From IMG/VR virus record IMGVR_UViG_2852079565_000004, positions 1 to 64,000 of that record: 64,000 nucleotides of DNA; one strand, given 5' to 3'. The notes beneath the pieces were generated by a model. It did not search any database, was not told the origin of the DNA, and saw only the letters and a program-made list of their open reading frames with translations. The translations under genes were made by a program, and so were the position numbers. This DNA comes from a virus (lineage: Duplodnaviria > Caudoviricetes). Shown here in pieces: positions 1 to 64,000 of the stretch (within the stretch, counting starts at the first letter, position 1; each line of letters starts with the position of its first letter).

Positions 1-483
1 ATGACAAAGAAAAAACCATATAAACCCGGTTCAGCAACAATTGCTATGAACAAGCGTGCTCGCCACGAATATTCTATCGAAGAGGAGTTCGAGGCGGGTC
101 TATCCCTACAAGGTTGGGAAGTCAAATCACTCCGTGCGGGCAAAGCCAACATTGGAGATAGCTACGTTCTTTTAAGGGACGGCGAAGCTTATTTATTCGG
201 TGCAAACTTCACACCGCTGACTGTTGCATCATCGCACGTTGTGTGCGACCCAACTCGTAGTCGAAAATTACTTTTAAATCAACGTGAATTAGATACACTC
301 TACGGTAAAGTTAACCGCGAAGGTTATACCGTTATTGCACTTTCTCTCTACTGGAAAAATGCATGGTGTAAAGTTAAAATCGGCGTTGCCAGAGGTAAAA
401 AATCTCACGATAAGCGTTCTGATATTAAAGAACGTGAATGGCAACTCGATAAAGCACGTATAATGAAACATTCTAACCGCTAA
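1..483 (+). CDS. smpB: SsrA-binding protein SmpB
   Basis: [21 protein letters not shown] and KGKK.HDKR-type motifs; directly upstream of tmRNA. Confidence 0.99.
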
Positions 484-531
484 CCTCTAGCTTTATAGAG
501 TATTTTTCTGTTATACTACGCTCAACAACTT

Positions 532-895
532 GGGGCTGATTCTGGATTCGACGGGATTTGCGAAACCCAAGGTGCATGCCGAGGGGCGGTTGGCCTCGTA
601 AAAAGCCGCAAAAAAATAGTCGCAAACGACGAAAACTACGCTTTAGCAGCTTAATAACCTGCTTAGAGCCCTCTCTCCCTAGCCTCCGCTCTTAGGACGG
701 GGATCAAGAGAGGTCAAACCCAAAAGAGATCGCGTGGATGCCTTGCCTGGGGTTGAAGCGTTAAACTTAATCAGGATAGTTTGTTGGTGGCGTGTCTGTC
801 CGCAGCTGGCAAATGAATTCAAAGACTAGACTAAGCATGTAGTACCGAGGATGTAGAAATTTCGGACGCGGGTTCAACTCCCGCCAGCTCCACCA
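532..895 (+). ncRNA. ssrA: tmRNA; tag peptide ANDENYALAA at 622-654
   Basis: Starts GGGGCTGATTCTGGATTCGAC, ends GGTTCAACTCCCGCCAGCTCCACCA; extended -10 TGtTATACT at 509-517. Confidence 0.99.
868..895 (+). repeat. attL core of prophage (28 bp)
   Basis: GCGGGTTCAACTCCCGCCAGCTCCACCA is repeated exactly at 47955-47982. Confidence 0.95.
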
Positions 896-1023
896 AATTT
901 GGTGGGTCAGTGATAGGACAACAGGTTTAAAAACAGGAAGTTAGCAAAATCAGTTGGACTACGCACTGACACAAATAGGACTACAAATGATACGCAAATC
1001 GTACGCGGATTATTAAGTTCACT

Positions 1024-1049
1024 AAAAGCCCACTTCGGTGGGCTTTTTT
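1024..1049 (+). terminator. Intrinsic terminator downstream of ssrA
   Basis: AAAAGCCCAC-TTCG-GTGGGCTTTTTT. Confidence 0.9.
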
Positions 1050-1126
1050 CTAATTACCACGATACAAAACTACGTAATCAATAAATCACAAAACCCAACG
1101 CTCTACATTCTACAAGGAAATGGATT

Positions 1127-2911
1127 ATGAATTTTGACGCAACCCCAGTTAACATAAATTCCATTCTATCAATCAAAAAGATTTACGTAATCCCAAGAAA
1201 CCAGCGGGATTTTAGTTGGGAAAAAGTTCAATTAGATGAGTTCTGGCAAGACATTATCAGGAATATCAAATTAAAGAATAAAGAATTTTCATTCAATGAG
1301 TATTTTATCGGAACAATAGTTCTCGCTGGGACAGATAGTGATAAAAGCCTAGAGATAGTCGATGGGCAACAGCGGCTATCTGTCATCACAATACTTCTAT
1401 CGTTAATTTCTAGAGAGTTTAGAAAAATCGGATTTACATCACTCGCTGATGACATTTACAAATCTTATATAGTTACTGTATCAAGCTCACTAAATAGAAA
1501 TTCTTTAGATTCTAATGGCCAATCATTAACAGAAAAAATTAAAAAAGATGCCTCAAAAGACTTCTTCAAAAAATCATTTCAAGGTGATGAGGATTGTTTG
1601 GATAAACCTAAAACAATAGAAGAACGAAAAATATCTTATGCGGGGTTATTTTTCAAAAAGCGCCTACAGAAAAGAATTTTATGCAAATTACTTTTGAAGA
1701 AAAGCAATCATACGTATGACAATAATGAATATGCGCAATGTCTAGATGCATTATATACGATGCTTACTGATTTTTTAAAAGTAGTTAAAATATCAGTAGA
1801 TTCTGAAGATGACGCATACGACATCTTTGAGGTATTAAATGCAAGAGGGATTAACTTAAGTTCAATAGATCTTATAAAAAATAAAGTTTTTCAGTCATGC
1901 ACATCCACCTTCCCAATCGATACAGCAAAGAAAAAATGGGATTATATAGTAAACAAGCTTGCTGAAACTGACTCCAACGAATCAATAACAACATACGTTA
2001 GATGCTGGTGGCTTTCCAAAATAGGCTATGTTGGAGATGAGCAATTATATAGATCATTCAAAAGAGCTACCTCTGATCAACCTGCACTTATTTCACCAAA
2101 AGATTTTTTAGACCAAATTCATGACGATATTGATTTATATGTACAAATAATATCACCGTCACATGAACATTGGCCACAATCCGATCAAATAGAAATATTT
2201 AGAGCTCTTAATGCATTAAATGTTTTTAATGTTAGTATACCAAGACCATTTATTTTATCTTTATTAAGATTAAGGCGTGATTTCCCAAGAAGAATGCCAC
2301 AAAAAGAACTTATTTCTATATTGAAAAAGATTGAAGATTTTCACTTTAAATTTAATGCTATATGTAAGCAACGCCCTTCAGGTATTGACTCAACCTATTC
2401 TGTACTTGCAATACAATTAAATTCTGTTGAAAACAAAAGGAATAGAGTTTCGTTAGTTCATGATTTAAATGAACTTCTTGAGAGGAAACTTCCTAATGAA
2501 AAACTTTTTTGTGCTGAATTAGAAAAAAGAATTTATTATTCCAATAAAAAAAGTCAGCAAGGGAAGCTTATAAGATATATTTTTGAAAAACTAGAAAGGA
2601 TTTTATCAAACAGTGATGAAATTAATACTGGACAATACTCTATAGAACATATACTACCGCAAAGCACAACTGGTAGTAAAAATATAGGGAGTCTTGGTAA
2701 CTTATTACCTTTAGGTTATGATATAAATGAAAGGTGTAGTAATAAAAAATTATCTGATAAATTTGAACTTTATAAAAAATCTAAAATGAATATTGTCAAA
2801 AGGTTTGTTAATGATATTGAGAAATCAGGTTGCTATGACTGGGATGATATCAAGATACAAGAAAGGACAAGAAATTTATCTGCATTAATATATTCCTTAT
2901 TTAAATCATAA
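1127..2911 (+). CDS. DUF262 + DUF1524 (HNH) protein, GmrSD-like type IV restriction/defence nuclease
   Basis: IP..QR.FSW, DGQQR and FE.LN.RG motifs; C-terminal EHILPQ...GNL..L...N; AT-rich moron opposite to phage late genes. Confidence 0.85.
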   Translation: MNFDATPVNINSILSIKKIYVIPRNQRDFSWEKVQLDEFWQDIIRNIKLKNKEFSFNEYFIGTIVLAGTDSDKSLEIVDGQQRLSVITILLSLISREFRKIGFTSLADDIYKSYIVTVSSSLNRNSLDSNGQSLTEKIKKDASKDFFKKSFQGDEDCLDKPKTIEERKISYAGLFFKKRLQKRILCKLLLKKSNHTYDNNEYAQCLDALYTMLTDFLKVVKISVDSEDDAYDIFEVLNARGINLSSIDLIKNKVFQSCTSTFPIDTAKKKWDYIVNKLAETDSNESITTYVRCWWLSKIGYVGDEQLYRSFKRATSDQPALISPKDFLDQIHDDIDLYVQIISPSHEHWPQSDQIEIFRALNALNVFNVSIPRPFILSLLRLRRDFPRRMPQKELISILKKIEDFHFKFNAICKQRPSGIDSTYSVLAIQLNSVENKRNRVSLVHDLNELLERKLPNEKLFCAELEKRIYYSNKKSQQGKLIRYIFEKLERILSNSDEINTGQYSIEHILPQSTTGSKNIGSLGNLLPLGYDINERCSNKKLSDKFELYKKSKMNIVKRFVNDIEKSGCYDWDDIKIQERTRNLSALIYSLFKS

Positions 2912-2920
2912 TAATTAATT

Positions 2921-2945
2921 AAAAGCCGCAATAATGCGGCTTTTT
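2921..2945. terminator. Bidirectional terminator
   Basis: AAAAGCCGCA-ATAA-TGCGGCTTTTT between convergent genes. Confidence 0.85.
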
Positions 2946-2953
2946 GTCCCTAA

Positions 2954-4450
2954 TTACGGCAATACACTATTATCATCAAGACCATATTGTTTACGTTCCG
3001 CAGCTTCCTGCTCAACCCTTTCCGCTTCCTCTGCTGCACGTTTAGCTTCTTCTTGCGCTAATCGCTCTGCTTCTAGCTTAGCGAGTCTCTCAGCTTCAGC
3101 TTGCTTTTGATTGTAGGTGGAGTTAGGTGGCATTTCGACACGCATGTCTATCCAGCGCGATTCAGGTACGTCACAAGGCTCGTAGTTTTCGAAGTAAACA
3201 GGCACACCTTCTTCATCAAAGTGCTTAATGCGCTTGTTCTGGAAACGTTCTGGCATATCTGTGTTCTGTTGGTGGAAAACAAAAACTTCAATGTCACCAT
3301 CTGGTCTCACCTCGTAATCAATGAGGACCATGTTTTTACCGTTATGGTCTTGAGGAATGACAAAGCCGTTATTGATACCCCATGCACCATCTGCATTAAA
3401 GCCTACAACGCCTTTAATGAGGTAATGGCCAACACCAAGGTGCTCCATTTCAACGCCTTCAGATTCGTCGTTTAACTCAATGTCATCAGCGAAGAGCTTT
3501 ATTACTGGCGATGCTGCTTTTAAGTTGCCGTTTGAATCTTTAGTTGTGTTTGCTGTTGTGTACGCGCTGAAATAACTTCCCCACACCCCACCTGATTTAA
3601 TTCTATATGTAACCTCTTTATTATGTGCTGTAATAATAAACGCTTCACTCGCTGACCTTGCTGCATGCATTAAAGCGCCATAAAGTGGATTACCACTACC
3701 TGTTTGTGGTGGTGCGTTAACGTGAGCCCCACCACCTACGCCAGAATAGAAGCCTGATTTCTCTATTTTATCGTAGTCGCCCCCGGGAATGCCAACACCG
3801 AAACCACCAATGCCTAAATCACCAACTTGCATTAATGTTCCTGCTGTTTCAGGAATTGCATGGTCAAACCACGTTCCGTTTTTATTCCTCGACCTTATTT
3901 TTGCTATATCGCCTCTACTATCTAACTGTGCACCTACTCCACCAGCAGTATGCGCCGTTACTTGCCCACCAGATGTTTGAATTGCACCTGTAGCCGAAAG
4001 ACCTCCCTCAACTGAACCACCTGTTTTATCAAACTTCCCATCTAGCTGCTTATCCATTTCTGCAACCGTACGAAGCGTGATTTTCTGGCCAGTCGGCAAT
4101 TCAACATCAATGGTACCCTGAGCCGTCATCCACTGATTTAAAATTTCTGTGTAGACTTCACTCGCAATAACCTGCGCTGTCGCTTTGTTAACGCCATCTG
4201 AAATGGAATCAATCATCGTTGTTAGAATGATATATTTCGCATTAGTCAGCTTTGCTGAAACAGGAAAGGCCAACGTTAAGGCTGTGTTACTTTCAATGGA
4301 ATAAATGCTATTAATGAGCAAGTTGGAACCATTTTCAATCAGCACAACTTGACCCACTGAAATAAGCGTTGTGTTATCTTTCCAGCGTGTGCCTGTCCCT
4401 GTTATTTTTGGACTATTCGCTGTGGTGCTGACGGTACCGATATTATACAT
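2954..4450 (-). CDS. Side tail fibre protein
   Basis: MY..GTVS...NS..ITGTGT.W N-terminus, KAASPV.KLF C-terminal domain; last gene of tail operon. Confidence 0.85.
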   Translation of the reverse strand: MYNIGTVSTTANSPKITGTGTRWKDNTTLISVGQVVLIENGSNLLINSIYSIESNTALTLAFPVSAKLTNAKYIILTTMIDSISDGVNKATAQVIASEVYTEILNQWMTAQGTIDVELPTGQKITLRTVAEMDKQLDGKFDKTGGSVEGGLSATGAIQTSGGQVTAHTAGGVGAQLDSRGDIAKIRSRNKNGTWFDHAIPETAGTLMQVGDLGIGGFGVGIPGGDYDKIEKSGFYSGVGGGAHVNAPPQTGSGNPLYGALMHAARSASEAFIITAHNKEVTYRIKSGGVWGSYFSAYTTANTTKDSNGNLKAASPVIKLFADDIELNDESEGVEMEHLGVGHYLIKGVVGFNADGAWGINNGFVIPQDHNGKNMVLIDYEVRPDGDIEVFVFHQQNTDMPERFQNKRIKHFDEEGVPVYFENYEPCDVPESRWIDMRVEMPPNSTYNQKQAEAERLAKLEAERLAQEEAKRAAEEAERVEQEAAERKQYGLDDNSVLP

Positions 4451-4517
4451 AGGATTGATTCTCCGAAATTTAGATACAAAAAAACCGCATTTAAGCGGCC
4501 TATAGGTATTCGTTTAC

Positions 4518-4673
4518 TTACTTCATACAGTGATGTTGCTTGAATTCGTTTGTGTCAGATTGTGTGACCACAAACAGCCCTTCACAGACTTCGTGCGTGA
4601 CTGTTACGGGTGATTTGCACGCAGCAATAAGCACGACGATCCCTGCGAATATCGCATATTTAATTTTTTTCAT
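4518..4673 (-). CDS. Small lipoprotein (51 aa) at cor-like position
   Basis: MKKIK + hydrophobic stretch + LIAAC lipobox; start reassigned to ATG 4673. Confidence 0.7.
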   Translation of the reverse strand: MKKIKYAIFAGIVVLIAACKSPVTVTHEVCEGLFVVTQSDTNEFKQHHCMK

Positions 4674-4681
4674 CTGGTTAC

Positions 4682-5770
4682 CTATGGAAAAGGAAAGTAA
4701 TCTGCAGCGTCTAGAAAAATAGCGGGTGTTGCGGTTCGGGCTATCGTTTGATTGCCATGATAGCCTCGTTGCTGAGAGGTACTGGTTTGAAATAAACTGA
4801 TTTGAGACTCTCCTAAATTCCCGATATTTAGGTCTCGCCACCAACCTAAACCGCCATCACTGCTGAATATCTCCCCGACCTTTGTCGGTGTGTACATGGG
4901 TCGACGAATGGAATCTACGTTAATACCCGAGCCTAGCGGTATTTGATTGCCCGGAATGGTAATAGGCCGTGTCATTACACCCATTTGAGAGTTAAATGTG
5001 ACTTTCCCTTCAAGGTTGCGGATTTTTAAGCCAAAGCCGGGTGTATCCAGTTGGGCGGGCTGCACATTCGTAAAAGCAACAACCCAATACCACGCGGGTG
5101 AATAGGCGGTAATATTGGTGCTGTTTCGATTTCGACTAACATAACGCCACCATTTTAACGTCTCCCAGCTTTGGACGTTCGAAGGCTCTAAGCGAATAAA
5201 GGACTTATTATCATCGGTATAAAAGAAAAATACCGCATTCTCAATCGTTAAGCCTGGGAAGGTCTCTCCGATGTTAAATCCCTCTGTAATATAGACCTTT
5301 GCTTTGTGAGTCGCGTAGGCATAACCAAGAGGTGGTGTATTTTCCAGAAAGATAGAGCTCCCCATCACTTTTAACCCAAAACCACGAGTAACCTTTTGGG
5401 ATTCAATAGTTGGAAATGCAATAATTTTCACATAGTTTAAGTCATAATCCATCATTCCCATCACTGTGACTTTTCTACCATTTGAGCTATACGCAATTTT
5501 ATCCTTTGTGCCTGATACATAGCGCCTATCGCCACTTTGCGTAAACGTCACCTCTGCTGCACTCAAAGAAACCACTTGGAACCCATACCCTTCTGGAATT
5601 TCATTGGGACAATTCCATTTGTATGTTAGCCAACCACCATCTGGAGATAGTCCATCGCTTCTTTTGACATAACGAGTCCAAAGGTTTGTCGCAGGGGCAG
5701 TGTGCTCATTAAACACAAACTCACTGCCGTCTAAATTGCGGATCTTTAGACCGAATAACCTATCAATCAT
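4682..5770 (-). CDS. Tail-associated protein (DUF6453-like)
   Basis: Repeated FGLKIRNL(D/E)G / FGLKV motifs; coupled to the J stop. Confidence 0.7.
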   Translation of the reverse strand: MIDRLFGLKIRNLDGSEFVFNEHTAPATNLWTRYVKRSDGLSPDGGWLTYKWNCPNEIPEGYGFQVVSLSAAEVTFTQSGDRRYVSGTKDKIAYSSNGRKVTVMGMMDYDLNYVKIIAFPTIESQKVTRGFGLKVMGSSIFLENTPPLGYAYATHKAKVYITEGFNIGETFPGLTIENAVFFFYTDDNKSFIRLEPSNVQSWETLKWWRYVSRNRNSTNITAYSPAWYWVVAFTNVQPAQLDTPGFGLKIRNLEGKVTFNSQMGVMTRPITIPGNQIPLGSGINVDSIRRPMYTPTKVGEIFSSDGGLGWWRDLNIGNLGESQISLFQTSTSQQRGYHGNQTIARTATPAIFLDAADYFPFP

Positions 5771-8700
5771 AAGAACCATCCTTGCTCCATAATATACACC
5801 CCTTTATATTTGAAGTAGTTACCTTTACTGTTTCGGATAACTGAGTAATCACCATCATTACTGTTTGTTTCAAATACACCGTTTTGCATATCGATACGCA
5901 TACCCGATTTACCCGGCACATAGTCAGGTGAGCGCATATCCGTTTGCACAACAATACTGCCTATCACCGCTTTATTGATAAACGCTTCATTAATAACAAC
6001 TTGCCCATTAACAACCATAAATGCGGGTTCCAACTTGCCGCTGGAGGGATTGAAAATACCAAATGTGTCAGCACTGAAACCAATTTGCGTCGTCACTTTT
6101 CCATTTTTGACAATAGCGCCAATCATCATTTGTGCTTCATAGTACTGACCATTGAGCATAACCGCTGATTTGATGCTAAATACCGATGATGCATTTCCCT
6201 TATGATCAACTGAGGTCTCCGCCCGTTTTTCAATTTCCGCTTTAGTGTCCTTAAGTTCGGAATGAATTAACTCATTAGCTGCCGCTTGAGCCTTTTCATT
6301 GTCTGAAATCGCTTTTTCAATACGAGTAAAGCGAGCATTGCTTTGTTCGTACTGTGCATTCAACTGGATAAATTTTTCAGCATGGGCTTTTTCATTGGTA
6401 GCAATCAGCTTATTAGTTTCAATGATGCTAGCCTTAATTACCCTTGCATCATTGCCTTGCTTCATATTTTGCACAGCAAGCTGTAAGAGCGTTTCCGCTT
6501 GGGAAGACTCTTTGTCTGTTTCTGTTTTCTGCATATGAGCAATATCAGCTTCATTCCCCTCAAAGCGACTACTTGTTTTCTCCTCGTTTTCTGCAATGGT
6601 TTTATTAGTGTCAGCTATCGCATTGGTGTTTTTAGTTACCGCTGAACTGACGTTAGAAAGATCTTTACCTTGCTTATCAATGACCTTTCCTTGCTCATCG
6701 ATTTGCTGACCTTTCTCATCAATGTTTTTCTGTAACTCCGCACGGGTTTGCTCGGTGTGCTGGGTTTGGGCCTTGTCTTTTTCAGCGATTGACTCTGTGA
6801 CGCGAACAAATGCCGCTTCCGTTTCTTCATTCAAAGCGGAAACTTTTTCGGATAACTTCGCTTGGGCTTTTTCCAGCGTGGCTGTTACATCTTCCGTACG
6901 CTCAACTTGCGCCTTGATTTTGCGATTATCGTTACGGACTTTACTTACTTCCGCTGTAGTTTGAGATGTCGACTCCGCTTGTGATAATGCTTGATCCGCT
7001 TGGGTTTTGCGTACCTGTGCAAAGTTAGCATGCATTTCTTCATAGATACTTTGCTGATTTTCTTTCGTTTCTGTTGTTGTTTCTTCCAAATTAGCAATAG
7101 CCGTTTTTTGAGAATCAACAACACTACTTACATCCGACAACTCGCGCCCTTGTTTATCAATATCCCCCTTCAGTTTGTCATCACCCGCTTTAATATCCGC
7201 AGTGAGCTGCTCTCGGGTTTGGGTGAGTGCCTTGTCTTGTTCAACCTGAACTTTCTTGATATCAGTGATATTTGCCGCAGTATCATCAATATGCGCTTTA
7301 AGTTGAACACCCGTTTCCGCTATCGCTTTGTCTGCCGTCGCTATCGCTTTTTCATTCCGTAAAATGCTGGCTTCAGAGGTTCGCAAGCGGTCAGTCATCT
7401 TGCTAAAGCTAGCAATGGTCTGCATTGCTGTTTCGGCTTGGGCGATTTCCTTGTTAGTGTTCGCAATTTCCATGCGAGTGATCGCGCCGTAAATATCGCC
7501 AAACTCTGCAATTGTGGTTTGCTTGAGCTCGGCCTGTGCTTTTTCCAGTGTCGCAGTGGTTTTCTCAACCGTTGTGATACGTCCTTTGGCTGCGTCAACT
7601 TCCGCTGTTACTTGGTTGATTTTCTCCGCAGTGGCTTCTTCAAGCGTGACTTGAGCATGTTCAACGCGAAGAATCGCAGAAGTGTTGTAATCCACTCTGG
7701 CACTGATTTGCTCTTGAAAACGCGCTGCTGCAGCATCTTGCTGTGCATTAACTTCTTCAAGTCGGAATATTTTCCCTTCGGTTCTGACTGTCTCGCGCTT
7801 GAATTCATAACTCAATTTCGTTGCATAAATTTGATTTTGCAATGCTGTTTCATTAACGATTGCTAAATCGGTATTAAGATTTAATACCTTGTTATCAAGT
7901 TCAATTGTCTTGCTATCAACATCAACGATGTCATGTTTGATATTGACTTGCTCTTCTTCAATATCCTCAATTCGAGACTCCATTCGCTGGCCAGCTTCAT
8001 TGCTGAGGAAGTTTTCACCCGCAACAGTCAGTATCCCTTCAACATCTGCCGAAGACTCACCTAACGCCAGCCCTGTCCATTCTGACTGGTTACCGCTTTT
8101 ATCTACCAACCTTGCACGAAAGTAGAAGCGCGTGCCCGCTTTAAGGCCAGACATGCGATAAGATTTAAGTGGGTATGGCACATCCGCCAGCAACTGCATA
8201 GAATCAGCTTTGTTTTCGAGGGAATACTGCAGCTCTGTTTTAAGAGAATCGCTGGTATTTACATCAAAGCCCCAGTCCAATGTAATGCCCCAAACCTCTG
8301 ATGTTGCACGCAAGTTAAGTGGCTTCGGTGGATTACCTTCTTTACCGTTGAGCTGAGTTTCTTCTGCACTGGCCCACACGCTGGAAATCTCAGACGCATT
8401 AATCGCCCGTACGCGAACTTGATAACGCCCAGCATAAATACCATTAACCTCAAAACCCAGCGTTGATGTACGCGGGGCATTTATCCAGTTACCGTTATCT
8501 CGACGCCATTCAGCTTCATACGCAATCGCACTTTCAGCAGCTTCCCAATCAACACGCAATGTGGTGAATGCAATACCTTGGTCTACTTGAGAATAGGAGG
8601 AAATACGCACGTTTTTAGGCGCTGGCTGCACATTTGGCGGAATAACCGTAATGGGCCGTTCATCAATACGCGCCCCTGAATCAATGTGATCATAATTGTC

Positions 8701-10482
8701 AGGGTTATGAATGGTACCGTTAATGGTGTAGGTATTATCAGCATTGTCACTGATATTAATGACCCGATACAATTGAACGGCTAAGTCGTCAGAATCCACG
8801 ACCCAGACGGCTTCTTTTTGCGGTACCTGCGAATATTCAACAGAAACCGTCACCACCTTTTTATTTACGGCTGTAACTGTTCGCCCCTCAGAGCCGCCAC
8901 TCGGTAAATTCACGATTAAGCGATCACCGGCTTTAATTGAGGTCGTTCTATCGAGGGTAATTTTACGACCCTCTACGGATGAAATGCGGCCCCCCGTATT
9001 GCGCCCCGCAAGGGATGAGTCAGCAACAGCAATAATATGACCAGGAGAAGGTATTGCGCCCTCTAACCCCGTTGCAAAGGAAATCATGCGGTCATTGGCA
9101 TTGGTTAATAATGCCCAGCGTCCACGGCGATTGGCTTCGCTTCGACGGGTACACCCAATAGCGGATAACTCCACCTTACGCACAGTCTTGTAACGTCGCT
9201 GAAGCTTTAAATCGACTACGGGCTCAATATCATCATTGCTGTGGTTATTAATATCCGTAAAAGAAACCAGTGCTTGTGTATAGCGGTTCTGAGTACTGCC
9301 ACCTGAATAAGAGGGTTTACCACCGACAATATTCGCATTGGTAAAAGTACGGAAAATACTGGCAGGCATATCAGCAACCGCTTTGACTTTATTGTCTGCC
9401 CAGAACGTCATACCACGGAAAATTGCGGCGATATCACGCAGGACGGTATAAGCCGACTCTTGCGATTGAATATACACATCACACAAGAAGCGGGGCTCTT
9501 TACCGTCACCACCATGTCCATCTGGGACTAATTCGTCACAATATTGTGCAATTTTATACAAATCCCATTTATCAATTTGTGACGCCTTGATACGGTCACC
9601 ACAGCCGTAACGGTTATTTAATACTAAGTCATAAAATACCCATGCTGGGTTATTCGTTGCGGCCAGTTTAAACGTTCCATCCCACCCCCCCGAATATGTT
9701 CGATTAATGGGGTCATAGTTTGCTGGTACCTTAATCAACAAGCCCCCTTTTGGGCGCACGCTGACTTTAGGGATGCGGTTATTAAATTGACGGGCATTAA
9801 AGGTAATAAATAACAGGGCTGTATTTGGGTACCGCAATTTGGCGTCAATTACTTCCGCAATCGCAGCAATATTAATCCGATCCGCAATGCGTGCATTATT
9901 CTGGTTTTTCGTTAAACGACGAACACGGACTTGCCAACCTGTAGAAGCTTTCGGTAAATCAATACGATGTGTTCTTGGGTACTCGCTGGTGGTCTTACCG
10001 TCAAAGGCAGATTTAACCACGTCCTTATAGCCAGCACCATCCGTGGAAAGCTCAATGACATAATCGACACGGTAACCTGTGGTGTCGCCGTTATCGTGCT
10101 GTTGGAGAAATTGAGGCGCAGACAAACGAATGCGGATCGCCGATAACTGGGTATTATTAACCGTTCTTACATATGGCTGATCGTCTTTTAACTCCATCCC
10201 CACCGCAATTTCATTATCAACGGAAGGGATGCCTTGAATATATTCCTGATGTTCACTACCAGAACGAAATTCCCACGTCACACCTTCAAAGTTTTTAGAA
10301 CCATCAGCATTACCGATTGGGGTATCATCAAGAAAAATACACGTATCATCTAACCCACCAGCAATTTCCCCTTCAGAAATAGCAAGCAGTAACTTTGCCG
10401 TTGATTCTGCTAATAGGCTGTCTTTTTGCTCTACGGGTGTCCGAGGTTTGGAACTCCCACCTTTCGCGCCTTGAATTCTCAT
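5767..10482 (-). CDS. Tail tip / host specificity protein J (central fibre), 1571 aa
   Basis: GAKGG N-terminus, NNPAW, FN3-like domains, long coiled coil, DUF1983-like C-terminus. Confidence 0.95.
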   Translation of the reverse strand: MRIQGAKGGSSKPRTPVEQKDSLLAESTAKLLLAISEGEIAGGLDDTCIFLDDTPIGNADGSKNFEGVTWEFRSGSEHQEYIQGIPSVDNEIAVGMELKDDQPYVRTVNNTQLSAIRIRLSAPQFLQQHDNGDTTGYRVDYVIELSTDGAGYKDVVKSAFDGKTTSEYPRTHRIDLPKASTGWQVRVRRLTKNQNNARIADRINIAAIAEVIDAKLRYPNTALLFITFNARQFNNRIPKVSVRPKGGLLIKVPANYDPINRTYSGGWDGTFKLAATNNPAWVFYDLVLNNRYGCGDRIKASQIDKWDLYKIAQYCDELVPDGHGGDGKEPRFLCDVYIQSQESAYTVLRDIAAIFRGMTFWADNKVKAVADMPASIFRTFTNANIVGGKPSYSGGSTQNRYTQALVSFTDINNHSNDDIEPVVDLKLQRRYKTVRKVELSAIGCTRRSEANRRGRWALLTNANDRMISFATGLEGAIPSPGHIIAVADSSLAGRNTGGRISSVEGRKITLDRTTSIKAGDRLIVNLPSGGSEGRTVTAVNKKVVTVSVEYSQVPQKEAVWVVDSDDLAVQLYRVINISDNADNTYTINGTIHNPDNYDHIDSGARIDERPITVIPPNVQPAPKNVRISSYSQVDQGIAFTTLRVDWEAAESAIAYEAEWRRDNGNWINAPRTSTLGFEVNGIYAGRYQVRVRAINASEISSVWASAEETQLNGKEGNPPKPLNLRATSEVWGITLDWGFDVNTSDSLKTELQYSLENKADSMQLLADVPYPLKSYRMSGLKAGTRFYFRARLVDKSGNQSEWTGLALGESSADVEGILTVAGENFLSNEAGQRMESRIEDIEEEQVNIKHDIVDVDSKTIELDNKVLNLNTDLAIVNETALQNQIYATKLSYEFKRETVRTEGKIFRLEEVNAQQDAAAARFQEQISARVDYNTSAILRVEHAQVTLEEATAEKINQVTAEVDAAKGRITTVEKTTATLEKAQAELKQTTIAEFGDIYGAITRMEIANTNKEIAQAETAMQTIASFSKMTDRLRTSEASILRNEKAIATADKAIAETGVQLKAHIDDTAANITDIKKVQVEQDKALTQTREQLTADIKAGDDKLKGDIDKQGRELSDVSSVVDSQKTAIANLEETTTETKENQQSIYEEMHANFAQVRKTQADQALSQAESTSQTTAEVSKVRNDNRKIKAQVERTEDVTATLEKAQAKLSEKVSALNEETEAAFVRVTESIAEKDKAQTQHTEQTRAELQKNIDEKGQQIDEQGKVIDKQGKDLSNVSSAVTKNTNAIADTNKTIAENEEKTSSRFEGNEADIAHMQKTETDKESSQAETLLQLAVQNMKQGNDARVIKASIIETNKLIATNEKAHAEKFIQLNAQYEQSNARFTRIEKAISDNEKAQAAANELIHSELKDTKAEIEKRAETSVDHKGNASSVFSIKSAVMLNGQYYEAQMMIGAIVKNGKVTTQIGFSADTFGIFNPSSGKLEPAFMVVNGQVVINEAFINKAVIGSIVVQTDMRSPDYVPGKSGMRIDMQNGVFETNSNDGDYSVIRNSKGNYFKYKGVYIMEQGWFL

Positions 10483-10541
10483 ATTTCACCCATAAAAAAA
10501 CGGCAATTAAGCCGCTATTTAACATAGAAAGTTGATGTGAT

Positions 10542-11138
10542 TTATTGCTGATCTTCGGTGTATATCCCTGCAGAGATAATTGCGCCACCGATTTCACGGC
10601 GGCCAAGCCCGTAAAGTAGTGGTACTGGATTACCTTGGGCTGTGGTATTGACTGCGCCACCAAAAGCATATGAGGGTTTATTATCTGCATCTTGGCGTAT
10701 GGATAAACCACGCGGTTGTGGGGATAGCATCTGAACGACACCACCAATTGCCATTGCTGCCCCGCCTAACATTAAAGCGCTATTGGTTGTAGCTGACATA
10801 GCTAAAAATGCAGGGTTCCAGACCGCAAGCCCAATCATAGCGATCCCCAGTACTGTTTGGAAAAATCCCCCGCGCTTACTCCCTTTTATTACCGGTGCAA
10901 TGCGAATTTCTTCGCTGGTATCTAAATTCAGCTCATCTTCGCTGATATTGCGCTTACCTTTAAATACCGCGAACTCTAACCCTTTAAGGTGTGCATTCGC
11001 TAGAAATTGCTCAAACCCCTCATAGAGCACAGATAAGGCTTTTATGGCTTCACGAGGGGAATCAATAGCCAAATGATGAACTCGTCCAAACCTAAAACCT
11101 AACACCCCATATAACCGGATAACTTTAAGTGAACTCAT
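10542..11138 (-). CDS. Tail assembly protein I
   Basis: RLYG.LG.RFG, SYAFGGAVNT..QGNPVPLLYG. Confidence 0.92.
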   Translation of the reverse strand: MSSLKVIRLYGVLGFRFGRVHHLAIDSPREAIKALSVLYEGFEQFLANAHLKGLEFAVFKGKRNISEDELNLDTSEEIRIAPVIKGSKRGGFFQTVLGIAMIGLAVWNPAFLAMSATTNSALMLGGAAMAIGGVVQMLSPQPRGLSIRQDADNKPSYAFGGAVNTTAQGNPVPLLYGLGRREIGGAIISAGIYTEDQQ

Positions 11139-11845
11139 ACCAACTCTTTCCTCCGAACAATTTTAACTGTCCTATCACGCCAATAATCGCTGTAGTGGAC
11201 AAGTCGACTCAGTTGGCCATATAGATGGTGAAGTAACATGCCGTCGGCTATCACCCCTGCATGGTTTGGCACATCGGCTTGTACTTGCATGATAATCATG
11301 TCGCCTTCTTTCGGATCGCCCGTAACATCAACAAAACCCGCTGTCTGGTAATTATCCATATACAAATTTTCGCCCTCTTCCCACCAGTGCCTATCGACGC
11401 TGTAGTTATGCAGCTCAATACCGTGTTTTTGTCGGTAGTAATCCATAATTAAAGACCAACAATCTGCATGGCCCAGCACAAAGGGACGCCCTTCCAACTC
11501 GCGTTCTACTCGAGGCTGAATGAGTCTAACATCTCCTTCTGGCCATGATGCAATAACCCACGGCAACCCCGTTGCATCACATTGTAATTTATCGATTTCG
11601 CTCGGTTGAGTCGTAGCGCCATCCCCGCAATGACTATGCACAATCGCAATAGGCTCCCCCCAATCTTCAGCAACGGCATAGTCTTCTGGAGAAAGTTCAA
11701 AATGTTCATTGGGTTTATCGGAAAGGTTACTGCAGGGGAAGTATTTTTTAACTCGGCTTTTTTGACAAATAACACCGCATGCCTCTTTGGGGTATTCCAG
11801 CTTAACATGCTGAAATATCGCCTCAGTTAATTTCTTTGTGATCAT
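11135..11845 (-). CDS. Tail assembly protein K (JAB + NlpC/P60)
   Basis: EACG, HSH, DCWSL, LLHH motifs. Confidence 0.92.
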   Translation of the reverse strand: MITKKLTEAIFQHVKLEYPKEACGVICQKSRVKKYFPCSNLSDKPNEHFELSPEDYAVAEDWGEPIAIVHSHCGDGATTQPSEIDKLQCDATGLPWVIASWPEGDVRLIQPRVERELEGRPFVLGHADCWSLIMDYYRQKHGIELHNYSVDRHWWEEGENLYMDNYQTAGFVDVTGDPKEGDMIIMQVQADVPNHAGVIADGMLLHHLYGQLSRLVHYSDYWRDRTVKIVRRKELV

Positions 11846-12585
11846 CGTATCAATCCTGCTGCTGGGAACCCTCCAAAGTCCAAGGGTTCATTTTCGCCAA
11901 AACGTTTTTTACAATCGTTAATGAGCCCTCCACATTTATCTAATGCGGGATCCTCAACAGGCTCTCCCCGTTCATCGAAATATTTATTCCCCGTATAGTT
12001 ACACCCTCGACCACTACGATAGTCACCTTTCATACACCAGAAACAGAGATTATGGATTTGTCGAACAGGTATCATCATCCCCTGCAAATCGAACGGACTC
12101 GCTAATCTGAACTCAACTGCATCCCCAGCAACTTCGCTGGTTTTTTGTTCAATATAGTAAACCTGTGAAAAATGCTCATCGGGGTTAGCCGTTGGGTTTT
12201 CTTCAACGTAATTTCGGCTATCTAAATAATGCGAAAATGTTTCGTAAATTGTTACTTTCGCCTGTGCCATATCGTCAAACTGCAAACAAAGCGAAGAGAC
12301 TAACCCGTCAATATTTGAAACTTTTAATAGAGGTTTCGTTGGACTTCCATCACTGTTTTTGGCAACACCTTTAATTTCATAAGCCCAAGCCGCATATTCG
12401 TTACCTTGCCACCAAATTGATTTGGGCCGTATATCATCCGTGATTGCTTCAAGCTCTGCTTCCGTGTGTGGTAAGTTATAAGCATGAAAACGAAGAATGG
12501 AACCGTCAAATTCGCTGCCATCGATTTCAACTAATTGAATGCGGTTGCCGGGCTCTAATTTTTGTACATCAGAAGTGATATTCAT
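11842..12585 (-). CDS. Minor tail protein L
   Basis: C.W...YRSG.GC.Y...DKC.G...DCKKRFG Cys cluster. Confidence 0.93.
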   Translation of the reverse strand: MNITSDVQKLEPGNRIQLVEIDGSEFDGSILRFHAYNLPHTEAELEAITDDIRPKSIWWQGNEYAAWAYEIKGVAKNSDGSPTKPLLKVSNIDGLVSSLCLQFDDMAQAKVTIYETFSHYLDSRNYVEENPTANPDEHFSQVYYIEQKTSEVAGDAVEFRLASPFDLQGMMIPVRQIHNLCFWCMKGDYRSGRGCNYTGNKYFDERGEPVEDPALDKCGGLINDCKKRFGENEPLDFGGFPAAGLIR

Positions 12586-12926
12586 GCACTAAACGCCTGT
12601 TCAAATGTTGCTGATATCGTAATAGTTCGACCACCAGCGGGTTTCATTGAGATAGAGTCAGCTTTCACTCGATACAGCCCTTTCTCACCTAAGGGTGATA
12701 TCCAGATAAAAGACGTTGTTGTGTGTTGTCGAATGAAAGTTAAAATAGGAATAACATCAACTTTTAGCCCTGTATAGGTAATGGGCCATGACTGCGATTC
12801 GGGGTTAATGCCATCCCCCGCAACCTGCTTATACCCGTCGCCAAACACCACCTCTCTAACTCGATGCCTAAACTCACCTACGGGTGAATCCTGAACCTGA
12901 GTTCGCCACTTAAATTCATCCATCAC
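12582..12926 (-). CDS. Minor tail protein M
   Basis: FGDGYKQ..GDGIN, ATFEQ. Confidence 0.9.
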   Translation of the reverse strand: MMDEFKWRTQVQDSPVGEFRHRVREVVFGDGYKQVAGDGINPESQSWPITYTGLKVDVIPILTFIRQHTTTSFIWISPLGEKGLYRVKADSISMKPAGGRTITISATFEQAFSA

Positions 12927-12967
12927 ATATGCCTCAATAAAAAAGCCACCGTGCTGGTGGCTCTTAA

Positions 12968-15900
12968 TTAATATCTGTTACCTGTAATGGCTTTGACTAT
13001 TTTATACAGATCGCCACCTTCCTGCCCTTCACTGACCAAAAGCTGCTTAATCTTATTTGTCAGGGATCTTTCAATAGAATTTAAGTCCATATTAGAAAAA
13101 GTATTTTGTTGCTGCTGCACTTGCCCCGCCTCAACATTAATACCGCCAAGATTAAGGTTTACATTAACGCCACCAGCGCCTTGCATTCCATACATACGCT
13201 GAACAGGCACATTCGCCATAGGATGATTGTTTCCAACGTATCCACCAGAAGCATAGCCCTTTTCAGCGCTTTTCATTAATGACATTAATGAGGTAATACC
13301 TAAACGACTTGTGGCTTCTTTTGTGAAAACAAACTCACCTTTATGGACAACGCCTGCAGGTTCGTACTTGTCACCTGCCCCCGTAAAACCACCACGCGCA
13401 AAGCCCGGCTTAATACCTAAGAAGTTACCAAAGCTAGTACCACCAAATGCTGCTGTCATCGCCTTTAGTGCTGCAGCCTTTATCAGCATATCGGTAACCA
13501 TCCGAGCAAACGAACGCCCAAAATCACCAAAATTAGCCTTGCCTGTCATAGCCCAATCCGTAAGAGAATTAGTCATTCCAACAAAAGCAAACTGCGAGGC
13601 TTGGGCGACTTTTCCATAAGTATTGGTTGCATCTTCTTCAAACTCCGCAAAGCCCTTTTTGATACCGTCACGCCAGTTTCCCCGAAGTTCATCTTCCTCA
13701 CGGTAAAACTCTTCTAACTTGGCTTTTTGCTCGGGTGAATCCGCCTTTTCTAATGCGATATTACGCTGGTATTGTCTATCGGTTAATCCTGCGCTACCGC
13801 GTAACGCTCGGATCCGGTCTTCAATTTCAGCAACACGCTTAGCTCTTTCCTCAAGCAGCTTGTTTTCGCGGTTTTGCTTTTCTAAAGCATCACCTTTAAC
13901 TGCTAGTTCACGCTGTCCAGATAAAATAGACTCGCGTCTCATTAGCAGTGATTTTTCATCAGCCGTTAATTGACGTTCACCATTTTTAACAATCCTATCC
14001 AAGATAGTGAATTGGGCCTCAGTAAGCATAAGTTGCTTTCGTTCATTACTCACAATGCGGTCACCTGTTTGTGAGAAATCACGAGCCACTTTTGTTTGCG
14101 CCTCGAGTGCTAAAAGCTGCTTTTGGAGATCTTCATCATGGCGGGTACCGTAATCAGGGCGGAAAGATGAGCCTTTAGGCGTTTTTTTGTCTTTATTTCG
14201 TTCCTGAATCCCCCTCCTAGCAGCCTCAATATCTTCTTGAGTAAAAAGAGACGCTCGACCTTCTTTAGCGTCGCGTTTATTTTCTAGGATTAGTCGATTA
14301 AGCTCTTTTTCTTCCTCATTGCGGCGCTGAGCAGCTGTTTGGCCTTGCCTAACTTTAGCGTTGAAAAGCTCTTGGTTCTTAATCGCCCTTTCTTCATCTT
14401 GTCGAGCCAATCGCTCACGCTCAACTTTTAGCCCATCTGCTGCCCACGCTTTGTCAATAAGTTCGTAGGCTTGTGTTTTGAGTTCAACTTCACGCTCAGC
14501 TTCCTTTAAACGCTCTGCATCTCTCCTTATGCTCGGATTATCTCCTTTGTATCCTTCGCTATAGCTTAAGTTTTGAGCTCGCCTTTTGTACTCTTTTTGC
14601 GCTTCCTGTAATTCAGTAAAAGCGGTCTGCCTTTCGAGTGCAAGACCCGGATTTCGTCCTACACCTAACATAGCATCCCAACCTTTAGTCGCGGCGTTCT
14701 CAATCCAATTCCACGCACGTTCTAAAGTACCAAGGTTATCCACAATAGACATTGAGCGCTGATTCATTGCCTCGGCATAGGCTTTCGTAGCTAGTTCAGC
14801 CGCTTTTTCAGTGCGGCCTTGCGCTTCTGCTGCCGCAATTTGCTCATATTGCTTAGCGGTTAAAAAATGCAACGAGTTATTTAACTCTGTTACCGCTTTA
14901 ACTGGATCATCTTTAAGACGTTTAAAGTGCTCAATCGTTTTATCAATATCCTGCCCGACTGCTTTTTCCATCTTCGCAGAAATATCAGCAACAATACCGA
15001 CTTGATTGCCTGAGAATGCACCAGAGCCAACCACTTTCGCTAATGCATCGGCCATACGATATTGCGTAATACCATTACCAGAAAGCTGTTTAGCCAATGA
15101 ATCAAGTTGCGAAGCGGTTTTTCCTGCATAACTCCCGGTCAAAATAAGCTGCTTATTGTACTCAGTGAATTCTTTCGAGCCTTTATAAGCTGCAATTGCT
15201 AATGAACCAGTCACTCCCACCAGCCCTAACATTGCAATACGCATTGGTGTAATTAATGACAATACCGCTTTAAATGAATTCCCAACACCACCAAAGGAGT
15301 CTTTAATCTGCCCGCCTTGCTGAACCATGACCAACCAAATAGGCATGCCGGAAGCTAATGACGTCACAATATCCGTCATTTGCATCGGTAATTGCCGCAT
15401 AGCATTACGATACTGCCCTAATGTAATAGCGCCATTGCGGTAGGCCTGATCTTGCTGTTTTAACTTCGCTAAATACGGTTCAGCCTGTTGACTCACACCT
15501 AATTGAGCCGCTTTCATTTGTAGCAATTCAGATTTTGTTTTACCTATTGCGTCCGCTTCATTTTTCAACGCTTGAATAAAGTTTTCTTTAGTTTGAACCT
15601 CCCTAGCTTCAGCCGCTGCGACCAGTTGTTGTTCTCTGGCTAGCTCTCTTGCGGCTTGCGCCGCTTGTTTTTGCTCGGAAGCCAGCCTTGCTGTGCGTTC
15701 TTCCTGCTTTTTCATCTGGGTGATGATGGGAGCTGCTTCTTTTGAAATCCCCATTTGAGCGGCTTTGTACGACAACATTTCAGTTTTACTAGCGCCATAC
15801 AGAAAAACTTGCTCATGCATTTTTCGTAGGAAAGAGTCCTTTAGTACAGAAAGCTCTTTTTCAGCAACAGATAATCCACTGGTACGATTAGTGATATCTT

Positions 15901-16477
15901 CAAGTAATGCCTGATACCGCTCGGTATCAATGTTGCCTTTTTGGTATACTTGGGTCAGATTTTCTCTTATTGCGGTCAGTTTTGCTGTAGAACCCGATAC
16001 TTTTTCAATGCTTTCAATTTGCCTCGCGAACGAATCAGCAACTTTTGTATTCCCGGTTTCGGTCTCTCTGACTGCTTTTTTAATCTGATTTTCCAGTATG
16101 GCAAAATGTACTCCGCTAATTCTTCCACTTTCATACTGGCTGTTCAGTCTTTTTAGGATCTCTGCAAATTGGTTACTTGCATCACCGGCTTTCTTTATAG
16201 ACTGAATCTGATCTCGCAGTGATGAGGCATTTTCCTTATACTTCGCATTCATAGCCTCAACAGCTACAGCAGTTTCCTTTTGCCTTTGGGTTAACTCGGA
16301 AATAGAACGGGCTGCCGCTTTATGTGCGGGTTCAGATTGTTTAAATGTACTATTTAACTCATCTATGGATTGGTCTGTTCTGCTGGCGGCTTGTTGTAAA
16401 TCATTTAGTGCTTTAGAGCCTTTTTCGAGCTCGCTAGTGCTGACCTTAAATGAAATACTGGCTATTTCTTGTGTCAT
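12968..16477 (-). CDS. Tape measure protein
   Basis: Long helical protein; QQGGQIKDSFGG and GGFTG..GKYEPAGVVHKGEFV; start reassigned to MTQEIA. Confidence 0.95.
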   Translation of the reverse strand: MTQEIASISFKVSTSELEKGSKALNDLQQAASRTDQSIDELNSTFKQSEPAHKAAARSISELTQRQKETAVAVEAMNAKYKENASSLRDQIQSIKKAGDASNQFAEILKRLNSQYESGRISGVHFAILENQIKKAVRETETGNTKVADSFARQIESIEKVSGSTAKLTAIRENLTQVYQKGNIDTERYQALLEDITNRTSGLSVAEKELSVLKDSFLRKMHEQVFLYGASKTEMLSYKAAQMGISKEAAPIITQMKKQEERTARLASEQKQAAQAARELAREQQLVAAAEAREVQTKENFIQALKNEADAIGKTKSELLQMKAAQLGVSQQAEPYLAKLKQQDQAYRNGAITLGQYRNAMRQLPMQMTDIVTSLASGMPIWLVMVQQGGQIKDSFGGVGNSFKAVLSLITPMRIAMLGLVGVTGSLAIAAYKGSKEFTEYNKQLILTGSYAGKTASQLDSLAKQLSGNGITQYRMADALAKVVGSGAFSGNQVGIVADISAKMEKAVGQDIDKTIEHFKRLKDDPVKAVTELNNSLHFLTAKQYEQIAAAEAQGRTEKAAELATKAYAEAMNQRSMSIVDNLGTLERAWNWIENAATKGWDAMLGVGRNPGLALERQTAFTELQEAQKEYKRRAQNLSYSEGYKGDNPSIRRDAERLKEAEREVELKTQAYELIDKAWAADGLKVERERLARQDEERAIKNQELFNAKVRQGQTAAQRRNEEEKELNRLILENKRDAKEGRASLFTQEDIEAARRGIQERNKDKKTPKGSSFRPDYGTRHDEDLQKQLLALEAQTKVARDFSQTGDRIVSNERKQLMLTEAQFTILDRIVKNGERQLTADEKSLLMRRESILSGQRELAVKGDALEKQNRENKLLEERAKRVAEIEDRIRALRGSAGLTDRQYQRNIALEKADSPEQKAKLEEFYREEDELRGNWRDGIKKGFAEFEEDATNTYGKVAQASQFAFVGMTNSLTDWAMTGKANFGDFGRSFARMVTDMLIKAAALKAMTAAFGGTSFGNFLGIKPGFARGGFTGAGDKYEPAGVVHKGEFVFTKEATSRLGITSLMSLMKSAEKGYASGGYVGNNHPMANVPVQRMYGMQGAGGVNVNLNLGGINVEAGQVQQQQNTFSNMDLNSIERSLTNKIKQLLVSEGQEGGDLYKIVKAITGNRY

Positions 16478-16537
16478 AACTTTCCTCGGGTACAAAAAAA
16501 CCACCCGAAGGTGGTTATATGTGACTGTGGATGATTG

Positions 16538-16996
16538 TTACATCAACCATTTTAGTTTATTGGGTTCGTACTTAAATTGCATCATGCCTTTGCCAAATAC
16601 AGGGACTTCTATGTAGATAGTTCGTGAATCGGCTAAATCATTTGCAAATTTAAAAGCGCCAATTATTGAAGCCTCGGATTGTCGAACTTTATCAACTTCG
16701 ACAAGCAGCTCTTTGATTTTATGATTATTAATCTTTATAAGGCCTGAACACAGCTTACCCAATTTGCAATCAAAGTCACCACCTTCTAGTTCAAAATGGA
16801 AATCATACACCTCTTGATTATTTTGGCTTTCAGCTTTAATTATTAACTTCACACCTTCGTTTTCTTTTTCAGGTGCTAAGCTTGCAAAGTACTGAGTAGT
16901 TCCCCGCATTTCATCAACTTTCTCCGAATACTTCCAGTCAGCAACAGCCCCAAATCCAACAGAGCAAAGTAAAAGTCCTAATAATAGTTTTCTCAT
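16538..16996 (-). CDS. Exported hypothetical protein (moron)
   Basis: Signal peptide MRKLLLGLLLCSVGFGAVA; own downstream terminator hairpin near 16495-16516. Confidence 0.7.
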   Translation of the reverse strand: MRKLLLGLLLCSVGFGAVADWKYSEKVDEMRGTTQYFASLAPEKENEGVKLIIKAESQNNQEVYDFHFELEGGDFDCKLGKLCSGLIKINNHKIKELLVEVDKVRQSEASIIGAFKFANDLADSRTIYIEVPVFGKGMMQFKYEPNKLKWLM

Positions 16997-17103
16997 CTAT
17001 CCATCCCACCTGTTAGTTTCAGTAATGTTAGCTTAGCGAGGATGCAAATTGAAGCAAAAGGGATTTTTTGGAGAAATACAACCATAATAATAGTTGAAGT
17101 GGA

Positions 17104-18369
17104 TTACTTTGCTTTTACTACTGGTAACTCATTGAAATTTGTTGTGTATGCTGGTGATAACATTTCTCGCTTCATCTGATATCCACGATCACCACCTTTC
17201 GCAGCAAACCAGACTTTGCCTAGGCCTCTATTGTTTATTGTGTCTAATGTTTTCATCAGTTCATCACTGTTTTTAAATGGCTTTTGAGTCGAAAACATAT
17301 CGAACTGAGTAATGTCTGAATCTGTGAAGTCAGACAACATTATCCCTGCTTTATAGTAGCGGTAACCATCTCGCCATATGGAATCTAATCCACGCATGGC
17401 AGCATTGATGATGTCCCGCGTGTCGCTGCTAGGGTATTCAAGCCTAATGCTGACGCTGTTGGCATAATCATCGCCTGATGCATGGCGACTTGTTTGTATG
17501 AATAGGCCAATGATTCGGCATCGCTGCTTTTCTTCGCGTAGCTTCTCCGCTGCACGCTCTGCGTAATCACAAACTGCCTTGCGCATAGTTTCAATATCTA
17601 AAACTTTCTTACCGAAAGAACGTGAGCATAGTATTTGCTGCTTAACCTTCCTGACTTCTTCAAGCTCAATGCAAGACTCGCCATTTAGTTCGCGGAGCGT
17701 CCTTTCTAGCGTTACGCCAAAGGTTTTACGTATTGTGGCCACTGGCGCATCGGCTAAGTCTAAAGCAGTATAGATACCCATAACTCTTAACTTAGCTGAG
17801 ATTCTACGACCAATGCCCCACACTTCCTCAATCGGAATAAGTGACAGCAACTTTTTTTGCCGATTTCTATCAGATAGCTCGACCACACCGCCAGTTTTCT
17901 TCCACGTTTTAGATGCGTGATTAGCAATCTTAGCCAGAGTTTTAGTTGGGCCTATTCCAACGCCCACTGGCAAATGTGTTCGCTGCAATATTGTTGATTG
18001 AATCTCTCGCCCGTATTCTTCTAGATTAAATGTATGAGCCATACCAGTGAAATCAAGGAACGCCTCATCTACCGAATATATCTCCAAGCGTGGAGCATAC
18101 ATTGATAACAGCGACATCACTCTATTGCTCATGTCAGCATATAACGCATAGTTAGAACTAAATATGTTGATGTTATTTTGTCGGTAATAACTTCTTCGCT
18201 CATAGTAAAGCTCACCCATTTTTACACCGAGTTTTTTTGCTTCCGCTGACCGGGCAATCACGCAACCATCATTGTTACTCAGGACGATTACTGGCTTTCC
18301 CGCTAAGTCTGGCCTAAATACTTTCTCGCAGCTCGCATAAAACGAATTAACATCAACAAGCGCGAACAT
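17104..18369 (-). CDS. umuC: DNA polymerase V subunit UmuC
   Basis: MFALVDVNSFYASCE, SNNDGC, YSVDEAF, LSPAYTT. Confidence 0.97.
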   Translation of the reverse strand: MFALVDVNSFYASCEKVFRPDLAGKPVIVLSNNDGCVIARSAEAKKLGVKMGELYYERRSYYRQNNINIFSSNYALYADMSNRVMSLLSMYAPRLEIYSVDEAFLDFTGMAHTFNLEEYGREIQSTILQRTHLPVGVGIGPTKTLAKIANHASKTWKKTGGVVELSDRNRQKKLLSLIPIEEVWGIGRRISAKLRVMGIYTALDLADAPVATIRKTFGVTLERTLRELNGESCIELEEVRKVKQQILCSRSFGKKVLDIETMRKAVCDYAERAAEKLREEKQRCRIIGLFIQTSRHASGDDYANSVSIRLEYPSSDTRDIINAAMRGLDSIWRDGYRYYKAGIMLSDFTDSDITQFDMFSTQKPFKNSDELMKTLDTINNRGLGKVWFAAKGGDRGYQMKREMLSPAYTTNFNELPVVKAK

Positions 18370-18782
18370 TATTGCGCCTTATGGATGATGAACGTTACGA
18401 CACCAAATATCTGTAAGTCCTGTGTGTCACCTATGTGTATAGGTTGAAAGTCAGGGTTCATAGGCATTAACATAGGTGGATGAGACTTCAGTCTCTTTAC
18501 TGTGAATTCACCATCAACGCTAGCGATAACAATATCCCCATCCTTTGCAACAAGCGCGCTATCAACAATAACAACGTCACCATCATTGATATTCGCATCA
18601 ATCATCGAATTACCTTCGACACGCAACATGTACGTACTGTCAGGGTGCTTAATCAGCGTACTGTTAAGGTTTATCCTCTCTTCCATATAGTCAGCCGCAG
18701 GTGATGGAAATCCCGCAGGCACACGGTCTAGGAAAAGTGGAATATTGATAATTGACTCGGAATCGATAAGTTCTAGCTTCAT
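18369..18782 (-). CDS. umuD: DNA polymerase V subunit UmuD
   Basis: AGFPSPA cleavage site, GNSM Ser, TVKRL Lys. Confidence 0.97.
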   Translation of the reverse strand: MKLELIDSESIINIPLFLDRVPAGFPSPAADYMEERINLNSTLIKHPDSTYMLRVEGNSMIDANINDGDVVIVDSALVAKDGDIVIASVDGEFTVKRLKSHPPMLMPMNPDFQPIHIGDTQDLQIFGVVTFIIHKAQ

Positions 18783-18799
18783 GATGCACCAAAATATAA

Positions 18800-18815
18800 C
18801 TGTATTTATATACAG
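18800..18815 (-). promoter_or_regulatory. LexA (SOS) box upstream of umuD
   Basis: CTGTATTTATATACAG, near-consensus CTGT-N8-ACAG. Confidence 0.93.
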
Positions 18816-18922
18816 TATATTCTAAGCATTTAAATTGTAAAGATCATTTTTAGGAACTAAAACAATACATGCATACACAATAAAACCTGTTTAGTGCACA
18901 TAAATACTAGGGTATCACCGCA

Positions 18923-19159
18923 CTATTTTTTATGGATCAATTCTAAAGCTTTTGACTCCATCAGTTGAATATCTTTAATCACGGTTGCCAGATCACAAAT
19001 ACCGTAAGCGCTGGCCAGCATGGGAATAACGGTATAATCAATCCCAGTAGGACCATCCATACTGACCCGCCATTGTGTTGATAGCGCTTGGAATAGCGTG
19101 ACTGAAGCTTCAATATCTGGGGTAACCTCAATGTCATCATCATCAAGATCCCCCAGCAA
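18923..19159 (-). CDS. Tail assembly chaperone gpGT-like C-terminal frame (DUF1799-like)
   Basis: STQWRV...GPTGIDY; frame is open back to slippery site A AAA AAC at 19216-19222. Confidence 0.85.
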   Translation of the reverse strand: MLGDLDDDDIEVTPDIEASVTLFQALSTQWRVSMDGPTGIDYTVIPMLASAYGICDLATVIKDIQLMESKALELIHKK

Positions 19160-19209
19160 ATCTAATTCAATCGCTGACAGTGGCTTACTGTAAAGTGCCT
19201 GCGCAACCG

Positions 19210-19524
19210 CTAGGAGTTTTTTTCCCGAATACCTAAGAGCGCTTGGCGATAGGAAGTAAAAATTTCGAAAGCTGCCCCTGGGTAGTTATCGAAAAATTCT
19301 GCCACATTATCGTGGTTAAACTCGCGATCTTTAAATCCCCACCCTTTCGCAATCTGAAGCAAGAATCCTGTATCGGTTAGATCGTCAGCTTTCCCCATCT
19401 CATCCAGTTCACTCATTTTTTTGTGAACGAATACAAACGGTAAATCACCTTGTTTACCGTCAGGTGTTGTGATTTTGACGGTGTGTTCAAATGTCGGTGT
19501 TGGGTTGTAGGTTAACTTAGCCAT
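19210..19524 (-). CDS. Tail assembly chaperone gpG-like
   Basis: PTF..TVKI, GW, ends REKNS at the slippery site. Confidence 0.85.
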   Translation of the reverse strand: MAKLTYNPTPTFEHTVKITTPDGKQGDLPFVFVHKKMSELDEMGKADDLTDTGFLLQIAKGWGFKDREFNHDNVAEFFDNYPGAAFEIFTSYRQALLGIREKNS

Positions 19525-19783
19525 TATTCGCCTTTTCATTGATTGTAATAACTGAATTGACTGTCACACCGTCAACAGTGGCAGTGATAGTCACTTTACC
19601 CGCGGCTTTTAGTGTAACTTGACCTGTGCTATTCACAGTCGCTTTTGCGGTATCAGAGCTCTTCCACATCGCATTCTGATTGGATGTATTGGCAGGTGTT
19701 AAGGTGAGGTTGAGTAAAATCACCTCTCCCACAACACCTGTGGCAATCGGTTTATCAATGGTGAGCTCAGATACCGGGATTAC
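19517..19783 (-). CDS. Ig-like (Big_2-type) extension of tail tube protein, predicted -1 frameshift
   Basis: -1 frame from GCA AAG TAA reads VIPVSELTID...WKSSDTAKATV..TG.VT...AG.VTITAT. Confidence 0.75.
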   Translation of the reverse strand, partial: VIPVSELTIDKPIATGVVGEVILLNLTLTPANTSNQNAMWKSSDTAKATVNSTGQVTLKAAGKVTITATVDGVTVNSVITINEKANNG

Positions 19784-20439
19784 TTTGCGTGGGCGTAGAC
19801 AGACTGTTTAGAACGCAAAGAGAAGCGAACAGTCGTTGTTTCAATTTCGTTCACCGCCGTATCAGGGATTTCTTTATACGAGGTCGATGCCAAATAATAG
19901 CGATCTTGCTCGGCGCGTTTATTATAAAAACGCACAGCCACCAGCGATTTACTTTCATCATAATCCAGCAATAAGGCATGATGTTTAGCATCGGCGTTAT
20001 AAGCTAATGTGTAAGTAATGATGTACGGGTTCTTAAAGGTATCAAGGCTGATTGCCTGATCATCCTCAAGAAACTGAATGCTGGTGGACTGCTGGTCGCC
20101 CCCTTCAATGCCCACCGTCGTCACACGTTTGATTTGCGTCCAACCCGTGACCTTCTTGATAGTGCCCATTGCTTCTTCTGCTGGATATTTAGATTTATCC
20201 GTACTGTCAAAGCCTTCAATGGTGATATTGCTGGCTGCAACCGTTTTAACCCGTTTAGGGCCATTTAAATTACTCCAGCTGTCACTGATAATCACAACAT
20301 CACCCGCTTTAATATCGCCCGCGCTTGCAACAGTAAGAACAACCTCACTGGCATTCGATGCGGCAGTAATCGCGATTGCTTCACCATATCCACTGGAAAC
20401 CGAAACAGTAGAACCATTAGGAATGCTATATTCCGCCAT
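19780..20439 (-). CDS. Major tail tube protein
   Basis: PNGSTV, GGDQQ..IQFLED; position before chaperones. Confidence 0.88.
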   Translation of the reverse strand: MAEYSIPNGSTVSVSSGYGEAIAITAASNASEVVLTVASAGDIKAGDVVIISDSWSNLNGPKRVKTVAASNITIEGFDSTDKSKYPAEEAMGTIKKVTGWTQIKRVTTVGIEGGDQQSTSIQFLEDDQAISLDTFKNPYIITYTLAYNADAKHHALLLDYDESKSLVAVRFYNKRAEQDRYYLASTSYKEIPDTAVNEIETTTVRFSLRSKQSVYAHAK

Positions 20440-20485
20440 AATGAACCTCTTTATTTATGCATAAAAAAACCGCCAGCTGGCGGTG

Positions 20486-20887
20486 TTATCGAACTGAATC
20501 ACATCGATAGGATGTGCGTATGGGAATGGTGTAGTGGGTATCCCCCACGAGAGGGGGTAATTGATTTGGCTCACTATTGAGATAAAGGGTTTTGTTCAGT
20601 GTGAGCCCATTCTCAAGCTGAGTTTTAATATTATCCGCAATCAGGCTTAAGTGTTCGTCACCGCTCCCCACTTTACCCACAAGATTAATTTGAATGACCC
20701 CTTTAAAAATCGGCATATCGAGCGCTAGCCCCATATTCTCCGTTGCCGCTGGCAAAATATGCATTTGCAGATAAGGGGAGTTAATTTCATCAAAAGCCAT
20801 ATTAGGCCATGCGACCTTTAACCCCTCTTGCTTCGCAATCTGAGCCACCAGCGCACGTATTGACTGATTAATTTCGGATTGCTTCAT
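20486..20887 (-). CDS. Tail terminator-like protein (DUF4128-like)
   Basis: VAWPN, GVIQINL, GSG; synteny. Confidence 0.75.
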   Translation of the reverse strand: MKQSEINQSIRALVAQIAKQEGLKVAWPNMAFDEINSPYLQMHILPAATENMGLALDMPIFKGVIQINLVGKVGSGDEHLSLIADNIKTQLENGLTLNKTLYLNSEPNQLPPLVGDTHYTIPIRTSYRCDSVR

Positions 20888-21465
20888 GATTTCACCTCAG
20901 CCATGGCCTCTCTAAAGAACTGACTCACATTCTGTGCAGTGATAGCCACCATGCCATTCGGGGCTTGTTTTGAATGGCCCATTTCTAACGGGTAAGCATA
21001 GGGCACATTATTGGTAAAGTAGATAGCACTCATGCCTACCTTGAAGTGCTTAATGACGTAATTTCCCATAGAGACGGTCATTCGGCCTGATTTATCAATT
21101 CGTCCTGTCTCCCCGTCTGCAGGTGTATCAAACGTCACTTGCCAGTTACCCCGAAACCGCCCACCTGTATAACCTGGAGGGGCTTTGATATCCATGGAGT
21201 CATTGACACGCACGCGCTTTTTTAACTGACGTTTCTTTGGAGTAAGGTTATTAGGGTCTTTCCTAAGTTCTTCATTGTGTTCAAATACTGCTTGGTTATA
21301 ACTGACTGCCGTCTGGTTGACTTCCCAGAGTTCAGGATTACCGACAGGTGACATTTGAACCAACTGAGCCAAAATTTTAAACCCCGTTTTCTTAACAACC
21401 GTTTCCATGTCTGTTTGGGCATTATCAACAAACAGGTTAATTGAACGCATAAATGATTGTGACAT
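20884..21465 (-). CDS. HK97 gp10-like neck/tail completion protein
   Basis: SPVG, GRFRGNW, NN.PYA..LE.GHS.QAP.GMV. Confidence 0.8.
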   Translation of the reverse strand: MSQSFMRSINLFVDNAQTDMETVVKKTGFKILAQLVQMSPVGNPELWEVNQTAVSYNQAVFEHNEELRKDPNNLTPKKRQLKKRVRVNDSMDIKAPPGYTGGRFRGNWQVTFDTPADGETGRIDKSGRMTVSMGNYVIKHFKVGMSAIYFTNNVPYAYPLEMGHSKQAPNGMVAITAQNVSQFFREAMAEVKS

Positions 21466-21466
21466 G

Positions 21467-21820
21467 TCACGCCCTCAATTGAGATTGATAGCAAATTACG
21501 AGTTCAGCAGGTTTAATTGGGTTAGGCTCTTGAACACGCAACCACACGCCGTCAACGAATACCCGATCCCCTTTTTGAATAACCGTGTCAGGTGAAAAGA
21601 CCATTTTGATATCTGTCGCTAGAATAAGCGTCCCGTCAATATCATGAGGTTTGTATTGCACCTTAACCCCTGTGGCGAGAAACTCAGTTTCAGGATCGTG
21701 GTACTCTTTTCCCGTCTCATCATCAACCCAATGTTTGCCATCCCGTTTAACTGGGTATGAAGCACCGTATTTTTTCAGCATTCGCAACGCTGTGTGGTGA
21801 CCACGCTGATAGATATTCAT
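21467..21820 (-). CDS. Head closure / head-tail joining protein
   Basis: Synteny; IDGTLI..TD, QLR C-terminus. Confidence 0.7.
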   Translation of the reverse strand: MNIYQRGHHTALRMLKKYGASYPVKRDGKHWVDDETGKEYHDPETEFLATGVKVQYKPHDIDGTLILATDIKMVFSPDTVIQKGDRVFVDGVWLRVQEPNPIKPAELVICYQSQLRA

Positions 21821-21822
21821 GG

Positions 21823-22302
21823 CTACCTCATTGCAAACGTATTAATAGCGAACCCCTCAGAGATATCAATCAAGCCCGATAACAAACCTTTCAACCAAGC
21901 AAAATTCGGTGCGCCTGTATTGGTGCCTTCCGCGTATTTCAAATCAATTGCACCCTCAATACGTTCTGCAATGATTTCCCCGCCTAAAGTGGGTTGTAGG
22001 TCGTTCTCTTGAGATTCAATGGCTAAGCGGCATTGGGCTTGGATAACTTGCTGAGGGATAATCTCACTTGAAACCGCAATACCATCACGAATTAATCCCG
22101 TACGTGGAAAAGAGAGCGGCTGATGAACATCGGTTCGCTTACCTAACCATTTTTGAGATTCGAGATAGTCCATGGCCACAATGAGCAATCCTTCTAATCC
22201 CTCATTAGGGAGCGTTAACTGCCTTGCTGAAGCATAGGCCTTTAAATCCGCTACGCTAGCATAGCTGTTAAAGGTCAGGGAGGTTTTATCTGAATCAATC
22301 AT
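21823..22302 (-). CDS. Head-tail adaptor (DnaT-like annotation family)
   Basis: NSYASVAD, AMDYLE, Q.LSFPR; follows capsid gene. Confidence 0.72.
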   Translation of the reverse strand: MIDSDKTSLTFNSYASVADLKAYASARQLTLPNEGLEGLLIVAMDYLESQKWLGKRTDVHQPLSFPRTGLIRDGIAVSSEIIPQQVIQAQCRLAIESQENDLQPTLGGEIIAERIEGAIDLKYAEGTNTGAPNFAWLKGLLSGLIDISEGFAINTFAMR

Positions 22303-22343
22303 AAGCCCCTCAAAATAAGAAAGGGGCATTACACCCCTTTAAG

Positions 22344-22637
22344 TTATTTACCACCTTCAGGTGGCTTAGCCGTAAATGTAATTTCATCCGTTGACTGAGT
22401 CACTCCATCGGTTGTCGCAGTGACAATGAATTGACCTTCGGTATCCGAGGTCAGTTTCACTGTCGCGCCACCCGCTTTGCCCGTCTTAGAGGATGTCACA
22501 CTCAAATTACCCCCCGTTGTTGACCAATTAACGGCAGCCCCCTCAATTGGCGAGTTCCCCTTGGTGTAATTGAGTGTGACGGTCACAACATCGGCACTGT
22601 CAGCGATAGCGGACGTTTTATCCGCTGACAGAGTTAC
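22344..22637 (-). CDS. Ig-like (Big_1-type) extension of capsid protein, predicted -1 frameshift
   Basis: G GGA AAG TAA at capsid end; -1 frame reads VTLSADKTSAIADSADVVTVT...GAAVNWST..G.ATVKLTS. Confidence 0.8.
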   Translation of the reverse strand, partial: VTLSADKTSAIADSADVVTVTLNYTKGNSPIEGAAVNWSTTGGNLSVTSSKTGKAGGATVKLTSDTEGQFIVTATTDGVTQSTDEITFTAKPPEGGK

Positions 22638-23587
22638 TTTCCCGCTTCAGTGGTCAGTTTGATCATTACACCTGCGGTCATCTTGTCGCTCTTAAAATGC
22701 TTCTTCCAGTTTCCTTCCGTACCGAGTTTGGTTAAATCGGGGTTCTCACCCTTCGTCTCATCCCAGCTATAGCCTAGAACACCCACATTTACTGTGCCCT
22801 CACCGCGATAGCCAATTTCCAAGTTTTCCTTATCATTAATGTTAAATGAGCGGAAAGTTGGCTCTTGAGATTCGGTGATAGTCACCGCACCAGGAACAAG
22901 ACCAAAGATAGCATCGACTGGCGCGGTATCTGTGACTAGAACAGGTTTACCCAGCGTGCCTGGCTGACCACCATAGATAACCACACCCGCTTCTTCATAC
23001 ACTTTGTTATCAATAGCCTGATCAACAATGTCAAAATAGGTCGTTGAGTGCATGACAAACAAATTAACACGGTTAAATTTATCACCGTATTTACGTAACC
23101 CTTTGGTCAGTGTTTTCTTACCGTCGGTGGCAATGTCTGCCGTGACAACCATTGCTTTATTACTCCCGATGGCTGCTGCCAATGCCGCCAGCGAGTATTT
23201 AATGTAACCCTCTAGGGAAGCATCTGCCGCATCGGTGCCCACCAGCTCAGAGAACTCAGACACGTCACGACCACGGCGTTTAAATGCCTCTTCGGTTGTT
23301 GCGTAAGGACCGTATTTCCACGGCGCTTTAACATCAACCGATTCACCCGCACCGATTTTTTTACTATCCACTTTTTCCGTTGAGTTAACATCACGGTGCT
23401 CAATGGAGCCGCCGATTTGATAGAAAGCACGTTTACGGAAATCGCCTTCAATAAACAGGTTATCCAGCACAATGGCACCATTCGATGCCTGGTTGAATAC
23501 TGCTAAATTATCTTGGCGACGCTCTAAGAACGCGGTTTGTGCCAAATCGTTATAAATCACTAAATCACTATTCACTGTTGCTGTCAT
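22634..23587 (-). CDS. Major capsid protein
   Basis: 317 aa after scaffold; FNQASNGAIVL, VMHS, LGKPVLVTD. Confidence 0.88.
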   Translation of the reverse strand: MTATVNSDLVIYNDLAQTAFLERRQDNLAVFNQASNGAIVLDNLFIEGDFRKRAFYQIGGSIEHRDVNSTEKVDSKKIGAGESVDVKAPWKYGPYATTEEAFKRRGRDVSEFSELVGTDAADASLEGYIKYSLAALAAAIGSNKAMVVTADIATDGKKTLTKGLRKYGDKFNRVNLFVMHSTTYFDIVDQAIDNKVYEEAGVVIYGGQPGTLGKPVLVTDTAPVDAIFGLVPGAVTITESQEPTFRSFNINDKENLEIGYRGEGTVNVGVLGYSWDETKGENPDLTKLGTEGNWKKHFKSDKMTAGVMIKLTTEAGK

Positions 23588-23599
23588 TGCTGCCTTTCC

Positions 23600-24364
23600 T
23601 TACTCTTTTGGAAGTCTTAAATAGGTGTCACGGCCATAGCGGCGAATATATTCAGCCTTTTCGCTGGCGGACATTTGAGAACGTTTAAGGTGTGCGCCAC
23701 CTTGCTTATGTTTCCCTGCGTCTGTACCTGATGCAGCAGGGAATAAGTGCGGTGCGCTTTCTTTCAGGGATTCAATCCATTCAATAGGGGATAGCTGTGT
23801 TCGGCCATCTTTGCCCATGATTGGATTCCCATCTTCATCAACAGCGACGGCCTGACCTTCGTCGTTGATTTGAAAAATGCCTTTGGCACGTAGAATTAAA
23901 TCTTCTTGCGCACTGCTTAATGCGCCCGCTTTACCCGCCGCTGAACGAATTTCATCACCCAACACTCGTGCGCGGAATTTATTGGCAAAAGCTTCTGCTT
24001 TTTCCACGCGGGCATTAGCCTCTTTTAACTGCTTATCTGTATCGCCACGCATGCGCTCGGTACGCTTATTAATGACTTCATCAATCTTGCCATCTGCAAT
24101 GAGTTTGGCTTCTTCGTCATTTTCAAAGCGTTTAAGCATCCCTTTCACCGTGTCGGGATCAATACCATCAAAGCGTTTTAGGTTGTCGCCCTGCTCTTTG
24201 ATTTTGCCGAGTAACTCGGTGTTCTTGGCTTTTAGTCCAGACACTTGCTGGTCGATAAGGGTTTGAATTTCAGGTGTGATTTTGAGTGCGCCACCAGCAC
24301 CGCCCCCTTTATCCTCGCCACCCGCCTGTGAATAGTATTTGCGTTCGATATTCATAAATAACAT
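23600..24364 (-). CDS. Capsid scaffolding protein
   Basis: Coiled coil GLKAKNTELL, APHLF; upstream of capsid. Confidence 0.8.
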   Translation of the reverse strand: MLFMNIERKYYSQAGGEDKGGGAGGALKITPEIQTLIDQQVSGLKAKNTELLGKIKEQGDNLKRFDGIDPDTVKGMLKRFENDEEAKLIADGKIDEVINKRTERMRGDTDKQLKEANARVEKAEAFANKFRARVLGDEIRSAAGKAGALSSAQEDLILRAKGIFQINDEGQAVAVDEDGNPIMGKDGRTQLSPIEWIESLKESAPHLFPAASGTDAGKHKQGGAHLKRSQMSASEKAEYIRRYGRDTYLRLPKE

Positions 24365-24474
24365 GTGATTCCCCTTGGGATTGAATGCGCCTAGCGCGTT
24401 GAGTTAGTTCAGCCCTCAGCTGAATTTAGGCATTAAAAAAGGCCACCGAAGTGACCTTGAAGATTCAAATAAAA

Positions 24475-24837
24475 CTATTTTTCTGTATCGTGAATTTTCT
24501 GTTTGAGCAGATAACCTTCAAGCGCCCAAATTTTATTAACTGCGTTCTGTCTGGCAATTTTGCGACCAATTTCCGCATCGAAATTTTCAGGACTTGCACA
24601 TGCTGACTCACCAGTAACCATGAAGCCATTTTTTAATATCAACACACAAAACGTAAGGTAGTTAAGTGACTCATGCCATCCGAGTAAAGCTGTCTGTGGC
24701 TCAAGCGCACCCCTAGCACCATCTTTAGCAGTAAAGTAGTAGCAATCCTTAATGATGCTATCAATATGCTCAGGTGTTACACGCGCCGCTGTTTTACCTT
24801 TGGCTTGGATTTCTTTTTCAATATCTTTATCTGTCAT
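24475..24837 (-). CDS. N4 gp49 / Sf6 gp66 family protein
   Basis: LTFCVL.LKNGF.VTGESACASPENFDAEIGRKIA...A..KIW.LEGY signature. Confidence 0.85.
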   Translation of the reverse strand: MTDKDIEKEIQAKGKTAARVTPEHIDSIIKDCYYFTAKDGARGALEPQTALLGWHESLNYLTFCVLILKNGFMVTGESACASPENFDAEIGRKIARQNAVNKIWALEGYLLKQKIHDTEK

Positions 24838-24910
24838 TTTTTAATTCCTTAAATAAAAAAAGACCCCGTTAGGAGTCTTGGTCGAATAATTAAATTAATT
24901 ACTAGAACGA

Positions 24911-26032
24911 TTAGTTATAACCCGCCTCTTTAAATGCGCGTTCATCCAGCGCTTTTAATTCAGATAACAGAATAAATTCGCCTTTATCGGTATAAAACTC
25001 AGAAGGGGTCATGCCACCCTCTTTCATCAACCTAAACCGCACCTCACCAAACACTTGGCGCTGTCGCCATTCGGGTTGCCTTTGGATCCACTCTAAATAC
25101 GTCGTTTTAACAGGAACTTGCCCATCCATTGACGCACGTGTCCCATCGTCCATTTCATCCGCATCAATGCCTAAATCACGCCACGATTTTAGAATGAGTG
25201 TTTCCGTTGAGCGGCATCCCCAATGGATTTTGCCAGGGCCGCGTTTATAGGGAACCTTATGGCCAATCGGATGACCGTTTAAAGTATATTTCAGCCTGTC
25301 ACGCACAATACAATCATGAGAGGTTTTGTTATCCAGTGTTGAAAGCCACTGTTTGCAATCAATAATGTCTTTATTGGCGTCCACTAAATGTTCACGTGCA
25401 GTGGCTTGCACATGGTTAATAGCCGTTTTGGCTAGCGAGGTGGCATTCGCGCGACTCATCTGTAATGCGCCGTCTTTATAATTTTGCTTCGCATGACCAC
25501 GAATTTTTCGCCCGATTTGAACGGCGCTATCCCCATTGAGATAACCATTACGCACGGTATTGCTGATACGAGTCATACGGTCTTTTTCTAGCCCTGATGC
25601 CCACTCAGACAATAACTTCCCTTGGAAAGGTCGAGACATCGCTGAGGCGTATAACATCTCCTCGCTGATCCCCATAAAGGGATAATGACGTAATATGGCA
25701 TCTGGCAGCAGCGCATTGAACAAGGAGGGATAAAAACTGACTTCATGAAAAGCATAAGCCTTCATTTCATCCGATAAAAACGCAAATGCCCGCTCTATTG
25801 CTTGACCATTAATTCGTTCGACGCTGGACAACAATGACTCCAACCGCCTAACCGTAAAGCTATTGATATCAATGTCAGCATCATCCAGCACAGTAATTAA
25901 TGTTGCCGTGAGCTCAGCGTCGAACTCATTCAATACCTTGACCATACGTTTAGCGACGCTGGTGGAATATCGACCTGAAAAGAGTGAATGAGCCATTAAC
26001 TCATCCATTAACTGCGTATTCACGGATATCAC
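24911..26032 (-). CDS. Minor head protein (SPP1 gp7 / Mu F-like)
   Basis: WLSTLDNKTS..C, HWGCRS. Confidence 0.88.
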   Translation of the reverse strand: MISVNTQLMDELMAHSLFSGRYSTSVAKRMVKVLNEFDAELTATLITVLDDADIDINSFTVRRLESLLSSVERINGQAIERAFAFLSDEMKAYAFHEVSFYPSLFNALLPDAILRHYPFMGISEEMLYASAMSRPFQGKLLSEWASGLEKDRMTRISNTVRNGYLNGDSAVQIGRKIRGHAKQNYKDGALQMSRANATSLAKTAINHVQATAREHLVDANKDIIDCKQWLSTLDNKTSHDCIVRDRLKYTLNGHPIGHKVPYKRGPGKIHWGCRSTETLILKSWRDLGIDADEMDDGTRASMDGQVPVKTTYLEWIQRQPEWRQRQVFGEVRFRLMKEGGMTPSEFYTDKGEFILLSELKALDERAFKEAGYN

Positions 26033-27399
26033 GTTTCACCTACCATCGTGGGCTGCTGGGTATTCAGTTCATCCACCACCACTTCAATATCATCTGCAGG
26101 GTCGATAACATCGTATTTTTGCAAACTACGGACTAAGTCAGACTTACGTATTGCGCTGGATTGCCATGCTGAAACTATTTCGCGGATCATCGCACTGTCT
26201 GCGATGTGGTTAACGAGGTCTTTGTTAATCTCAAACGAAATGTCTGCAGTATCTAAACCTAAGTATTCAGCACACCACATTAGCGCTTTACTAAATGCAT
26301 CGGAAACGTTTGAACAGCAAATACTCAAAATGGAAGTTTGGGCATTCTGTTCACCAACAGACTGAATAACCGTTTTGACCTTACTATCCGCAGAAACCAA
26401 TTGAGCACCCAGCGCAACCATATAATCACGCTTACTGTCCATCGCCTCTTTAGCCAACATGTTAGGTTGTGCTTGAGCGTAACCAAAAAAGCCGTCTTTA
26501 GGCAGCATAACAGGTGAACGAGAACCGACCACGACCCCTGTTTTCTCTAAATGATCCCGCCACGTGGTATCTAACCCACCAAGGTATGGCTGAACTTGGC
26601 CACAAAAGAAAACAGAGTCCTCATAATCGGCCGAATTTCGATAATGCCCTAGGTTAATCTTTGCCAGCCCCAATAAGGGAGCCTCATCTATCGTGTGGTC
26701 ATTATTCTGCGCCCCAATAAACGTAAACGGGATTTCATCCCATGCGCCATTGCCTGCGCGCTCAGGCATGTACTCAGAATCGATTTGAAATACGCTTTGC
26801 CCTGCTGCCTTACGATAAACACGGCAAATGAAATGACCGTCTTCAATGGCTAATACACGGTATTGAATCGCATCCTTAAAGCCAAATCCGTCCTCTTCTT
26901 CTACCGTTTCACGCAATACCACCAGCGTTAACATCGTGCGCCCATTAATACGCGCTGTACGCCAGTTAATGATGTCTTCAGCACGATATTGGAATATGTA
27001 CGGGAGTTTCGAATCGCTGTTGTAATCAACGTACAGACCATGCCGACCGACTTCTAATACTGACTCAAGTGAAGACTGAGCCAATTGATAGATACTTGAA
27101 CCCGCCCCGTCAGCATCGTCTTTTAAACACGACAGCTTTTCGATAACGGCAACCAAGGGGTCTTTTTTAAACGCCATGCCTATCATACCGTTTCGAGTAT
27201 TGCCCGTTATGGGGTAAAACACGGCCCTGTCTTGATAGTCTTTGTTACGTTTCTTTTTACGGGCATCATCCTGCTCGACAAGTTCTGGCAAATAAGTGTT
27301 TATATCCTCGCCACCTCGACATACATCACGGACTAACTTCCATTGAGGCGCAGCCGCTTTGTATTCAGGGCGAGTAAAATCAACGTTGTTTGTACTCAT
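26029..27399 (-). CDS. Portal protein (DUF4055-like)
   Basis: Follows terminase; IINW, IPFTF, N.GHY..SAD. Confidence 0.88.
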   Translation of the reverse strand: MSTNNVDFTRPEYKAAAPQWKLVRDVCRGGEDINTYLPELVEQDDARKKKRNKDYQDRAVFYPITGNTRNGMIGMAFKKDPLVAVIEKLSCLKDDADGAGSSIYQLAQSSLESVLEVGRHGLYVDYNSDSKLPYIFQYRAEDIINWRTARINGRTMLTLVVLRETVEEEDGFGFKDAIQYRVLAIEDGHFICRVYRKAAGQSVFQIDSEYMPERAGNGAWDEIPFTFIGAQNNDHTIDEAPLLGLAKINLGHYRNSADYEDSVFFCGQVQPYLGGLDTTWRDHLEKTGVVVGSRSPVMLPKDGFFGYAQAQPNMLAKEAMDSKRDYMVALGAQLVSADSKVKTVIQSVGEQNAQTSILSICCSNVSDAFSKALMWCAEYLGLDTADISFEINKDLVNHIADSAMIREIVSAWQSSAIRKSDLVRSLQKYDVIDPADDIEVVVDELNTQQPTMVGET

Positions 27400-28973
27400 T
27401 AGAAGGTTGTTCCTAAATTAATGCCAAAGGCTGGACGACTCGGTTTATGGAGAACACGATAGCGTGTACTATCCCAGTCATGATCTTCTTGCTCGGTATC
27501 TACATCATCAGGGTTTTTAGAGTCTCGAACTAAAACAGGAACTCGACTGATCCAGCCTCGGCAATAGTCAAAGACATAAAATGCCGCTTTTTCTGGTATG
27601 CCTGACTCTGTTTTCTTACCTTCAATCACCGCCTCGAGCATATCGGCAAAAAGTGATGCTCCGTTAATACGGGAACCAGGGTTTTTATTCGCTTTCATCC
27701 ATTCGACACCTTGAGCCTCCATTTTTTGTGCAATGGAGTCCTCGTCATCGTTAGGAGTATAGATAGAATTATCTGCAGGACCTTTAATCACCTTTTTACA
27801 GATATTGGGCATAATATTCATTTGCCCCTGTGTAATACCGTCTTGAACTATTTCGCTAGGGATAACGCTATCTAAGCCAGCTAAGCGCTCATCAATCCAC
27901 TTAATGCCTTTGGCAACATTGGTTGATGACATATTCAGCCCCTTGTTGAGCTCATCAGGCGGGCACCCATACCACTCACCAATCAAAATTAACGTCCCTG
28001 CTGGTGGGCAAAACTTACGACCATCGGGTAAGGTGGCTTCGGTACCATCCGATTGCGCCCACCATAAGTTAGAAAATGGCTTTGACTCCCCCCAGTCATG
28101 GGAGCGGTCAACAATCCAACTGTCGGGGATCTGAAACGGCTTAATCACATGATGTGTTGCATTCCAAAGATGGTCAAAACGACCCCCGCTCGTCACATCC
28201 CATGAACCTTCCACCCACGCCTTTTTGCGGTTTGGATCTTTAATGCTCATGAGCGTTGCGATGTATTGGGGATCTAAGTACGGGTTTTCTTTAAATGAAC
28301 CGTGGATAGCAACGCGAGTTAATGTGATTTCTTCATCACGCTCAGTTTGGGGGTTAAACACTTTTTGTGTTTCCCGAATAACGGTTCCTCGTGGCTTTGG
28401 TTCGATAAAACGCTTTTTCACCCATGTATGACCAATACCAAACGGGTTGGTCGTACTGAAAACCTCAAGCGGAATAGGCTTTAGTAATGTGCCATTTTCA
28501 AGGGGGTAATCTTTTGGCCTAAACGATGAACGTCGACAAGAGAACATTGCCTCATAGAAATCAGCCGACTTTTGCTTGGTTAATTCGTTAAAGCCAATAA
28601 AGGGGAACTCTTGCCCATGATAATCCCAATAATCATCCGCTTCTTTACCAAAACGAAATAGTAGCTCTTCACCTGTTGGCCATACCCACCTCAATTCTGA
28701 GGCTGAAGCAAGAAAGCGAGCGCCATCTTTAAACAACCGATACATACGCTTTGATTGCGTGATGATGTCGGCAAGGTTTTTGTACTCCGTATCAAATATG
28801 ATACCGCGCCAAAATGAGCCATAGCCAATACCCACATTACGCCTAAAACGGGCAAGTTGTGCCGCTGTTTTACCAGGACCTCGCGTGCCTTCATACAGTA
28901 TTTCATTGCATGGGCAACTTAAGGATAACGACTGCGAACCAGGCAAAGGCTTCCAAACTACGTTGTAATTCAT
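27399..28973 (-). CDS. Terminase large subunit
   Basis: GTRGPGKT Walker A, FNEL, TTNP, DWG, EDHDWD. Confidence 0.93.
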   Translation of the reverse strand: MNYNVVWKPLPGSQSLSLSCPCNEILYEGTRGPGKTAAQLARFRRNVGIGYGSFWRGIIFDTEYKNLADIITQSKRMYRLFKDGARFLASASELRWVWPTGEELLFRFGKEADDYWDYHGQEFPFIGFNELTKQKSADFYEAMFSCRRSSFRPKDYPLENGTLLKPIPLEVFSTTNPFGIGHTWVKKRFIEPKPRGTVIRETQKVFNPQTERDEEITLTRVAIHGSFKENPYLDPQYIATLMSIKDPNRKKAWVEGSWDVTSGGRFDHLWNATHHVIKPFQIPDSWIVDRSHDWGESKPFSNLWWAQSDGTEATLPDGRKFCPPAGTLILIGEWYGCPPDELNKGLNMSSTNVAKGIKWIDERLAGLDSVIPSEIVQDGITQGQMNIMPNICKKVIKGPADNSIYTPNDDEDSIAQKMEAQGVEWMKANKNPGSRINGASLFADMLEAVIEGKKTESGIPEKAAFYVFDYCRGWISRVPVLVRDSKNPDDVDTEQEDHDWDSTRYRVLHKPSRPAFGINLGTTF

Positions 28974-29464
28974 TCACCTAATACCCCGCCCTGTTGCTGT
29001 TGTGCGACTTTCTCCCAATCATCCACGCTGTCACAAGCAGGAACAGGCATAATGTTGTGCGTCGTCTCAACTTTCTGCTCTACCTTGTGTCTGTTGGTAT
29101 AAACATCCCCACACTCTTTTGCAGCTTGCTCAGCTAATTGTGCAGTTAACGCAAAATTACGCATGCTCTCAGCTTTAACCGCCATTCGGTCTAACATTCT
29201 CAAACGGTAGGCTTTATTCGCTATGGGGATGTCTGTTATTTCGGTTTGGAATCGTTCGCGGGTTTCATTAAAAAGCTCTACCCACTTTTTCGCTAATTTA
29301 CGCCCACTTGACTTTGTTGGGTCATGAGATTCAACTTGCTGGCGGCTCACTTTTAACCCAAATTCATTTTTGACGGACTCAACCACTTGAGAGGGGGTAT
29401 CATAGCAGGCAAGGGATTGAATAATATAAATTTTAACCTCTGATTTTAACGCTGCCATAATCAA
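28970..29464 (-). CDS. Terminase small subunit (DUF2280-like)
   Basis: QSLAC.DTPSQV, DPTK, IANKAYRL, EQAAKE. Confidence 0.85.
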   Translation of the reverse strand: MIMAALKSEVKIYIIQSLACYDTPSQVVESVKNEFGLKVSRQQVESHDPTKSSGRKLAKKWVELFNETRERFQTEITDIPIANKAYRLRMLDRMAVKAESMRNFALTAQLAEQAAKECGDVYTNRHKVEQKVETTHNIMPVPACDSVDDWEKVAQQQQGGVLGE

Positions 29465-29488
29465 TACCTGTCAAAACTAGTCAAAAAT

Positions 29489-30118
29489 TTAAGCCAGTTT
29501 CATTAAACAGGTTCCGCACGCTCTGGATATATTCAACCTAGCCACTTCTGGCTTTTCGCTTGCGGCATCAATGATTGCTTGAACCTCTTCACTAGCGCCA
29601 TATCGACGAACAACGCCGACAAATTCTTCTACATCATGCCCTCTTAATTTCAGCTTAGGCATACCGTCCTGTGTGAACTTGGGTGCGCCAAATTCATCCA
29701 TGTCTTGTGCTATATGGTAAAGCTCATGTTCAATCAATGCACAAAACTCGGCATCCGAACATTGAGCGCAGTAATCAGCTGCTAATGTGATAACAAACTT
29801 AGGTATGCGACCAAACCATTCATACATTTGTTGTTCCATTCTGGCTTTCTGCCAGCCACCAGCACGCATCATGACTTCTTCACATTGACCTAACACATAC
29901 CGACCTTTCTTACTAAATGAGTTTGAGGCCCACATAAAACAAATATCTGCATCAATTAAGTGCATATGATCAGGATTATGAATATCACCGTCATCGTTAA
30001 GTAGGTGTTGCTGTACCCACTCATTAATTTCAGGGGCGGGGGCTATTTTTATATGCGGGGAAAATGCTTCGATAAACTCATGAGGTGGATATGGCCTAGC
30101 AAATGCTTCATCACTCAT
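29489..30118 (-). CDS. Putative phage metallopeptidase
   Basis: HELYH zinc motif, HDVEEF.GVVRRYG. Confidence 0.8.
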   Translation of the reverse strand: MSDEAFARPYPPHEFIEAFSPHIKIAPAPEINEWVQQHLLNDDGDIHNPDHMHLIDADICFMWASNSFSKKGRYVLGQCEEVMMRAGGWQKARMEQQMYEWFGRIPKFVITLAADYCAQCSDAEFCALIEHELYHIAQDMDEFGAPKFTQDGMPKLKLRGHDVEEFVGVVRRYGASEEVQAIIDAASEKPEVARLNISRACGTCLMKLA

Positions 30119-30244
30119 AGTTTCCTCAATCAGAATATTTAACTGGATATATCAATTTATCTTCGGGATCCGCTGTAACCCCAAATCATGAAAACCTATA
30201 TAAAACTCTATCAACGCCACTCAGTGAATGACGTTTGAAGAATT

Positions 30245-30832
30245 TTATAAATCAAGTTGTTCTTTACGTTGAACCTCAGCGCGAACTTGCTCAATAGCAT
30301 TCGCACTCGCTATCTCTGAGTTGGCTTGCGTATGCTGAATGGCTGTAATTGAAGAATGCAAATAATTAAACTTATCTTCAATCAGTTGCTGAAGCTTTTC
30401 GTATTCTGACTGCTCACGAGAAATAACTTCACTTGTTCGGCTAATTTCAGCGGAAGATTTAAGGAACATCTCAGCAGATACTTGCTCACGGTTATCATTA
30501 ACGCCTGTGGTTATTTCAAACCGCGCTTGCTCTGCGCCCTTTTTAGTTTGTTCTTCTGCTGGCTGCAGTACTATTTTCTCTATAGTGCCATTCTCAATAA
30601 ACACATCATTAATGAACACTCTGCCAGAAGAAACTGTAAACACAGGTTCTAAACACCCTTTAGGGTTGAATATACCAAAATCAGTTATGAAGCCACCTTT
30701 AGCTGGCTGTTTTAATCCAGTGCTAACCATTAGCCCTTCAATGCGCTTTAGCTGCGCTTCCAGCTTATCTAAGTCAGTGCTATCGATTGATATCTTTATA
30801 GATAGAGTGGCTATTTCTTTTTTATCTGACAT
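30245..30832 (-). CDS. Late protein with segments homologous to tail protein J (DUF1983-like)
   Basis: Two segments align by eye to J of the same phage (see findings). Confidence 0.75.
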   Translation of the reverse strand: MSDKKEIATLSIKISIDSTDLDKLEAQLKRIEGLMVSTGLKQPAKGGFITDFGIFNPKGCLEPVFTVSSGRVFINDVFIENGTIEKIVLQPAEEQTKKGAEQARFEITTGVNDNREQVSAEMFLKSSAEISRTSEVISREQSEYEKLQQLIEDKFNYLHSSITAIQHTQANSEIASANAIEQVRAEVQRKEQLDL

Positions 30833-30862
30833 GACTGTCTCCATAAATGAAGAGGCCCCTAA

Positions 30863-31036
30863 CTAATTAGAGGCCTTTTGAAGAATATCTTCGGCTATGT
30901 TTGTGAATGCGACTATGCCAGCTTCATAATCTGAGCTAATAACTTCCCTGAGCTTCTTTTCAGCAGCATCAACTCTATCTCTATACCCAGGCACTGCATC
31001 AACTAACCGATTAAGTTCAACCATTTGGTTATCCAT
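30863..31036 (-). CDS. Hypothetical protein (57 aa), below the ORF-track cutoff
   Basis: MDNQMVELNRL...ILQKASN; TAATG coupling to the Rz stop. Confidence 0.6.
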   Translation of the reverse strand: MDNQMVELNRLVDAVPGYRDRVDAAEKKLREVISSDYEAGIVAFTNIAEDILQKASN

Positions 31037-31506
31037 TAGCGTTTACACTCCGCAAAGTACCAATCTCTCAAACCAAGGAATTGCTTTTCGAGTGTTTCAA
31101 GCTGTTTAAGGAGATCGAAATAATCTTGTTCAGCGTCTCTCGCCAAGGTGGCGGATCTGCTAGCATCCACGCTGGAGGTGGAACTGTTTTCGGGCTTTGG
31201 ACATTCGGCTTTGATCCGCAGGCGCTTAGTGCCATTGCTAACATCAATACGCAACTGGTCAATTTCAGCTTTTGCATTTGTGAGTTCCGTTGTGTGTTTG
31301 GTGTCGAGTTCGTGAAGGGAGTTAATGCGCTTTTCGTAGTCTTCATTAATAGCAACCTGCTCATTGAAATCACTATTTAACTTAGAGAAACTATTTTCTA
31401 ACTTAGTGTGTTTATCATTCAACTTGTCAAAGTCATCAGCAACCCACCAGAGCCAAAATAGCAAAATGGCACAAGCGGCCATTAATGCTTTAGTTAGCGA
31501 ACCCAT
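31036..31506 (-). CDS. i-spanin (Rz-like)
   Basis: N-terminal TM, coiled coil, LD.KHT.EL..AK, RLRIKA.C. Confidence 0.9.
   Translation of the reverse strand: MGSLTKALMAACAILLFWLWWVADDFDKLNDKHTKLENSFSKLNSDFNEQVAINEDYEKRINSLHELDTKHTTELTNAKAEIDQLRIDVSNGTKRLRIKAECPKPENSSTSSVDASRSATLARDAEQDYFDLLKQLETLEKQFLGLRDWYFAECKR
31068..31277 (-). CDS. o-spanin (Rz1-like), nested lipoprotein
   Basis: LSAC lipobox and Pro-rich PPPAWML in an alternative frame within Rz. Confidence 0.85.
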   Translation of the reverse strand: MQKLKLTSCVLMLAMALSACGSKPNVQSPKTVPPPAWMLADPPPWRETLNKIISISLNSLKHSKSNSLV

Positions 31507-31507
31507 A

Positions 31508-32002
31508 TCACGACTCTTTCACTGATAAAGCCGCTTCACCAATTGGCAGAGGTCGGTTATCAACTTCCACACCTTTAGGCCATCTATAGCCAACAACTCT
31601 GGCCAGCGGGAATGATTTGATATTAACCGCATCCGATTGATTGCCGCCTAAAATAAGCAACTTACCGTCCGCGGTTTTCCCTACACAAAAACCAACGTGC
31701 CCACCGCCAGCTCTATCAAAAATTACCACGCAACCATAGTGAGGCTCTTTTAATGCAATACCCCAATCTAAATATGATTTTGCCGCTTCAGGGACTTTGC
31801 TAACCGAGCGACTACCGATAATTCCAACCCGTTCAAGCATCGCGCCAACATAGCCCGCACACCAAGATGTTTTGTCCTCCTTGATACCCGACCATTTCAT
31901 ATCTTTCCAATATTGAACAATTTTAGGATTGCTGTTCGGGCTGGGGAATCGGGTCACTCCAATTTCTTTTCTGGCTTCAATTAGCCACTTAGGTTCTGTC
32001 AT
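31508..32002 (-). CDS. Endolysin, TIGR02594 / NlpC-P60-like
   Basis: WCAGYV, GGGHVGF, LGGNQSDAV; located between holin and spanins. Confidence 0.85.
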   Translation of the reverse strand: MTEPKWLIEARKEIGVTRFPSPNSNPKIVQYWKDMKWSGIKEDKTSWCAGYVGAMLERVGIIGSRSVSKVPEAAKSYLDWGIALKEPHYGCVVIFDRAGGGHVGFCVGKTADGKLLILGGNQSDAVNIKSFPLARVVGYRWPKGVEVDNRPLPIGEAALSVKES

Positions 32003-32367
32003 TTCTTCACCATAAAAGTAAAAGGCTGCTTAATTAGCAGCCAGATTGATTTGATTCGGGACATTAACTTACTAATGACAACAATTGACATGATGTTGCC
32101 ACCAGCGGAAAAGACAACGAGGAAAAAGACACCATCAAATACAACATCAGATGGTGCTGACACTCGTTCACCACCTAATGTTTCCCATATCTGGTAAACC
32201 CAACAAATAATTAAAATAGTGCCTACGACAGAATCTCTTCGCTTCTCATAACGACAAAGAAATACAGTCGCGGCTGAAACAAGCATGAATGAAATATCAG
32301 CAGCATCCAGCGGGTGAACCTCCACCCAGCTTGTTAAATCCGTGAAGATAGTTAAGAAGGCTTCCAT
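31999..32367 (-). CDS. Membrane protein in lysis cassette
   Basis: Several hydrophobic segments; coupled to holin and endolysin. Confidence 0.6.
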   Translation of the reverse strand: MEAFLTIFTDLTSWVEVHPLDAADISFMLVSAATVFLCRYEKRRDSVVGTILIICWVYQIWETLGGERVSAPSDVVFDGVFFLVVFSAGGNIMSIVVISKLMSRIKSIWLLIKQPFTFMVKK

Positions 32368-32780
32368 TAGTTACCCCCTTTATTTCGCCAATCTTTAATG
32401 GCCTGTACGATACTGCTGAAGTTTCGGTCTATTGATGCTGCAATACGACTAAACAACTTTCTAAGATTGTCTTTGTTTGCAGCAAGCACCAAAACGGGGA
32501 TTAACAAAGCCGAAATAATAACTGCCATTATTCTAGGGCTAATATCCCAGCTCCATATCTGTGAGATAACATCAGAAGCTTCTTTAGCAATGAGGATCCC
32601 CACACCAAGAGCTAAAATAAAATGAAGTATCTTTCGTCGGTTGTTATCTTTAGATGCAATGACGGAAACTGAAGCGCCAATAACTGCCCCTAGCACAACA
32701 CCATAGTCGGCACCAATAAGGAAGCCGCCCATCGCGCCACCGCCAGCAGCACCGAGGGTTATCCCTATTGATGTGCTCAT
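32367..32780 (-). CDS. Putative holin
   Basis: Multiple TM segments, basic C-terminus, first gene of lysis cassette. Confidence 0.72.
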   Translation of the reverse strand: MSTSIGITLGAAGGGAMGGFLIGADYGVVLGAVIGASVSVIASKDNNRRKILHFILALGVGILIAKEASDVISQIWSWDISPRIMAVIISALLIPVLVLAANKDNLRKLFSRIAASIDRNFSSIVQAIKDWRNKGGN

Positions 32781-32802
32781 AAATGATTTTTTCTCTTAAC
32801 AG

Positions 32803-33051
32803 TTAATGAGAAGGTGTTTTACCTCTGCAGATAACCCGAACCGTATCACCCGTTACCGTAGTAATGTAGGCATGGTCTGTTCGCTTGATATCAAATGCAG
32901 GAACACCGTCTTTTGTTGTGTATTCTAATCGAGCGGCAATATCGGGATTATCGACTACTGGATAAAACTCCAGTCGGTACATATTTCCCAAATAATGTGA
33001 CTCTTCAACTTTACGGCCTTCACGTTCAGTTATTAATTTAAGTGCGTACAT
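32803..33051 (-). CDS. Hypothetical phage protein
   Basis: 82 aa ORF with AAGGA RBS. Confidence 0.65.
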   Translation of the reverse strand: MYALKLITEREGRKVEESHYLGNMYRLEFYPVVDNPDIAARLEYTTKDGVPAFDIKRTDHAYITTVTGDTVRVICRGKTPSH

Positions 33052-33206
33052 AGTTACGTTCCTTAGTGCGTGGGTAATAGAAAATCCACCAGCTACAGAA
33101 GCTAGTGTGGGTTAATGAATTCAGTTGATATTTAGGTTAAGTTAGAGGTTCAGCCCTATGTGGCTTACCGAAGGGATGGCTGATTAACTTCGGTGTGGGA
33201 AGATTT

Positions 33207-33416
33207 ATGCAATTTAATCTAACGAGCGTTCGTTCTGTGGATCATAGCGAAGAATCAAATAAACTTACTGTGACACTGGCTGGCGGTGATGGCTCCATTC
33301 ATAATTTTGACATTGATATCACAGGTAAAAATGTAATGAATCTAACCTTAAGAGATATTGAAAAATTAGCAATTCAACATGCTAAAAATAGTTTTGTGAA
33401 TTGTTCTAACGGTTAA
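33207..33416 (+). CDS. Hypothetical protein antisense to late operon
   Basis: 69 aa, GGGA RBS; 3' end overlaps the convergent ORF. Confidence 0.6.
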   Translation: MQFNLTSVRSVDHSEESNKLTVTLAGGDGSIHNFDIDITGKNVMNLTLRDIEKLAIQHAKNSFVNCSNG

Positions 33417-33585
33417 AATTTCCAACAGTAACAATTCGCGCACTTAGTGCATCTAATTCACAGCTCATTGCCGCTTGCATGTCAGTGAGCTGTTTTTCTA
33501 ATGCTGTTACTCGTTCTTCTAAACTACGATCCGCTTTTACTTTAGAAATACGGGTAATTCGTGCTTTTTTGATATTTCGACTCAT
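33406..33585 (-). CDS. Hypothetical coiled-coil protein
   Basis: GAGG RBS; SLEERVTALEKQL. Confidence 0.6.
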   Translation of the reverse strand: MSRNIKKARITRISKVKADRSLEERVTALEKQLTDMQAAMSCELDALSARIVTVGNFNR

Positions 33586-33975
33586 GACTACCTCTCTTAA
33601 ATAGAAAAAGGCCACGCAATGCGCAACCCTTGGAATGGGTGACTGATATAGCTCAGTCTAGCTGTCTTGCGCTAACAAGACTGTGTGGCTACTGGAATAA
33701 TTTTTGGAATATTTTGTTGTTCGAAATGGTGTTGTGGAGGCATACGCTGAGAGTGTATGCGTTCAGGTTCCCCATGACGTGTGTGCTTCTATCCTGATAA
33801 GTACAGATAACCCATGCGAGTTAGCCAGTCAGCCTTGGCATTCTCCACAATGAAAACTCTACTCGCTTTAATTCCGCTATGTGCAAGATAGAAGCTAGCA
33901 AATAGAGTTTTCATTATGTGAACTCAATCGCTTTTATAAATTTACCTTAAGTAAAGTTGGTGGTATAAGTAAGTT

Positions 33976-34048
33976 GACTAGCGTTGCTTTAGTTACTTTC
34001 TGCTTATTGATTCACTTTATAGCCACCACCTTCGGGTGGTATTTTTTT
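33976..34048 (+). ncRNA. Candidate small RNA antisense to late transcript
   Basis: TTTACC-17-TATAAG with TG extension (33941-33969); terminator ACCACC-TTCG-GGTGGT-ATTTTTTT. Confidence 0.5.
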
Positions 34049-34251
34049 GTCAAAAATAAAGCCCCACCAAGGTGGAGCCTTATTTGTACATCGCACATAT
34101 TATTCATAAACATTTTGTGATTTTTTTGGTAATTAAACAGTCTAACTGATGTTCGTTGAATTACCTTTGTTCAATGATAATAGACTAAAATTTAAACTTA
34201 TCCTTTGATGACTGTCACGTTATGACTGTGTGCTTCTGATATCGCTTTCTG

Positions 34252-34572
34252 TTATTTATGTTCTGCCGTTGAGTGGTCGCGCCGCTCACATACGCAACAA
34301 TGGCGATTCAAGTATTGCTCGCCCTCAAATTTATCACTCAAAGCTATACCATCTGGTAAAAGTGCCCACGCAACATAAAAACTATGAGGGCTCATTATCT
34401 CACCAGGTGAATAGTAAATTCCGATAAAGCAATCATCTTCATCTTTATCGACTTGAATATAGCCAATATGCCAACCATCGCACGGATTAAGTACAATAAC
34501 CTCTTTTCCGTCTAAATCTTCTGTTGGTAATTCGCTGGCTGGTCTGAACACTAATTCGGTAGGTATTTGCAT
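34252..34572 (-). CDS. Hypothetical phage protein
   Basis: LNPCDGWH, FYVAWALLP; GAGG RBS. Confidence 0.65.
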   Translation of the reverse strand: MQIPTELVFRPASELPTEDLDGKEVIVLNPCDGWHIGYIQVDKDEDDCFIGIYYSPGEIMSPHSFYVAWALLPDGIALSDKFEGEQYLNRHCCVCERRDHSTAEHK

Positions 34573-34630
34573 ATTAGGCCTCAACTAAAAATGAAAGCCT
34601 GATTTAGCTCAGGCTGGCTGCTGTTAGCCA

Positions 34631-35689
34631 CTACAGCTTTTGTCGCTCGGTATTCTGCTCTATTTCTAACTTAGTTTGCTCAAACCGCTCAGTTTCAAGC
34701 TCTACCCCAATAACACGGCGATTAAGTTTTAATGCTGCTTTTATTGTTGCACCTGAGCCCATAAAGAAATCGGCCACAACATCACCTTCACGGCTACTAC
34801 TATTGATAATGTGTTCCATCATCGATGAAGGTTTTTCACAAGGATGCTTGCCCGGGTAATATTGCACAGGCGGATAGGTCCATACATCGGTATAAGGAAC
34901 ATCAACGGTCACAGAGAATGGACGCCGTAATAGTTGATATTGTTCAGCAATCTCATGATACTCATGTCTTAACGTGGCTTGCTCCATTGCTAGTTCAGCG
35001 TGTCCACGAGCCAACGGGTTTTTACTTAATTTTTCCTCAGCAACACGCTTAAATAGCTCCTGAAGCTTTAAATAATCGGTTTCACTTGGTAACTGCCACT
35101 GGCTATAACCGAACCAATGCGATGCCATTTGCTTACCTGTTGCCTCGTGGATCTCTTTTGCTGTTACTCCTAACGAATCGCGGGCTTGCTTGAAATACTC
35201 AATCAACGGCTTAAGCACATTTTCTTTAAGTTTACGGCATTGCTGCAAGTATTCACTACCCTTCCCTTTATAGGGGCCTTGGTAATGCTCAGCAAAAATA
35301 ATACGTTCTGTAGCGGGGAAATAACTTCTAAGACTCTCTTTATTTTGCCGCCGCCATGGCCCCGATGGTTTAGCCCAGATGATGTGATTTAAAAGATTGA
35401 ACCGCTCACGAACCAATATTTCAGTATCAGCCGCCAGTTTAGATCCGCAAAACATATAAAGACTGCCCGTTGGCTTTAATACCCGCCAAAATTCCGCCAG
35501 CATTTCATCAAGCCAAGATAAATAGGCAGTGACATTTTCCCATTGATTATCCCAACTACAGCTTTTAACTTGAAAATAAGGAGGGTCTGTTGCGATTAGG
35601 TCGATACAATTATCGGGAAGTGTCTTTATATAACTGAGTGAATCATCATTAACCAAATTTATACCGCTTGATATTACAGTGCTTTTCAT
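34631..35689 (-). CDS. Orphan amino-DNA methyltransferase (beta class)
   Basis: DPPY before HPCEKP and DFFMGSG. Confidence 0.92.
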   Translation of the reverse strand: MKSTVISSGINLVNDDSLSYIKTLPDNCIDLIATDPPYFQVKSCSWDNQWENVTAYLSWLDEMLAEFWRVLKPTGSLYMFCGSKLAADTEILVRERFNLLNHIIWAKPSGPWRRQNKESLRSYFPATERIIFAEHYQGPYKGKGSEYLQQCRKLKENVLKPLIEYFKQARDSLGVTAKEIHEATGKQMASHWFGYSQWQLPSETDYLKLQELFKRVAEEKLSKNPLARGHAELAMEQATLRHEYHEIAEQYQLLRRPFSVTVDVPYTDVWTYPPVQYYPGKHPCEKPSSMMEHIINSSSREGDVVADFFMGSGATIKAALKLNRRVIGVELETERFEQTKLEIEQNTERQKL

Positions 35690-35823
35690 AGATCAGGAGA
35701 ACCTTTTTTGATAAGCTCACCTAGCTTTACGCGTATAAGCGGTGGGCCTTGGTTTGTCCGTGATCCGTTTCAGTACGGGCGAATGGCTGGGAAGGTGCTA
35801 CAACACCCACCAGCCGCCCATTT

Positions 35824-36027
35824 TCACAGTTGGATATTTTGAAATGTGTTTTCTTTGATGTTTTCTTTAACTAACCCAGCCATTGCTAACTGAGTTAATA
35901 TTAACTGGCAGCGTGGCTGTGTTAGCCCTGTGACTTGCGAAACCTCACCCGCCGTAACAGCCTCAGTGTATGGGGTAGCCTCAAAAATAATTTTAGCTTC
36001 TTGCGTTATATCACTCTGTTTTACCAT
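35824..36027 (-). CDS. Small winged-HTH protein
   Basis: TAGEVSQ.TGL...RCQLILTQL.MAGL. Confidence 0.7.
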   Translation of the reverse strand: MVKQSDITQEAKIIFEATPYTEAVTAGEVSQVTGLTQPRCQLILTQLAMAGLVKENIKENTFQNIQL

Positions 36028-36117
36028 GATATTTTAAACCTTTGGTCAGTTATTGTGCATAACTACACATGTAACTCTGACCAAATGGAACAGCAAGTCT
36101 TATATTTATTTAAGGCA

Positions 36118-36206
36118 TAAAAAAACCCCGCATCGCGAGGTTATATACAACTTGGGCAACATACCAAATTAGCCTTGAATATGGCCTATTTTGTTCATTT
36201 TTGCAA
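36118..36206 (-). promoter_or_regulatory. Late promoter pR' and terminator tR'
   Basis: TTGCAA-17-CATATT at the Q 3' end followed by AACCTCGCGATGCGGGGTTTTTTT. Confidence 0.6.
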
Positions 36207-36866
36207 GTTATAGTGCTTATTTTTGGATATTTGACTATTTCGTGTTCGCCCCATGGATAACAAAGCCTGTTTGTCTAACTCATAGCAAATATTTAAAAGG
36301 TCGTTCCAATATACTTCATAGTTCATTTTCCAGTTATTACGCTCTACACCCACCAGCCGCGCTAGGTCAGTTTGTAAGTAATCACGACCAGTACAAACCT
36401 GAACTGATAACCAAACCAATGACCTCAATCTCTCTTTGACCTTTTTGGTTATTTTCTTACCTTTATGCTGTTTTTCAAATTCAGACCATATGTGAACACT
36501 AATATTAACCTGATGCTCAAATTTTAAACTATACCCATAACAATACTTTATCCATGAGTGTTGCTCTTCACTTAACGCATTGATAGCCCTACGCCATGAA
36601 CACAGTAAGAAATCTTCATGGTCTATCATCGGCTTTGGAGTTCGGCAACTGCGAGTTTCCAATACATAAACTGGATCCGTATCACGGCAAACAAGGCGGC
36701 CATTTAATTCCAAATCCCTTTTTCTAATTCTTGGGGTTGTCCTAGTATCTGTTAACCCAAAATCTTCAAATGCTGCAAGTTGCCCCTTCGTTGCTACTCT
36801 TAAATTTGATGTAGCTACCCATGCCATATCGCTTAAATATTCCAAGTCATGCGCATAAATTGGCAT
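36195..36866 (-). CDS. Late antiterminator Q
   Basis: TKGQL.AF, SWRRAI..L, WIKYCYG, C-terminal HTH; position after rusA/DUF968. Confidence 0.85.
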   Translation of the reverse strand: MPIYAHDLEYLSDMAWVATSNLRVATKGQLAAFEDFGLTDTRTTPRIRKRDLELNGRLVCRDTDPVYVLETRSCRTPKPMIDHEDFLLCSWRRAINALSEEQHSWIKYCYGYSLKFEHQVNISVHIWSEFEKQHKGKKITKKVKERLRSLVWLSVQVCTGRDYLQTDLARLVGVERNNWKMNYEVYWNDLLNICYELDKQALLSMGRTRNSQISKNKHYNLQK

Positions 36867-36898
36867 ATAAAACCCTCCACTGCGTTCCGCACAACGCA

Positions 36899-37438
36899 TT
36901 AACCAAAAACACCCAGTGCCGCTGAACGGTCTAGGAATCGAAATAACAAAACCAACTGACTTCCGTGCTCCCTTTCCCATCCGTTTGGATCCTTATGCAA
37001 CTCGCTGTGGTGAATGCGACATAATGGAATAGTGAACAAGTCATGGGCTTTAGTACCAGTTCCACCTTGTCCGTAACCTATTAAATGGTGAGCATCATCC
37101 GCTGTGGTGCCACAAACACAACACGGCTGTGATTTAACCCACTTAAGGTATTCATCGCTTGTCCAGCGTTTAAACTTTGGCTTTAGCATTAGGCTTGCTG
37201 GTGGCTCAGGATCGACGGTTAAATTTAATGCAGGTTTTGATATCTGTTCATCACCAACCAAATCGCTGAGGTATTGACCAGAAAAAGAGATAAGACCCGA
37301 TGGTTGATGTTTTAATTCATCAGGTAATGTCGAGATCAGCATTCTGCCATTAAACAAATTTAGGCTTACTCCTGGTCTAAACATCACAGCATTAACTTCA
37401 GGAATAATGATGGGGGTTAATATCCATTGGTGATTCAT
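36899..37438 (-). CDS. DUF968 family protein
   Basis: YLKWVKSQPCCVCG..ADDAHH, HDLFTIPLCR.HH. Confidence 0.88.
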   Translation of the reverse strand: MNHQWILTPIIIPEVNAVMFRPGVSLNLFNGRMLISTLPDELKHQPSGLISFSGQYLSDLVGDEQISKPALNLTVDPEPPASLMLKPKFKRWTSDEYLKWVKSQPCCVCGTTADDAHHLIGYGQGGTGTKAHDLFTIPLCRIHHSELHKDPNGWEREHGSQLVLLFRFLDRSAALGVFG

Positions 37439-37821
37439 GACATTTTCTCCACTTCTGCATTGAGGGGCCTTATTTCAATTTCAAATCGACCACCTTTTAC
37501 TACTTCACACCATCGTATATCTACATGCCTTACTTGCTTGTCATCTTTCCATACGTTCGCATAGGTAAGGGCATCAAATGGCGCTTTTAAAAAATTATCT
37601 ATGTCTCTTCTGTGATTAGTTGGAGGGTACATTTTCACAATGACAGATACATTTTCTTCTATCGCCACAGGTCTTTTGCGTAATTGCTGATATACCGCTG
37701 CTATTGCATTAGCCCGAAACGCACGCCCTTTCTCACTGATGATCATAGTGCCACGAACAGTCCGCCAGCACGCATTAACACTTGGAGGAAAAGGCAGTAC
37801 GAGGATTAAAGATCTAGGCAT
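37435..37821 (-). CDS. rusA: RusA family Holliday junction resolvase
   Basis: LPFPPSVN, RRDIDNFLK...DAL, DD.QV. Confidence 0.93.
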   Translation of the reverse strand: MPRSLILVLPFPPSVNACWRTVRGTMIISEKGRAFRANAIAAVYQQLRKRPVAIEENVSVIVKMYPPTNHRRDIDNFLKAPFDALTYANVWKDDKQVRHVDIRWCEVVKGGRFEIEIRPLNAEVEKMS

Positions 37822-38210
37822 ATTTGGCCTCCCCCTGTAACTACGGAAAATGCCCTGCCATTTGTATTTAAATATTTACCCCAGTGTGCTTTTCGGATGA
37901 TTTCAGCTTGTTCGATAGTAAAGCTCGCTTCACGCAAGCCACCCTTGTGACGTCGAACCATAAAGCCTTTTGCGTATAATGATTGGCAAATTGGGCAATA
38001 ATCCACGGTATCCATAAATCCAGCGGGGCCAGAAAAAAAGATATTGCTCTGCCATGTTGCACACTCACGACACACTGGAGCATCGCAGGTATGATTTTTC
38101 CTTAGCGTTATCATATTGCCGTTTTCATCCTCATCGGCATCAAAACCAAGAACAAAATCACACAGCAAGGTTGCTTTACCACCACAGAACATGCATTTAT
38201 TGCTAGCCAT
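37806..38210 (-). CDS. Cys-rich hypothetical phage protein
   Basis: C..CG...LLCD, TCD..VC..C, DYCP. Confidence 0.7.
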   Translation of the reverse strand: MASNKCMFCGGKATLLCDFVLGFDADEDENGNMITLRKNHTCDAPVCRECATWQSNIFFSGPAGFMDTVDYCPICQSLYAKGFMVRRHKGGLREASFTIEQAEIIRKAHWGKYLNTNGRAFSVVTGGGQICLDL

Positions 38211-38385
38211 TCGTCACCACCTTATTCCAAATTGCTACTGCTGATGGCTTATCATTTACTGCAGGGCCTTTCGCCCCACAGCTATGACAATAAACATAAA
38301 ACCAAGTGCGGTATTCGAGGGTTTGAATGTGCAGATCCTCGCTGCCACATTTACACTGGTGAATTTCTGGCATTTTGTTTTTCAC
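38203..38385 (-). CDS. Lar-like restriction alleviation zinc-ribbon protein
   Basis: CKCGS...C.SCGAKGP...A..WN pattern. Confidence 0.65.
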   Translation of the reverse strand: MKNKMPEIHQCKCGSEDLHIQTLEYRTWFYVYCHSCGAKGPAVNDKPSAVAIWNKVVTNG

Positions 38386-38705
38386 TGCCTAACCCCCGCC
38401 AGCAATTCATCAAATTTCTGAACTAACGTGGATAACTTTGTCTCAGTAATAAAACTCGCTGAGTCGTTGTGGGAGCGAAACTTGCCCTCTTTTAGCATTT
38501 GCTCGCTATCCTCAGATACACGATAAAGTCCTTTTTCTACCTGATAAATCAAACCATAATTCAGCAATGACTTGATTATCGCTGTTGCGCCAGAGTGTTT
38601 TTTCATATTGAACTCGCTGAACAAATCATCACGACCAAAGGTTCTACCCTTAAAATGGGTAGTAAACTCCATATAACGACGCTTCTGTGAAGAATTCCCT
38701 ATCAT
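38382..38705 (-). CDS. Hypothetical (wHTH-like) protein
   Basis: Coupled ORF ending FDELLAGVR. Confidence 0.6.
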   Translation of the reverse strand: MIGNSSQKRRYMEFTTHFKGRTFGRDDLFSEFNMKKHSGATAIIKSLLNYGLIYQVEKGLYRVSEDSEQMLKEGKFRSHNDSASFITETKLSTLVQKFDELLAGVRQ

Positions 38706-40471
38706 GCTGCCACCCCCATTTTTTTAGCTAACCATTGCGCTTGCTCTATAAACGCCTTACCGCGCTGTTCCAGTTCTTCTCTGCTGATGTAATCAAATGC
38801 TTTTCCATTCCATGTTTTATCGAATACAACAATTGCCCCAGCAAAGAATGCGCCAGTTGGTTTTTGTTTTTCATCAGCGGGGATAAACCACTTCGGAACG
38901 TCAAAACCAATACGCCCACGGATAAAACAGATGTGATCTGCATTTTCTGGCCACCACACTTCACTCGTTGCCGCTTTCAATAAAAAGACATAACGGCCAC
39001 CAAGTTCCCGCATCGCTGAAGCATGAGACATAATGTGACGAACGCCAGTGATTGCCTGTTTTTCATGATATGAACTGCGTGAGTACGGAGGGTTACCAAA
39101 GGCAACACCGCCAATTTCTTTTAACTTCGCTGACCAATCTTGCGTGAGTGCGTTATCTTCAGCTGTATAGAAATGAGGAGCCTTACTATTTTCACCATCG
39201 GTGAATAGGTCTAGTGTGAAAGGTCCATAAATTGAATTAATGCCACATACGAGGTTTTCGGGGGATTGCCACTGATCCCCAATTTCATTTAATTTATGGG
39301 TAGGCTGTAACTTCAACGAATTGAGCTTTTTAACGTAATCACTTTGCGGAATGGCCTGCGCTACAGCATTGCAAATACGCTCACCAATCCAACGCATGAC
39401 CGGCACAGCCATTGAATTACCAAGAGCGCGATAGCGGTGACCATCTGGGCAATCATCAATAGATTTATTATTGAAAGGTACTTTGGTGTGATTATCGGGA
39501 AAGCCCTGTAGGCGTTCGCATTCAATTGGGGTTAATCTGCGTACGATATTGTTAATACTAACGCCATGGCGATCTACTTTTGTTAATGTGTATGAAATAT
39601 CGCTTTCGTTGTAGCCATTTCCATTACCGCCATTTTCAGGTTTACGGCCTATTGTATTACCCGCTAATGCAACAACATGAAAATCGCCAGTGAATGCTTC
39701 TTGGTTGCCTAGCCAGTGTTTAGCACCGCAATTTGCTAAGATGGTTCCTGTTGTTTGATTGCCGCTTGCAAGGCATTCTCCAACATCGCTGGTAATTGCT
39801 TCCCTCTGCGCTCTGCTCGTCTCAATATCCCCTCGCATGCCTGCTTGCTCAAATAATATTTCTGAGACACTGATGTCTTTTCTAGCAGTTGCGACAACGA
39901 AGACACGACGACGTCGTTGGGGCACTCCGAAATATTGAGCGTCGAGGATCCGCCAAGCGATAGTTCTTTGTGGTCCAGACACAACACCAGCGTTTGACCA
40001 TTTTTCCCCTGTTGGCTTAAGTTCTTCACTTTCCCCGGCAAGTCCAGCAAGAAAACATCCAAAGGCATTGTCTTTGCTGCTGAGAACGCCGGGGACATTT
40101 TCCCAGACGATGATTGCTGGCTCTTTGCCTTCGTTTTTTCTGATTTCATCAATACAGTCCGCTAATTCAACAAATGATAAAGTTAGTTGCCCACGCTCAT
40201 CACTTAAACCACCACGTAAACCCGCTACGCTAAACGCTTGACATGGAGTGCCACCTACCAACACATCTGGCGCGGTTACTTCACCAACTTTCAATTTGTC
40301 AGCAATCGTAGTCATGTCGCCTAGATTTTTAACTTCTGGCCAGTGATGATTTAATACTGCGCAAGGGAATGGCTCAATTTTACTAAACCACTCAGGTTTC
40401 ATGTTTAATGGTTCCCAAGCAACGCTTGCAGCTTCAATGCCAGAGCACACAGATCCGTAAGTTAATGACAT
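38702..40471 (-). CDS. Fused C5-cytosine methyltransferase + phage Dam-type N6-adenine methyltransferase
   Basis: N-part SVCSGIEA, GTPCQ, ENVPG, QRRRR, LGNS; C-part W.SP, LDLF, NPPYS, GRIGF. Confidence 0.9.
   Translation of the reverse strand: MSLTYGSVCSGIEAASVAWEPLNMKPEWFSKIEPFPCAVLNHHWPEVKNLGDMTTIADKLKVGEVTAPDVLVGGTPCQAFSVAGLRGGLSDERGQLTLSFVELADCIDEIRKNEGKEPAIIVWENVPGVLSSKDNAFGCFLAGLAGESEELKPTGEKWSNAGVVSGPQRTIAWRILDAQYFGVPQRRRRVFVVATARKDISVSEILFEQAGMRGDIETSRAQREAITSDVGECLASGNQTTGTILANCGAKHWLGNQEAFTGDFHVVALAGNTIGRKPENGGNGNGYNESDISYTLTKVDRHGVSINNIVRRLTPIECERLQGFPDNHTKVPFNNKSIDDCPDGHRYRALGNSMAVPVMRWIGERICNAVAQAIPQSDYVKKLNSLKLQPTHKLNEIGDQWQSPENLVCGINSIYGPFTLDLFTDGENSKAPHFYTAEDNALTQDWSAKLKEIGGVAFGNPPYSRSSYHEKQAITGVRHIMSHASAMRELGGRYVFLLKAATSEVWWPENADHICFIRGRIGFDVPKWFIPADEKQKPTGAFFAGAIVVFDKTWNGKAFDYISREELEQRGKAFIEQAQWLAKKMGVAA
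39736..40152 (-). CDS. Nested alternative-frame ORF inside the C5 methylase (beta-polypeptide-like)
   Basis: SLSQLLE...QKYYLS..ACEGILRRAERRGKQLP..L..AL. Confidence 0.55.
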   Translation of the reverse strand: MMKSEKTKAKSQQSSSGKMSPAFSAAKTMPLDVFLLDLPGKVKNLSQQGKNGQTLVLCLDHKELSLGGSSTLNISECPNDVVVSSLSQLLEKTSVSQKYYLSKQACEGILRRAERRGKQLPAMLENALQAAIKQQEPS

Positions 40472-40719
40472 TAGATAGCACCCCGCTGCTGGTGGGATTT
40501 AACATACTCGCGCATATGCTTATAACGCTGCTGAACTTGAAAATGGTCAGCATGATGGTTTAAATGGCGAAACTTCCTGCAGGTAACTAAATCACGACGG
40601 GATTGATTCCATCTGTTGCGGAGCTTGCGAATAGTGCGCCATTTACGAAGCTGCTTGAACATGGCAATCATGCCTAGCACGTCAACGCCATAAATTGTTT
40701 TAGTTTCACTACGCATCAT
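40471..40719 (-). CDS. Hypothetical basic protein
   Basis: ATGA-coupled to the replication gene. Confidence 0.6.
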   Translation of the reverse strand: MMRSETKTIYGVDVLGMIAMFKQLRKWRTIRKLRNRWNQSRRDLVTCRKFRHLNHHADHFQVQQRYKHMREYVKSHQQRGAI

Positions 40720-41807
40720 GCTGTCACCTCTTTCGCTGCTTGCTCTGATGCCTGCTTCCAAATATCTATCCACGTTTTGCGCGCCTGAAAGTCTGTCATG
40801 CTACGGACGCCACGCTTACCAGCCAGATCAGCGGCGATTTCTTCAATTCTATTTTGAGGAGCTGAGCGCGAACTCACTATTCGGGTGTATGCACCATCAC
40901 GCTCCGCTGCATCGACATTAACCCTTAATCCACCAGCCAACTGAACATGAGCTTTTTCCCACTGTTCACGTAGAGATCTTGGACACAACACAGCTTGGTG
41001 CCAAAAATCATCCAAAGTGATTAACTTATAGAGTCGGCAAATATCTTTGTGGTCGCGCCCATCAATCTCACGCATTAAACGCACTTCGTTAACCCACTCC
41101 ACAATAGTGATATCATCTGGCTTACCTAGTTTTCGTTCGCTAAAGAGCCATTTTTTACGGTCAAATAGATACTCTGCGCAGATTAAATCTTCTTGGGTTC
41201 CCCATTTTTTGAAATTAGCGCTGTAAATCACCGCTTCTGGATAACGATTTAAAAAATCAATTTTTTTCGGGTCGCTTAATTCGTTAGAATTCTGCGACGA
41301 AAGGTTTTTATTCTCTGTAGTATTCTCTGTAGTAGTCTTTGGTAATGGTTGGGTCATGTTGCTACAATGCATTTGGGCATCATGATCCGATGCATTTGTG
41401 CAATCTGTATCATTGCAATTGGTCATATTGCTATTTTCCATTTGGTCATTTTGACCAAATGCATTTGTCATATGTTCAGACTCAAGTTTTGAAACAACTG
41501 AGTAGTCGACGCTATACCACTTTGTTTGGTCTCTTGGGTCTTTGTTGTAATTAGCTGAAAATAGCAAGCCCTTGGATTCCAAGCTGTTTAAGGCTCTTTT
41601 TATCGTTGCTTCACTCCAAAAAGGAAAGTGTTCTTTCTTCCAGTTGGCTACACTGTTGTAAACCCACTGTTTTTCATCATAGATATTCTTTGATATCTCT
41701 TGGTAATAATGGATTTGCTGCAATACCAGCGCCTCATTAAGCCCGATAATGCAGGATAACGTCTTAGATACCAGCAACGGCGGCTCATTGATTAAAAATC
41801 GACTCAT
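40716..41807 (-). CDS. Replication initiator (lambda O-like)
   Basis: INEPPL, IGLNEALVLQQ, WVYN, TKWY N-domain; W.NEVRLMR..D, FW...LCP.SLR C-domain. Confidence 0.88.
   Translation of the reverse strand: MSRFLINEPPLLVSKTLSCIIGLNEALVLQQIHYYQEISKNIYDEKQWVYNSVANWKKEHFPFWSEATIKRALNSLESKGLLFSANYNKDPRDQTKWYSVDYSVVSKLESEHMTNAFGQNDQMENSNMTNCNDTDCTNASDHDAQMHCSNMTQPLPKTTTENTTENKNLSSQNSNELSDPKKIDFLNRYPEAVIYSANFKKWGTQEDLICAEYLFDRKKWLFSERKLGKPDDITIVEWVNEVRLMREIDGRDHKDICRLYKLITLDDFWHQAVLCPRSLREQWEKAHVQLAGGLRVNVDAAERDGAYTRIVSSRSAPQNRIEEIAADLAGKRGVRSMTDFQARKTWIDIWKQASEQAAKEVTA
41310..41475. repeat. Probable iteron origin within initiator gene
   Basis: Degenerate TTGGTCAT / TGCATTTG repeats plus tandem CTCTGTAGTA. 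Confidence 0.55.
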
Positions 41808-41986
41808 TCCGTCACCCTTGTGAATTCGGCTTTAAATTTGTACAAAGGGGCGAAGCATTCATGTTCATAACCGTCACGCAAGAATATGACCCATTGCTTG
41901 ACTCGGTCATAACGTATGACACGAACACGAATACCACGCTTATCCAGATAAATACGATTGAGATTATTGGCATCTTCATTGGACAT
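41804..41986 (-). CDS. DUF4222 family protein
   Basis: D.RG..V.VIRYD....VIFLRDGYEHEC..P...F...F. Confidence 0.8.
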   Translation of the reverse strand: MSNEDANNLNRIYLDKRGIRVRVIRYDRVKQWVIFLRDGYEHECFAPLYKFKAEFTRVTE

Positions 41987-42173
41987 CACCTTTCCCCTTG
42001 CAATTAAAAAGAACTCGGACATTTAAATTGCCCACAGCCCATTCAACATATCTGCGGTTTACGGGGATCCATTCGTTCTGTACCATAAGTTCATATTGCA
42101 ATTGCGAGGTTCCAGCAGAACTCGCTGAGCATCTCAGTTGCACTAAACCTGAATTATTTGATAGACTCCTCAA
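41976..42173 (-). CDS. Hypothetical protein
   Basis: ORF in early right operon. Confidence 0.5.
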   Translation of the reverse strand: MRSLSNNSGLVQLRCSASSAGTSQLQYELMVQNEWIPVNRRYVEWAVGNLNVRVLFNCKGKGDVQ

Positions 42174-42179
42174 TGCTAA

Positions 42180-42746
42180 TTACTCCACGCAAAGGTTGTT
42201 AGCACCAGACGCCTCGGACCGCATATCTGAGGCGTCAACCCTTTCAGGGCGACAAAATATGCGATAAATCAGTGATTCATGTTCTAATATTTTGGCTCTC
42301 GCTAAATATGACCTTTCCTTGATTCTCGCTCGCTCCGCTTCATCAACTTCACCATCAGCAATAGATTCTTTAATGCATTCGCAGTATTCGCCAATAGCAG
42401 ATAACGCTTCCATTAAGCGAATATTGATATCCTCGTTATCAACATCACCAATATCAGGTTGTGGAACAAAAACACCGCCCGATGCTTTAGCAACCGCATT
42501 TGCTATGTAGTGATTGCCACTTGCTTGCTGGAGAACCATTGCCCAACCAAACGGGAATAACTGATCACCATCAGTACGAAGGCGATTGAATAATGATTGA
42601 GTTGTCACCCCTGTTGGGTTATCGGTATCCTTTTTTCCTAACCATTCTGGCGCTTCATCATAGCCGCCGGGCAATGATGAAATTGTTTTTCTGATTGCGG
42701 CCACCAGCCATGCTGGTTGTTTTTCTGCTTGCCAATTTTGTTTCAT
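42180..42746 (-). CDS. YmfL family (CII-like) regulator
   Basis: QPAWLVAAIRKTI..LPGGY, LFNRLR.DGDQ, GGVFV. Confidence 0.85.
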   Translation of the reverse strand: MKQNWQAEKQPAWLVAAIRKTISSLPGGYDEAPEWLGKKDTDNPTGVTTQSLFNRLRTDGDQLFPFGWAMVLQQASGNHYIANAVAKASGGVFVPQPDIGDVDNEDINIRLMEALSAIGEYCECIKESIADGEVDEAERARIKERSYLARAKILEHESLIYRIFCRPERVDASDMRSEASGANNLCVE

Positions 42747-42813
42747 CCCACATCTCCTTTAAATTTGCTGTGGTTACATGAAAATTACAGTTCTGGTTTA
42801 ATCTTTCCGTAAA

Positions 42814-43047
42814 TCAATTGGCTGCTACTGACTGAGTTCCTCGTAAATAGGACCAATCAATATCAGGTCGAAGATCTTCACAGCGAACAATGCCAGCTGT
42901 TGCCTTTTCAATTTCAGGACAGCGCTCAGCTGGAATTTGTCGAACTCCGTTTGCCCATTGAGAAATAAGAGTGGTCGGAACTCCTAGTTTTTTTGCCAGC
43001 TCGGTAGCTTTGCCTCGTTTGTCGCTTGTGTATGTTTTTAGTGTCAT
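42814..43047 (-). CDS. Cro-like / YdaS family HTH regulator
   Basis: LAKKLGV...ISQW, IEKAT.G.V...DLRPDIDW. Confidence 0.88.
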   Translation of the reverse strand: MTLKTYTSDKRGKATELAKKLGVPTTLISQWANGVRQIPAERCPEIEKATAGIVRCEDLRPDIDWSYLRGTQSVAAN

Positions 43048-43080
43048 CTGCTTCACCTTACATATGATTTTTACAAAATA

Positions 43081-43143
43081 ATAGCGTAACGCTATCAATA
43101 GTCAATAGCGTTTCACTTCTTCTAATGGTTAGCGCGTTGCTAT
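43081..43143. promoter_or_regulatory. Right operator region (three sites)
   Basis: ATAGCGTAACGCTAT 43081, ATAGCGTTTCACTTC 43105, TTAGCGCGTTGCTAT 43129. Confidence 0.8.
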
Positions 43144-43176
43144 CTAATGTAGAAAATGGATGAAATTGGCAGCGAT

Positions 43177-43644
43177 ATGAAAACTATTGAAGAAATCAGA
43201 CGCGATTGGCTTAACCTGCTTATTGAGCAACACAAAACTATCGCAAACTTAAATGTGGCCTTGGGGCGTGCAAAAACAGACGCAACCTTATCGCAAATAA
43301 GAAACAAGGCGACCGACAGTAAAAGTGGAAACCCTAGAAATATGGGCTCACCTTTAGCAAGAGAAATCGAAGAGAAACTTGGCTTTGAGGTAGGTACACT
43401 GGATCATGACCCATATAAGATTAATAAGTCCCATGGCGATGATGAATTTATAAAAGCATATAATTCCGCTGATGAAGCCATTCAATCAATAATTAATTTT
43501 ATTTTAAATAGAGATACGTCCAACCCTCTACCACAGTGGGTAGACACTGATGCTAAAGCTCATGCGGATTCATTAGAGCTAAAATCAAGGAAGTGGTTTG
43601 CTGGCAATAAAAGCAATGAAGGTGAAATCAAAGCCAGAGCTTAA
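43177..43644 (+). CDS. Prophage repressor (CI-like) lacking S24 peptidase domain
   Basis: Divergent from cro; IRR..L, LSQI, RNMG..LAREIE..LG...G.LD N-domain. Confidence 0.78.
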   Translation: MKTIEEIRRDWLNLLIEQHKTIANLNVALGRAKTDATLSQIRNKATDSKSGNPRNMGSPLAREIEEKLGFEVGTLDHDPYKINKSHGDDEFIKAYNSADEAIQSIINFILNRDTSNPLPQWVDTDAKAHADSLELKSRKWFAGNKSNEGEIKARA

Positions 43645-43717
43645 ACTTGCTTGGTCTGATGGTAAGCCATTATTTTTACCCACAAAAAAATTCCCGCCTA
43701 AAGTTTACACATAAATA

Positions 43718-43760
43718 ATAGCGTATTGCTATTGACATGATATTAGCGAGACGCTATCTT
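43718..43760 (+). promoter_or_regulatory. pL promoter with two operators
   Basis: TTGACA(43732)-17-TATCTT overlapped by ATAGCGTATTGCTAT and TTAGCGAGACGCTAT. Confidence 0.82.
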
Positions 43761-43812
43761 TTATCTCATCAGCAAAACAGATACTAAATTTCAAATATGT
43801 GGGGTGCTTAGT

Positions 43813-44007
43813 ATGGGAATGCTTATCTTAACTCGCCGAGTCGGTGAAACTCTGAATATTGGTGATGATGTTAAAATTACAATTTTAGGGCGCAATGGTA
43901 ATCAAGTGAGAATTGGCATCGAAGCCCCAAAAAATGTTGGTGTATATAGAGAAGAAATTTATCAACGTATCTTAGCTGAAAATAGTATTGCCACTGCTAG
44001 TGATTGA
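43813..44007 (+). CDS. csrA: Phage-encoded CsrA/RsmA family RNA-binding protein
   Basis: [45 protein letters not shown]. Confidence 0.95.
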
Positions 44008-44230
44008 CCCTTGTAGTTTTTGGCGGTGTTGTGCCGCCCTTTTTCATAATACATAAGGCCACTGATATTCAGTGTTCATACTAGGTAAACATATTCATTA
44101 TTTGTCAGTGGCTTTATTTATTATTTAATTATTTTTTTATTTATATTTATATTTAGCCAACACCAAGGAATTAATTCTCTTTATTAAGAGACGGACTCTT
44201 ATTATCTAAATATTGCGTGGAGTATTAATT

Positions 44231-45007
44231 ATGTCGAAAGAACTAACGTTAAGTGAGTTATTAACTCAGCGGTGCGTTGAATTTGCAAATAGCGAACAGG
44301 CCGTAGAAATTATTGATAAAGGTATCACTAAATTATTTACCAGTGTTGTTGATGATGCCTTTCGTTCCTATGGTGATTTCGGTAAGGCTTTTAATAAGGC
44401 AATGGAAAGTGCCTTACCAGCGAATATAGAGGATGTAGTTGATTTGAAAAAATACAACACGCTGGTTGCTGAAAAAATACGTAACTCTTGGGAGGATTCA
44501 GGTATTGAGGCTGATTTACAAGACAAAGTTATCGCTTTAGTAAAAGATTTCACAAGTGACGATGAGTGCCCTAAATACATAAAAGCATCTGATTTGTGGG
44601 AGGCATTTATAGAGGATAAAAGCGAGTCAGCGATGGAAAACCAATGGGAGTCACCGCAAGTATTTATTAATGATGAGCATGATGGGTTTATTCAAGTCGG
44701 CATACATCCAGAAGAAAGGTCAACATCAAGATACTCGTCTAATTCAGTTAGTGCATATAGCTGTGATTATAGTTTCCATTTAAGCATTCAACGTACAGGG
44801 GGTTACAACAGCGAACCCCTACTGCAGGATGGTAATAATGTTTATGAGTTAATTGGGGGTAAGGTAAATGACAGGATTTTAGGTAAGAAAATAGTTAAAG
44901 CATATTCCCGTTTCGACAAATTAGTCTTAGCGCTTTATTACGGTGGGAGTCTCTTGGTGTGGGATGAGTCACCAGAAGGTATTTGTTATAGCAATGGTTG
45001 GGATTAA
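44231..45007 (+). CDS. Hypothetical phage protein
   Basis: Long ORF, GGAG RBS. Confidence 0.75.
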   Translation: MSKELTLSELLTQRCVEFANSEQAVEIIDKGITKLFTSVVDDAFRSYGDFGKAFNKAMESALPANIEDVVDLKKYNTLVAEKIRNSWEDSGIEADLQDKVIALVKDFTSDDECPKYIKASDLWEAFIEDKSESAMENQWESPQVFINDEHDGFIQVGIHPEERSTSRYSSNSVSAYSCDYSFHLSIQRTGGYNSEPLLQDGNNVYELIGGKVNDRILGKKIVKAYSRFDKLVLALYYGGSLLVWDESPEGICYSNGWD

Positions 45008-45021
45008 TGAGGGTATAAATT

Positions 45022-45498
45022 ATGCAACTTAGCCAAATTGATTTAATTTCCGCTATTTCTACTGAAATAGAAAAACAAATACCCGGCATACCTGCTGAAC
45101 CTCGTTATTTGAATGCCATTATTAAGGCCGCAAATTTGGTTTGTGACGAATTCAAAAAGCCGCTTGTTAAAGCTTCTGAGGGTATGGGACTTACTGCATG
45201 GCTTGCTAGTGATGATGTAGGGGCGAGTTCAAGATACATGGCTTCCGTTCTTTCTGACCAATTTAGAGCTCCAAATCATTACCCTTTGGATGGTGCTGAT
45301 TTAGGCCGCTGTATTAGATTGCTGGTGGCTGTACCTGAACTAGCAAGCCAATTACATGAAATGAAAGCATGTTCACCTCAGTGGTCAGCTGTTATCGATA
45401 ATTGGGATAAATGGAAAGAACTCTACGAAGCTGGTGAAGGTAAAAAGCTTTATCAAGAAATGAAATTAACTTACGAGTCACTAAGGGATTTGCCATGA
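45022..45498 (+). CDS. Hypothetical phage protein
   Basis: WL.SDD.G.SS, P.DG.DLGRC..L. Confidence 0.75.
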   Translation: MQLSQIDLISAISTEIEKQIPGIPAEPRYLNAIIKAANLVCDEFKKPLVKASEGMGLTAWLASDDVGASSRYMASVLSDQFRAPNHYPLDGADLGRCIRLLVAVPELASQLHEMKACSPQWSAVIDNWDKWKELYEAGEGKKLYQEMKLTYESLRDLP

Positions 45499-45695
45499 AA
45501 ACCTTGAATAGCATCCCATGGCTTGGAGAGTGCCCTAAATGCGCTCATGAATCAGCACGAGTACAAACTGAGAATGGGAAAGATGACTGGCTTTATTCTG
45601 GGGATAAAGTCACTTGTGAAAATTGCGGGCACACTGGTGAAATAGAAGCTGATGGTGAGTGTGCTTGGTGTGAGTGGAATGATGTAAATGAATAG
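45495..45695 (+). CDS. Small zinc-ribbon protein
   Basis: CPKC...C..CG. Confidence 0.65.
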   Translation: MKTLNSIPWLGECPKCAHESARVQTENGKDDWLYSGDKVTCENCGHTGEIEADGECAWCEWNDVNE

Positions 45696-46485
45696 CATCA
45701 AACACCCTGTTATTCGCTACCATGGCGGCAAGTTTCGACTTGCCCCATGGGTGATTAGTCACTTTCCAGATCATCGTTGTTATGTTGAGCCGTTTGGTGG
45801 TGCCGCCAGCGTTCTTATGCATAAAGAGCGTAGTTATGCTGAGGTATACAATGATCTAGATAGCGAGGTAGTTAATTTATTCACTGTATTACGCGACGCT
45901 GAACTGAATGAAAAACTTCAATTAGCTTGTAAATTGACACCCTATTCACGTGATGAATTCAAACTGGCCAGTGAGCCTGCTACCGACCCAGTAGAAAAAG
46001 CCAGAAGAATGGTTGTTCGTACCTGTATGGGATTTGGCTCTGCTTCTGGTCTTCGTGGTACATCAGGCTTTCGCTCGGATAGTAAAAGAAAATATGCCCT
46101 CTCCTCTCACTTATGGACTAAATACCCAGAAAATTTAAGTGCTGTTTGCCAGCGCCTGCAGGGGGTGATTATTGAAAATAAAACGGCCGTGGAATTAATA
46201 AAGCAACACGATTCAAATGACACATTGTTTTATTTAGATCCACCTTACGTTTCTGATACTCGAGTAAAAGGAAACCGGTACTACAACTTTGAAATGACAA
46301 ATGAACAACACCAGGAGCTACTTAATTCAGTAAAAGAAATTAACGGGAAAGTTTTAATTAGCGGTTACGAATCTGATTTATACAACAGCGAATTATCAAC
46401 ATGGAGGAAAGTAACTAAAAACTCAAGAATTTCTGCAGGTAGAGGAACTGGCATTCGTACTGAATGCCTGTGGTTGAATTTTTAA
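45688..46485 (+). CDS. DNA adenine methyltransferase (D12/Dam-like, alpha class)
   Basis: Y.GGK, YVEPFGGAASV, YLDPPY. Confidence 0.92.
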   Translation: MNSIKHPVIRYHGGKFRLAPWVISHFPDHRCYVEPFGGAASVLMHKERSYAEVYNDLDSEVVNLFTVLRDAELNEKLQLACKLTPYSRDEFKLASEPATDPVEKARRMVVRTCMGFGSASGLRGTSGFRSDSKRKYALSSHLWTKYPENLSAVCQRLQGVIIENKTAVELIKQHDSNDTLFYLDPPYVSDTRVKGNRYYNFEMTNEQHQELLNSVKEINGKVLISGYESDLYNSELSTWRKVTKNSRISAGRGTGIRTECLWLNF

Positions 46486-46514
46486 GTCTGTATGCGGCAG
46501 GCGTGGAGGTGATT

Positions 46515-46730
46515 ATGGAAGGTATTTCAGTTGAGTGCTTACCGATATCGGTTTATTGCAAGATATTTAATGATACAACCGACGCGATAAGAAAACGGAT
46601 TGAAAGGCAGTTCTGGCATGAGGGAGTTCAAGTTTTAAAAATTGAAGGCTCGAAAGAGCGATGGATCGATTTGATAGAGGTGAACAAGTGGGCCAGACAA
46701 AACAAAATATCCTCCCCCGTGGAGTTATGA
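46515..46730 (+). CDS. Excisionase
   Basis: GGAGG RBS; W.EGVQV......ERWIDL.EVNKWAR; overlaps int. Confidence 0.8.
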   Translation: MEGISVECLPISVYCKIFNDTTDAIRKRIERQFWHEGVQVLKIEGSKERWIDLIEVNKWARQNKISSPVEL

Positions 46731-47860
46731 TCCGTAAACACAGAACAGGAGAAACAATTAATATTTCATTTACATTTAAAGGGGTTCATTGCCGAGAGCC
46801 CCTATCTAATCTTGAAGTTAACCCTAAAAATATAAAATATGCAGAACGCTTATTAGGGGAAATATATAACAAAATTGAAAAAGGTATTTTTTCTTATGTT
46901 GAGTATTTCCCTAAATCATCAAAATTAAAAGTATTTGGCAACAAACATAGAGGTAGAAATATTAATGAATATCTGGATGAATATTTAGATATTTGTGAAA
47001 CCAGAGGTTTATCCCCTTCCACAATTGGTGGCTATAAAAAATGTAAAAGTGCCCTTTCTACACTGCATGATTTATCAGTGGTAGATTTGACGCCTGGTAT
47101 ATTAAAAACATGGATCCAAAAACAAAAGACATCATTAAAAACAATTAGGAACCAGTTATCTTTTTTGCGTAGCGCATTAGACGAGGCTGTAACTGATGGA
47201 TTGATTCCCTCTAACCCAGCAAGCTTAGTTACGGCCTCAAGATACCAAGCTAAAAATAGCGCATCAGATAGTGATTATATTGTGGATCCTTTAGCGCCAG
47301 AGGAAGTCACCGCTATTCTGGCTGCTGTACGATACGAACAATGGAGAAACTTGTTCCAATTTGCAATTAATACTGGGTTACGTAGCTCTGAGTTATGCGC
47401 GTTACACTGGGATGATATAGATTTCATCGATAACAAAGCTCACATTAAATCCGCCAGCGTTGTTGGTGTTATTAAAGGCACTAAAACAAAGGCGGGAACA
47501 CGGATCATAGAATTGAATGAATATGCTATTTCCGCAATTAACGCCCAGAAACAATTCACTTTCTTAAAGGGTGATACTATTTTCGAAGATCCAAAAACAA
47601 ATAAAGCATGGGCTGGTGCTGATGCAATTCGAAAAAAAGCATGGGTACCAACATTAAAGAAAGCTGGCGTACGATATAGAAACCCGTATCAAACACGACA
47701 CACATTTGCGATCAAACATATTAGTAATGGCGTTAACCTCTTTTGGCTGGCTTCACAGATGGGACATAAAGGCCCTGAAATGCTTTTTAGGCACTACGGC
47801 GCATACCTAGAAGAGTATGACGGCAACACATCAATTTTAAAGAAAGCGGACAACCAATAG
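46688..47860 (+). CDS. Prophage tyrosine integrase (arm-binding N-domain)
   Basis: GLRSSE, KT, YQTRH, MGH, HYG; GTG start inferred; adjacent to attR. Confidence 0.95.
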   Translation: MGQTKQNILPRGVMIRKHRTGETINISFTFKGVHCREPLSNLEVNPKNIKYAERLLGEIYNKIEKGIFSYVEYFPKSSKLKVFGNKHRGRNINEYLDEYLDICETRGLSPSTIGGYKKCKSALSTLHDLSVVDLTPGILKTWIQKQKTSLKTIRNQLSFLRSALDEAVTDGLIPSNPASLVTASRYQAKNSASDSDYIVDPLAPEEVTAILAAVRYEQWRNLFQFAINTGLRSSELCALHWDDIDFIDNKAHIKSASVVGVIKGTKTKAGTRIIELNEYAISAINAQKQFTFLKGDTIFEDPKTNKAWAGADAIRKKAWVPTLKKAGVRYRNPYQTRHTFAIKHISNGVNLFWLASQMGHKGPEMLFRHYGAYLEEYDGNTSILKKADNQ

Positions 47861-47954
47861 ACACCGCTAGGACTATGGATAAGCCGTAAATCATGCGCAG
47901 GGCAATATTTAGCTAATTACCATTTATATAACAATAGGTTAAACAACTCCAGAT

Positions 47955-47982
47955 GCGGGTTCAACTCCCGCCAGCTCCACCA
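47955..47982 (+). repeat. attR of prophage / left junction of island 2
   Basis: Exact 28-bp copy of ssrA 3' end, followed by hairpin AACGACCTGA...TCAGGTCGTTTTT. Confidence 0.95.
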
Positions 47983-48055
47983 CTATCTAACGACCTGATT
48001 CTTAACAAGTTTCAGGTCGTTTTTCTTTCTATCATGTCGAAATTGTGCCGCAGGA

Positions 48056-49759
48056 ATGTACCGCATGATGACATTAAAGCTCCCCCACTACCTCTACCAA
48101 CGAGCCAATACATGGTGGTTTCGTAAAACCATCCCGACCACAAACGCTCGCCATGACATCCGGCTGAGCCTCAAAACTAATCAATTGCATGCAGCCCGAT
48201 CATTAGCCTTAATCCTCAATAGTCAATATAATCACTGGCAAAACCAATATTCAGGAAGCCCGAAAATGACCAAGGAACACATTGCCTTTTTTCAGCAGCA
48301 ACTCAAGTTATTAGTCAACAGATGGTGGCAGCGTGAAATGGATGATTTTCATGGCAACCTTGATAAGGGAATTGATGAACTCAATGATTTACAGCACGTC
48401 ACAACGGGGCTTATTGAGTTTCATCACAAACGTATTATTAAAAAAGAGTATCGGGACAATGCCAAAAACCAGAGAATAGCTGCCACGTTATTAGATGAAA
48501 TCCAAGAGCAACAATCGGATATCACCTCTGACTTAACCGAACAAGACTATCAGCAACTGGCTCGTATGGTTGACCAAGCCTCTTTGCAGCACTATCAACG
48601 ACTCAATACGTATTTATCAAACCCAACACCAGACTGGTTAAACGCACCCACAACCTTTGAGGTTGAATCAATCATTGATGATAAACCACGTTACCCCCTA
48701 TCTAAACTGATTAGCGAATATCAAGAAGAAAGCCAGCAAAAAGGACACAGTCAAAAGACCCAAAATAAGTATGCTCAATGCCTCGCCTTAGCAATTAGCT
48801 ACTTTGGTGATGTGCTTGTTGATACGATCACACCCGAGCAAGGCAGACATTTTCGAGAGTGCTTAAAGACATTTCCTCTTGGGATTAAAACAAAAGAGAT
48901 GCTGGCACAGCCACTGAGTGAAATCATAAAAAAACATCCACGTACTCAAATCATATCGGTAGAAACGGCGAATTCACACCTGCAAAAAGTGTCCCAGTTT
49001 TTTGATTGGATAGTGTCCTTAGGGTATTTAACCTACAATCCTATCCCTCAAGAGCCGCTTCCGGCTCCACGGGTTAACCATAAAGACGATAGAGCCGTCA
49101 TCACTGACGAGGAAGCTATACAAGTTTTTCAGCATCCCCTGTTTACGATGCATCAAGGCGTCAAAACCAAAAAGATACAGCAGCCTTACCATTTTTGGTT
49201 ACCGCTATTGTGTTTATTTACGGGTATGCGCCCCGGTGAAGCTTGCCAGTTATTCACTAATGACATTGAAAATGTGAATGACATTTGGTGTATTCGTGTG
49301 GATAACCGATATGAAAAACAGCGGTTGAAAACACCAAATGCCAAACGCTACATCCCAATCCATCAACAACTTATTGATTTAGGCTTCTTGGTATTTGTGA
49401 ACGATAAGGCAGGCACACACCGTGAAGATACACGCCTGTTCCCTGAAATTATGCTCATTCAAGACTCTTTTGCGACCAAGCCGGGTGAATGGTTCAACCG
49501 TAATTTACGAGACAAACAATCGCTTCCTGAGCACGTCACGCTCTATAGCTTTAGGCATTACTTTAGAGATAAGCTACTCGCCCTGCATCCTTCTGATGAA
49601 TATTTGAATAAGATTATGGGTCATCAAACCAGTTCTTACGGTAAAGCCTTACCAAAGGAACAACAAGCTATGCATGAACTGGTTAATAAGCTCGATTTTT
49701 CAGCCATTATTGCTCAGATAAAACCTTATGAAACATTGGACATCTTCCACAAACAGTAG
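48056..49759 (+). CDS. Tyrosine integrase (DUF6538-like N-terminus)
   Basis: YLYQR...WWFR, SLKT; GMRPGE, LKT, SFRH, MGH, SYG. Confidence 0.92.
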   Translation: MYRMMTLKLPHYLYQRANTWWFRKTIPTTNARHDIRLSLKTNQLHAARSLALILNSQYNHWQNQYSGSPKMTKEHIAFFQQQLKLLVNRWWQREMDDFHGNLDKGIDELNDLQHVTTGLIEFHHKRIIKKEYRDNAKNQRIAATLLDEIQEQQSDITSDLTEQDYQQLARMVDQASLQHYQRLNTYLSNPTPDWLNAPTTFEVESIIDDKPRYPLSKLISEYQEESQQKGHSQKTQNKYAQCLALAISYFGDVLVDTITPEQGRHFRECLKTFPLGIKTKEMLAQPLSEIIKKHPRTQIISVETANSHLQKVSQFFDWIVSLGYLTYNPIPQEPLPAPRVNHKDDRAVITDEEAIQVFQHPLFTMHQGVKTKKIQQPYHFWLPLLCLFTGMRPGEACQLFTNDIENVNDIWCIRVDNRYEKQRLKTPNAKRYIPIHQQLIDLGFLVFVNDKAGTHREDTRLFPEIMLIQDSFATKPGEWFNRNLRDKQSLPEHVTLYSFRHYFRDKLLALHPSDEYLNKIMGHQTSSYGKALPKEQQAMHELVNKLDFSAIIAQIKPYETLDIFHKQ

Positions 49760-49799
49760 GCAATGAATCAATAGTCTACTTACGAAATCGTGATTGGGG

Positions 49800-49990
49800 T
49801 GTTACAGGCATTTGAAAGGGCTGTAACGTTACATTTTAAGAGAACGTTACAGCAGATCCCCATGATATCAACGTGTATCATTGTTACGCTTGTTACGCTT
49901 GTTACGCCATAGAAAGACCTATCTGAACGAAAACTAGAACAGACTACAAGTTAATCTAAACATTATTGTATTATTGACTCATAAATGGCA
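49800..49990 (+). repeat. Origin-like repeat copy 1, GTTAC-rich
   Basis: 3x TTGTTACGC at 49881-49907; collinear with 52844-52990. Confidence 0.7.
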
Positions 49991-50113
49991 TTCCTATATT
50001 ACTCTTGATTATCGTTCACAGTAAGAACTCCTATTGTGATGAATCCATAATAGAATCGTGTTTGGTAATTAATATAGGGGGAAATATTGGGATATATAAG
50101 GCGCTAGACTGAC

Positions 50114-50374
50114 CTATTCTCTGAGCTCAAATAATTTCTGTTTCGCTACCTTTAATCCTTCTTGAATATCTGGTTCGTTTATCTCAAGGTTTTTTGCTCT
50201 TCTGACATTCTTACAAACAATATCATGCCAAGCATCAGTTAATAAGCATTCTGTATATTTAGTAACTAGGTCATCATGATGATTGACATACCACTCAACA
50301 GAAGTTTTATCATTACAACCTGACATTGTGATAACAGTTATAATGAGACTAACTAATAAAAAGTATTTAGCCAT
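50114..50374 (-). CDS. EexN-like entry exclusion lipoprotein
   Basis: MSGC lipobox; SVEWY..H......EC......C.N pattern. Confidence 0.75.
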   Translation of the reverse strand: MAKYFLLVSLIITVITMSGCNDKTSVEWYVNHHDDLVTKYTECLLTDAWHDIVCKNVRRAKNLEINEPDIQEGLKVAKQKLFELRE

Positions 50375-50548
50375 TATACTTATCCTTACAGATTATTTAG
50401 TTCGGATACGCACATATCTAAAAGAAATTGGACTCATACTCTGCCTTTATATCAGTGCTAAACAATGAAAAATTCTCTAACTGTGCTTCAATCTACTATT
50501 CATGCTAAAGATATTGATTAAATGAGATTTGCAAAGTTTAGCTCATAT

Positions 50549-51637
50549 TTAAATAGCTTCCTCTAAGATGCCTTCTGGAACACAGACATTACCTTCAAAT
50601 AATTTACGAGCAGTTCTGATCACGGCAGCCTGAGTATTTTCTATTCGATCCCCATCCTTTAATAAAGAAACAGTAATTTTCCCACTTGGATGTTCAATAT
50701 TTACTATACTGTTTAGCCTATCTTGAGACTGACCACCTATGATTTTTTGAGCAATGGAGCCTTCAATTATTGTTGCTGTTGAAATACCTATAGAACCTGT
50801 AATTGCCAATGACTTATGGCAATTGTGTGGCATGAAATAGCGAACTTTAATCGTCCCCCCCGCTGTTGGTTTGCTCAGAAGAACAGGCTTTGGAATGACT
50901 TTATCAGCTACATCGCCAAGCCCCATTGCAACGCCAGCTTCTAGGCGGATCTTCTCAAGACGTTTCATAAACATCAAATCAGAATCCAGTTCAGTTGGAG
51001 ACTCACTACCGGTTTTCCCCATTTGATGTGCATTGATTAAAATCATTGGCATTGCCATATCAATACATGTGACCTCAATGTCATCAAATACATCTGTTGC
51101 ATTACCTGTGGGAAGTAATTTACCCGTTTTACAACCTGCGGAATTTAGGAACGTCAAACCAATTGGAGCAGCTGCCCCCGGCACACCATCAATTTGGGTA
51201 TCCCCTTCATAAGTCACTTTGAAATCAGGGGTCTGAACTTCAACATTAACTAATGTTCCAGTATTGAGATTCCGAATACGCACTGCCGTAACTGGATTTT
51301 TCGGAGCAATTAGCCCCTTTTCAATAGCAAATGGACCAACTGCACATAACATATTTCCACAATTTGGAGTTGTATCGACCCTTCGTTCTTTCACCATAAC
51401 CTGAGCAAAAAGATAATCAATATCAGCATCAGGGCTATCTGAAAGACTCACAATGGCTACTTTACTGGTTTGCGGACTACCTCCACCGATACCATCAATT
51501 TCAAGATCATGGCCTGAGCCCATCAAAGCTAGCAAAACGGCATCTCGTTCCTGAATATCATCTGGTAAATCAGTCGATAGAATAACTGGCCCTTTAGAAG
51601 TGCCACCGCGCATCAGAACACAGGGTATGCTGAACAT
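50549..51637 (-). CDS. PrpF family isomerase (YbhH / 4-oxalomesaconate tautomerase-like)
   Basis: MRGGTSKG, DGIGGG...TSKVAI, NCGN, EHPSG, RTARKLF.G. Confidence 0.92.
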   Translation of the reverse strand: MFSIPCVLMRGGTSKGPVILSTDLPDDIQERDAVLLALMGSGHDLEIDGIGGGSPQTSKVAIVSLSDSPDADIDYLFAQVMVKERRVDTTPNCGNMLCAVGPFAIEKGLIAPKNPVTAVRIRNLNTGTLVNVEVQTPDFKVTYEGDTQIDGVPGAAAPIGLTFLNSAGCKTGKLLPTGNATDVFDDIEVTCIDMAMPMILINAHQMGKTGSESPTELDSDLMFMKRLEKIRLEAGVAMGLGDVADKVIPKPVLLSKPTAGGTIKVRYFMPHNCHKSLAITGSIGISTATIIEGSIAQKIIGGQSQDRLNSIVNIEHPSGKITVSLLKDGDRIENTQAAVIRTARKLFEGNVCVPEGILEEAI

Positions 51638-51792
51638 ACTTTCTCTCTTCCTACAGATTAAATGATACGCCAAGCGTCCCATATGCGGATAAATAACTCT
51701 AATGCAAAGAAACAAGAGATTAATGCATTTTACACATTAATAAGCCTTCAGTTATTATGGTTTAATTTCTCTATAAGCCTGAGGGTTGAAAA

Positions 51793-52719
51793 ATGCAGCA
51801 TGAATTACAGGGTATCCAATCTTTCGTAAAAGTTGCGGAAATGGGATGTTTTACAAAAGCATCTCATTTTTTACACATCTCTCAACCCGCATTGACGAGA
51901 CGAATAAAAAAGCTTGAGGATAGTTTAGGTACAGCACTATTTGAACGCTCAACAAGACGAGTAAAATTGACTGCTGTAGGGAGAGATTTTCTACCTCATG
52001 CAAAAAATCTCATCGATTTTTATGAAAGCTCGATACTCAGTATTAAAGAAATGGCAACACATCAAACAGGGACAGTGACTTTATCTTGTTTACCTACAGC
52101 AGCCTTCTATTTTTTACCTTCCGTTATTCGTGATTATAACGAACATTACCCGAATATACGTATCCGAATACTTGAGCATAGTGCTAGCGACTGCCTTGAG
52201 GCGGTACTTAATGGGGATGCAGATTTTGGAATAAATATGATTAACATCACACATTCTAATATAGAGTTCACACCTCTGGTTAATGAGCCTTTCGTTCTTG
52301 CCTGTAAACGCGACCATGAGCTTGCCAAAAAAAATCTCGTGATGTGGGAAGATCTTGCCGGACTCAAACTTATTGGAGTCCGAAAATCGAGTGGTAATCG
52401 ATATCTAATTGATCAGGCTTTAGAAGGATTTAACTGGAAACCAAACTGGTTTTACGAAGTAAGACACCTGTCCACATCACTCGGGATGGTTGAAGCTGGG
52501 CTTGGTGTTGCTGTTGTACCAAGTCTGGCAATGCCTACGGATGAGCACCATATACTGGTTAGTCGACCACTTATAGAGCCTGTGATCAGGAGAACACTGG
52601 GATTAGTGTTTAGAAAGGATGACACCTTAAGCCCTGCAGCCGATAAATTTCGTGAAATATTGATGAAGCTTTGGTCTCAAGACAATACCAGCCCTTGGAT
52701 CAGTAGATTCAGCCGCTAG
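51793..52719 (+). CDS. LysR regulator (YbhD-like)
   Basis: SQPALTRRIKKLE HTH; WFYEVRHLSTSLG; divergent from PrpF gene as in ybhD/ybhH. Confidence 0.93.
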   Translation: MQHELQGIQSFVKVAEMGCFTKASHFLHISQPALTRRIKKLEDSLGTALFERSTRRVKLTAVGRDFLPHAKNLIDFYESSILSIKEMATHQTGTVTLSCLPTAAFYFLPSVIRDYNEHYPNIRIRILEHSASDCLEAVLNGDADFGINMINITHSNIEFTPLVNEPFVLACKRDHELAKKNLVMWEDLAGLKLIGVRKSSGNRYLIDQALEGFNWKPNWFYEVRHLSTSLGMVEAGLGVAVVPSLAMPTDEHHILVSRPLIEPVIRRTLGLVFRKDDTLSPAADKFREILMKLWSQDNTSPWISRFSR

Positions 52720-52843
52720 TATGGTTACAAACTCACTTGCATATTGAAACTGGCACTAATACATATTGAGTAGTTTGTCATATTGAATCACTAAATAAGG
52801 TATATCCATTTTACAGTGAGCACTACAGAGTAAAAATGGCACA

Positions 52844-53065
52844 TTACATTTTTAGAGATAGTTACAGCAGATCGCTGTGATATCAGCCTGTACCGCTGTT
52901 ATGTGATAAAGACACGTATCTGAACGAAAACCAGAACAATCAAAAAATTAATCTAAGCGTCGTTTCTATTATTAATGCATTTAATGACGTTACACGCGTA
53001 ACAACGATACAAGCCAACATTGAAGCACTTTTTGTTACATCCTGCTGGTGGTGTAACGTAACAAG
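52844..53065 (+). repeat. Origin-like repeat copy 2 and GTTAC/GTAAC cluster
   Basis: Shares GTTACAGCAGATC, TATCTGAACGAAAAC.AGAACA and TTAATCTAA blocks with copy 1; just downstream of primase. Confidence 0.7.
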
Positions 53066-53098
53066 GAGAGATAATCCTCCCCTTGTTAGCTTTCATGC

Positions 53099-55777
53099 TT
53101 AAACAGTATAGCTTTCCAGTGCCTCACTTTCCTGATCGCTTTGACCTAAGCGTGTCCCTGATACAACATAGGGTTTTTGCTCTTCTGCTTGCTCAACATC
53201 GAGTATTTTTCCTGATATAGGATACACGCGGCGGAGACCACCACCCTGCAATCGCTTAGTTACTGATGATTTTTTAGGTAAAAAACCTAATTTAACCAAT
53301 ATGTTGGCGACATTTTTGTGGTCAAGTCCCTGACAAATATCGTTGCGAAACGATTCAGGGAAAACACAAAAGTCGTTGCCATCTTTGCAGCCCCAAACAG
53401 GTCCATTCGTATTTTGTCCAAATCTAGAGTCTCCCCATTTGAGTAATCGACCTCTAACAACTTCAAGTGCTTGGTTAGATTCGTGTGAGCCTTCGCCTCT
53501 TTCTAATAGCCATGCATCAAAACAGGTTTTCACACCACGAAAAGCTTCACCTTTTTCCCAGCCAGTAATGTTTGCTGCCAACTCTCCCGCTGCCGCAACG
53601 AGGGCAAACCGATTTGCAGCACGTTTTATCTGTCCATCCACATTATCGGGCACATATTGTAAAAACGCTGTCATCAGCTCCCTTAGCTTTATCGAGTACT
53701 CAACCTTATTACCCGCTAACGCCTTCAAGAACGCTCTGGAAGCGACACCGTGGTACTGCTTGCTATTGCTATTTAACATTTCGGCAAAACTTGCCGCATC
53801 AGAAAAACCATGAAGTTCTTCAAAAAGACCTAACCCTTTTCCAGCATCCGCTGGAATGTCAATAAAGCGAACTTCTTGCCCCGCTTTGACCATTTTTCCC
53901 GCTTGGCTCATTAAATTAGACAAGGATACTTCACCCGCTGAAACAAAAATGAGTCTCCATGTTTTCAGCGATGCCGCCCCACCGGAACGGTTTGCACGTT
54001 GCTTGCTTGACCCATTAGCCACCATATACACGGTCTGAGCTGCTTCACTTGGGTTTTCATCTGCCATCTGACCTAATTCATCAATGACAAGCGTTGCATC
54101 ATTATGAGCATATGCGACACTCTCAAGCCCATTGGACGTTGCACGCCATGTCACCAATTTATCCGCTGGCCCCCACACTGATTTACACAGACGTAAGGCC
54201 GTTGTTTTTCCTCGGCTACTTTCACTTCGAATATGAAAGCCACCTGATTCTAATGCATGGTCTAAATCCAATAATGGTCCCGCAAACGCAGCAGCAACCA
54301 TCAAAATTAATCGGCTGTTACCTTGGCAATAAGCCGCTACATTACGCTGCCATTCTTCTAGTGTCCCCGATTGTTCATAACCTGCCGGAGCTCCGTACAT
54401 AGACTGATAAACAACGCGTTCAGAGCTAGCCCCAATGGCTTCACTCGGTAAAACAAATACTTCACCATGCCAGCCCGTTTGAGACACATTGCGGGCACGT
54501 TCTACTGGTTGAACAGTTGAGATAAAACTTAGTAACGCTTTGTATTCACTCGGATTGAAATGCAAGCCTCTAGACGCTAAAGGCTCCAGTATTATTGATG
54601 GGTCTTTAACAAGAGCAGCCCGTGGCAAAGCAAACATATGTTCATGGCGGTCTAAATCGGCAAACTTGAAGACGATCCCCCACTCTTCATTCGACTTATC
54701 ACGAGACAACGCTTGCGGATACAATGCAGAACAAATTTGTGCATCATACGTCCCTTTGTCCGTAGTTCGTTTTTGATATAACCACCCATTATTGAAAAAA
54801 TAATCAGCTGGTATCCTCATTCGGGCAATAGCAATAACTGGACACAACTGACGTTTAAGTTCATCAATCCCTTCTAAAACAGCTAAATCATTGGCATCTG
54901 TCGGTTGTGTTGATTCATCTTGAAACTGAGGTATAAAACACGAACAACTATATAATTTTGCTGCTTTTTCAGCAGCTTCAACCCCAGCATTTCTCTCTTT
55001 ATACTTATCATTATCAGCAATAATCACAATCGGTACATCTGTTTTACTTCGCACAGCTTTAACTACTTCAGGTAAATTGCCGCAATCAATCGCCATAATG
55101 CAAGTATACCCTGTCGCTTCATAACAGGATGCCGCCGTCGCAAACCCTTCGGTTATCAATATGGTGCTGCTATCGCCCTCTATCACATAGCAAGCCCCTT
55201 TTTTGCCACAATCTTTATAAAAGCGTTTAGTACCATCCACCCAAATGCGTTGAGCCGTAATGAAGCCACCTTTATATTCACTCAATGGAATAACCAATTG
55301 ATTACCATTGACTAATATACCGTGCGCCTCCACTTTTTTTCTCAACAAGTAAGGATGATTATTTGAAGCTAAAGGAAACCTTTGAATATGCTCGCTTAAT
55401 TCTGCTCTGTTTTCTGCAAATAGAGCTTCTCGTGCTGCATCATTAGCTGCTTTCAATTGCTTATATTCATCTATTCTTGTTTTTTGCTGTTCCTCTGACA
55501 CGGAACTTAACCCATCACTACGCCAAATTACCTCTCCTAAATCCTCATGAAAACTTTTCGCTATTAACCAATGAATTTTTCCATTTTCATCGGCTAATGT
55601 TTTTATATAACCGCTAGTTTCTCCTTCTTTATCATGTGTATCTTTAAAACGTGGATAGTCCACCTCGATATTATGTATTTCTGCATCTTCAGCAGCAAGT
55701 TGATGTTCTTTAGCTAACTTTAATAACGAATCGAATGCATATTGATTGTGTTCATCAATAGTCATATTTAACTCCAA
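53099..55777 (-). CDS. Toprim primase + DUF927 helicase-like replication protein
   Basis: HPYL..K, ITEGFATA, IIADND, GWH...FVLP, SSRGKTT, IDELG. Confidence 0.9.
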   Translation of the reverse strand: MELNMTIDEHNQYAFDSLLKLAKEHQLAAEDAEIHNIEVDYPRFKDTHDKEGETSGYIKTLADENGKIHWLIAKSFHEDLGEVIWRSDGLSSVSEEQQKTRIDEYKQLKAANDAAREALFAENRAELSEHIQRFPLASNNHPYLLRKKVEAHGILVNGNQLVIPLSEYKGGFITAQRIWVDGTKRFYKDCGKKGACYVIEGDSSTILITEGFATAASCYEATGYTCIMAIDCGNLPEVVKAVRSKTDVPIVIIADNDKYKERNAGVEAAEKAAKLYSCSCFIPQFQDESTQPTDANDLAVLEGIDELKRQLCPVIAIARMRIPADYFFNNGWLYQKRTTDKGTYDAQICSALYPQALSRDKSNEEWGIVFKFADLDRHEHMFALPRAALVKDPSIILEPLASRGLHFNPSEYKALLSFISTVQPVERARNVSQTGWHGEVFVLPSEAIGASSERVVYQSMYGAPAGYEQSGTLEEWQRNVAAYCQGNSRLILMVAAAFAGPLLDLDHALESGGFHIRSESSRGKTTALRLCKSVWGPADKLVTWRATSNGLESVAYAHNDATLVIDELGQMADENPSEAAQTVYMVANGSSKQRANRSGGAASLKTWRLIFVSAGEVSLSNLMSQAGKMVKAGQEVRFIDIPADAGKGLGLFEELHGFSDAASFAEMLNSNSKQYHGVASRAFLKALAGNKVEYSIKLRELMTAFLQYVPDNVDGQIKRAANRFALVAAAGELAANITGWEKGEAFRGVKTCFDAWLLERGEGSHESNQALEVVRGRLLKWGDSRFGQNTNGPVWGCKDGNDFCVFPESFRNDICQGLDHKNVANILVKLGFLPKKSSVTKRLQGGGLRRVYPISGKILDVEQAEEQKPYVVSGTRLGQSDQESEALESYTV

Positions 55778-55840
55778 TGAGTGTTTAAGATAAAAGTTTG
55801 ATGAACCTCACTCGACTGAGTGAGGCTGTTGAGTATTGAA

Positions 55841-56092
55841 TTAAAAGTTTTTAATAGAAAACTCTTCTAGGTCACCATAATCATCAAATATAATTTTGAG
55901 AAAATAATGACCATCACAAGTGAAAAACTTATAGTCATTGGATTCGGGGCAATACTCGACATAACCATCTTCTATGTAAAGAATATCGTCGAGAAGTTCA
56001 GGTATGTATTCAAGACGACCTTCTTCACTATTGATTTCTTTAAATATAGCGATCTTAGTGCGAAGGGGTAAATTATTAAACTGATTACTCAT
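55841..56092 (-). CDS. Hypothetical acidic protein
   Basis: GGAG RBS before ATG 56092. Confidence 0.55.
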   Translation of the reverse strand: MSNQFNNLPLRTKIAIFKEINSEEGRLEYIPELLDDILYIEDGYVEYCPESNDYKFFTCDGHYFLKIIFDDYGDLEEFSIKNF

Positions 56093-56223
56093 AATATCTC
56101 CTATCAATATTATTAATTTTGGATGTAATATCGACTTAGATGTCATATCGATATAGAGGAGATTAATATATTTAGAGAATAAGTAGCAGCTTGCTTGGTA
56201 GCCCAAACAAGCTATCTTGACAT

Positions 56224-57078
56224 TTATTGTTTTTTATGAATCAAAGTCTCATACCAAGCTTGAAAACTTTTATCAGCTGGTAAATCGCACTTTGGGATTT
56301 CGCTAAACTTCTCTATTAACTCTAATTCATCAATAGTTCTAGGGAAGTAAGTTACCTTTTTATTGTTATCCTGTTTAAATTTTAGGTAAGACTTATATTC
56401 CTGATAACACCCACTACAACAAATATCTTCTTTATAATATGATAGCGGAAATACAACTCTATTATTTAACGCCTGATTCTCTATTCTAGATTTAATTGAT
56501 TTTCGGGATAAAGATATCCCCTCATTTAACTCTTCACCTGTTTTGCTATAAGCATTAATTTTATATAGATAAGAAAGCTCATCTGAAAGTTGTTCTAAAA
56601 ATGAATCATCCCCTTTAACTAATAATATATCATCCCATTCAATCCCTATAATTTTCATTATAACCAATCTAAAATATAAGTAATTATTGACATTTTTTAT
56701 AAAATCTTTCTTTTCCTCAGAAAAATTCCTATATTTCAAATTCAAAAACAAGGCTTCCTCAAGTCCACAATCTTTATTAAGATATTTATTTATTGCTTCT
56801 CCGAGATAATATCTAGCTATACGAGGCAATTCAAAATCATTGAGTAAAAGATAACTTATATGTTTCAATACACGTTCAGGTATGCCCTCTGGAGCTCTTT
56901 TCTTTTCATGATACTTAACTAATGGAGTATTAATATTTTCATCCCCTCCATTTTTTTCAACTAATGTAGCAAATGAGTCCTCATCAGTTATATCTAATTT
57001 ATTTTTATCCATTCTCATTAAGTTTTCATACAAAAATTCATATTGTGGCTCTTTTTTTTCTTTCAAATCATCACTCAC
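56224..57078 (-). CDS. Hypothetical protein
   Basis: 284 aa AT-rich ORF, GAGGA RBS. Confidence 0.65.
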   Translation of the reverse strand: MSDDLKEKKEPQYEFLYENLMRMDKNKLDITDEDSFATLVEKNGGDENINTPLVKYHEKKRAPEGIPERVLKHISYLLLNDFELPRIARYYLGEAINKYLNKDCGLEEALFLNLKYRNFSEEKKDFIKNVNNYLYFRLVIMKIIGIEWDDILLVKGDDSFLEQLSDELSYLYKINAYSKTGEELNEGISLSRKSIKSRIENQALNNRVVFPLSYYKEDICCSGCYQEYKSYLKFKQDNNKKVTYFPRTIDELELIEKFSEIPKCDLPADKSFQAWYETLIHKKQ

Positions 57079-57199
57079 TTATCTATCCTCTTTAATAAAA
57101 CAATAACAACTATTTTTAAAATAAGCATATTCAACACTATTATCATTTTTCAGATAATAAATTGGTATAAGAAATTTGACTAAACCACAGGAGCTAGCT

Positions 57200-57631
57200 A
57201 TGCAAGCAAAAATTAATGAAGTTCGAGAATACTTATCAAGCCGTCTTTATCTTACCGACCAACTGACATCCCCTCAAGACACTTACGACTTTCTCACTGT
57301 TCAACTCGGTGATAAAGAGCAAGAAGTATTTTCGGTAATCTACTTGAATGCTCAAAATCAAGTCATACAATACGTTGAAATGTTTAACGGCACCATTAAT
57401 CATACTAACGTCTATCCCCGAGAAATTGCGAAATTAGCTTTAAAACTCAATGCCGCCAACATTATCTGTGCCCATAACCACCCTTCTGGTACGGTAACCC
57501 CATCAAAAAGCGATATTAAAGTTACCGATAAGCTGAAAACAATCATGCAGTTGTTGGACATAACACTGCTTGACCACATTATTGTGGCTGGTGGAGAAAC
57601 AATGTCATTTGCTGAAAAAGGTCTGCTATGA
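57200..57631 (+). CDS. RadC-like JAB domain protein
   Basis: EQEVF, VYPREI, HNHPSG...PS.SD, LLDHII. Confidence 0.93.
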   Translation: MQAKINEVREYLSSRLYLTDQLTSPQDTYDFLTVQLGDKEQEVFSVIYLNAQNQVIQYVEMFNGTINHTNVYPREIAKLALKLNAANIICAHNHPSGTVTPSKSDIKVTDKLKTIMQLLDITLLDHIIVAGGETMSFAEKGLL

Positions 57632-57881
57632 AAGGGATTCTCCTCACTGCATTAATAAAAGGGCTTATCACATTTGCCTTTCATCTACTAAAAGTTGTAT
57701 CTGCTGCTCACAACTAAACCTAACTTAAATTTCATTATCACCCCTACCAATAAGCATGCTTTAAAGTCATGCCACCAGCCAAACCATTCTATAAGTGACG
57801 AAACCATACCAAAAGGTCTCTTTTCTGATTTGGCGTGATTTTTCATCATACCATGCCCTATTGGTAGGTAAGGAGGATTTC

Positions 57882-58442
57882 GTGGCAGTTGTCGGCTACG
57901 CACGAGTGTCAACTCGAGGCCAAAGCCTCGATGCTCAACTTAATGCATTACACGATTGTGACAAAATATTTAAAGAAATTATCAGTGGGGCAAAAGATAA
58001 TCGCCCAGAGCTTGCTGCCCTACTCGATTACGTTCGTGAAGGTGACACAGTTAAAGTAACAAAACTTGATCGGCTTGCTCGCAATACAAAGCATTTACTA
58101 GAAATATCCGCTTACTTAGAAACAAAAAAAGTACGGTTATTAATTATGAATATAGGTATAGATACAGACACCCCAACAGGTAAGCTAATGCTTACAATGA
58201 TAGGTGCTATTGCAACGTTTGAGCGTGAAATCATGTTAGAACGCCAAGCAGAAGGAATTGCACTAGCTAAACAACTAGGTCGGTATACAGGGCGAAAAGC
58301 AACCGCTAGAGCCAAAACAGCGGAAGTTTTGGAGCTACTAGCCCAAGGCGCAACCAAACCTGCTATTTCAAAACAACTTGATATCAGTATTACCAGCATC
58401 TATCGCATCGTTAAAAGTAACTCAAATAGACTTTCATTATAA
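57882..58442 (+). CDS. Serine recombinase (resolvase/invertase)
   Basis: GYARVST, KLDRLAR, C-terminal HTH; AGGAGG before GTG. Confidence 0.95.
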   Translation: MAVVGYARVSTRGQSLDAQLNALHDCDKIFKEIISGAKDNRPELAALLDYVREGDTVKVTKLDRLARNTKHLLEISAYLETKKVRLLIMNIGIDTDTPTGKLMLTMIGAIATFEREIMLERQAEGIALAKQLGRYTGRKATARAKTAEVLELLAQGATKPAISKQLDISITSIYRIVKSNSNRLSL

Positions 58443-58452
58443 GGAAATTATC

Positions 58453-58848
58453 ATGGCGTTTTACACAATGACAAACTTTGCAGACCGTATCTCTTTCATG
58501 AAAGATGGTCAATATGTAGGCTCAGCAATGCCAAACGTATTCGGTGGTTATAATCTCTCAGGAGCAACTGGAGAGTCTCTAGGCCACACTAGCACCTTAG
58601 GTGACACTGAAATATTTCACGGCGATATGGGTCAACTAGAGGGCTTTGCGAGACCCAACATCTTTGGTGGCGTTGACTACTTAAGTTCGACGGGTTCATT
58701 TCAAGCCATGTCTATACCCGATTTTCAAGGTGTGACACTGCATGATATTGCTGATGGTTCATCTGAACATATCTCAATGATTGGGGATAACCTTACTGAC
58801 GAGCACGTTGATGGATTATCCAGTTTCTTTCATAAATTTCTGGGGTAG
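58453..58848 (+). CDS. Hypothetical protein with PN(V/I)FGG repeats
   Basis: AAGGA RBS; internal repeat. Confidence 0.7.
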   Translation: MAFYTMTNFADRISFMKDGQYVGSAMPNVFGGYNLSGATGESLGHTSTLGDTEIFHGDMGQLEGFARPNIFGGVDYLSSTGSFQAMSIPDFQGVTLHDIADGSSEHISMIGDNLTDEHVDGLSSFFHKFLG

Positions 58849-58853
58849 TTAAC

Positions 58854-59606
58854 ATGGACGATTTTCAACGCATTGAAGCTACTGCATTAACCATCATGAT
58901 AATGCAGGCTACTGAAATAATTGAAAAAGAAGAAGATACTGCTTGTCTTGTCGATGTTCCATACATACTGTGCAAAGCACTTTGCGAAGCGAACGATTCT
59001 GAGCTTTATACCCACTTAAAGCTAACTGATGAGCAAAGAGCAAAAAGCATCAGTGCAGTTACAGCTATGCTAGCGGATAACGATAATTGGCTAAGTCAAG
59101 CTGCTCATCTCTATAATCTATTTTCAAACCCACTAGGTAAAACTATACGAGACACCATCACTAAACAATATGATGAGAATCCACTGGTTAGAAAGATCAC
59201 TCGTTTATACCGTGGATTCGGTCTTGATTTAGTGCTTGGCGTCTGTGATGAACTCATTAACCAAGGTGTACCACCTAACAAGTTATTAGCTGACTTTTCC
59301 GATTATCAACTTGCCAACCTTCCCTGTGAAAACTTTGATGAAGTCGTACAAGTTAACGTCGATATTGGTGTTGTATCAGGTCAAATTGACAGCAAGGAAG
59401 CGAAGTATGGTGAATTAGCTGGTAACGTAGGCGGCTTCGTTGCAGGAGCCAAAGCAGGGGCGATCATCGGTTCATTCTTCCTCCCCGGTGTTGGCACAAT
59501 CGTCGGGGGTGGAATTGGAGCTGCTGCAGGTAAGGTATTTGGTAAACGCATGGGTAATCTTGCTGGTCAAGGCTTTACTGAGACAAAAGGCTCGAAATCT
59601 AAATAA
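58854..59606 (+). CDS. Protein with C-terminal glycine zipper
   Basis: GNVGGFVAGAKAGAIIGSFFLPGVGTIVGGGIGAAAG. Confidence 0.75.
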   Translation: MDDFQRIEATALTIMIMQATEIIEKEEDTACLVDVPYILCKALCEANDSELYTHLKLTDEQRAKSISAVTAMLADNDNWLSQAAHLYNLFSNPLGKTIRDTITKQYDENPLVRKITRLYRGFGLDLVLGVCDELINQGVPPNKLLADFSDYQLANLPCENFDEVVQVNVDIGVVSGQIDSKEAKYGELAGNVGGFVAGAKAGAIIGSFFLPGVGTIVGGGIGAAAGKVFGKRMGNLAGQGFTETKGSKSK

Positions 59607-59705
59607 CAATCTTCAAATATATGGCGGTTAGCAAAATAATCATAGGAATACTAACCGCCCCTACTCACTATCAAAATCAATAAACTCTTTAATGAAGAGG
59701 TCAAT

Positions 59706-60086
59706 ATGTACGCATCATTATATCTGTCATTTATGCTAGGCTCCGTTGCTATGGGAACAAACCCTGTAAGCACATACAATGACATGGAAACATGCAAACA
59801 AGCACAAAGCCAACTGACCGTTGCTGGCACGAAAGGTATGTCCATAAAGTCAACGTGCAGAGAAACACCGATGTACTACCCTTCAGGACCTTACCTCAAC
59901 GGTATCCTTGCTGGTGGTAAAGGCACTCAAGCAGGTAAAACACCACCGTATTCAGACCTTCACATCTTTGAAGATGACGAATACGAAACATGCGTCGGAG
60001 CAATTAAAGAAGTCGCTAAAAGCATGGAAAATGAACCCGCGATGCATGCCGTATTTTTCTGCGTGCCAGTACAAAAGAAAGTGTGA
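59706..60086 (+). CDS. Small Cys-containing, possibly exported protein
   Basis: Hydrophobic N-terminus; duplicated ETC..A...C motif. Confidence 0.6.
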   Translation: MYASLYLSFMLGSVAMGTNPVSTYNDMETCKQAQSQLTVAGTKGMSIKSTCRETPMYYPSGPYLNGILAGGKGTQAGKTPPYSDLHIFEDDEYETCVGAIKEVAKSMENEPAMHAVFFCVPVQKKV

Positions 60087-60384
60087 TTAATTTCCAATTA
60101 AAATAGCAAGTCCAAAAATTGGCTTGCTATTTAACTAAAACAATAAATTCGTATTTGTAATGGTCAATAAAAATTGATCATAGTTTTATGAGTATTCCCT
60201 ATATAATCGTTCTGATTCATTGGGTGCTAAACCACCATTATATTGATAAGACCTACGCTGAACATAATACCCAAGGTAAAGTAGTCAACTAACATCTAAT
60301 ATAAAATTGAATTTAACTTAATCAATTAAAAAATCACTCATTTCAATTAGTAAATTAGCCCTCTGTATCTAAGAGGGCTAATTA

Positions 60385-62880
60385 TTAGAAATTTAAATCA
60401 GTATCTTCCATTTCGGAATCCATCACTCCTGTAGTAGAATACTTAAGTAGCATGCTAGAGGTTGACTCTATTTTTGAGTCTTGAGAAACTTTATTAGTAA
60501 AGTATATTTTACGGATTCTTTCATAATATTCGCCCGCGATTTTTCTAGCTTCCTCTTTCCCTCTATATTTTTCAGCTATTTGAATATGACCCCTCGAAAG
60601 AGATACAAGAGGATAACCATCAATAATTTTAATTCTTCCCCCATCAAGCCTTAAGAAAATTTCTTCTGCTTCATCAAGTAAATCATATGCTAACTTCTCG
60701 TTATTACAACGTAATGCTATAATCATTTTCATTTGTGCATACGCATGTTCAATTTGTGGAGAGTTAGGATAAGCAATGTTAGCAATTTTTATTTTTTCAT
60801 AAGCATCATCATAATAACCAAAGTCCCTAAGGGCTATTCCATATTGAAGCAGAAATAAACCTTCATGTTCTAATTTTTTTTCATATTTATTATATAAACT
60901 CAGAACTAGTTCCTCATCATTACGTAATAATTTCCTAATATTTTTAGAATTCACTAACGATTTATAAATTGCTGCTTCTGTTTTTATAACGTTAGTTACT
61001 ATAGGGGTACTGTACACTGTAAAAGCTGAAATATATGCAGATAAAATACTATAAATATACTGAGTGTCTAAAAAATTATTGAATAATCTATCTATATAAT
61101 TATAATGCCTTGCTTCTATGAACCCGTTCTTATAATAAATAATACCATCCATCTCACTAGCAAGTTGAACTATATTCGCATTCAAATTCAGCTCAATTAA
61201 AGCTCTAGTTAGTGTGCTCTCATGAGCATCAACCCTCTGATATGTTGCAATACCAATTAAAACAAGTAATGCCTTATGAGAATTACTTGGAATTTTATCA
61301 AAATCATTTTTTATGATCTGATTATACCCTTCTCCCATAGTAGTTTCCATCAAGCCAATAAGAAGTTGCTTTCTAGATTTATTGATTAACTCATCCAACC
61401 TTTGCTTATGACTGAGCCTACCTAATTGAGTCCAAAATCCAAACTTTTCAACTTTATTCAAAATAAGTACTGCATCATTTTTATCAATCAAGGATATATC
61501 CATTTTCATATAGCTTTCTTGACTAAAATATTCTTGCCCCCTATGTTTCCAAATACTTTTACTTTCCGCACCTATAATCACCCCTTTCTTTATTCTATTT
61601 TCATATATGACCTCACCTATTACTTGGGCAGAATCAGCAATTCGATCAAGAAAAATAAAATACCTTCCTTCGTTTTTCTTTTCCAGCTCAACAATTAAAC
61701 TGGAAATATTAGCATTAATACTTTCAATGAAATAACATGGAATATTAATCTCAGAAAACTTTAAAGCAAGCTGTTTCAATAGAGTGGTCTTACCTGAACC
61801 AGCTGAACCAAAAATACAATATAAGTTTACACCATCTTTTTTCTTCGATAACTCAAGTAACTCAGCATATATTTTTTTTGTATTTTTCAATTCAGCAGGA
61901 ACACGGTCTAATATATCCTTCCATGTTGGTTTAAATCCTCTATAGAAATTCCTAATAGGGCTACCACTATCCCTTTCATTAAGAATTTGTATGTTAGCTC
62001 TACTTATTGGAAGTACATCTCTAAATATCTCTAAATAGTGAGATTTATCATCTTGCGCATTAACGTTATATTCAGGCCTACTATTTATTAATGTGTCTCT
62101 TGGGGTTAGAGGTTCTGGAAATTCATTTATTAACCATTGAGTAAAATCACTTAGCTTACCGGAAATATGTTCAATATTATATTCCTCCAGTGTAATTTTC
62201 TCTATGGTAGTAGCTGAGGGTGTAAGCACATAACTACGTTGCTCTTTGCTCGATGTTGCCCCTTTATACCTTTCTATCTGATGATAAAATAGTGGTTCTG
62301 ATAATTTAGTACCTATAAATAAAAATTTATAATTATAGAAGTCTACTCCTAATTCTTTATACCATAAAGGCTCTCTAGCGGAAGATTGTCCGTATTCCTG
62401 CTCAGAAAAAATATACCCATCATCAGGTCTTTTTATATCTCCATTTAGTTTAATATAATCTATATTATAAAATAGCTGGTCAGGTGGCGATACATTATCA
62501 TTTCTACCCCTAATATAAAGATTTTGCTTTGAATTTCTCGAAAAGGCATTTTCACATGCATCATCGATATTTAGGGTATATATTCTTCTAAAGACATATT
62601 TAGCTAGGGTATTATACTCCGCGGAAGGTTTACAATGGTTGAAATATGAGTCAAAAATATTATCAAGTTCATTTCCTAATATTTTTTTACTGGCTGAATA
62701 AACTTTATTCAATGGTTCATTTGAGTATTCTAAACCTGATTTTTCAGCTAGAATTTTAGCTAATTGATAACCTAGCGGTATCGGTTCGTTAAGTTTTGTA
62801 GTAGAAGAACCAGATGCTCCTGCACCAAGAAGCAATACAAGCCTACCTTCTTTAATAGCTTTTTTTATATCACCATTCAT
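60385..62880 (-). CDS. SIR2-like + P-loop NTPase + helical-repeat protein (Avs/STAND-like defence)
   Basis: LLLGAGAS, YTLNIDD, KLNG, FLFIG; GSAGSGKTT; helical C-terminus. Confidence 0.82.
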   Translation of the reverse strand: MNGDIKKAIKEGRLVLLLGAGASGSSTTKLNEPIPLGYQLAKILAEKSGLEYSNEPLNKVYSASKKILGNELDNIFDSYFNHCKPSAEYNTLAKYVFRRIYTLNIDDACENAFSRNSKQNLYIRGRNDNVSPPDQLFYNIDYIKLNGDIKRPDDGYIFSEQEYGQSSAREPLWYKELGVDFYNYKFLFIGTKLSEPLFYHQIERYKGATSSKEQRSYVLTPSATTIEKITLEEYNIEHISGKLSDFTQWLINEFPEPLTPRDTLINSRPEYNVNAQDDKSHYLEIFRDVLPISRANIQILNERDSGSPIRNFYRGFKPTWKDILDRVPAELKNTKKIYAELLELSKKKDGVNLYCIFGSAGSGKTTLLKQLALKFSEINIPCYFIESINANISSLIVELEKKNEGRYFIFLDRIADSAQVIGEVIYENRIKKGVIIGAESKSIWKHRGQEYFSQESYMKMDISLIDKNDAVLILNKVEKFGFWTQLGRLSHKQRLDELINKSRKQLLIGLMETTMGEGYNQIIKNDFDKIPSNSHKALLVLIGIATYQRVDAHESTLTRALIELNLNANIVQLASEMDGIIYYKNGFIEARHYNYIDRLFNNFLDTQYIYSILSAYISAFTVYSTPIVTNVIKTEAAIYKSLVNSKNIRKLLRNDEELVLSLYNKYEKKLEHEGLFLLQYGIALRDFGYYDDAYEKIKIANIAYPNSPQIEHAYAQMKMIIALRCNNEKLAYDLLDEAEEIFLRLDGGRIKIIDGYPLVSLSRGHIQIAEKYRGKEEARKIAGEYYERIRKIYFTNKVSQDSKIESTSSMLLKYSTTGVMDSEMEDTDLNF

Positions 62881-63415
62881 ATTCACCTCATTATCAATAT
62901 ATTTAATAAAAAAGATATATAGCATATATTTGAAAAAAAGCTAGTTATACGTTATTTTATTCAAAAAACAGGTATTTACCCATCTATGACTCCTTGATTT
63001 TTTTAAAGTATTATCCTCCGAAAGATATTTTCACATCTAAGATGGGATACCATTAATAATCTCACAGTAAAAATTAATGATTTACATTTTAATATCAAAA
63101 TATTACAACTAGCCACCTCCTCGTTTCATGATATACACGCATATTCACTAATACTGTTTATTTGCTTGTTTCTTTATTAATTATAAGTGATTCAAATAAC
63201 TCTCCATTATCTAATGTGAGTGTTATCCTATTAATTAAATTTTTTATAACATAATTAACATACCTAATTTCAATTCAACTCCCATAAGAGGAGTTGAATT
63301 AATAACAAACCTCAATACCACATACTTGCAGTCATAAACTGACTGTGCCACACTATTGTGCCATAAACTTCATCGACATAGATAGAAGAATCAAACAGTT
63401 ACATTGGGGAGGAGC

Positions 63416-63433
63416 TTCAAGCCAGCTCCACCA
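63416..63433 (+). repeat. Right att of island 2: ssrA fragment with 5-bp deletion
   Basis: TTCAA-GCCAGCTCCACCA versus ssrA TTCAActcccGCCAGCTCCACCA. Confidence 0.85.
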
Positions 63434-63586
63434 AATTTGGTGGGTCAGTGATAGGACAACAGGTTTAAAAACAGGAAGTTAGCAAAATTAGTTGGACTAG
63501 GTACTGGCAACATTAAGACTAGAAAGTGCACGTGAAATGCACGCGCATTTGAAAGTTACTAAAAGCTCACTTCGGTGGGCTTTTTT
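63421..63586 (+). repeat. Copy of 883-1049 (att arm + terminator) starting a third element or scar
   Basis: 78/79 identity over 63421-63499, collinear to a near-identical terminator. Confidence 0.85.
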
Positions 63587-63731
63587 ATTGTTCATAGAAA
63601 AACAACCTATTAAGGTTATTTCTTTGTAGCTCAAATTTAGAAATGGTAGAATTAATTGGAGCTTTCTTACTTTTACAATAAAACATTAGCCGTTTAACAG
63701 TAAAAACGTGTTTTTATAGCGGCTTTATCGA

Positions 63732-63890
63732 CTACTCAGACAACTGTTTTATCACTTGGTAATACAGTGATGGGTCTTTAAAATTCTTAGCCGTAGCTTT
63801 AGTTCCGTACTCGCTCAAATGTCCACCATCATAAGTATATGGTAGATTTTCAGATGTCAGCTCATCACCTAATTCAGAGCCATATAGCAT
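63732..63890 (-). pseudogene. Fragment resembling an SGNH-domain C-terminus (O-acetyltransferase-like)
   Basis: 52 aa ORF containing PYTYDGGHLSEYG (DxxH motif). Confidence 0.45.
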
Positions 63891-64000
63891 TTTTCTAATT
63901 GGATAGGTCTGATAATATAAACCTATCCAATCTTATTTTTAACTCAAACGATACCAACCCATAAGCATAATATACGCATTCGTCACTGTTAGAGCCGTGC

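What the first reader, a model, noticed from the sequence alone, without database searches (positions are those of the whole stretch)
30245..30832. Mosaic tail-mimic protein: candidate decoy or tail-assembly counter-defence
Seen, by-eye alignment within this window: FGIFNP-KGCLEPVFTVSSGRVFINDVFIENGTIEKIVLQ matches the J C-terminus FGIFNPSSGKLEPAFMVVNGQVVINEAFINKAVIGSIVVQ (22/40). NYLHSSITAIQHTQANSEIASANAIEQVRAEV matches the J stalk DYNTSAILRVEHAQVTLEEATAEKINQVTAEV (14/32), in reversed order relative to J. The N-terminus EIATLSIKIS..TDLDK weakly resembles the tape-measure start EIASISFKVS.SELEK. The gene lies between lysis and terminase, about 20 kb from J, and is transcribed before it. Inference: a non-structural string of tail epitopes that titrates immune proteins sensing or blocking tail parts (cf. 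Tai and Tab tail-assembly inhibition), or a dominant-negative poison of rival phage tails. Best candidate for an undescribed system here.
Basis: partly seen in the sequence, partly recalled or inferred. Interest (0 to 1): 0.8.

Follow-up and report, generated by a model that had tools for sequence, protein, structure and literature searches.

The report
Small mosaic tail-fibre-like prophage protein
A 195-residue late gene of a Providencia prophage really is built from pieces that resemble the phage's own central tail fibre, joined to an almost invariant family-specific N-terminus, but its function is untested and the proposed decoy role is only one of several possibilities.

Summary
The ORF (30245-30832, minus strand) is a real, conserved gene.

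**Similarity to the central fibre J (significant):**
- Tip segment: BLASTP E 6e-11; shuffle z 18; profile-profile probability 99.3%.
- Stalk coiled coil: E 5e-6; z 7.7.

**Similarity to the tape measure:** chance in pairwise terms. At profile level, the first ~17 residues match a generic tape-measure N-terminal motif.

**Family and context:**
- The family is small: 32 clusters among 1.8 billion representatives. It is confined to Providencia, with rare Moellerella and Proteus members, and has no named function.
- Residues 1-43 are nearly invariant under strong purifying selection. The rest is a hypervariable mosaic.
- The gene always lies between the lysis cassette and terS, behind a conserved terminator-like hairpin. 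This holds whatever terminase, tape-measure or neck module the prophage carries.
- Every copy-bearing record complete enough to check carries a J with the tip domain.

**What did not fit:**
- The J-like part does not co-vary with the cognate J.
- No homology to Tai or Ati, and no TaiEcA homologue in four Providencia genomes.

**Best reading (about 0.3):** a late, non-essential accessory protein. J-derived modules would act as an interchangeable oligomerising scaffold for the invariant N-terminus, which acts in trans on tail assembly or its inhibitors.

A minor virion part or a J-assembly helper remain live rivals.

The parts
30245..30832 (-). Coding sequence of the small protein (195 aa plus stop). 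An in-frame ATG at 30844 would add 4 residues.
   Evidence: ORF list and translation. 160 homologues, most starting at the same Met. dN/dS below 1 along the whole gene.
30704..30832 (-). Nearly invariant N-terminal module (aa 1-43): predicted strand, then helix 18-37. The first ~17 residues resemble the generic tape-measure N-terminal motif.
   Evidence: Pairwise identity 0.81-0.96 across 65 family members. dN/dS 0.01-0.27 with dS up to 0.69. AF2 helix 18-37. Profile match to tape-measure N-termini. No longer protein carries this module.
30563..30694 (-). J-tip-like segment (aa 47-90), homologous to part of the PF09327 tail-tip domain.
   Evidence: Pfam PF09327 scored 20.8 bits, just under the 22-bit cut-off.
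30272..30463 (-). J-stalk-like coiled-coil segment (aa 124-187). Contains two units fitting the small-x-small/hydrophobic pattern described for fold-switching central-fibre coiled coils.
   Evidence: AF2 long helix 116-193 with pLDDT above 88 in 141-190. Pattern taken from PMC12874032.
30853..30876 (-). Terminator-like hairpin followed by a U-rich run, about 20 nt upstream of the ribosome-binding site.
   Evidence: Scan. The same position in relatives holds three different hairpin sequences, each followed by a T run. Folding energies -14.5 to -17.7 kcal/mol.
30838..30842 (-). Ribosome-binding site GGAGA.
   Evidence: Sequence. Conserved in all 20 loci aligned.
5944..6141 (-). Region of J (aa 1448-1513, tip domain) that matches the small protein.
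   Evidence: PF09327 covers J 1417-1547.
7597..7788 (-). Region of the J stalk (aa 899-962) that matches the small protein's C-terminal helix.
16427..16477 (-). Tape-measure N-terminus (from the internal ATG), carrying the generic strand motif that the small protein's N-terminus resembles.

Best explanation
I read it as a late-expressed, non-essential accessory protein of Providencia lambdoid prophages, not a core virion part.

The functional end would be the invariant 43-residue N-terminal strand-helix module, which resembles the N-terminal end of tape-measure proteins. The J-derived beta segment and coiled coil would serve mainly as an interchangeable oligomerising (probably trimerising) scaffold. 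That would explain why they can be swapped, shortened and diverge freely.

Made with the late genes, the protein would act in trans during tail assembly. It would engage a partner that is constant across these phages: a Providencia host or defence factor, or the shared J tip cassette. That makes it a soluble mimic or competitor of the ends of the axial tail proteins, in the genomic hotspot where tail-assembly immunity and counter-immunity genes lie in other lambdoid phages.

Shown here: the homologies, the mosaic structure, the selection pattern, the late-operon context and the narrow distribution.

Inferred: oligomerisation, the identity of the partner, and any decoy or counter-defence effect.
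For: - Real homology to the J tip and stalk.
- N-terminus at 0.81-0.96 pairwise identity with dN/dS 0.01-0.27 despite dS up to 0.69. The rest is at 0.16-0.50 identity with dN/dS 0.2-0.75.
- The N-terminal profile picks out tape-measure N-termini.
- In phage 80alpha, that part of the tape measure is a strand plus helix that docks on the tail completion protein (PMC11661146).
- Fixed position after the lysis cassette and before terS, with at least three terminase types, at least five tape-measure types and unrelated neck genes. A variable virion partner is therefore unlikely.
- A conserved terminator-like hairpin lies directly upstream and no promoter-like site was seen there, which fits late-only expression.
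- Natural truncated forms of 71-115 aa exist. One, of 98 aa, is in the isolated phage PSTCR8lys.
- Two of four J-bearing prophage regions in one genome have no copy.
- Tai and Ati genes lie 'before terS', and Tai escape mutations map to the J C-terminal region (PMC11364771).
Against: - There is no functional or expression data of any kind.
- No homology to Tai, Ati or any PADLOC model.
- No adjacent divergent defence gene.
- Known anti-Tai and anti-Tab proteins bind the defence protein and are not described as mimics of the target.
- A decoy for sensors of the J tip should track the conserved J tip. The J-like part is instead the most variable region.
- The tape-measure resemblance is about 16 residues, with hhalign probability only 78%.
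- The AF2 monomer model is poor (mean pLDDT 66.6).
- The oligomeric state could not be tested.
Confidence: 0.3

Rival explanations
1. It is a minor virion component. One version is a short trimeric fibre or whisker whose constant N-terminus anchors it to the particle. Another is a small protein loaded into the tail lumen or neck through its tape-measure-like N-terminus.
For: - A constant N-terminus with a variable fibre-like remainder is the usual layout of phage fibres.
- It contains J-type beta segment and coiled coil.
- It is a late-operon gene.
- The tape-measure N-terminal strand-helix is a docking element in the 80alpha neck.
- Every copy-bearing record complete enough to check has a J with the tip domain.
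Against: - It lies 20 kb from the tail genes, in an accessory hotspot.
- There is no globular distal domain: the C-terminal ends look like arbitrarily cut stalk repeats.
- Truncated forms occur in a viable phage.
- The anchor is invariant although the tape measure, neck and terminase modules differ.
Confidence: 0.25
2. It is an assembly helper for the central fibre. It would transiently pair with the J distal region and help it reach or keep the metastable coiled-coil state described for central fibres of F-type pyocins and related phages.
For: - The homologous pieces correspond to the segment just after the coiled coil and to one stalk repeat unit.
- The F7 pyocin work shows that this coiled coil is metastable and needs stabilising partners (PMC12874032).
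- J is reported as insoluble when expressed alone.
Against: - There is no co-variation with the cognate J.
- J-bearing prophages exist without the gene.
- Fibre chaperones are normally encoded next to their fibre.
- The conserved part is the N-terminus, not the J-like parts.
Confidence: 0.12
3. It is an interference protein aimed at rival phages. A J-fragment would co-assemble with and poison the central fibres of co-infecting or superinfecting siphophages.
For: - The J-like core, by my count on about 40 residues, is closer to the J tips of other Providencia prophages (about 68%) than to its own (22/40).
- Tail-assembly interference is an established prophage strategy (PMC11364771, PMC10884400).
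- The region is hypervariable.
Against: - It sits behind a terminator in the late operon with no promoter of its own, so it is probably silent in the lysogen.
- J tips in these prophages are mostly of one type, so the phage's own J would also be exposed.
Confidence: 0.1
4. It is a by-product of recombination. A chimeric ORF, created by illegitimate exchange between tail genes, would persist at a module junction without a function of its own.
For: - Degraded prophages show small-gene::J and tube::J-tip fusions.
- Segments of the gene have different dS values, which indicates mosaic histories.
- Lengths and ends are highly variable.
Against: - The N-terminal module is under strong purifying selection across deep synonymous divergence.
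- The ORF is intact in about 160 variants.
- The ribosome-binding site and upstream hairpin are conserved.
Confidence: 0.08

Closest known systems
C-terminal tip domain of the central tail fibre / tip attachment protein J (Pfam PF09327, formerly DUF1983)
   Same: Residues 47-90 are homologous to the middle of this domain (profile positions about 66-94). Some family members pass the Pfam threshold and are auto-named 'phage tail tip fiber protein'.
   Different: It holds only about a third of the domain. It lacks the hub, FN3 and distal parts of J. It is 195 aa rather than about 1500. It is encoded 20 kb away, and its J-like pieces are in reversed order behind a family-specific N-terminus.
AtiEcA (phi80 orf64), the anti-Tai counter-defence, and its partner TaiEcA (orf63)
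   Same: It is a small gene in the late operon, between the lysis genes and the packaging module. The system it might relate to acts on the J C-terminal region (PMC11364771).
   Different: No sequence similarity to either protein. No divergent tai-like neighbour. No TaiEcA homologue in four Providencia genomes. Ati is 76 aa and is not reported to resemble J.
phi80 orf66 / N15 gp59-like protein
   Same: A 242-aa protein of unknown function, encoded just before cos, that also carries a short PF09327 fragment (23.4 bits). Its individual deletion was not among those reported to lower phi80 titre.
   Different: No detectable relationship to this family beyond a 21-column motif. Its N-terminal domain is different and widespread.
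Tape-measure protein N-terminal strand-helix (as modelled in the phage 80alpha neck)
   Same: A short N-terminal strand motif followed by a helix. The profile-level resemblance extends to several tape-measure types.
   Different: Only about 16 residues match. There is no TMP_2 or other tape-measure domain. The small protein's N-terminus is invariant, whereas the tape-measure N-termini of the same prophages differ.
PHROG phrog_31985 (unknown function)
   Same: Full-length match, E 2.7e-18.
   Different: The family has no annotation, so membership adds no functional information.

Membership tests
Pfam PF09327 Phage_Tail_Tip | Score at or above the curated gathering threshold (22 bits) | tested here: not met
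   20.8 bits over aa 62-90. Six relatives carry the domain, and the profile-level homology is clear. The protein therefore holds a fragment of the domain, not the whole domain.
Central tail fibre / tip attachment protein J | N-terminal hub and FN3 domains (PF24801, PF13550) | tested here: not met
   These are present in the window's J and absent from the small protein.
Tai (tail assembly inhibition) proteins | Sequence homology to TaiEcA | tested here: not met
   No BLASTP alignment at E <= 100.
Tai (tail assembly inhibition) proteins | Divergent orientation with its own expression in the lysogen | tested here: not met
   Same strand as the late genes, behind a terminator-like hairpin, with no promoter-like site upstream. 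Expression itself was not measured.
Ati (anti-Tai) proteins | Sequence homology to AtiEcA | tested here: not met
   No alignment.
Ati (anti-Tai) proteins | Late-operon gene before the packaging module | tested here: met
Ati (anti-Tai) proteins | Adjacent cognate tai gene | tested here: not met
   No credible opposite-strand ORF between Rz and terS. No TaiEcA homologue in the record or in four Providencia genomes, with that single query.
Tab / anti-Tab | Location between terS and terL | tested here: not met
   The gene lies upstream of terS. Feature taken from PMC10884400.
Tape-measure protein | TMP_2 or Tape_meas_lam_C domains and a length of several hundred residues | tested here: not met
   Only the N-terminal motif is shared.
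Tail-fibre assembly chaperone | Encoded immediately downstream of its fibre gene and co-varying with it | tested here: not met
   Encoded 20 kb upstream of J, with no co-variation.
phrog_31985 | Full-length HMM match | tested here: met
   E 2.7e-18, aa 5-193 on profile positions 1-180 of 186.
Virion structural protein | Presence in purified particles | not testable with these tools
   No proteomic data were found for Providencia temperate phages.

The most novel reading that the evidence does not exclude
The protein would be a new type of stand-alone counter-defence, or a regulator of tail completion. It would be a soluble mini-trimer that shows the cell a consensus copy of the tape-measure N-terminal end, held on interchangeable central-fibre modules. 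It would thereby block a conserved Providencia factor that inhibits or senses tail assembly, with no cognate defence gene encoded beside it.
Probability: 0.12. Interest if true: 0.8.

Novelty: new variant of a known kind. Interest (0 to 1): 0.5.

Why it matters
Tail-assembly interference (Tai, Tab) and its counter-measures were described only in 2024. Their genes cluster just upstream of the packaging genes.

A rapidly diversifying protein at that spot, built from pieces of the target of Tai (the J distal end) and headed by an invariant tape-measure-like N-terminus, is an obvious candidate player in that conflict or in the control of central-fibre assembly.

Even if it turns out to be a minor virion part, the family is a clean natural example of domain shuffling between distant tail genes. 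It also shows that such internal homology can delete a prophage's whole structural module: one degraded prophage carries exactly that fusion.

The family is narrow (Providencia and close kin) and entirely unstudied. A few simple experiments would settle the matter.

Tried and rejected
- **Earlier findings of the scan:** nothing relevant.
- **Longer proteins with the N-terminal module:** none found.
- **NCBIfam and PADLOC:** no meaningful hits.
- **Solved structures by sequence for the small protein:** nothing. The J tip has solved relatives.
- **ESM Atlas on the N-terminus:** only unnamed clusters. Tape-measure clusters scored 0.79-0.81, below the level of a usable lead.
- **N-terminus as the upstream strands of the J tip domain:** rejected. 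The profile alignment starts at residue 47, and the N-terminus against J tips gives nothing.
- **N-terminus co-varying with the tape measure or the neck protein:** rejected. Those modules differ among prophages that share the same N-terminus.
- **The small gene as a silent donor cassette for J:** unlikely. It has its own start, ribosome-binding site and selected N-terminus, and is only 46% identical to J.
- **phi80 orf66 as a family member:** rejected.
- **The 57-aa ORF upstream as a conserved partner:** rejected, since it is absent from relatives.
- **Antisense 119-aa ORF 30507-30866:** treated as spurious.
- **Fold search on the monomer model:** not run, because the model is of low confidence.
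- **SeAvs18 as a sensor of the tape-measure N-terminus:** rejected. It recognises a central segment of the tape measure.

Full report
**What is there.** The finding is an ORF on the minus strand, 30245-30844 (199 aa). The likely start is the ATG at 30832, which has GGAGA five bases upstream, giving 195 aa. This is the start used by nearly all database relatives.

The window is a Providencia provirus. The gene lies in a minus-strand late operon in this order:
- holin (32367-32780)
- a second small membrane protein (31999-32367)
- CHAP endolysin (31508-32002)
- Rz, with an embedded Rz1 (31036-31506)
- a 57-aa ORF (30863-31036)
- this gene
- a PF18894 phage metallopeptidase (29489-30118)
- terS (28970-29464) and terL (27399-28973)
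- head and tail genes
- the tape measure (12968-16504)
- the 1571-aa central fibre J (5767-10482)

**The three similarities.**

*J tip.* BLASTP aligns small-protein residues 28-94 with J 1448-1513: 32/69 identities, E 6e-11. None of 1000 shuffles reached the score, z 18. Comparing a 65-member family alignment with 13 J tips by hhalign gives probability 99.3%, E 7e-21, over residues 47-90. Pfam places this inside PF09327, at 20.8 bits against a cut-off of 22.

*J stalk.* Residues 128-191 align with J 899-962: 20/64 identities, E 5e-6. Shuffle z is 7.7. The signal vanishes if the stalk is removed from J, and it is absent against the coiled-coil-rich tape measure. It is therefore not a composition artefact.

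*Tape-measure N-terminus.* This is not significant pairwise: E 1.0, with 135/1000 shuffles reaching the score. A profile built from the family's N-terminus tells a different story.
- It ranks tape-measure N-termini of four distinct types at the top of 544 unrelated ORFs from these prophages.
- It aligns with a ten-sequence tape-measure N-terminal alignment at score 26.3, against 8.8 +/- 1.9 (max 14.3) for column-shuffled controls.

The match is about 16 residues, a hydrophobic/polar alternating strand right after the initiator Met. I take it as a real but short resemblance to a generic motif, not to this phage's tape measure in particular.

The N-terminus is not the upstream part of the J tip domain.

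**The family.** A word-indexed search found 160 relatives, all from Providencia. They are named 'hypothetical protein' or, automatically, 'phage tail tip fiber protein'. An exhaustive HMMER pass over 1.84 billion representatives found only 32 clusters. Apart from two J proteins and two J-like fragments, all are small proteins that begin with the same N-terminus. Named members are Providencia, with single Moellerella and Proteus records. No longer protein carries the N-terminal module. PHROG 31985, of unknown function, matches full length.

**Two-part evolutionary pattern.**
- Residues 1-40 have pairwise identity of 0.81-0.96 across 65 diverse members. Beyond residue 50, identity is 0.16-0.50.
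- Among four alignable relatives, the N-terminal 43 codons have dN/dS of 0.01-0.27 with dS up to 0.69. The conservation is therefore at the protein level and not due to recent DNA identity.
- The middle and C-terminal parts have dN/dS of 0.2-0.75. Their dS values differ from the N-terminus in the same pair, as expected for a mosaic.
- The variable part comes in several J-tip-like types, several coiled-coil lengths (family lengths 71-280 aa) and several unrelated C-terminal endings that look like stalk repeats cut at arbitrary points.

**Context in relatives.** In 19 loci the gene always follows a lysis cassette (two cassette types), sometimes after one or two unrelated small ORFs. It always precedes the packaging genes. 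These are of at least three kinds: lambda-like, HNH plus HK97-like, and the window's DUF2280 type. The 57-aa ORF upstream is not conserved.

The conserved unit starts with a hairpin followed by a T run, about 20 nt before the ribosome-binding site. Three different hairpin sequences occupy this position in different prophages, with folding energies of -14.5 to -17.7 kcal/mol. The consensus scan calls the window's copy terminator-like and finds no promoter-like site between it and the start.

From the logic of lambdoid late operons I infer that the gene is read only by antiterminated late transcription. This is inference. Expression data could not be obtained.

**Relation to the rest of the virion.** Prophages carrying the same N-terminus have at least five tape-measure N-terminal types. 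The window's tape-measure N-terminus was found in only three of the twelve genomes and records searched. The gene at the tail-completion position was found in only two of twelve.

What all copy-bearing records that are complete enough share is a J with the tip domain. The J tip region is more conserved than the rest of J: 61-74% against 30-39% in four prophages.

The J-like segment of the small protein does not track the cognate J. Prophages with near-identical J tips carry quite different small-protein types. By my count on the printed cores, the window's copy is somewhat closer to the J tips of other prophages (about 68% over 40 residues) than to its own (22/40).

In one Providencia genome, two of four J-bearing prophage regions have no copy. 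The isolated phage PSTCR8lys carries a 98-aa version that lacks the coiled coil.

One degraded prophage has the small gene fused in frame to the middle of J, with everything between deleted. Another carries a tube::J-tip fusion. The internal homology is therefore recombinogenic.

**Structure.** An AlphaFold2 monomer built with the family alignment is of low overall confidence (mean pLDDT 66.6). It gives helix 18-37, weak strands at 53-74 and a confident long helix at 116-193. This is as expected for a protein that folds only as an oligomer.

The C-terminal helix contains two units, 15 residues apart, that fit the small-x-small / hydrophobic pattern reported for central-fibre coiled coils that switch to a beta-prism (PMC12874032). 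Two units are not more than chance would allow, so this is descriptive only.

**Comparison with known systems.**

*Tai and Ati.* Tai proteins of lambdoid prophages and satellites block tail assembly. Escape mutations map to the C-terminal region of J. Most tai genes lie 'before terS'. In phi80, the anti-Tai gene is a small late-operon gene at that spot, next to a divergent tai (PMC11364771). The present gene shares the location and orientation of ati. It has no similarity to TaiEcA or AtiEcA and no divergent neighbour. No TaiEcA homologue was found in four Providencia genomes with that query.

*Tab and anti-Tab.* These lie between terS and terL, and Tab targets the tape-measure C-terminus (PMC10884400). 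That does not fit here.

*phi80 orf66.* This protein, encoded just before cos, unexpectedly carries a PF09327 fragment but is otherwise unrelated. It is a positional analogue at best.

*80alpha neck.* The first 37 tape-measure residues form a strand and a helix that dock on the tail completion protein (PMC11661146). That shows what an N-terminal module of this shape can do.

**Interpretation.** The selected part of the protein is the N-terminus. The J-derived parts behave like replaceable scaffold. The partner of an invariant module is unlikely to be one of the variable virion modules.

Together with the accessory-hotspot position, the natural truncations and the presence/absence polymorphism, this favours a trans-acting, late, non-essential accessory protein. 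I put it at about 0.3 in the specific form given, and at perhaps 0.55 for 'not a stoichiometric virion part' in general. It would engage a host or defence factor, or the shared J tip.

A minor virion protein (0.25), a J assembly helper (0.12), an anti-rival interference protein (0.1) and a functionless recombination product (0.08) remain possible.

The J-like part does not track J, and the strongest constraint lies elsewhere.

**Verdict.** The mosaic is real and the family is uncharacterised. The decoy function is untested. Interest is moderate: it is a well-defined candidate for simple experiments, not a demonstrated new system.

Noticed in passing
window 17104-18782 (minus strand): [quoted passage not shown] This looks like a translesion-synthesis moron in an unusual place.
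   Followed up: no
L024 / L010 (same prophage remnant; small-gene start at L024:3013): The small gene is fused in frame to the FN3-to-stalk junction of J. The rest of J follows as separate 243-aa and 162-aa ORFs, and the whole packaging/head/tail module is missing. This looks like a deletion by recombination between the small gene and J.
   Followed up: partly
L040 (261-aa ORF, about 2.6 kb downstream of another small-gene copy): An ORF joins, by my reading of its sequence (no family scan run), a tail-tube-like N-terminal part directly to a complete J tip domain. It is a second deletion chimera in a degraded prophage.
   Followed up: no
L052:4353-5081 (phage phi80 orf66, just before cosQ): This 242-aa protein of unknown function passes the Pfam threshold for a short PF09327 tail-tip fragment (23.4 bits, aa 119-151). 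Its N-terminal 80 residues recur in many unrelated phages. Small proteins with J-tip fragments before the packaging genes may be more widespread than this one family.
   Followed up: partly
window 30863-31036 (minus strand): A 57-aa ORF lies between Rz and the small gene. It has no family match and is not found at this position in relatives.
   Followed up: partly
L019, about 650-1180 nt upstream of the small gene: A 176-aa ORF lies between the lysis genes and the hairpin. By my reading of its N-terminus it has a lipoprotein signal (hydrophobic stretch ending in Cys). It looks like a bor-like moron slot immediately upstream of the conserved hairpin.
   Followed up: no
window 5767-10482 (J): J has an unusually long repetitive stalk (about aa 800-1420), which I read as coiled coil, ahead of the tip domain. 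It has solved relatives only for the last 200 residues: a J-like gp24, a putative tail fibre and the F2 pyocin fibre. This makes it a candidate for the coiled-coil to beta-prism switch described for F-type pyocins.
   Followed up: no
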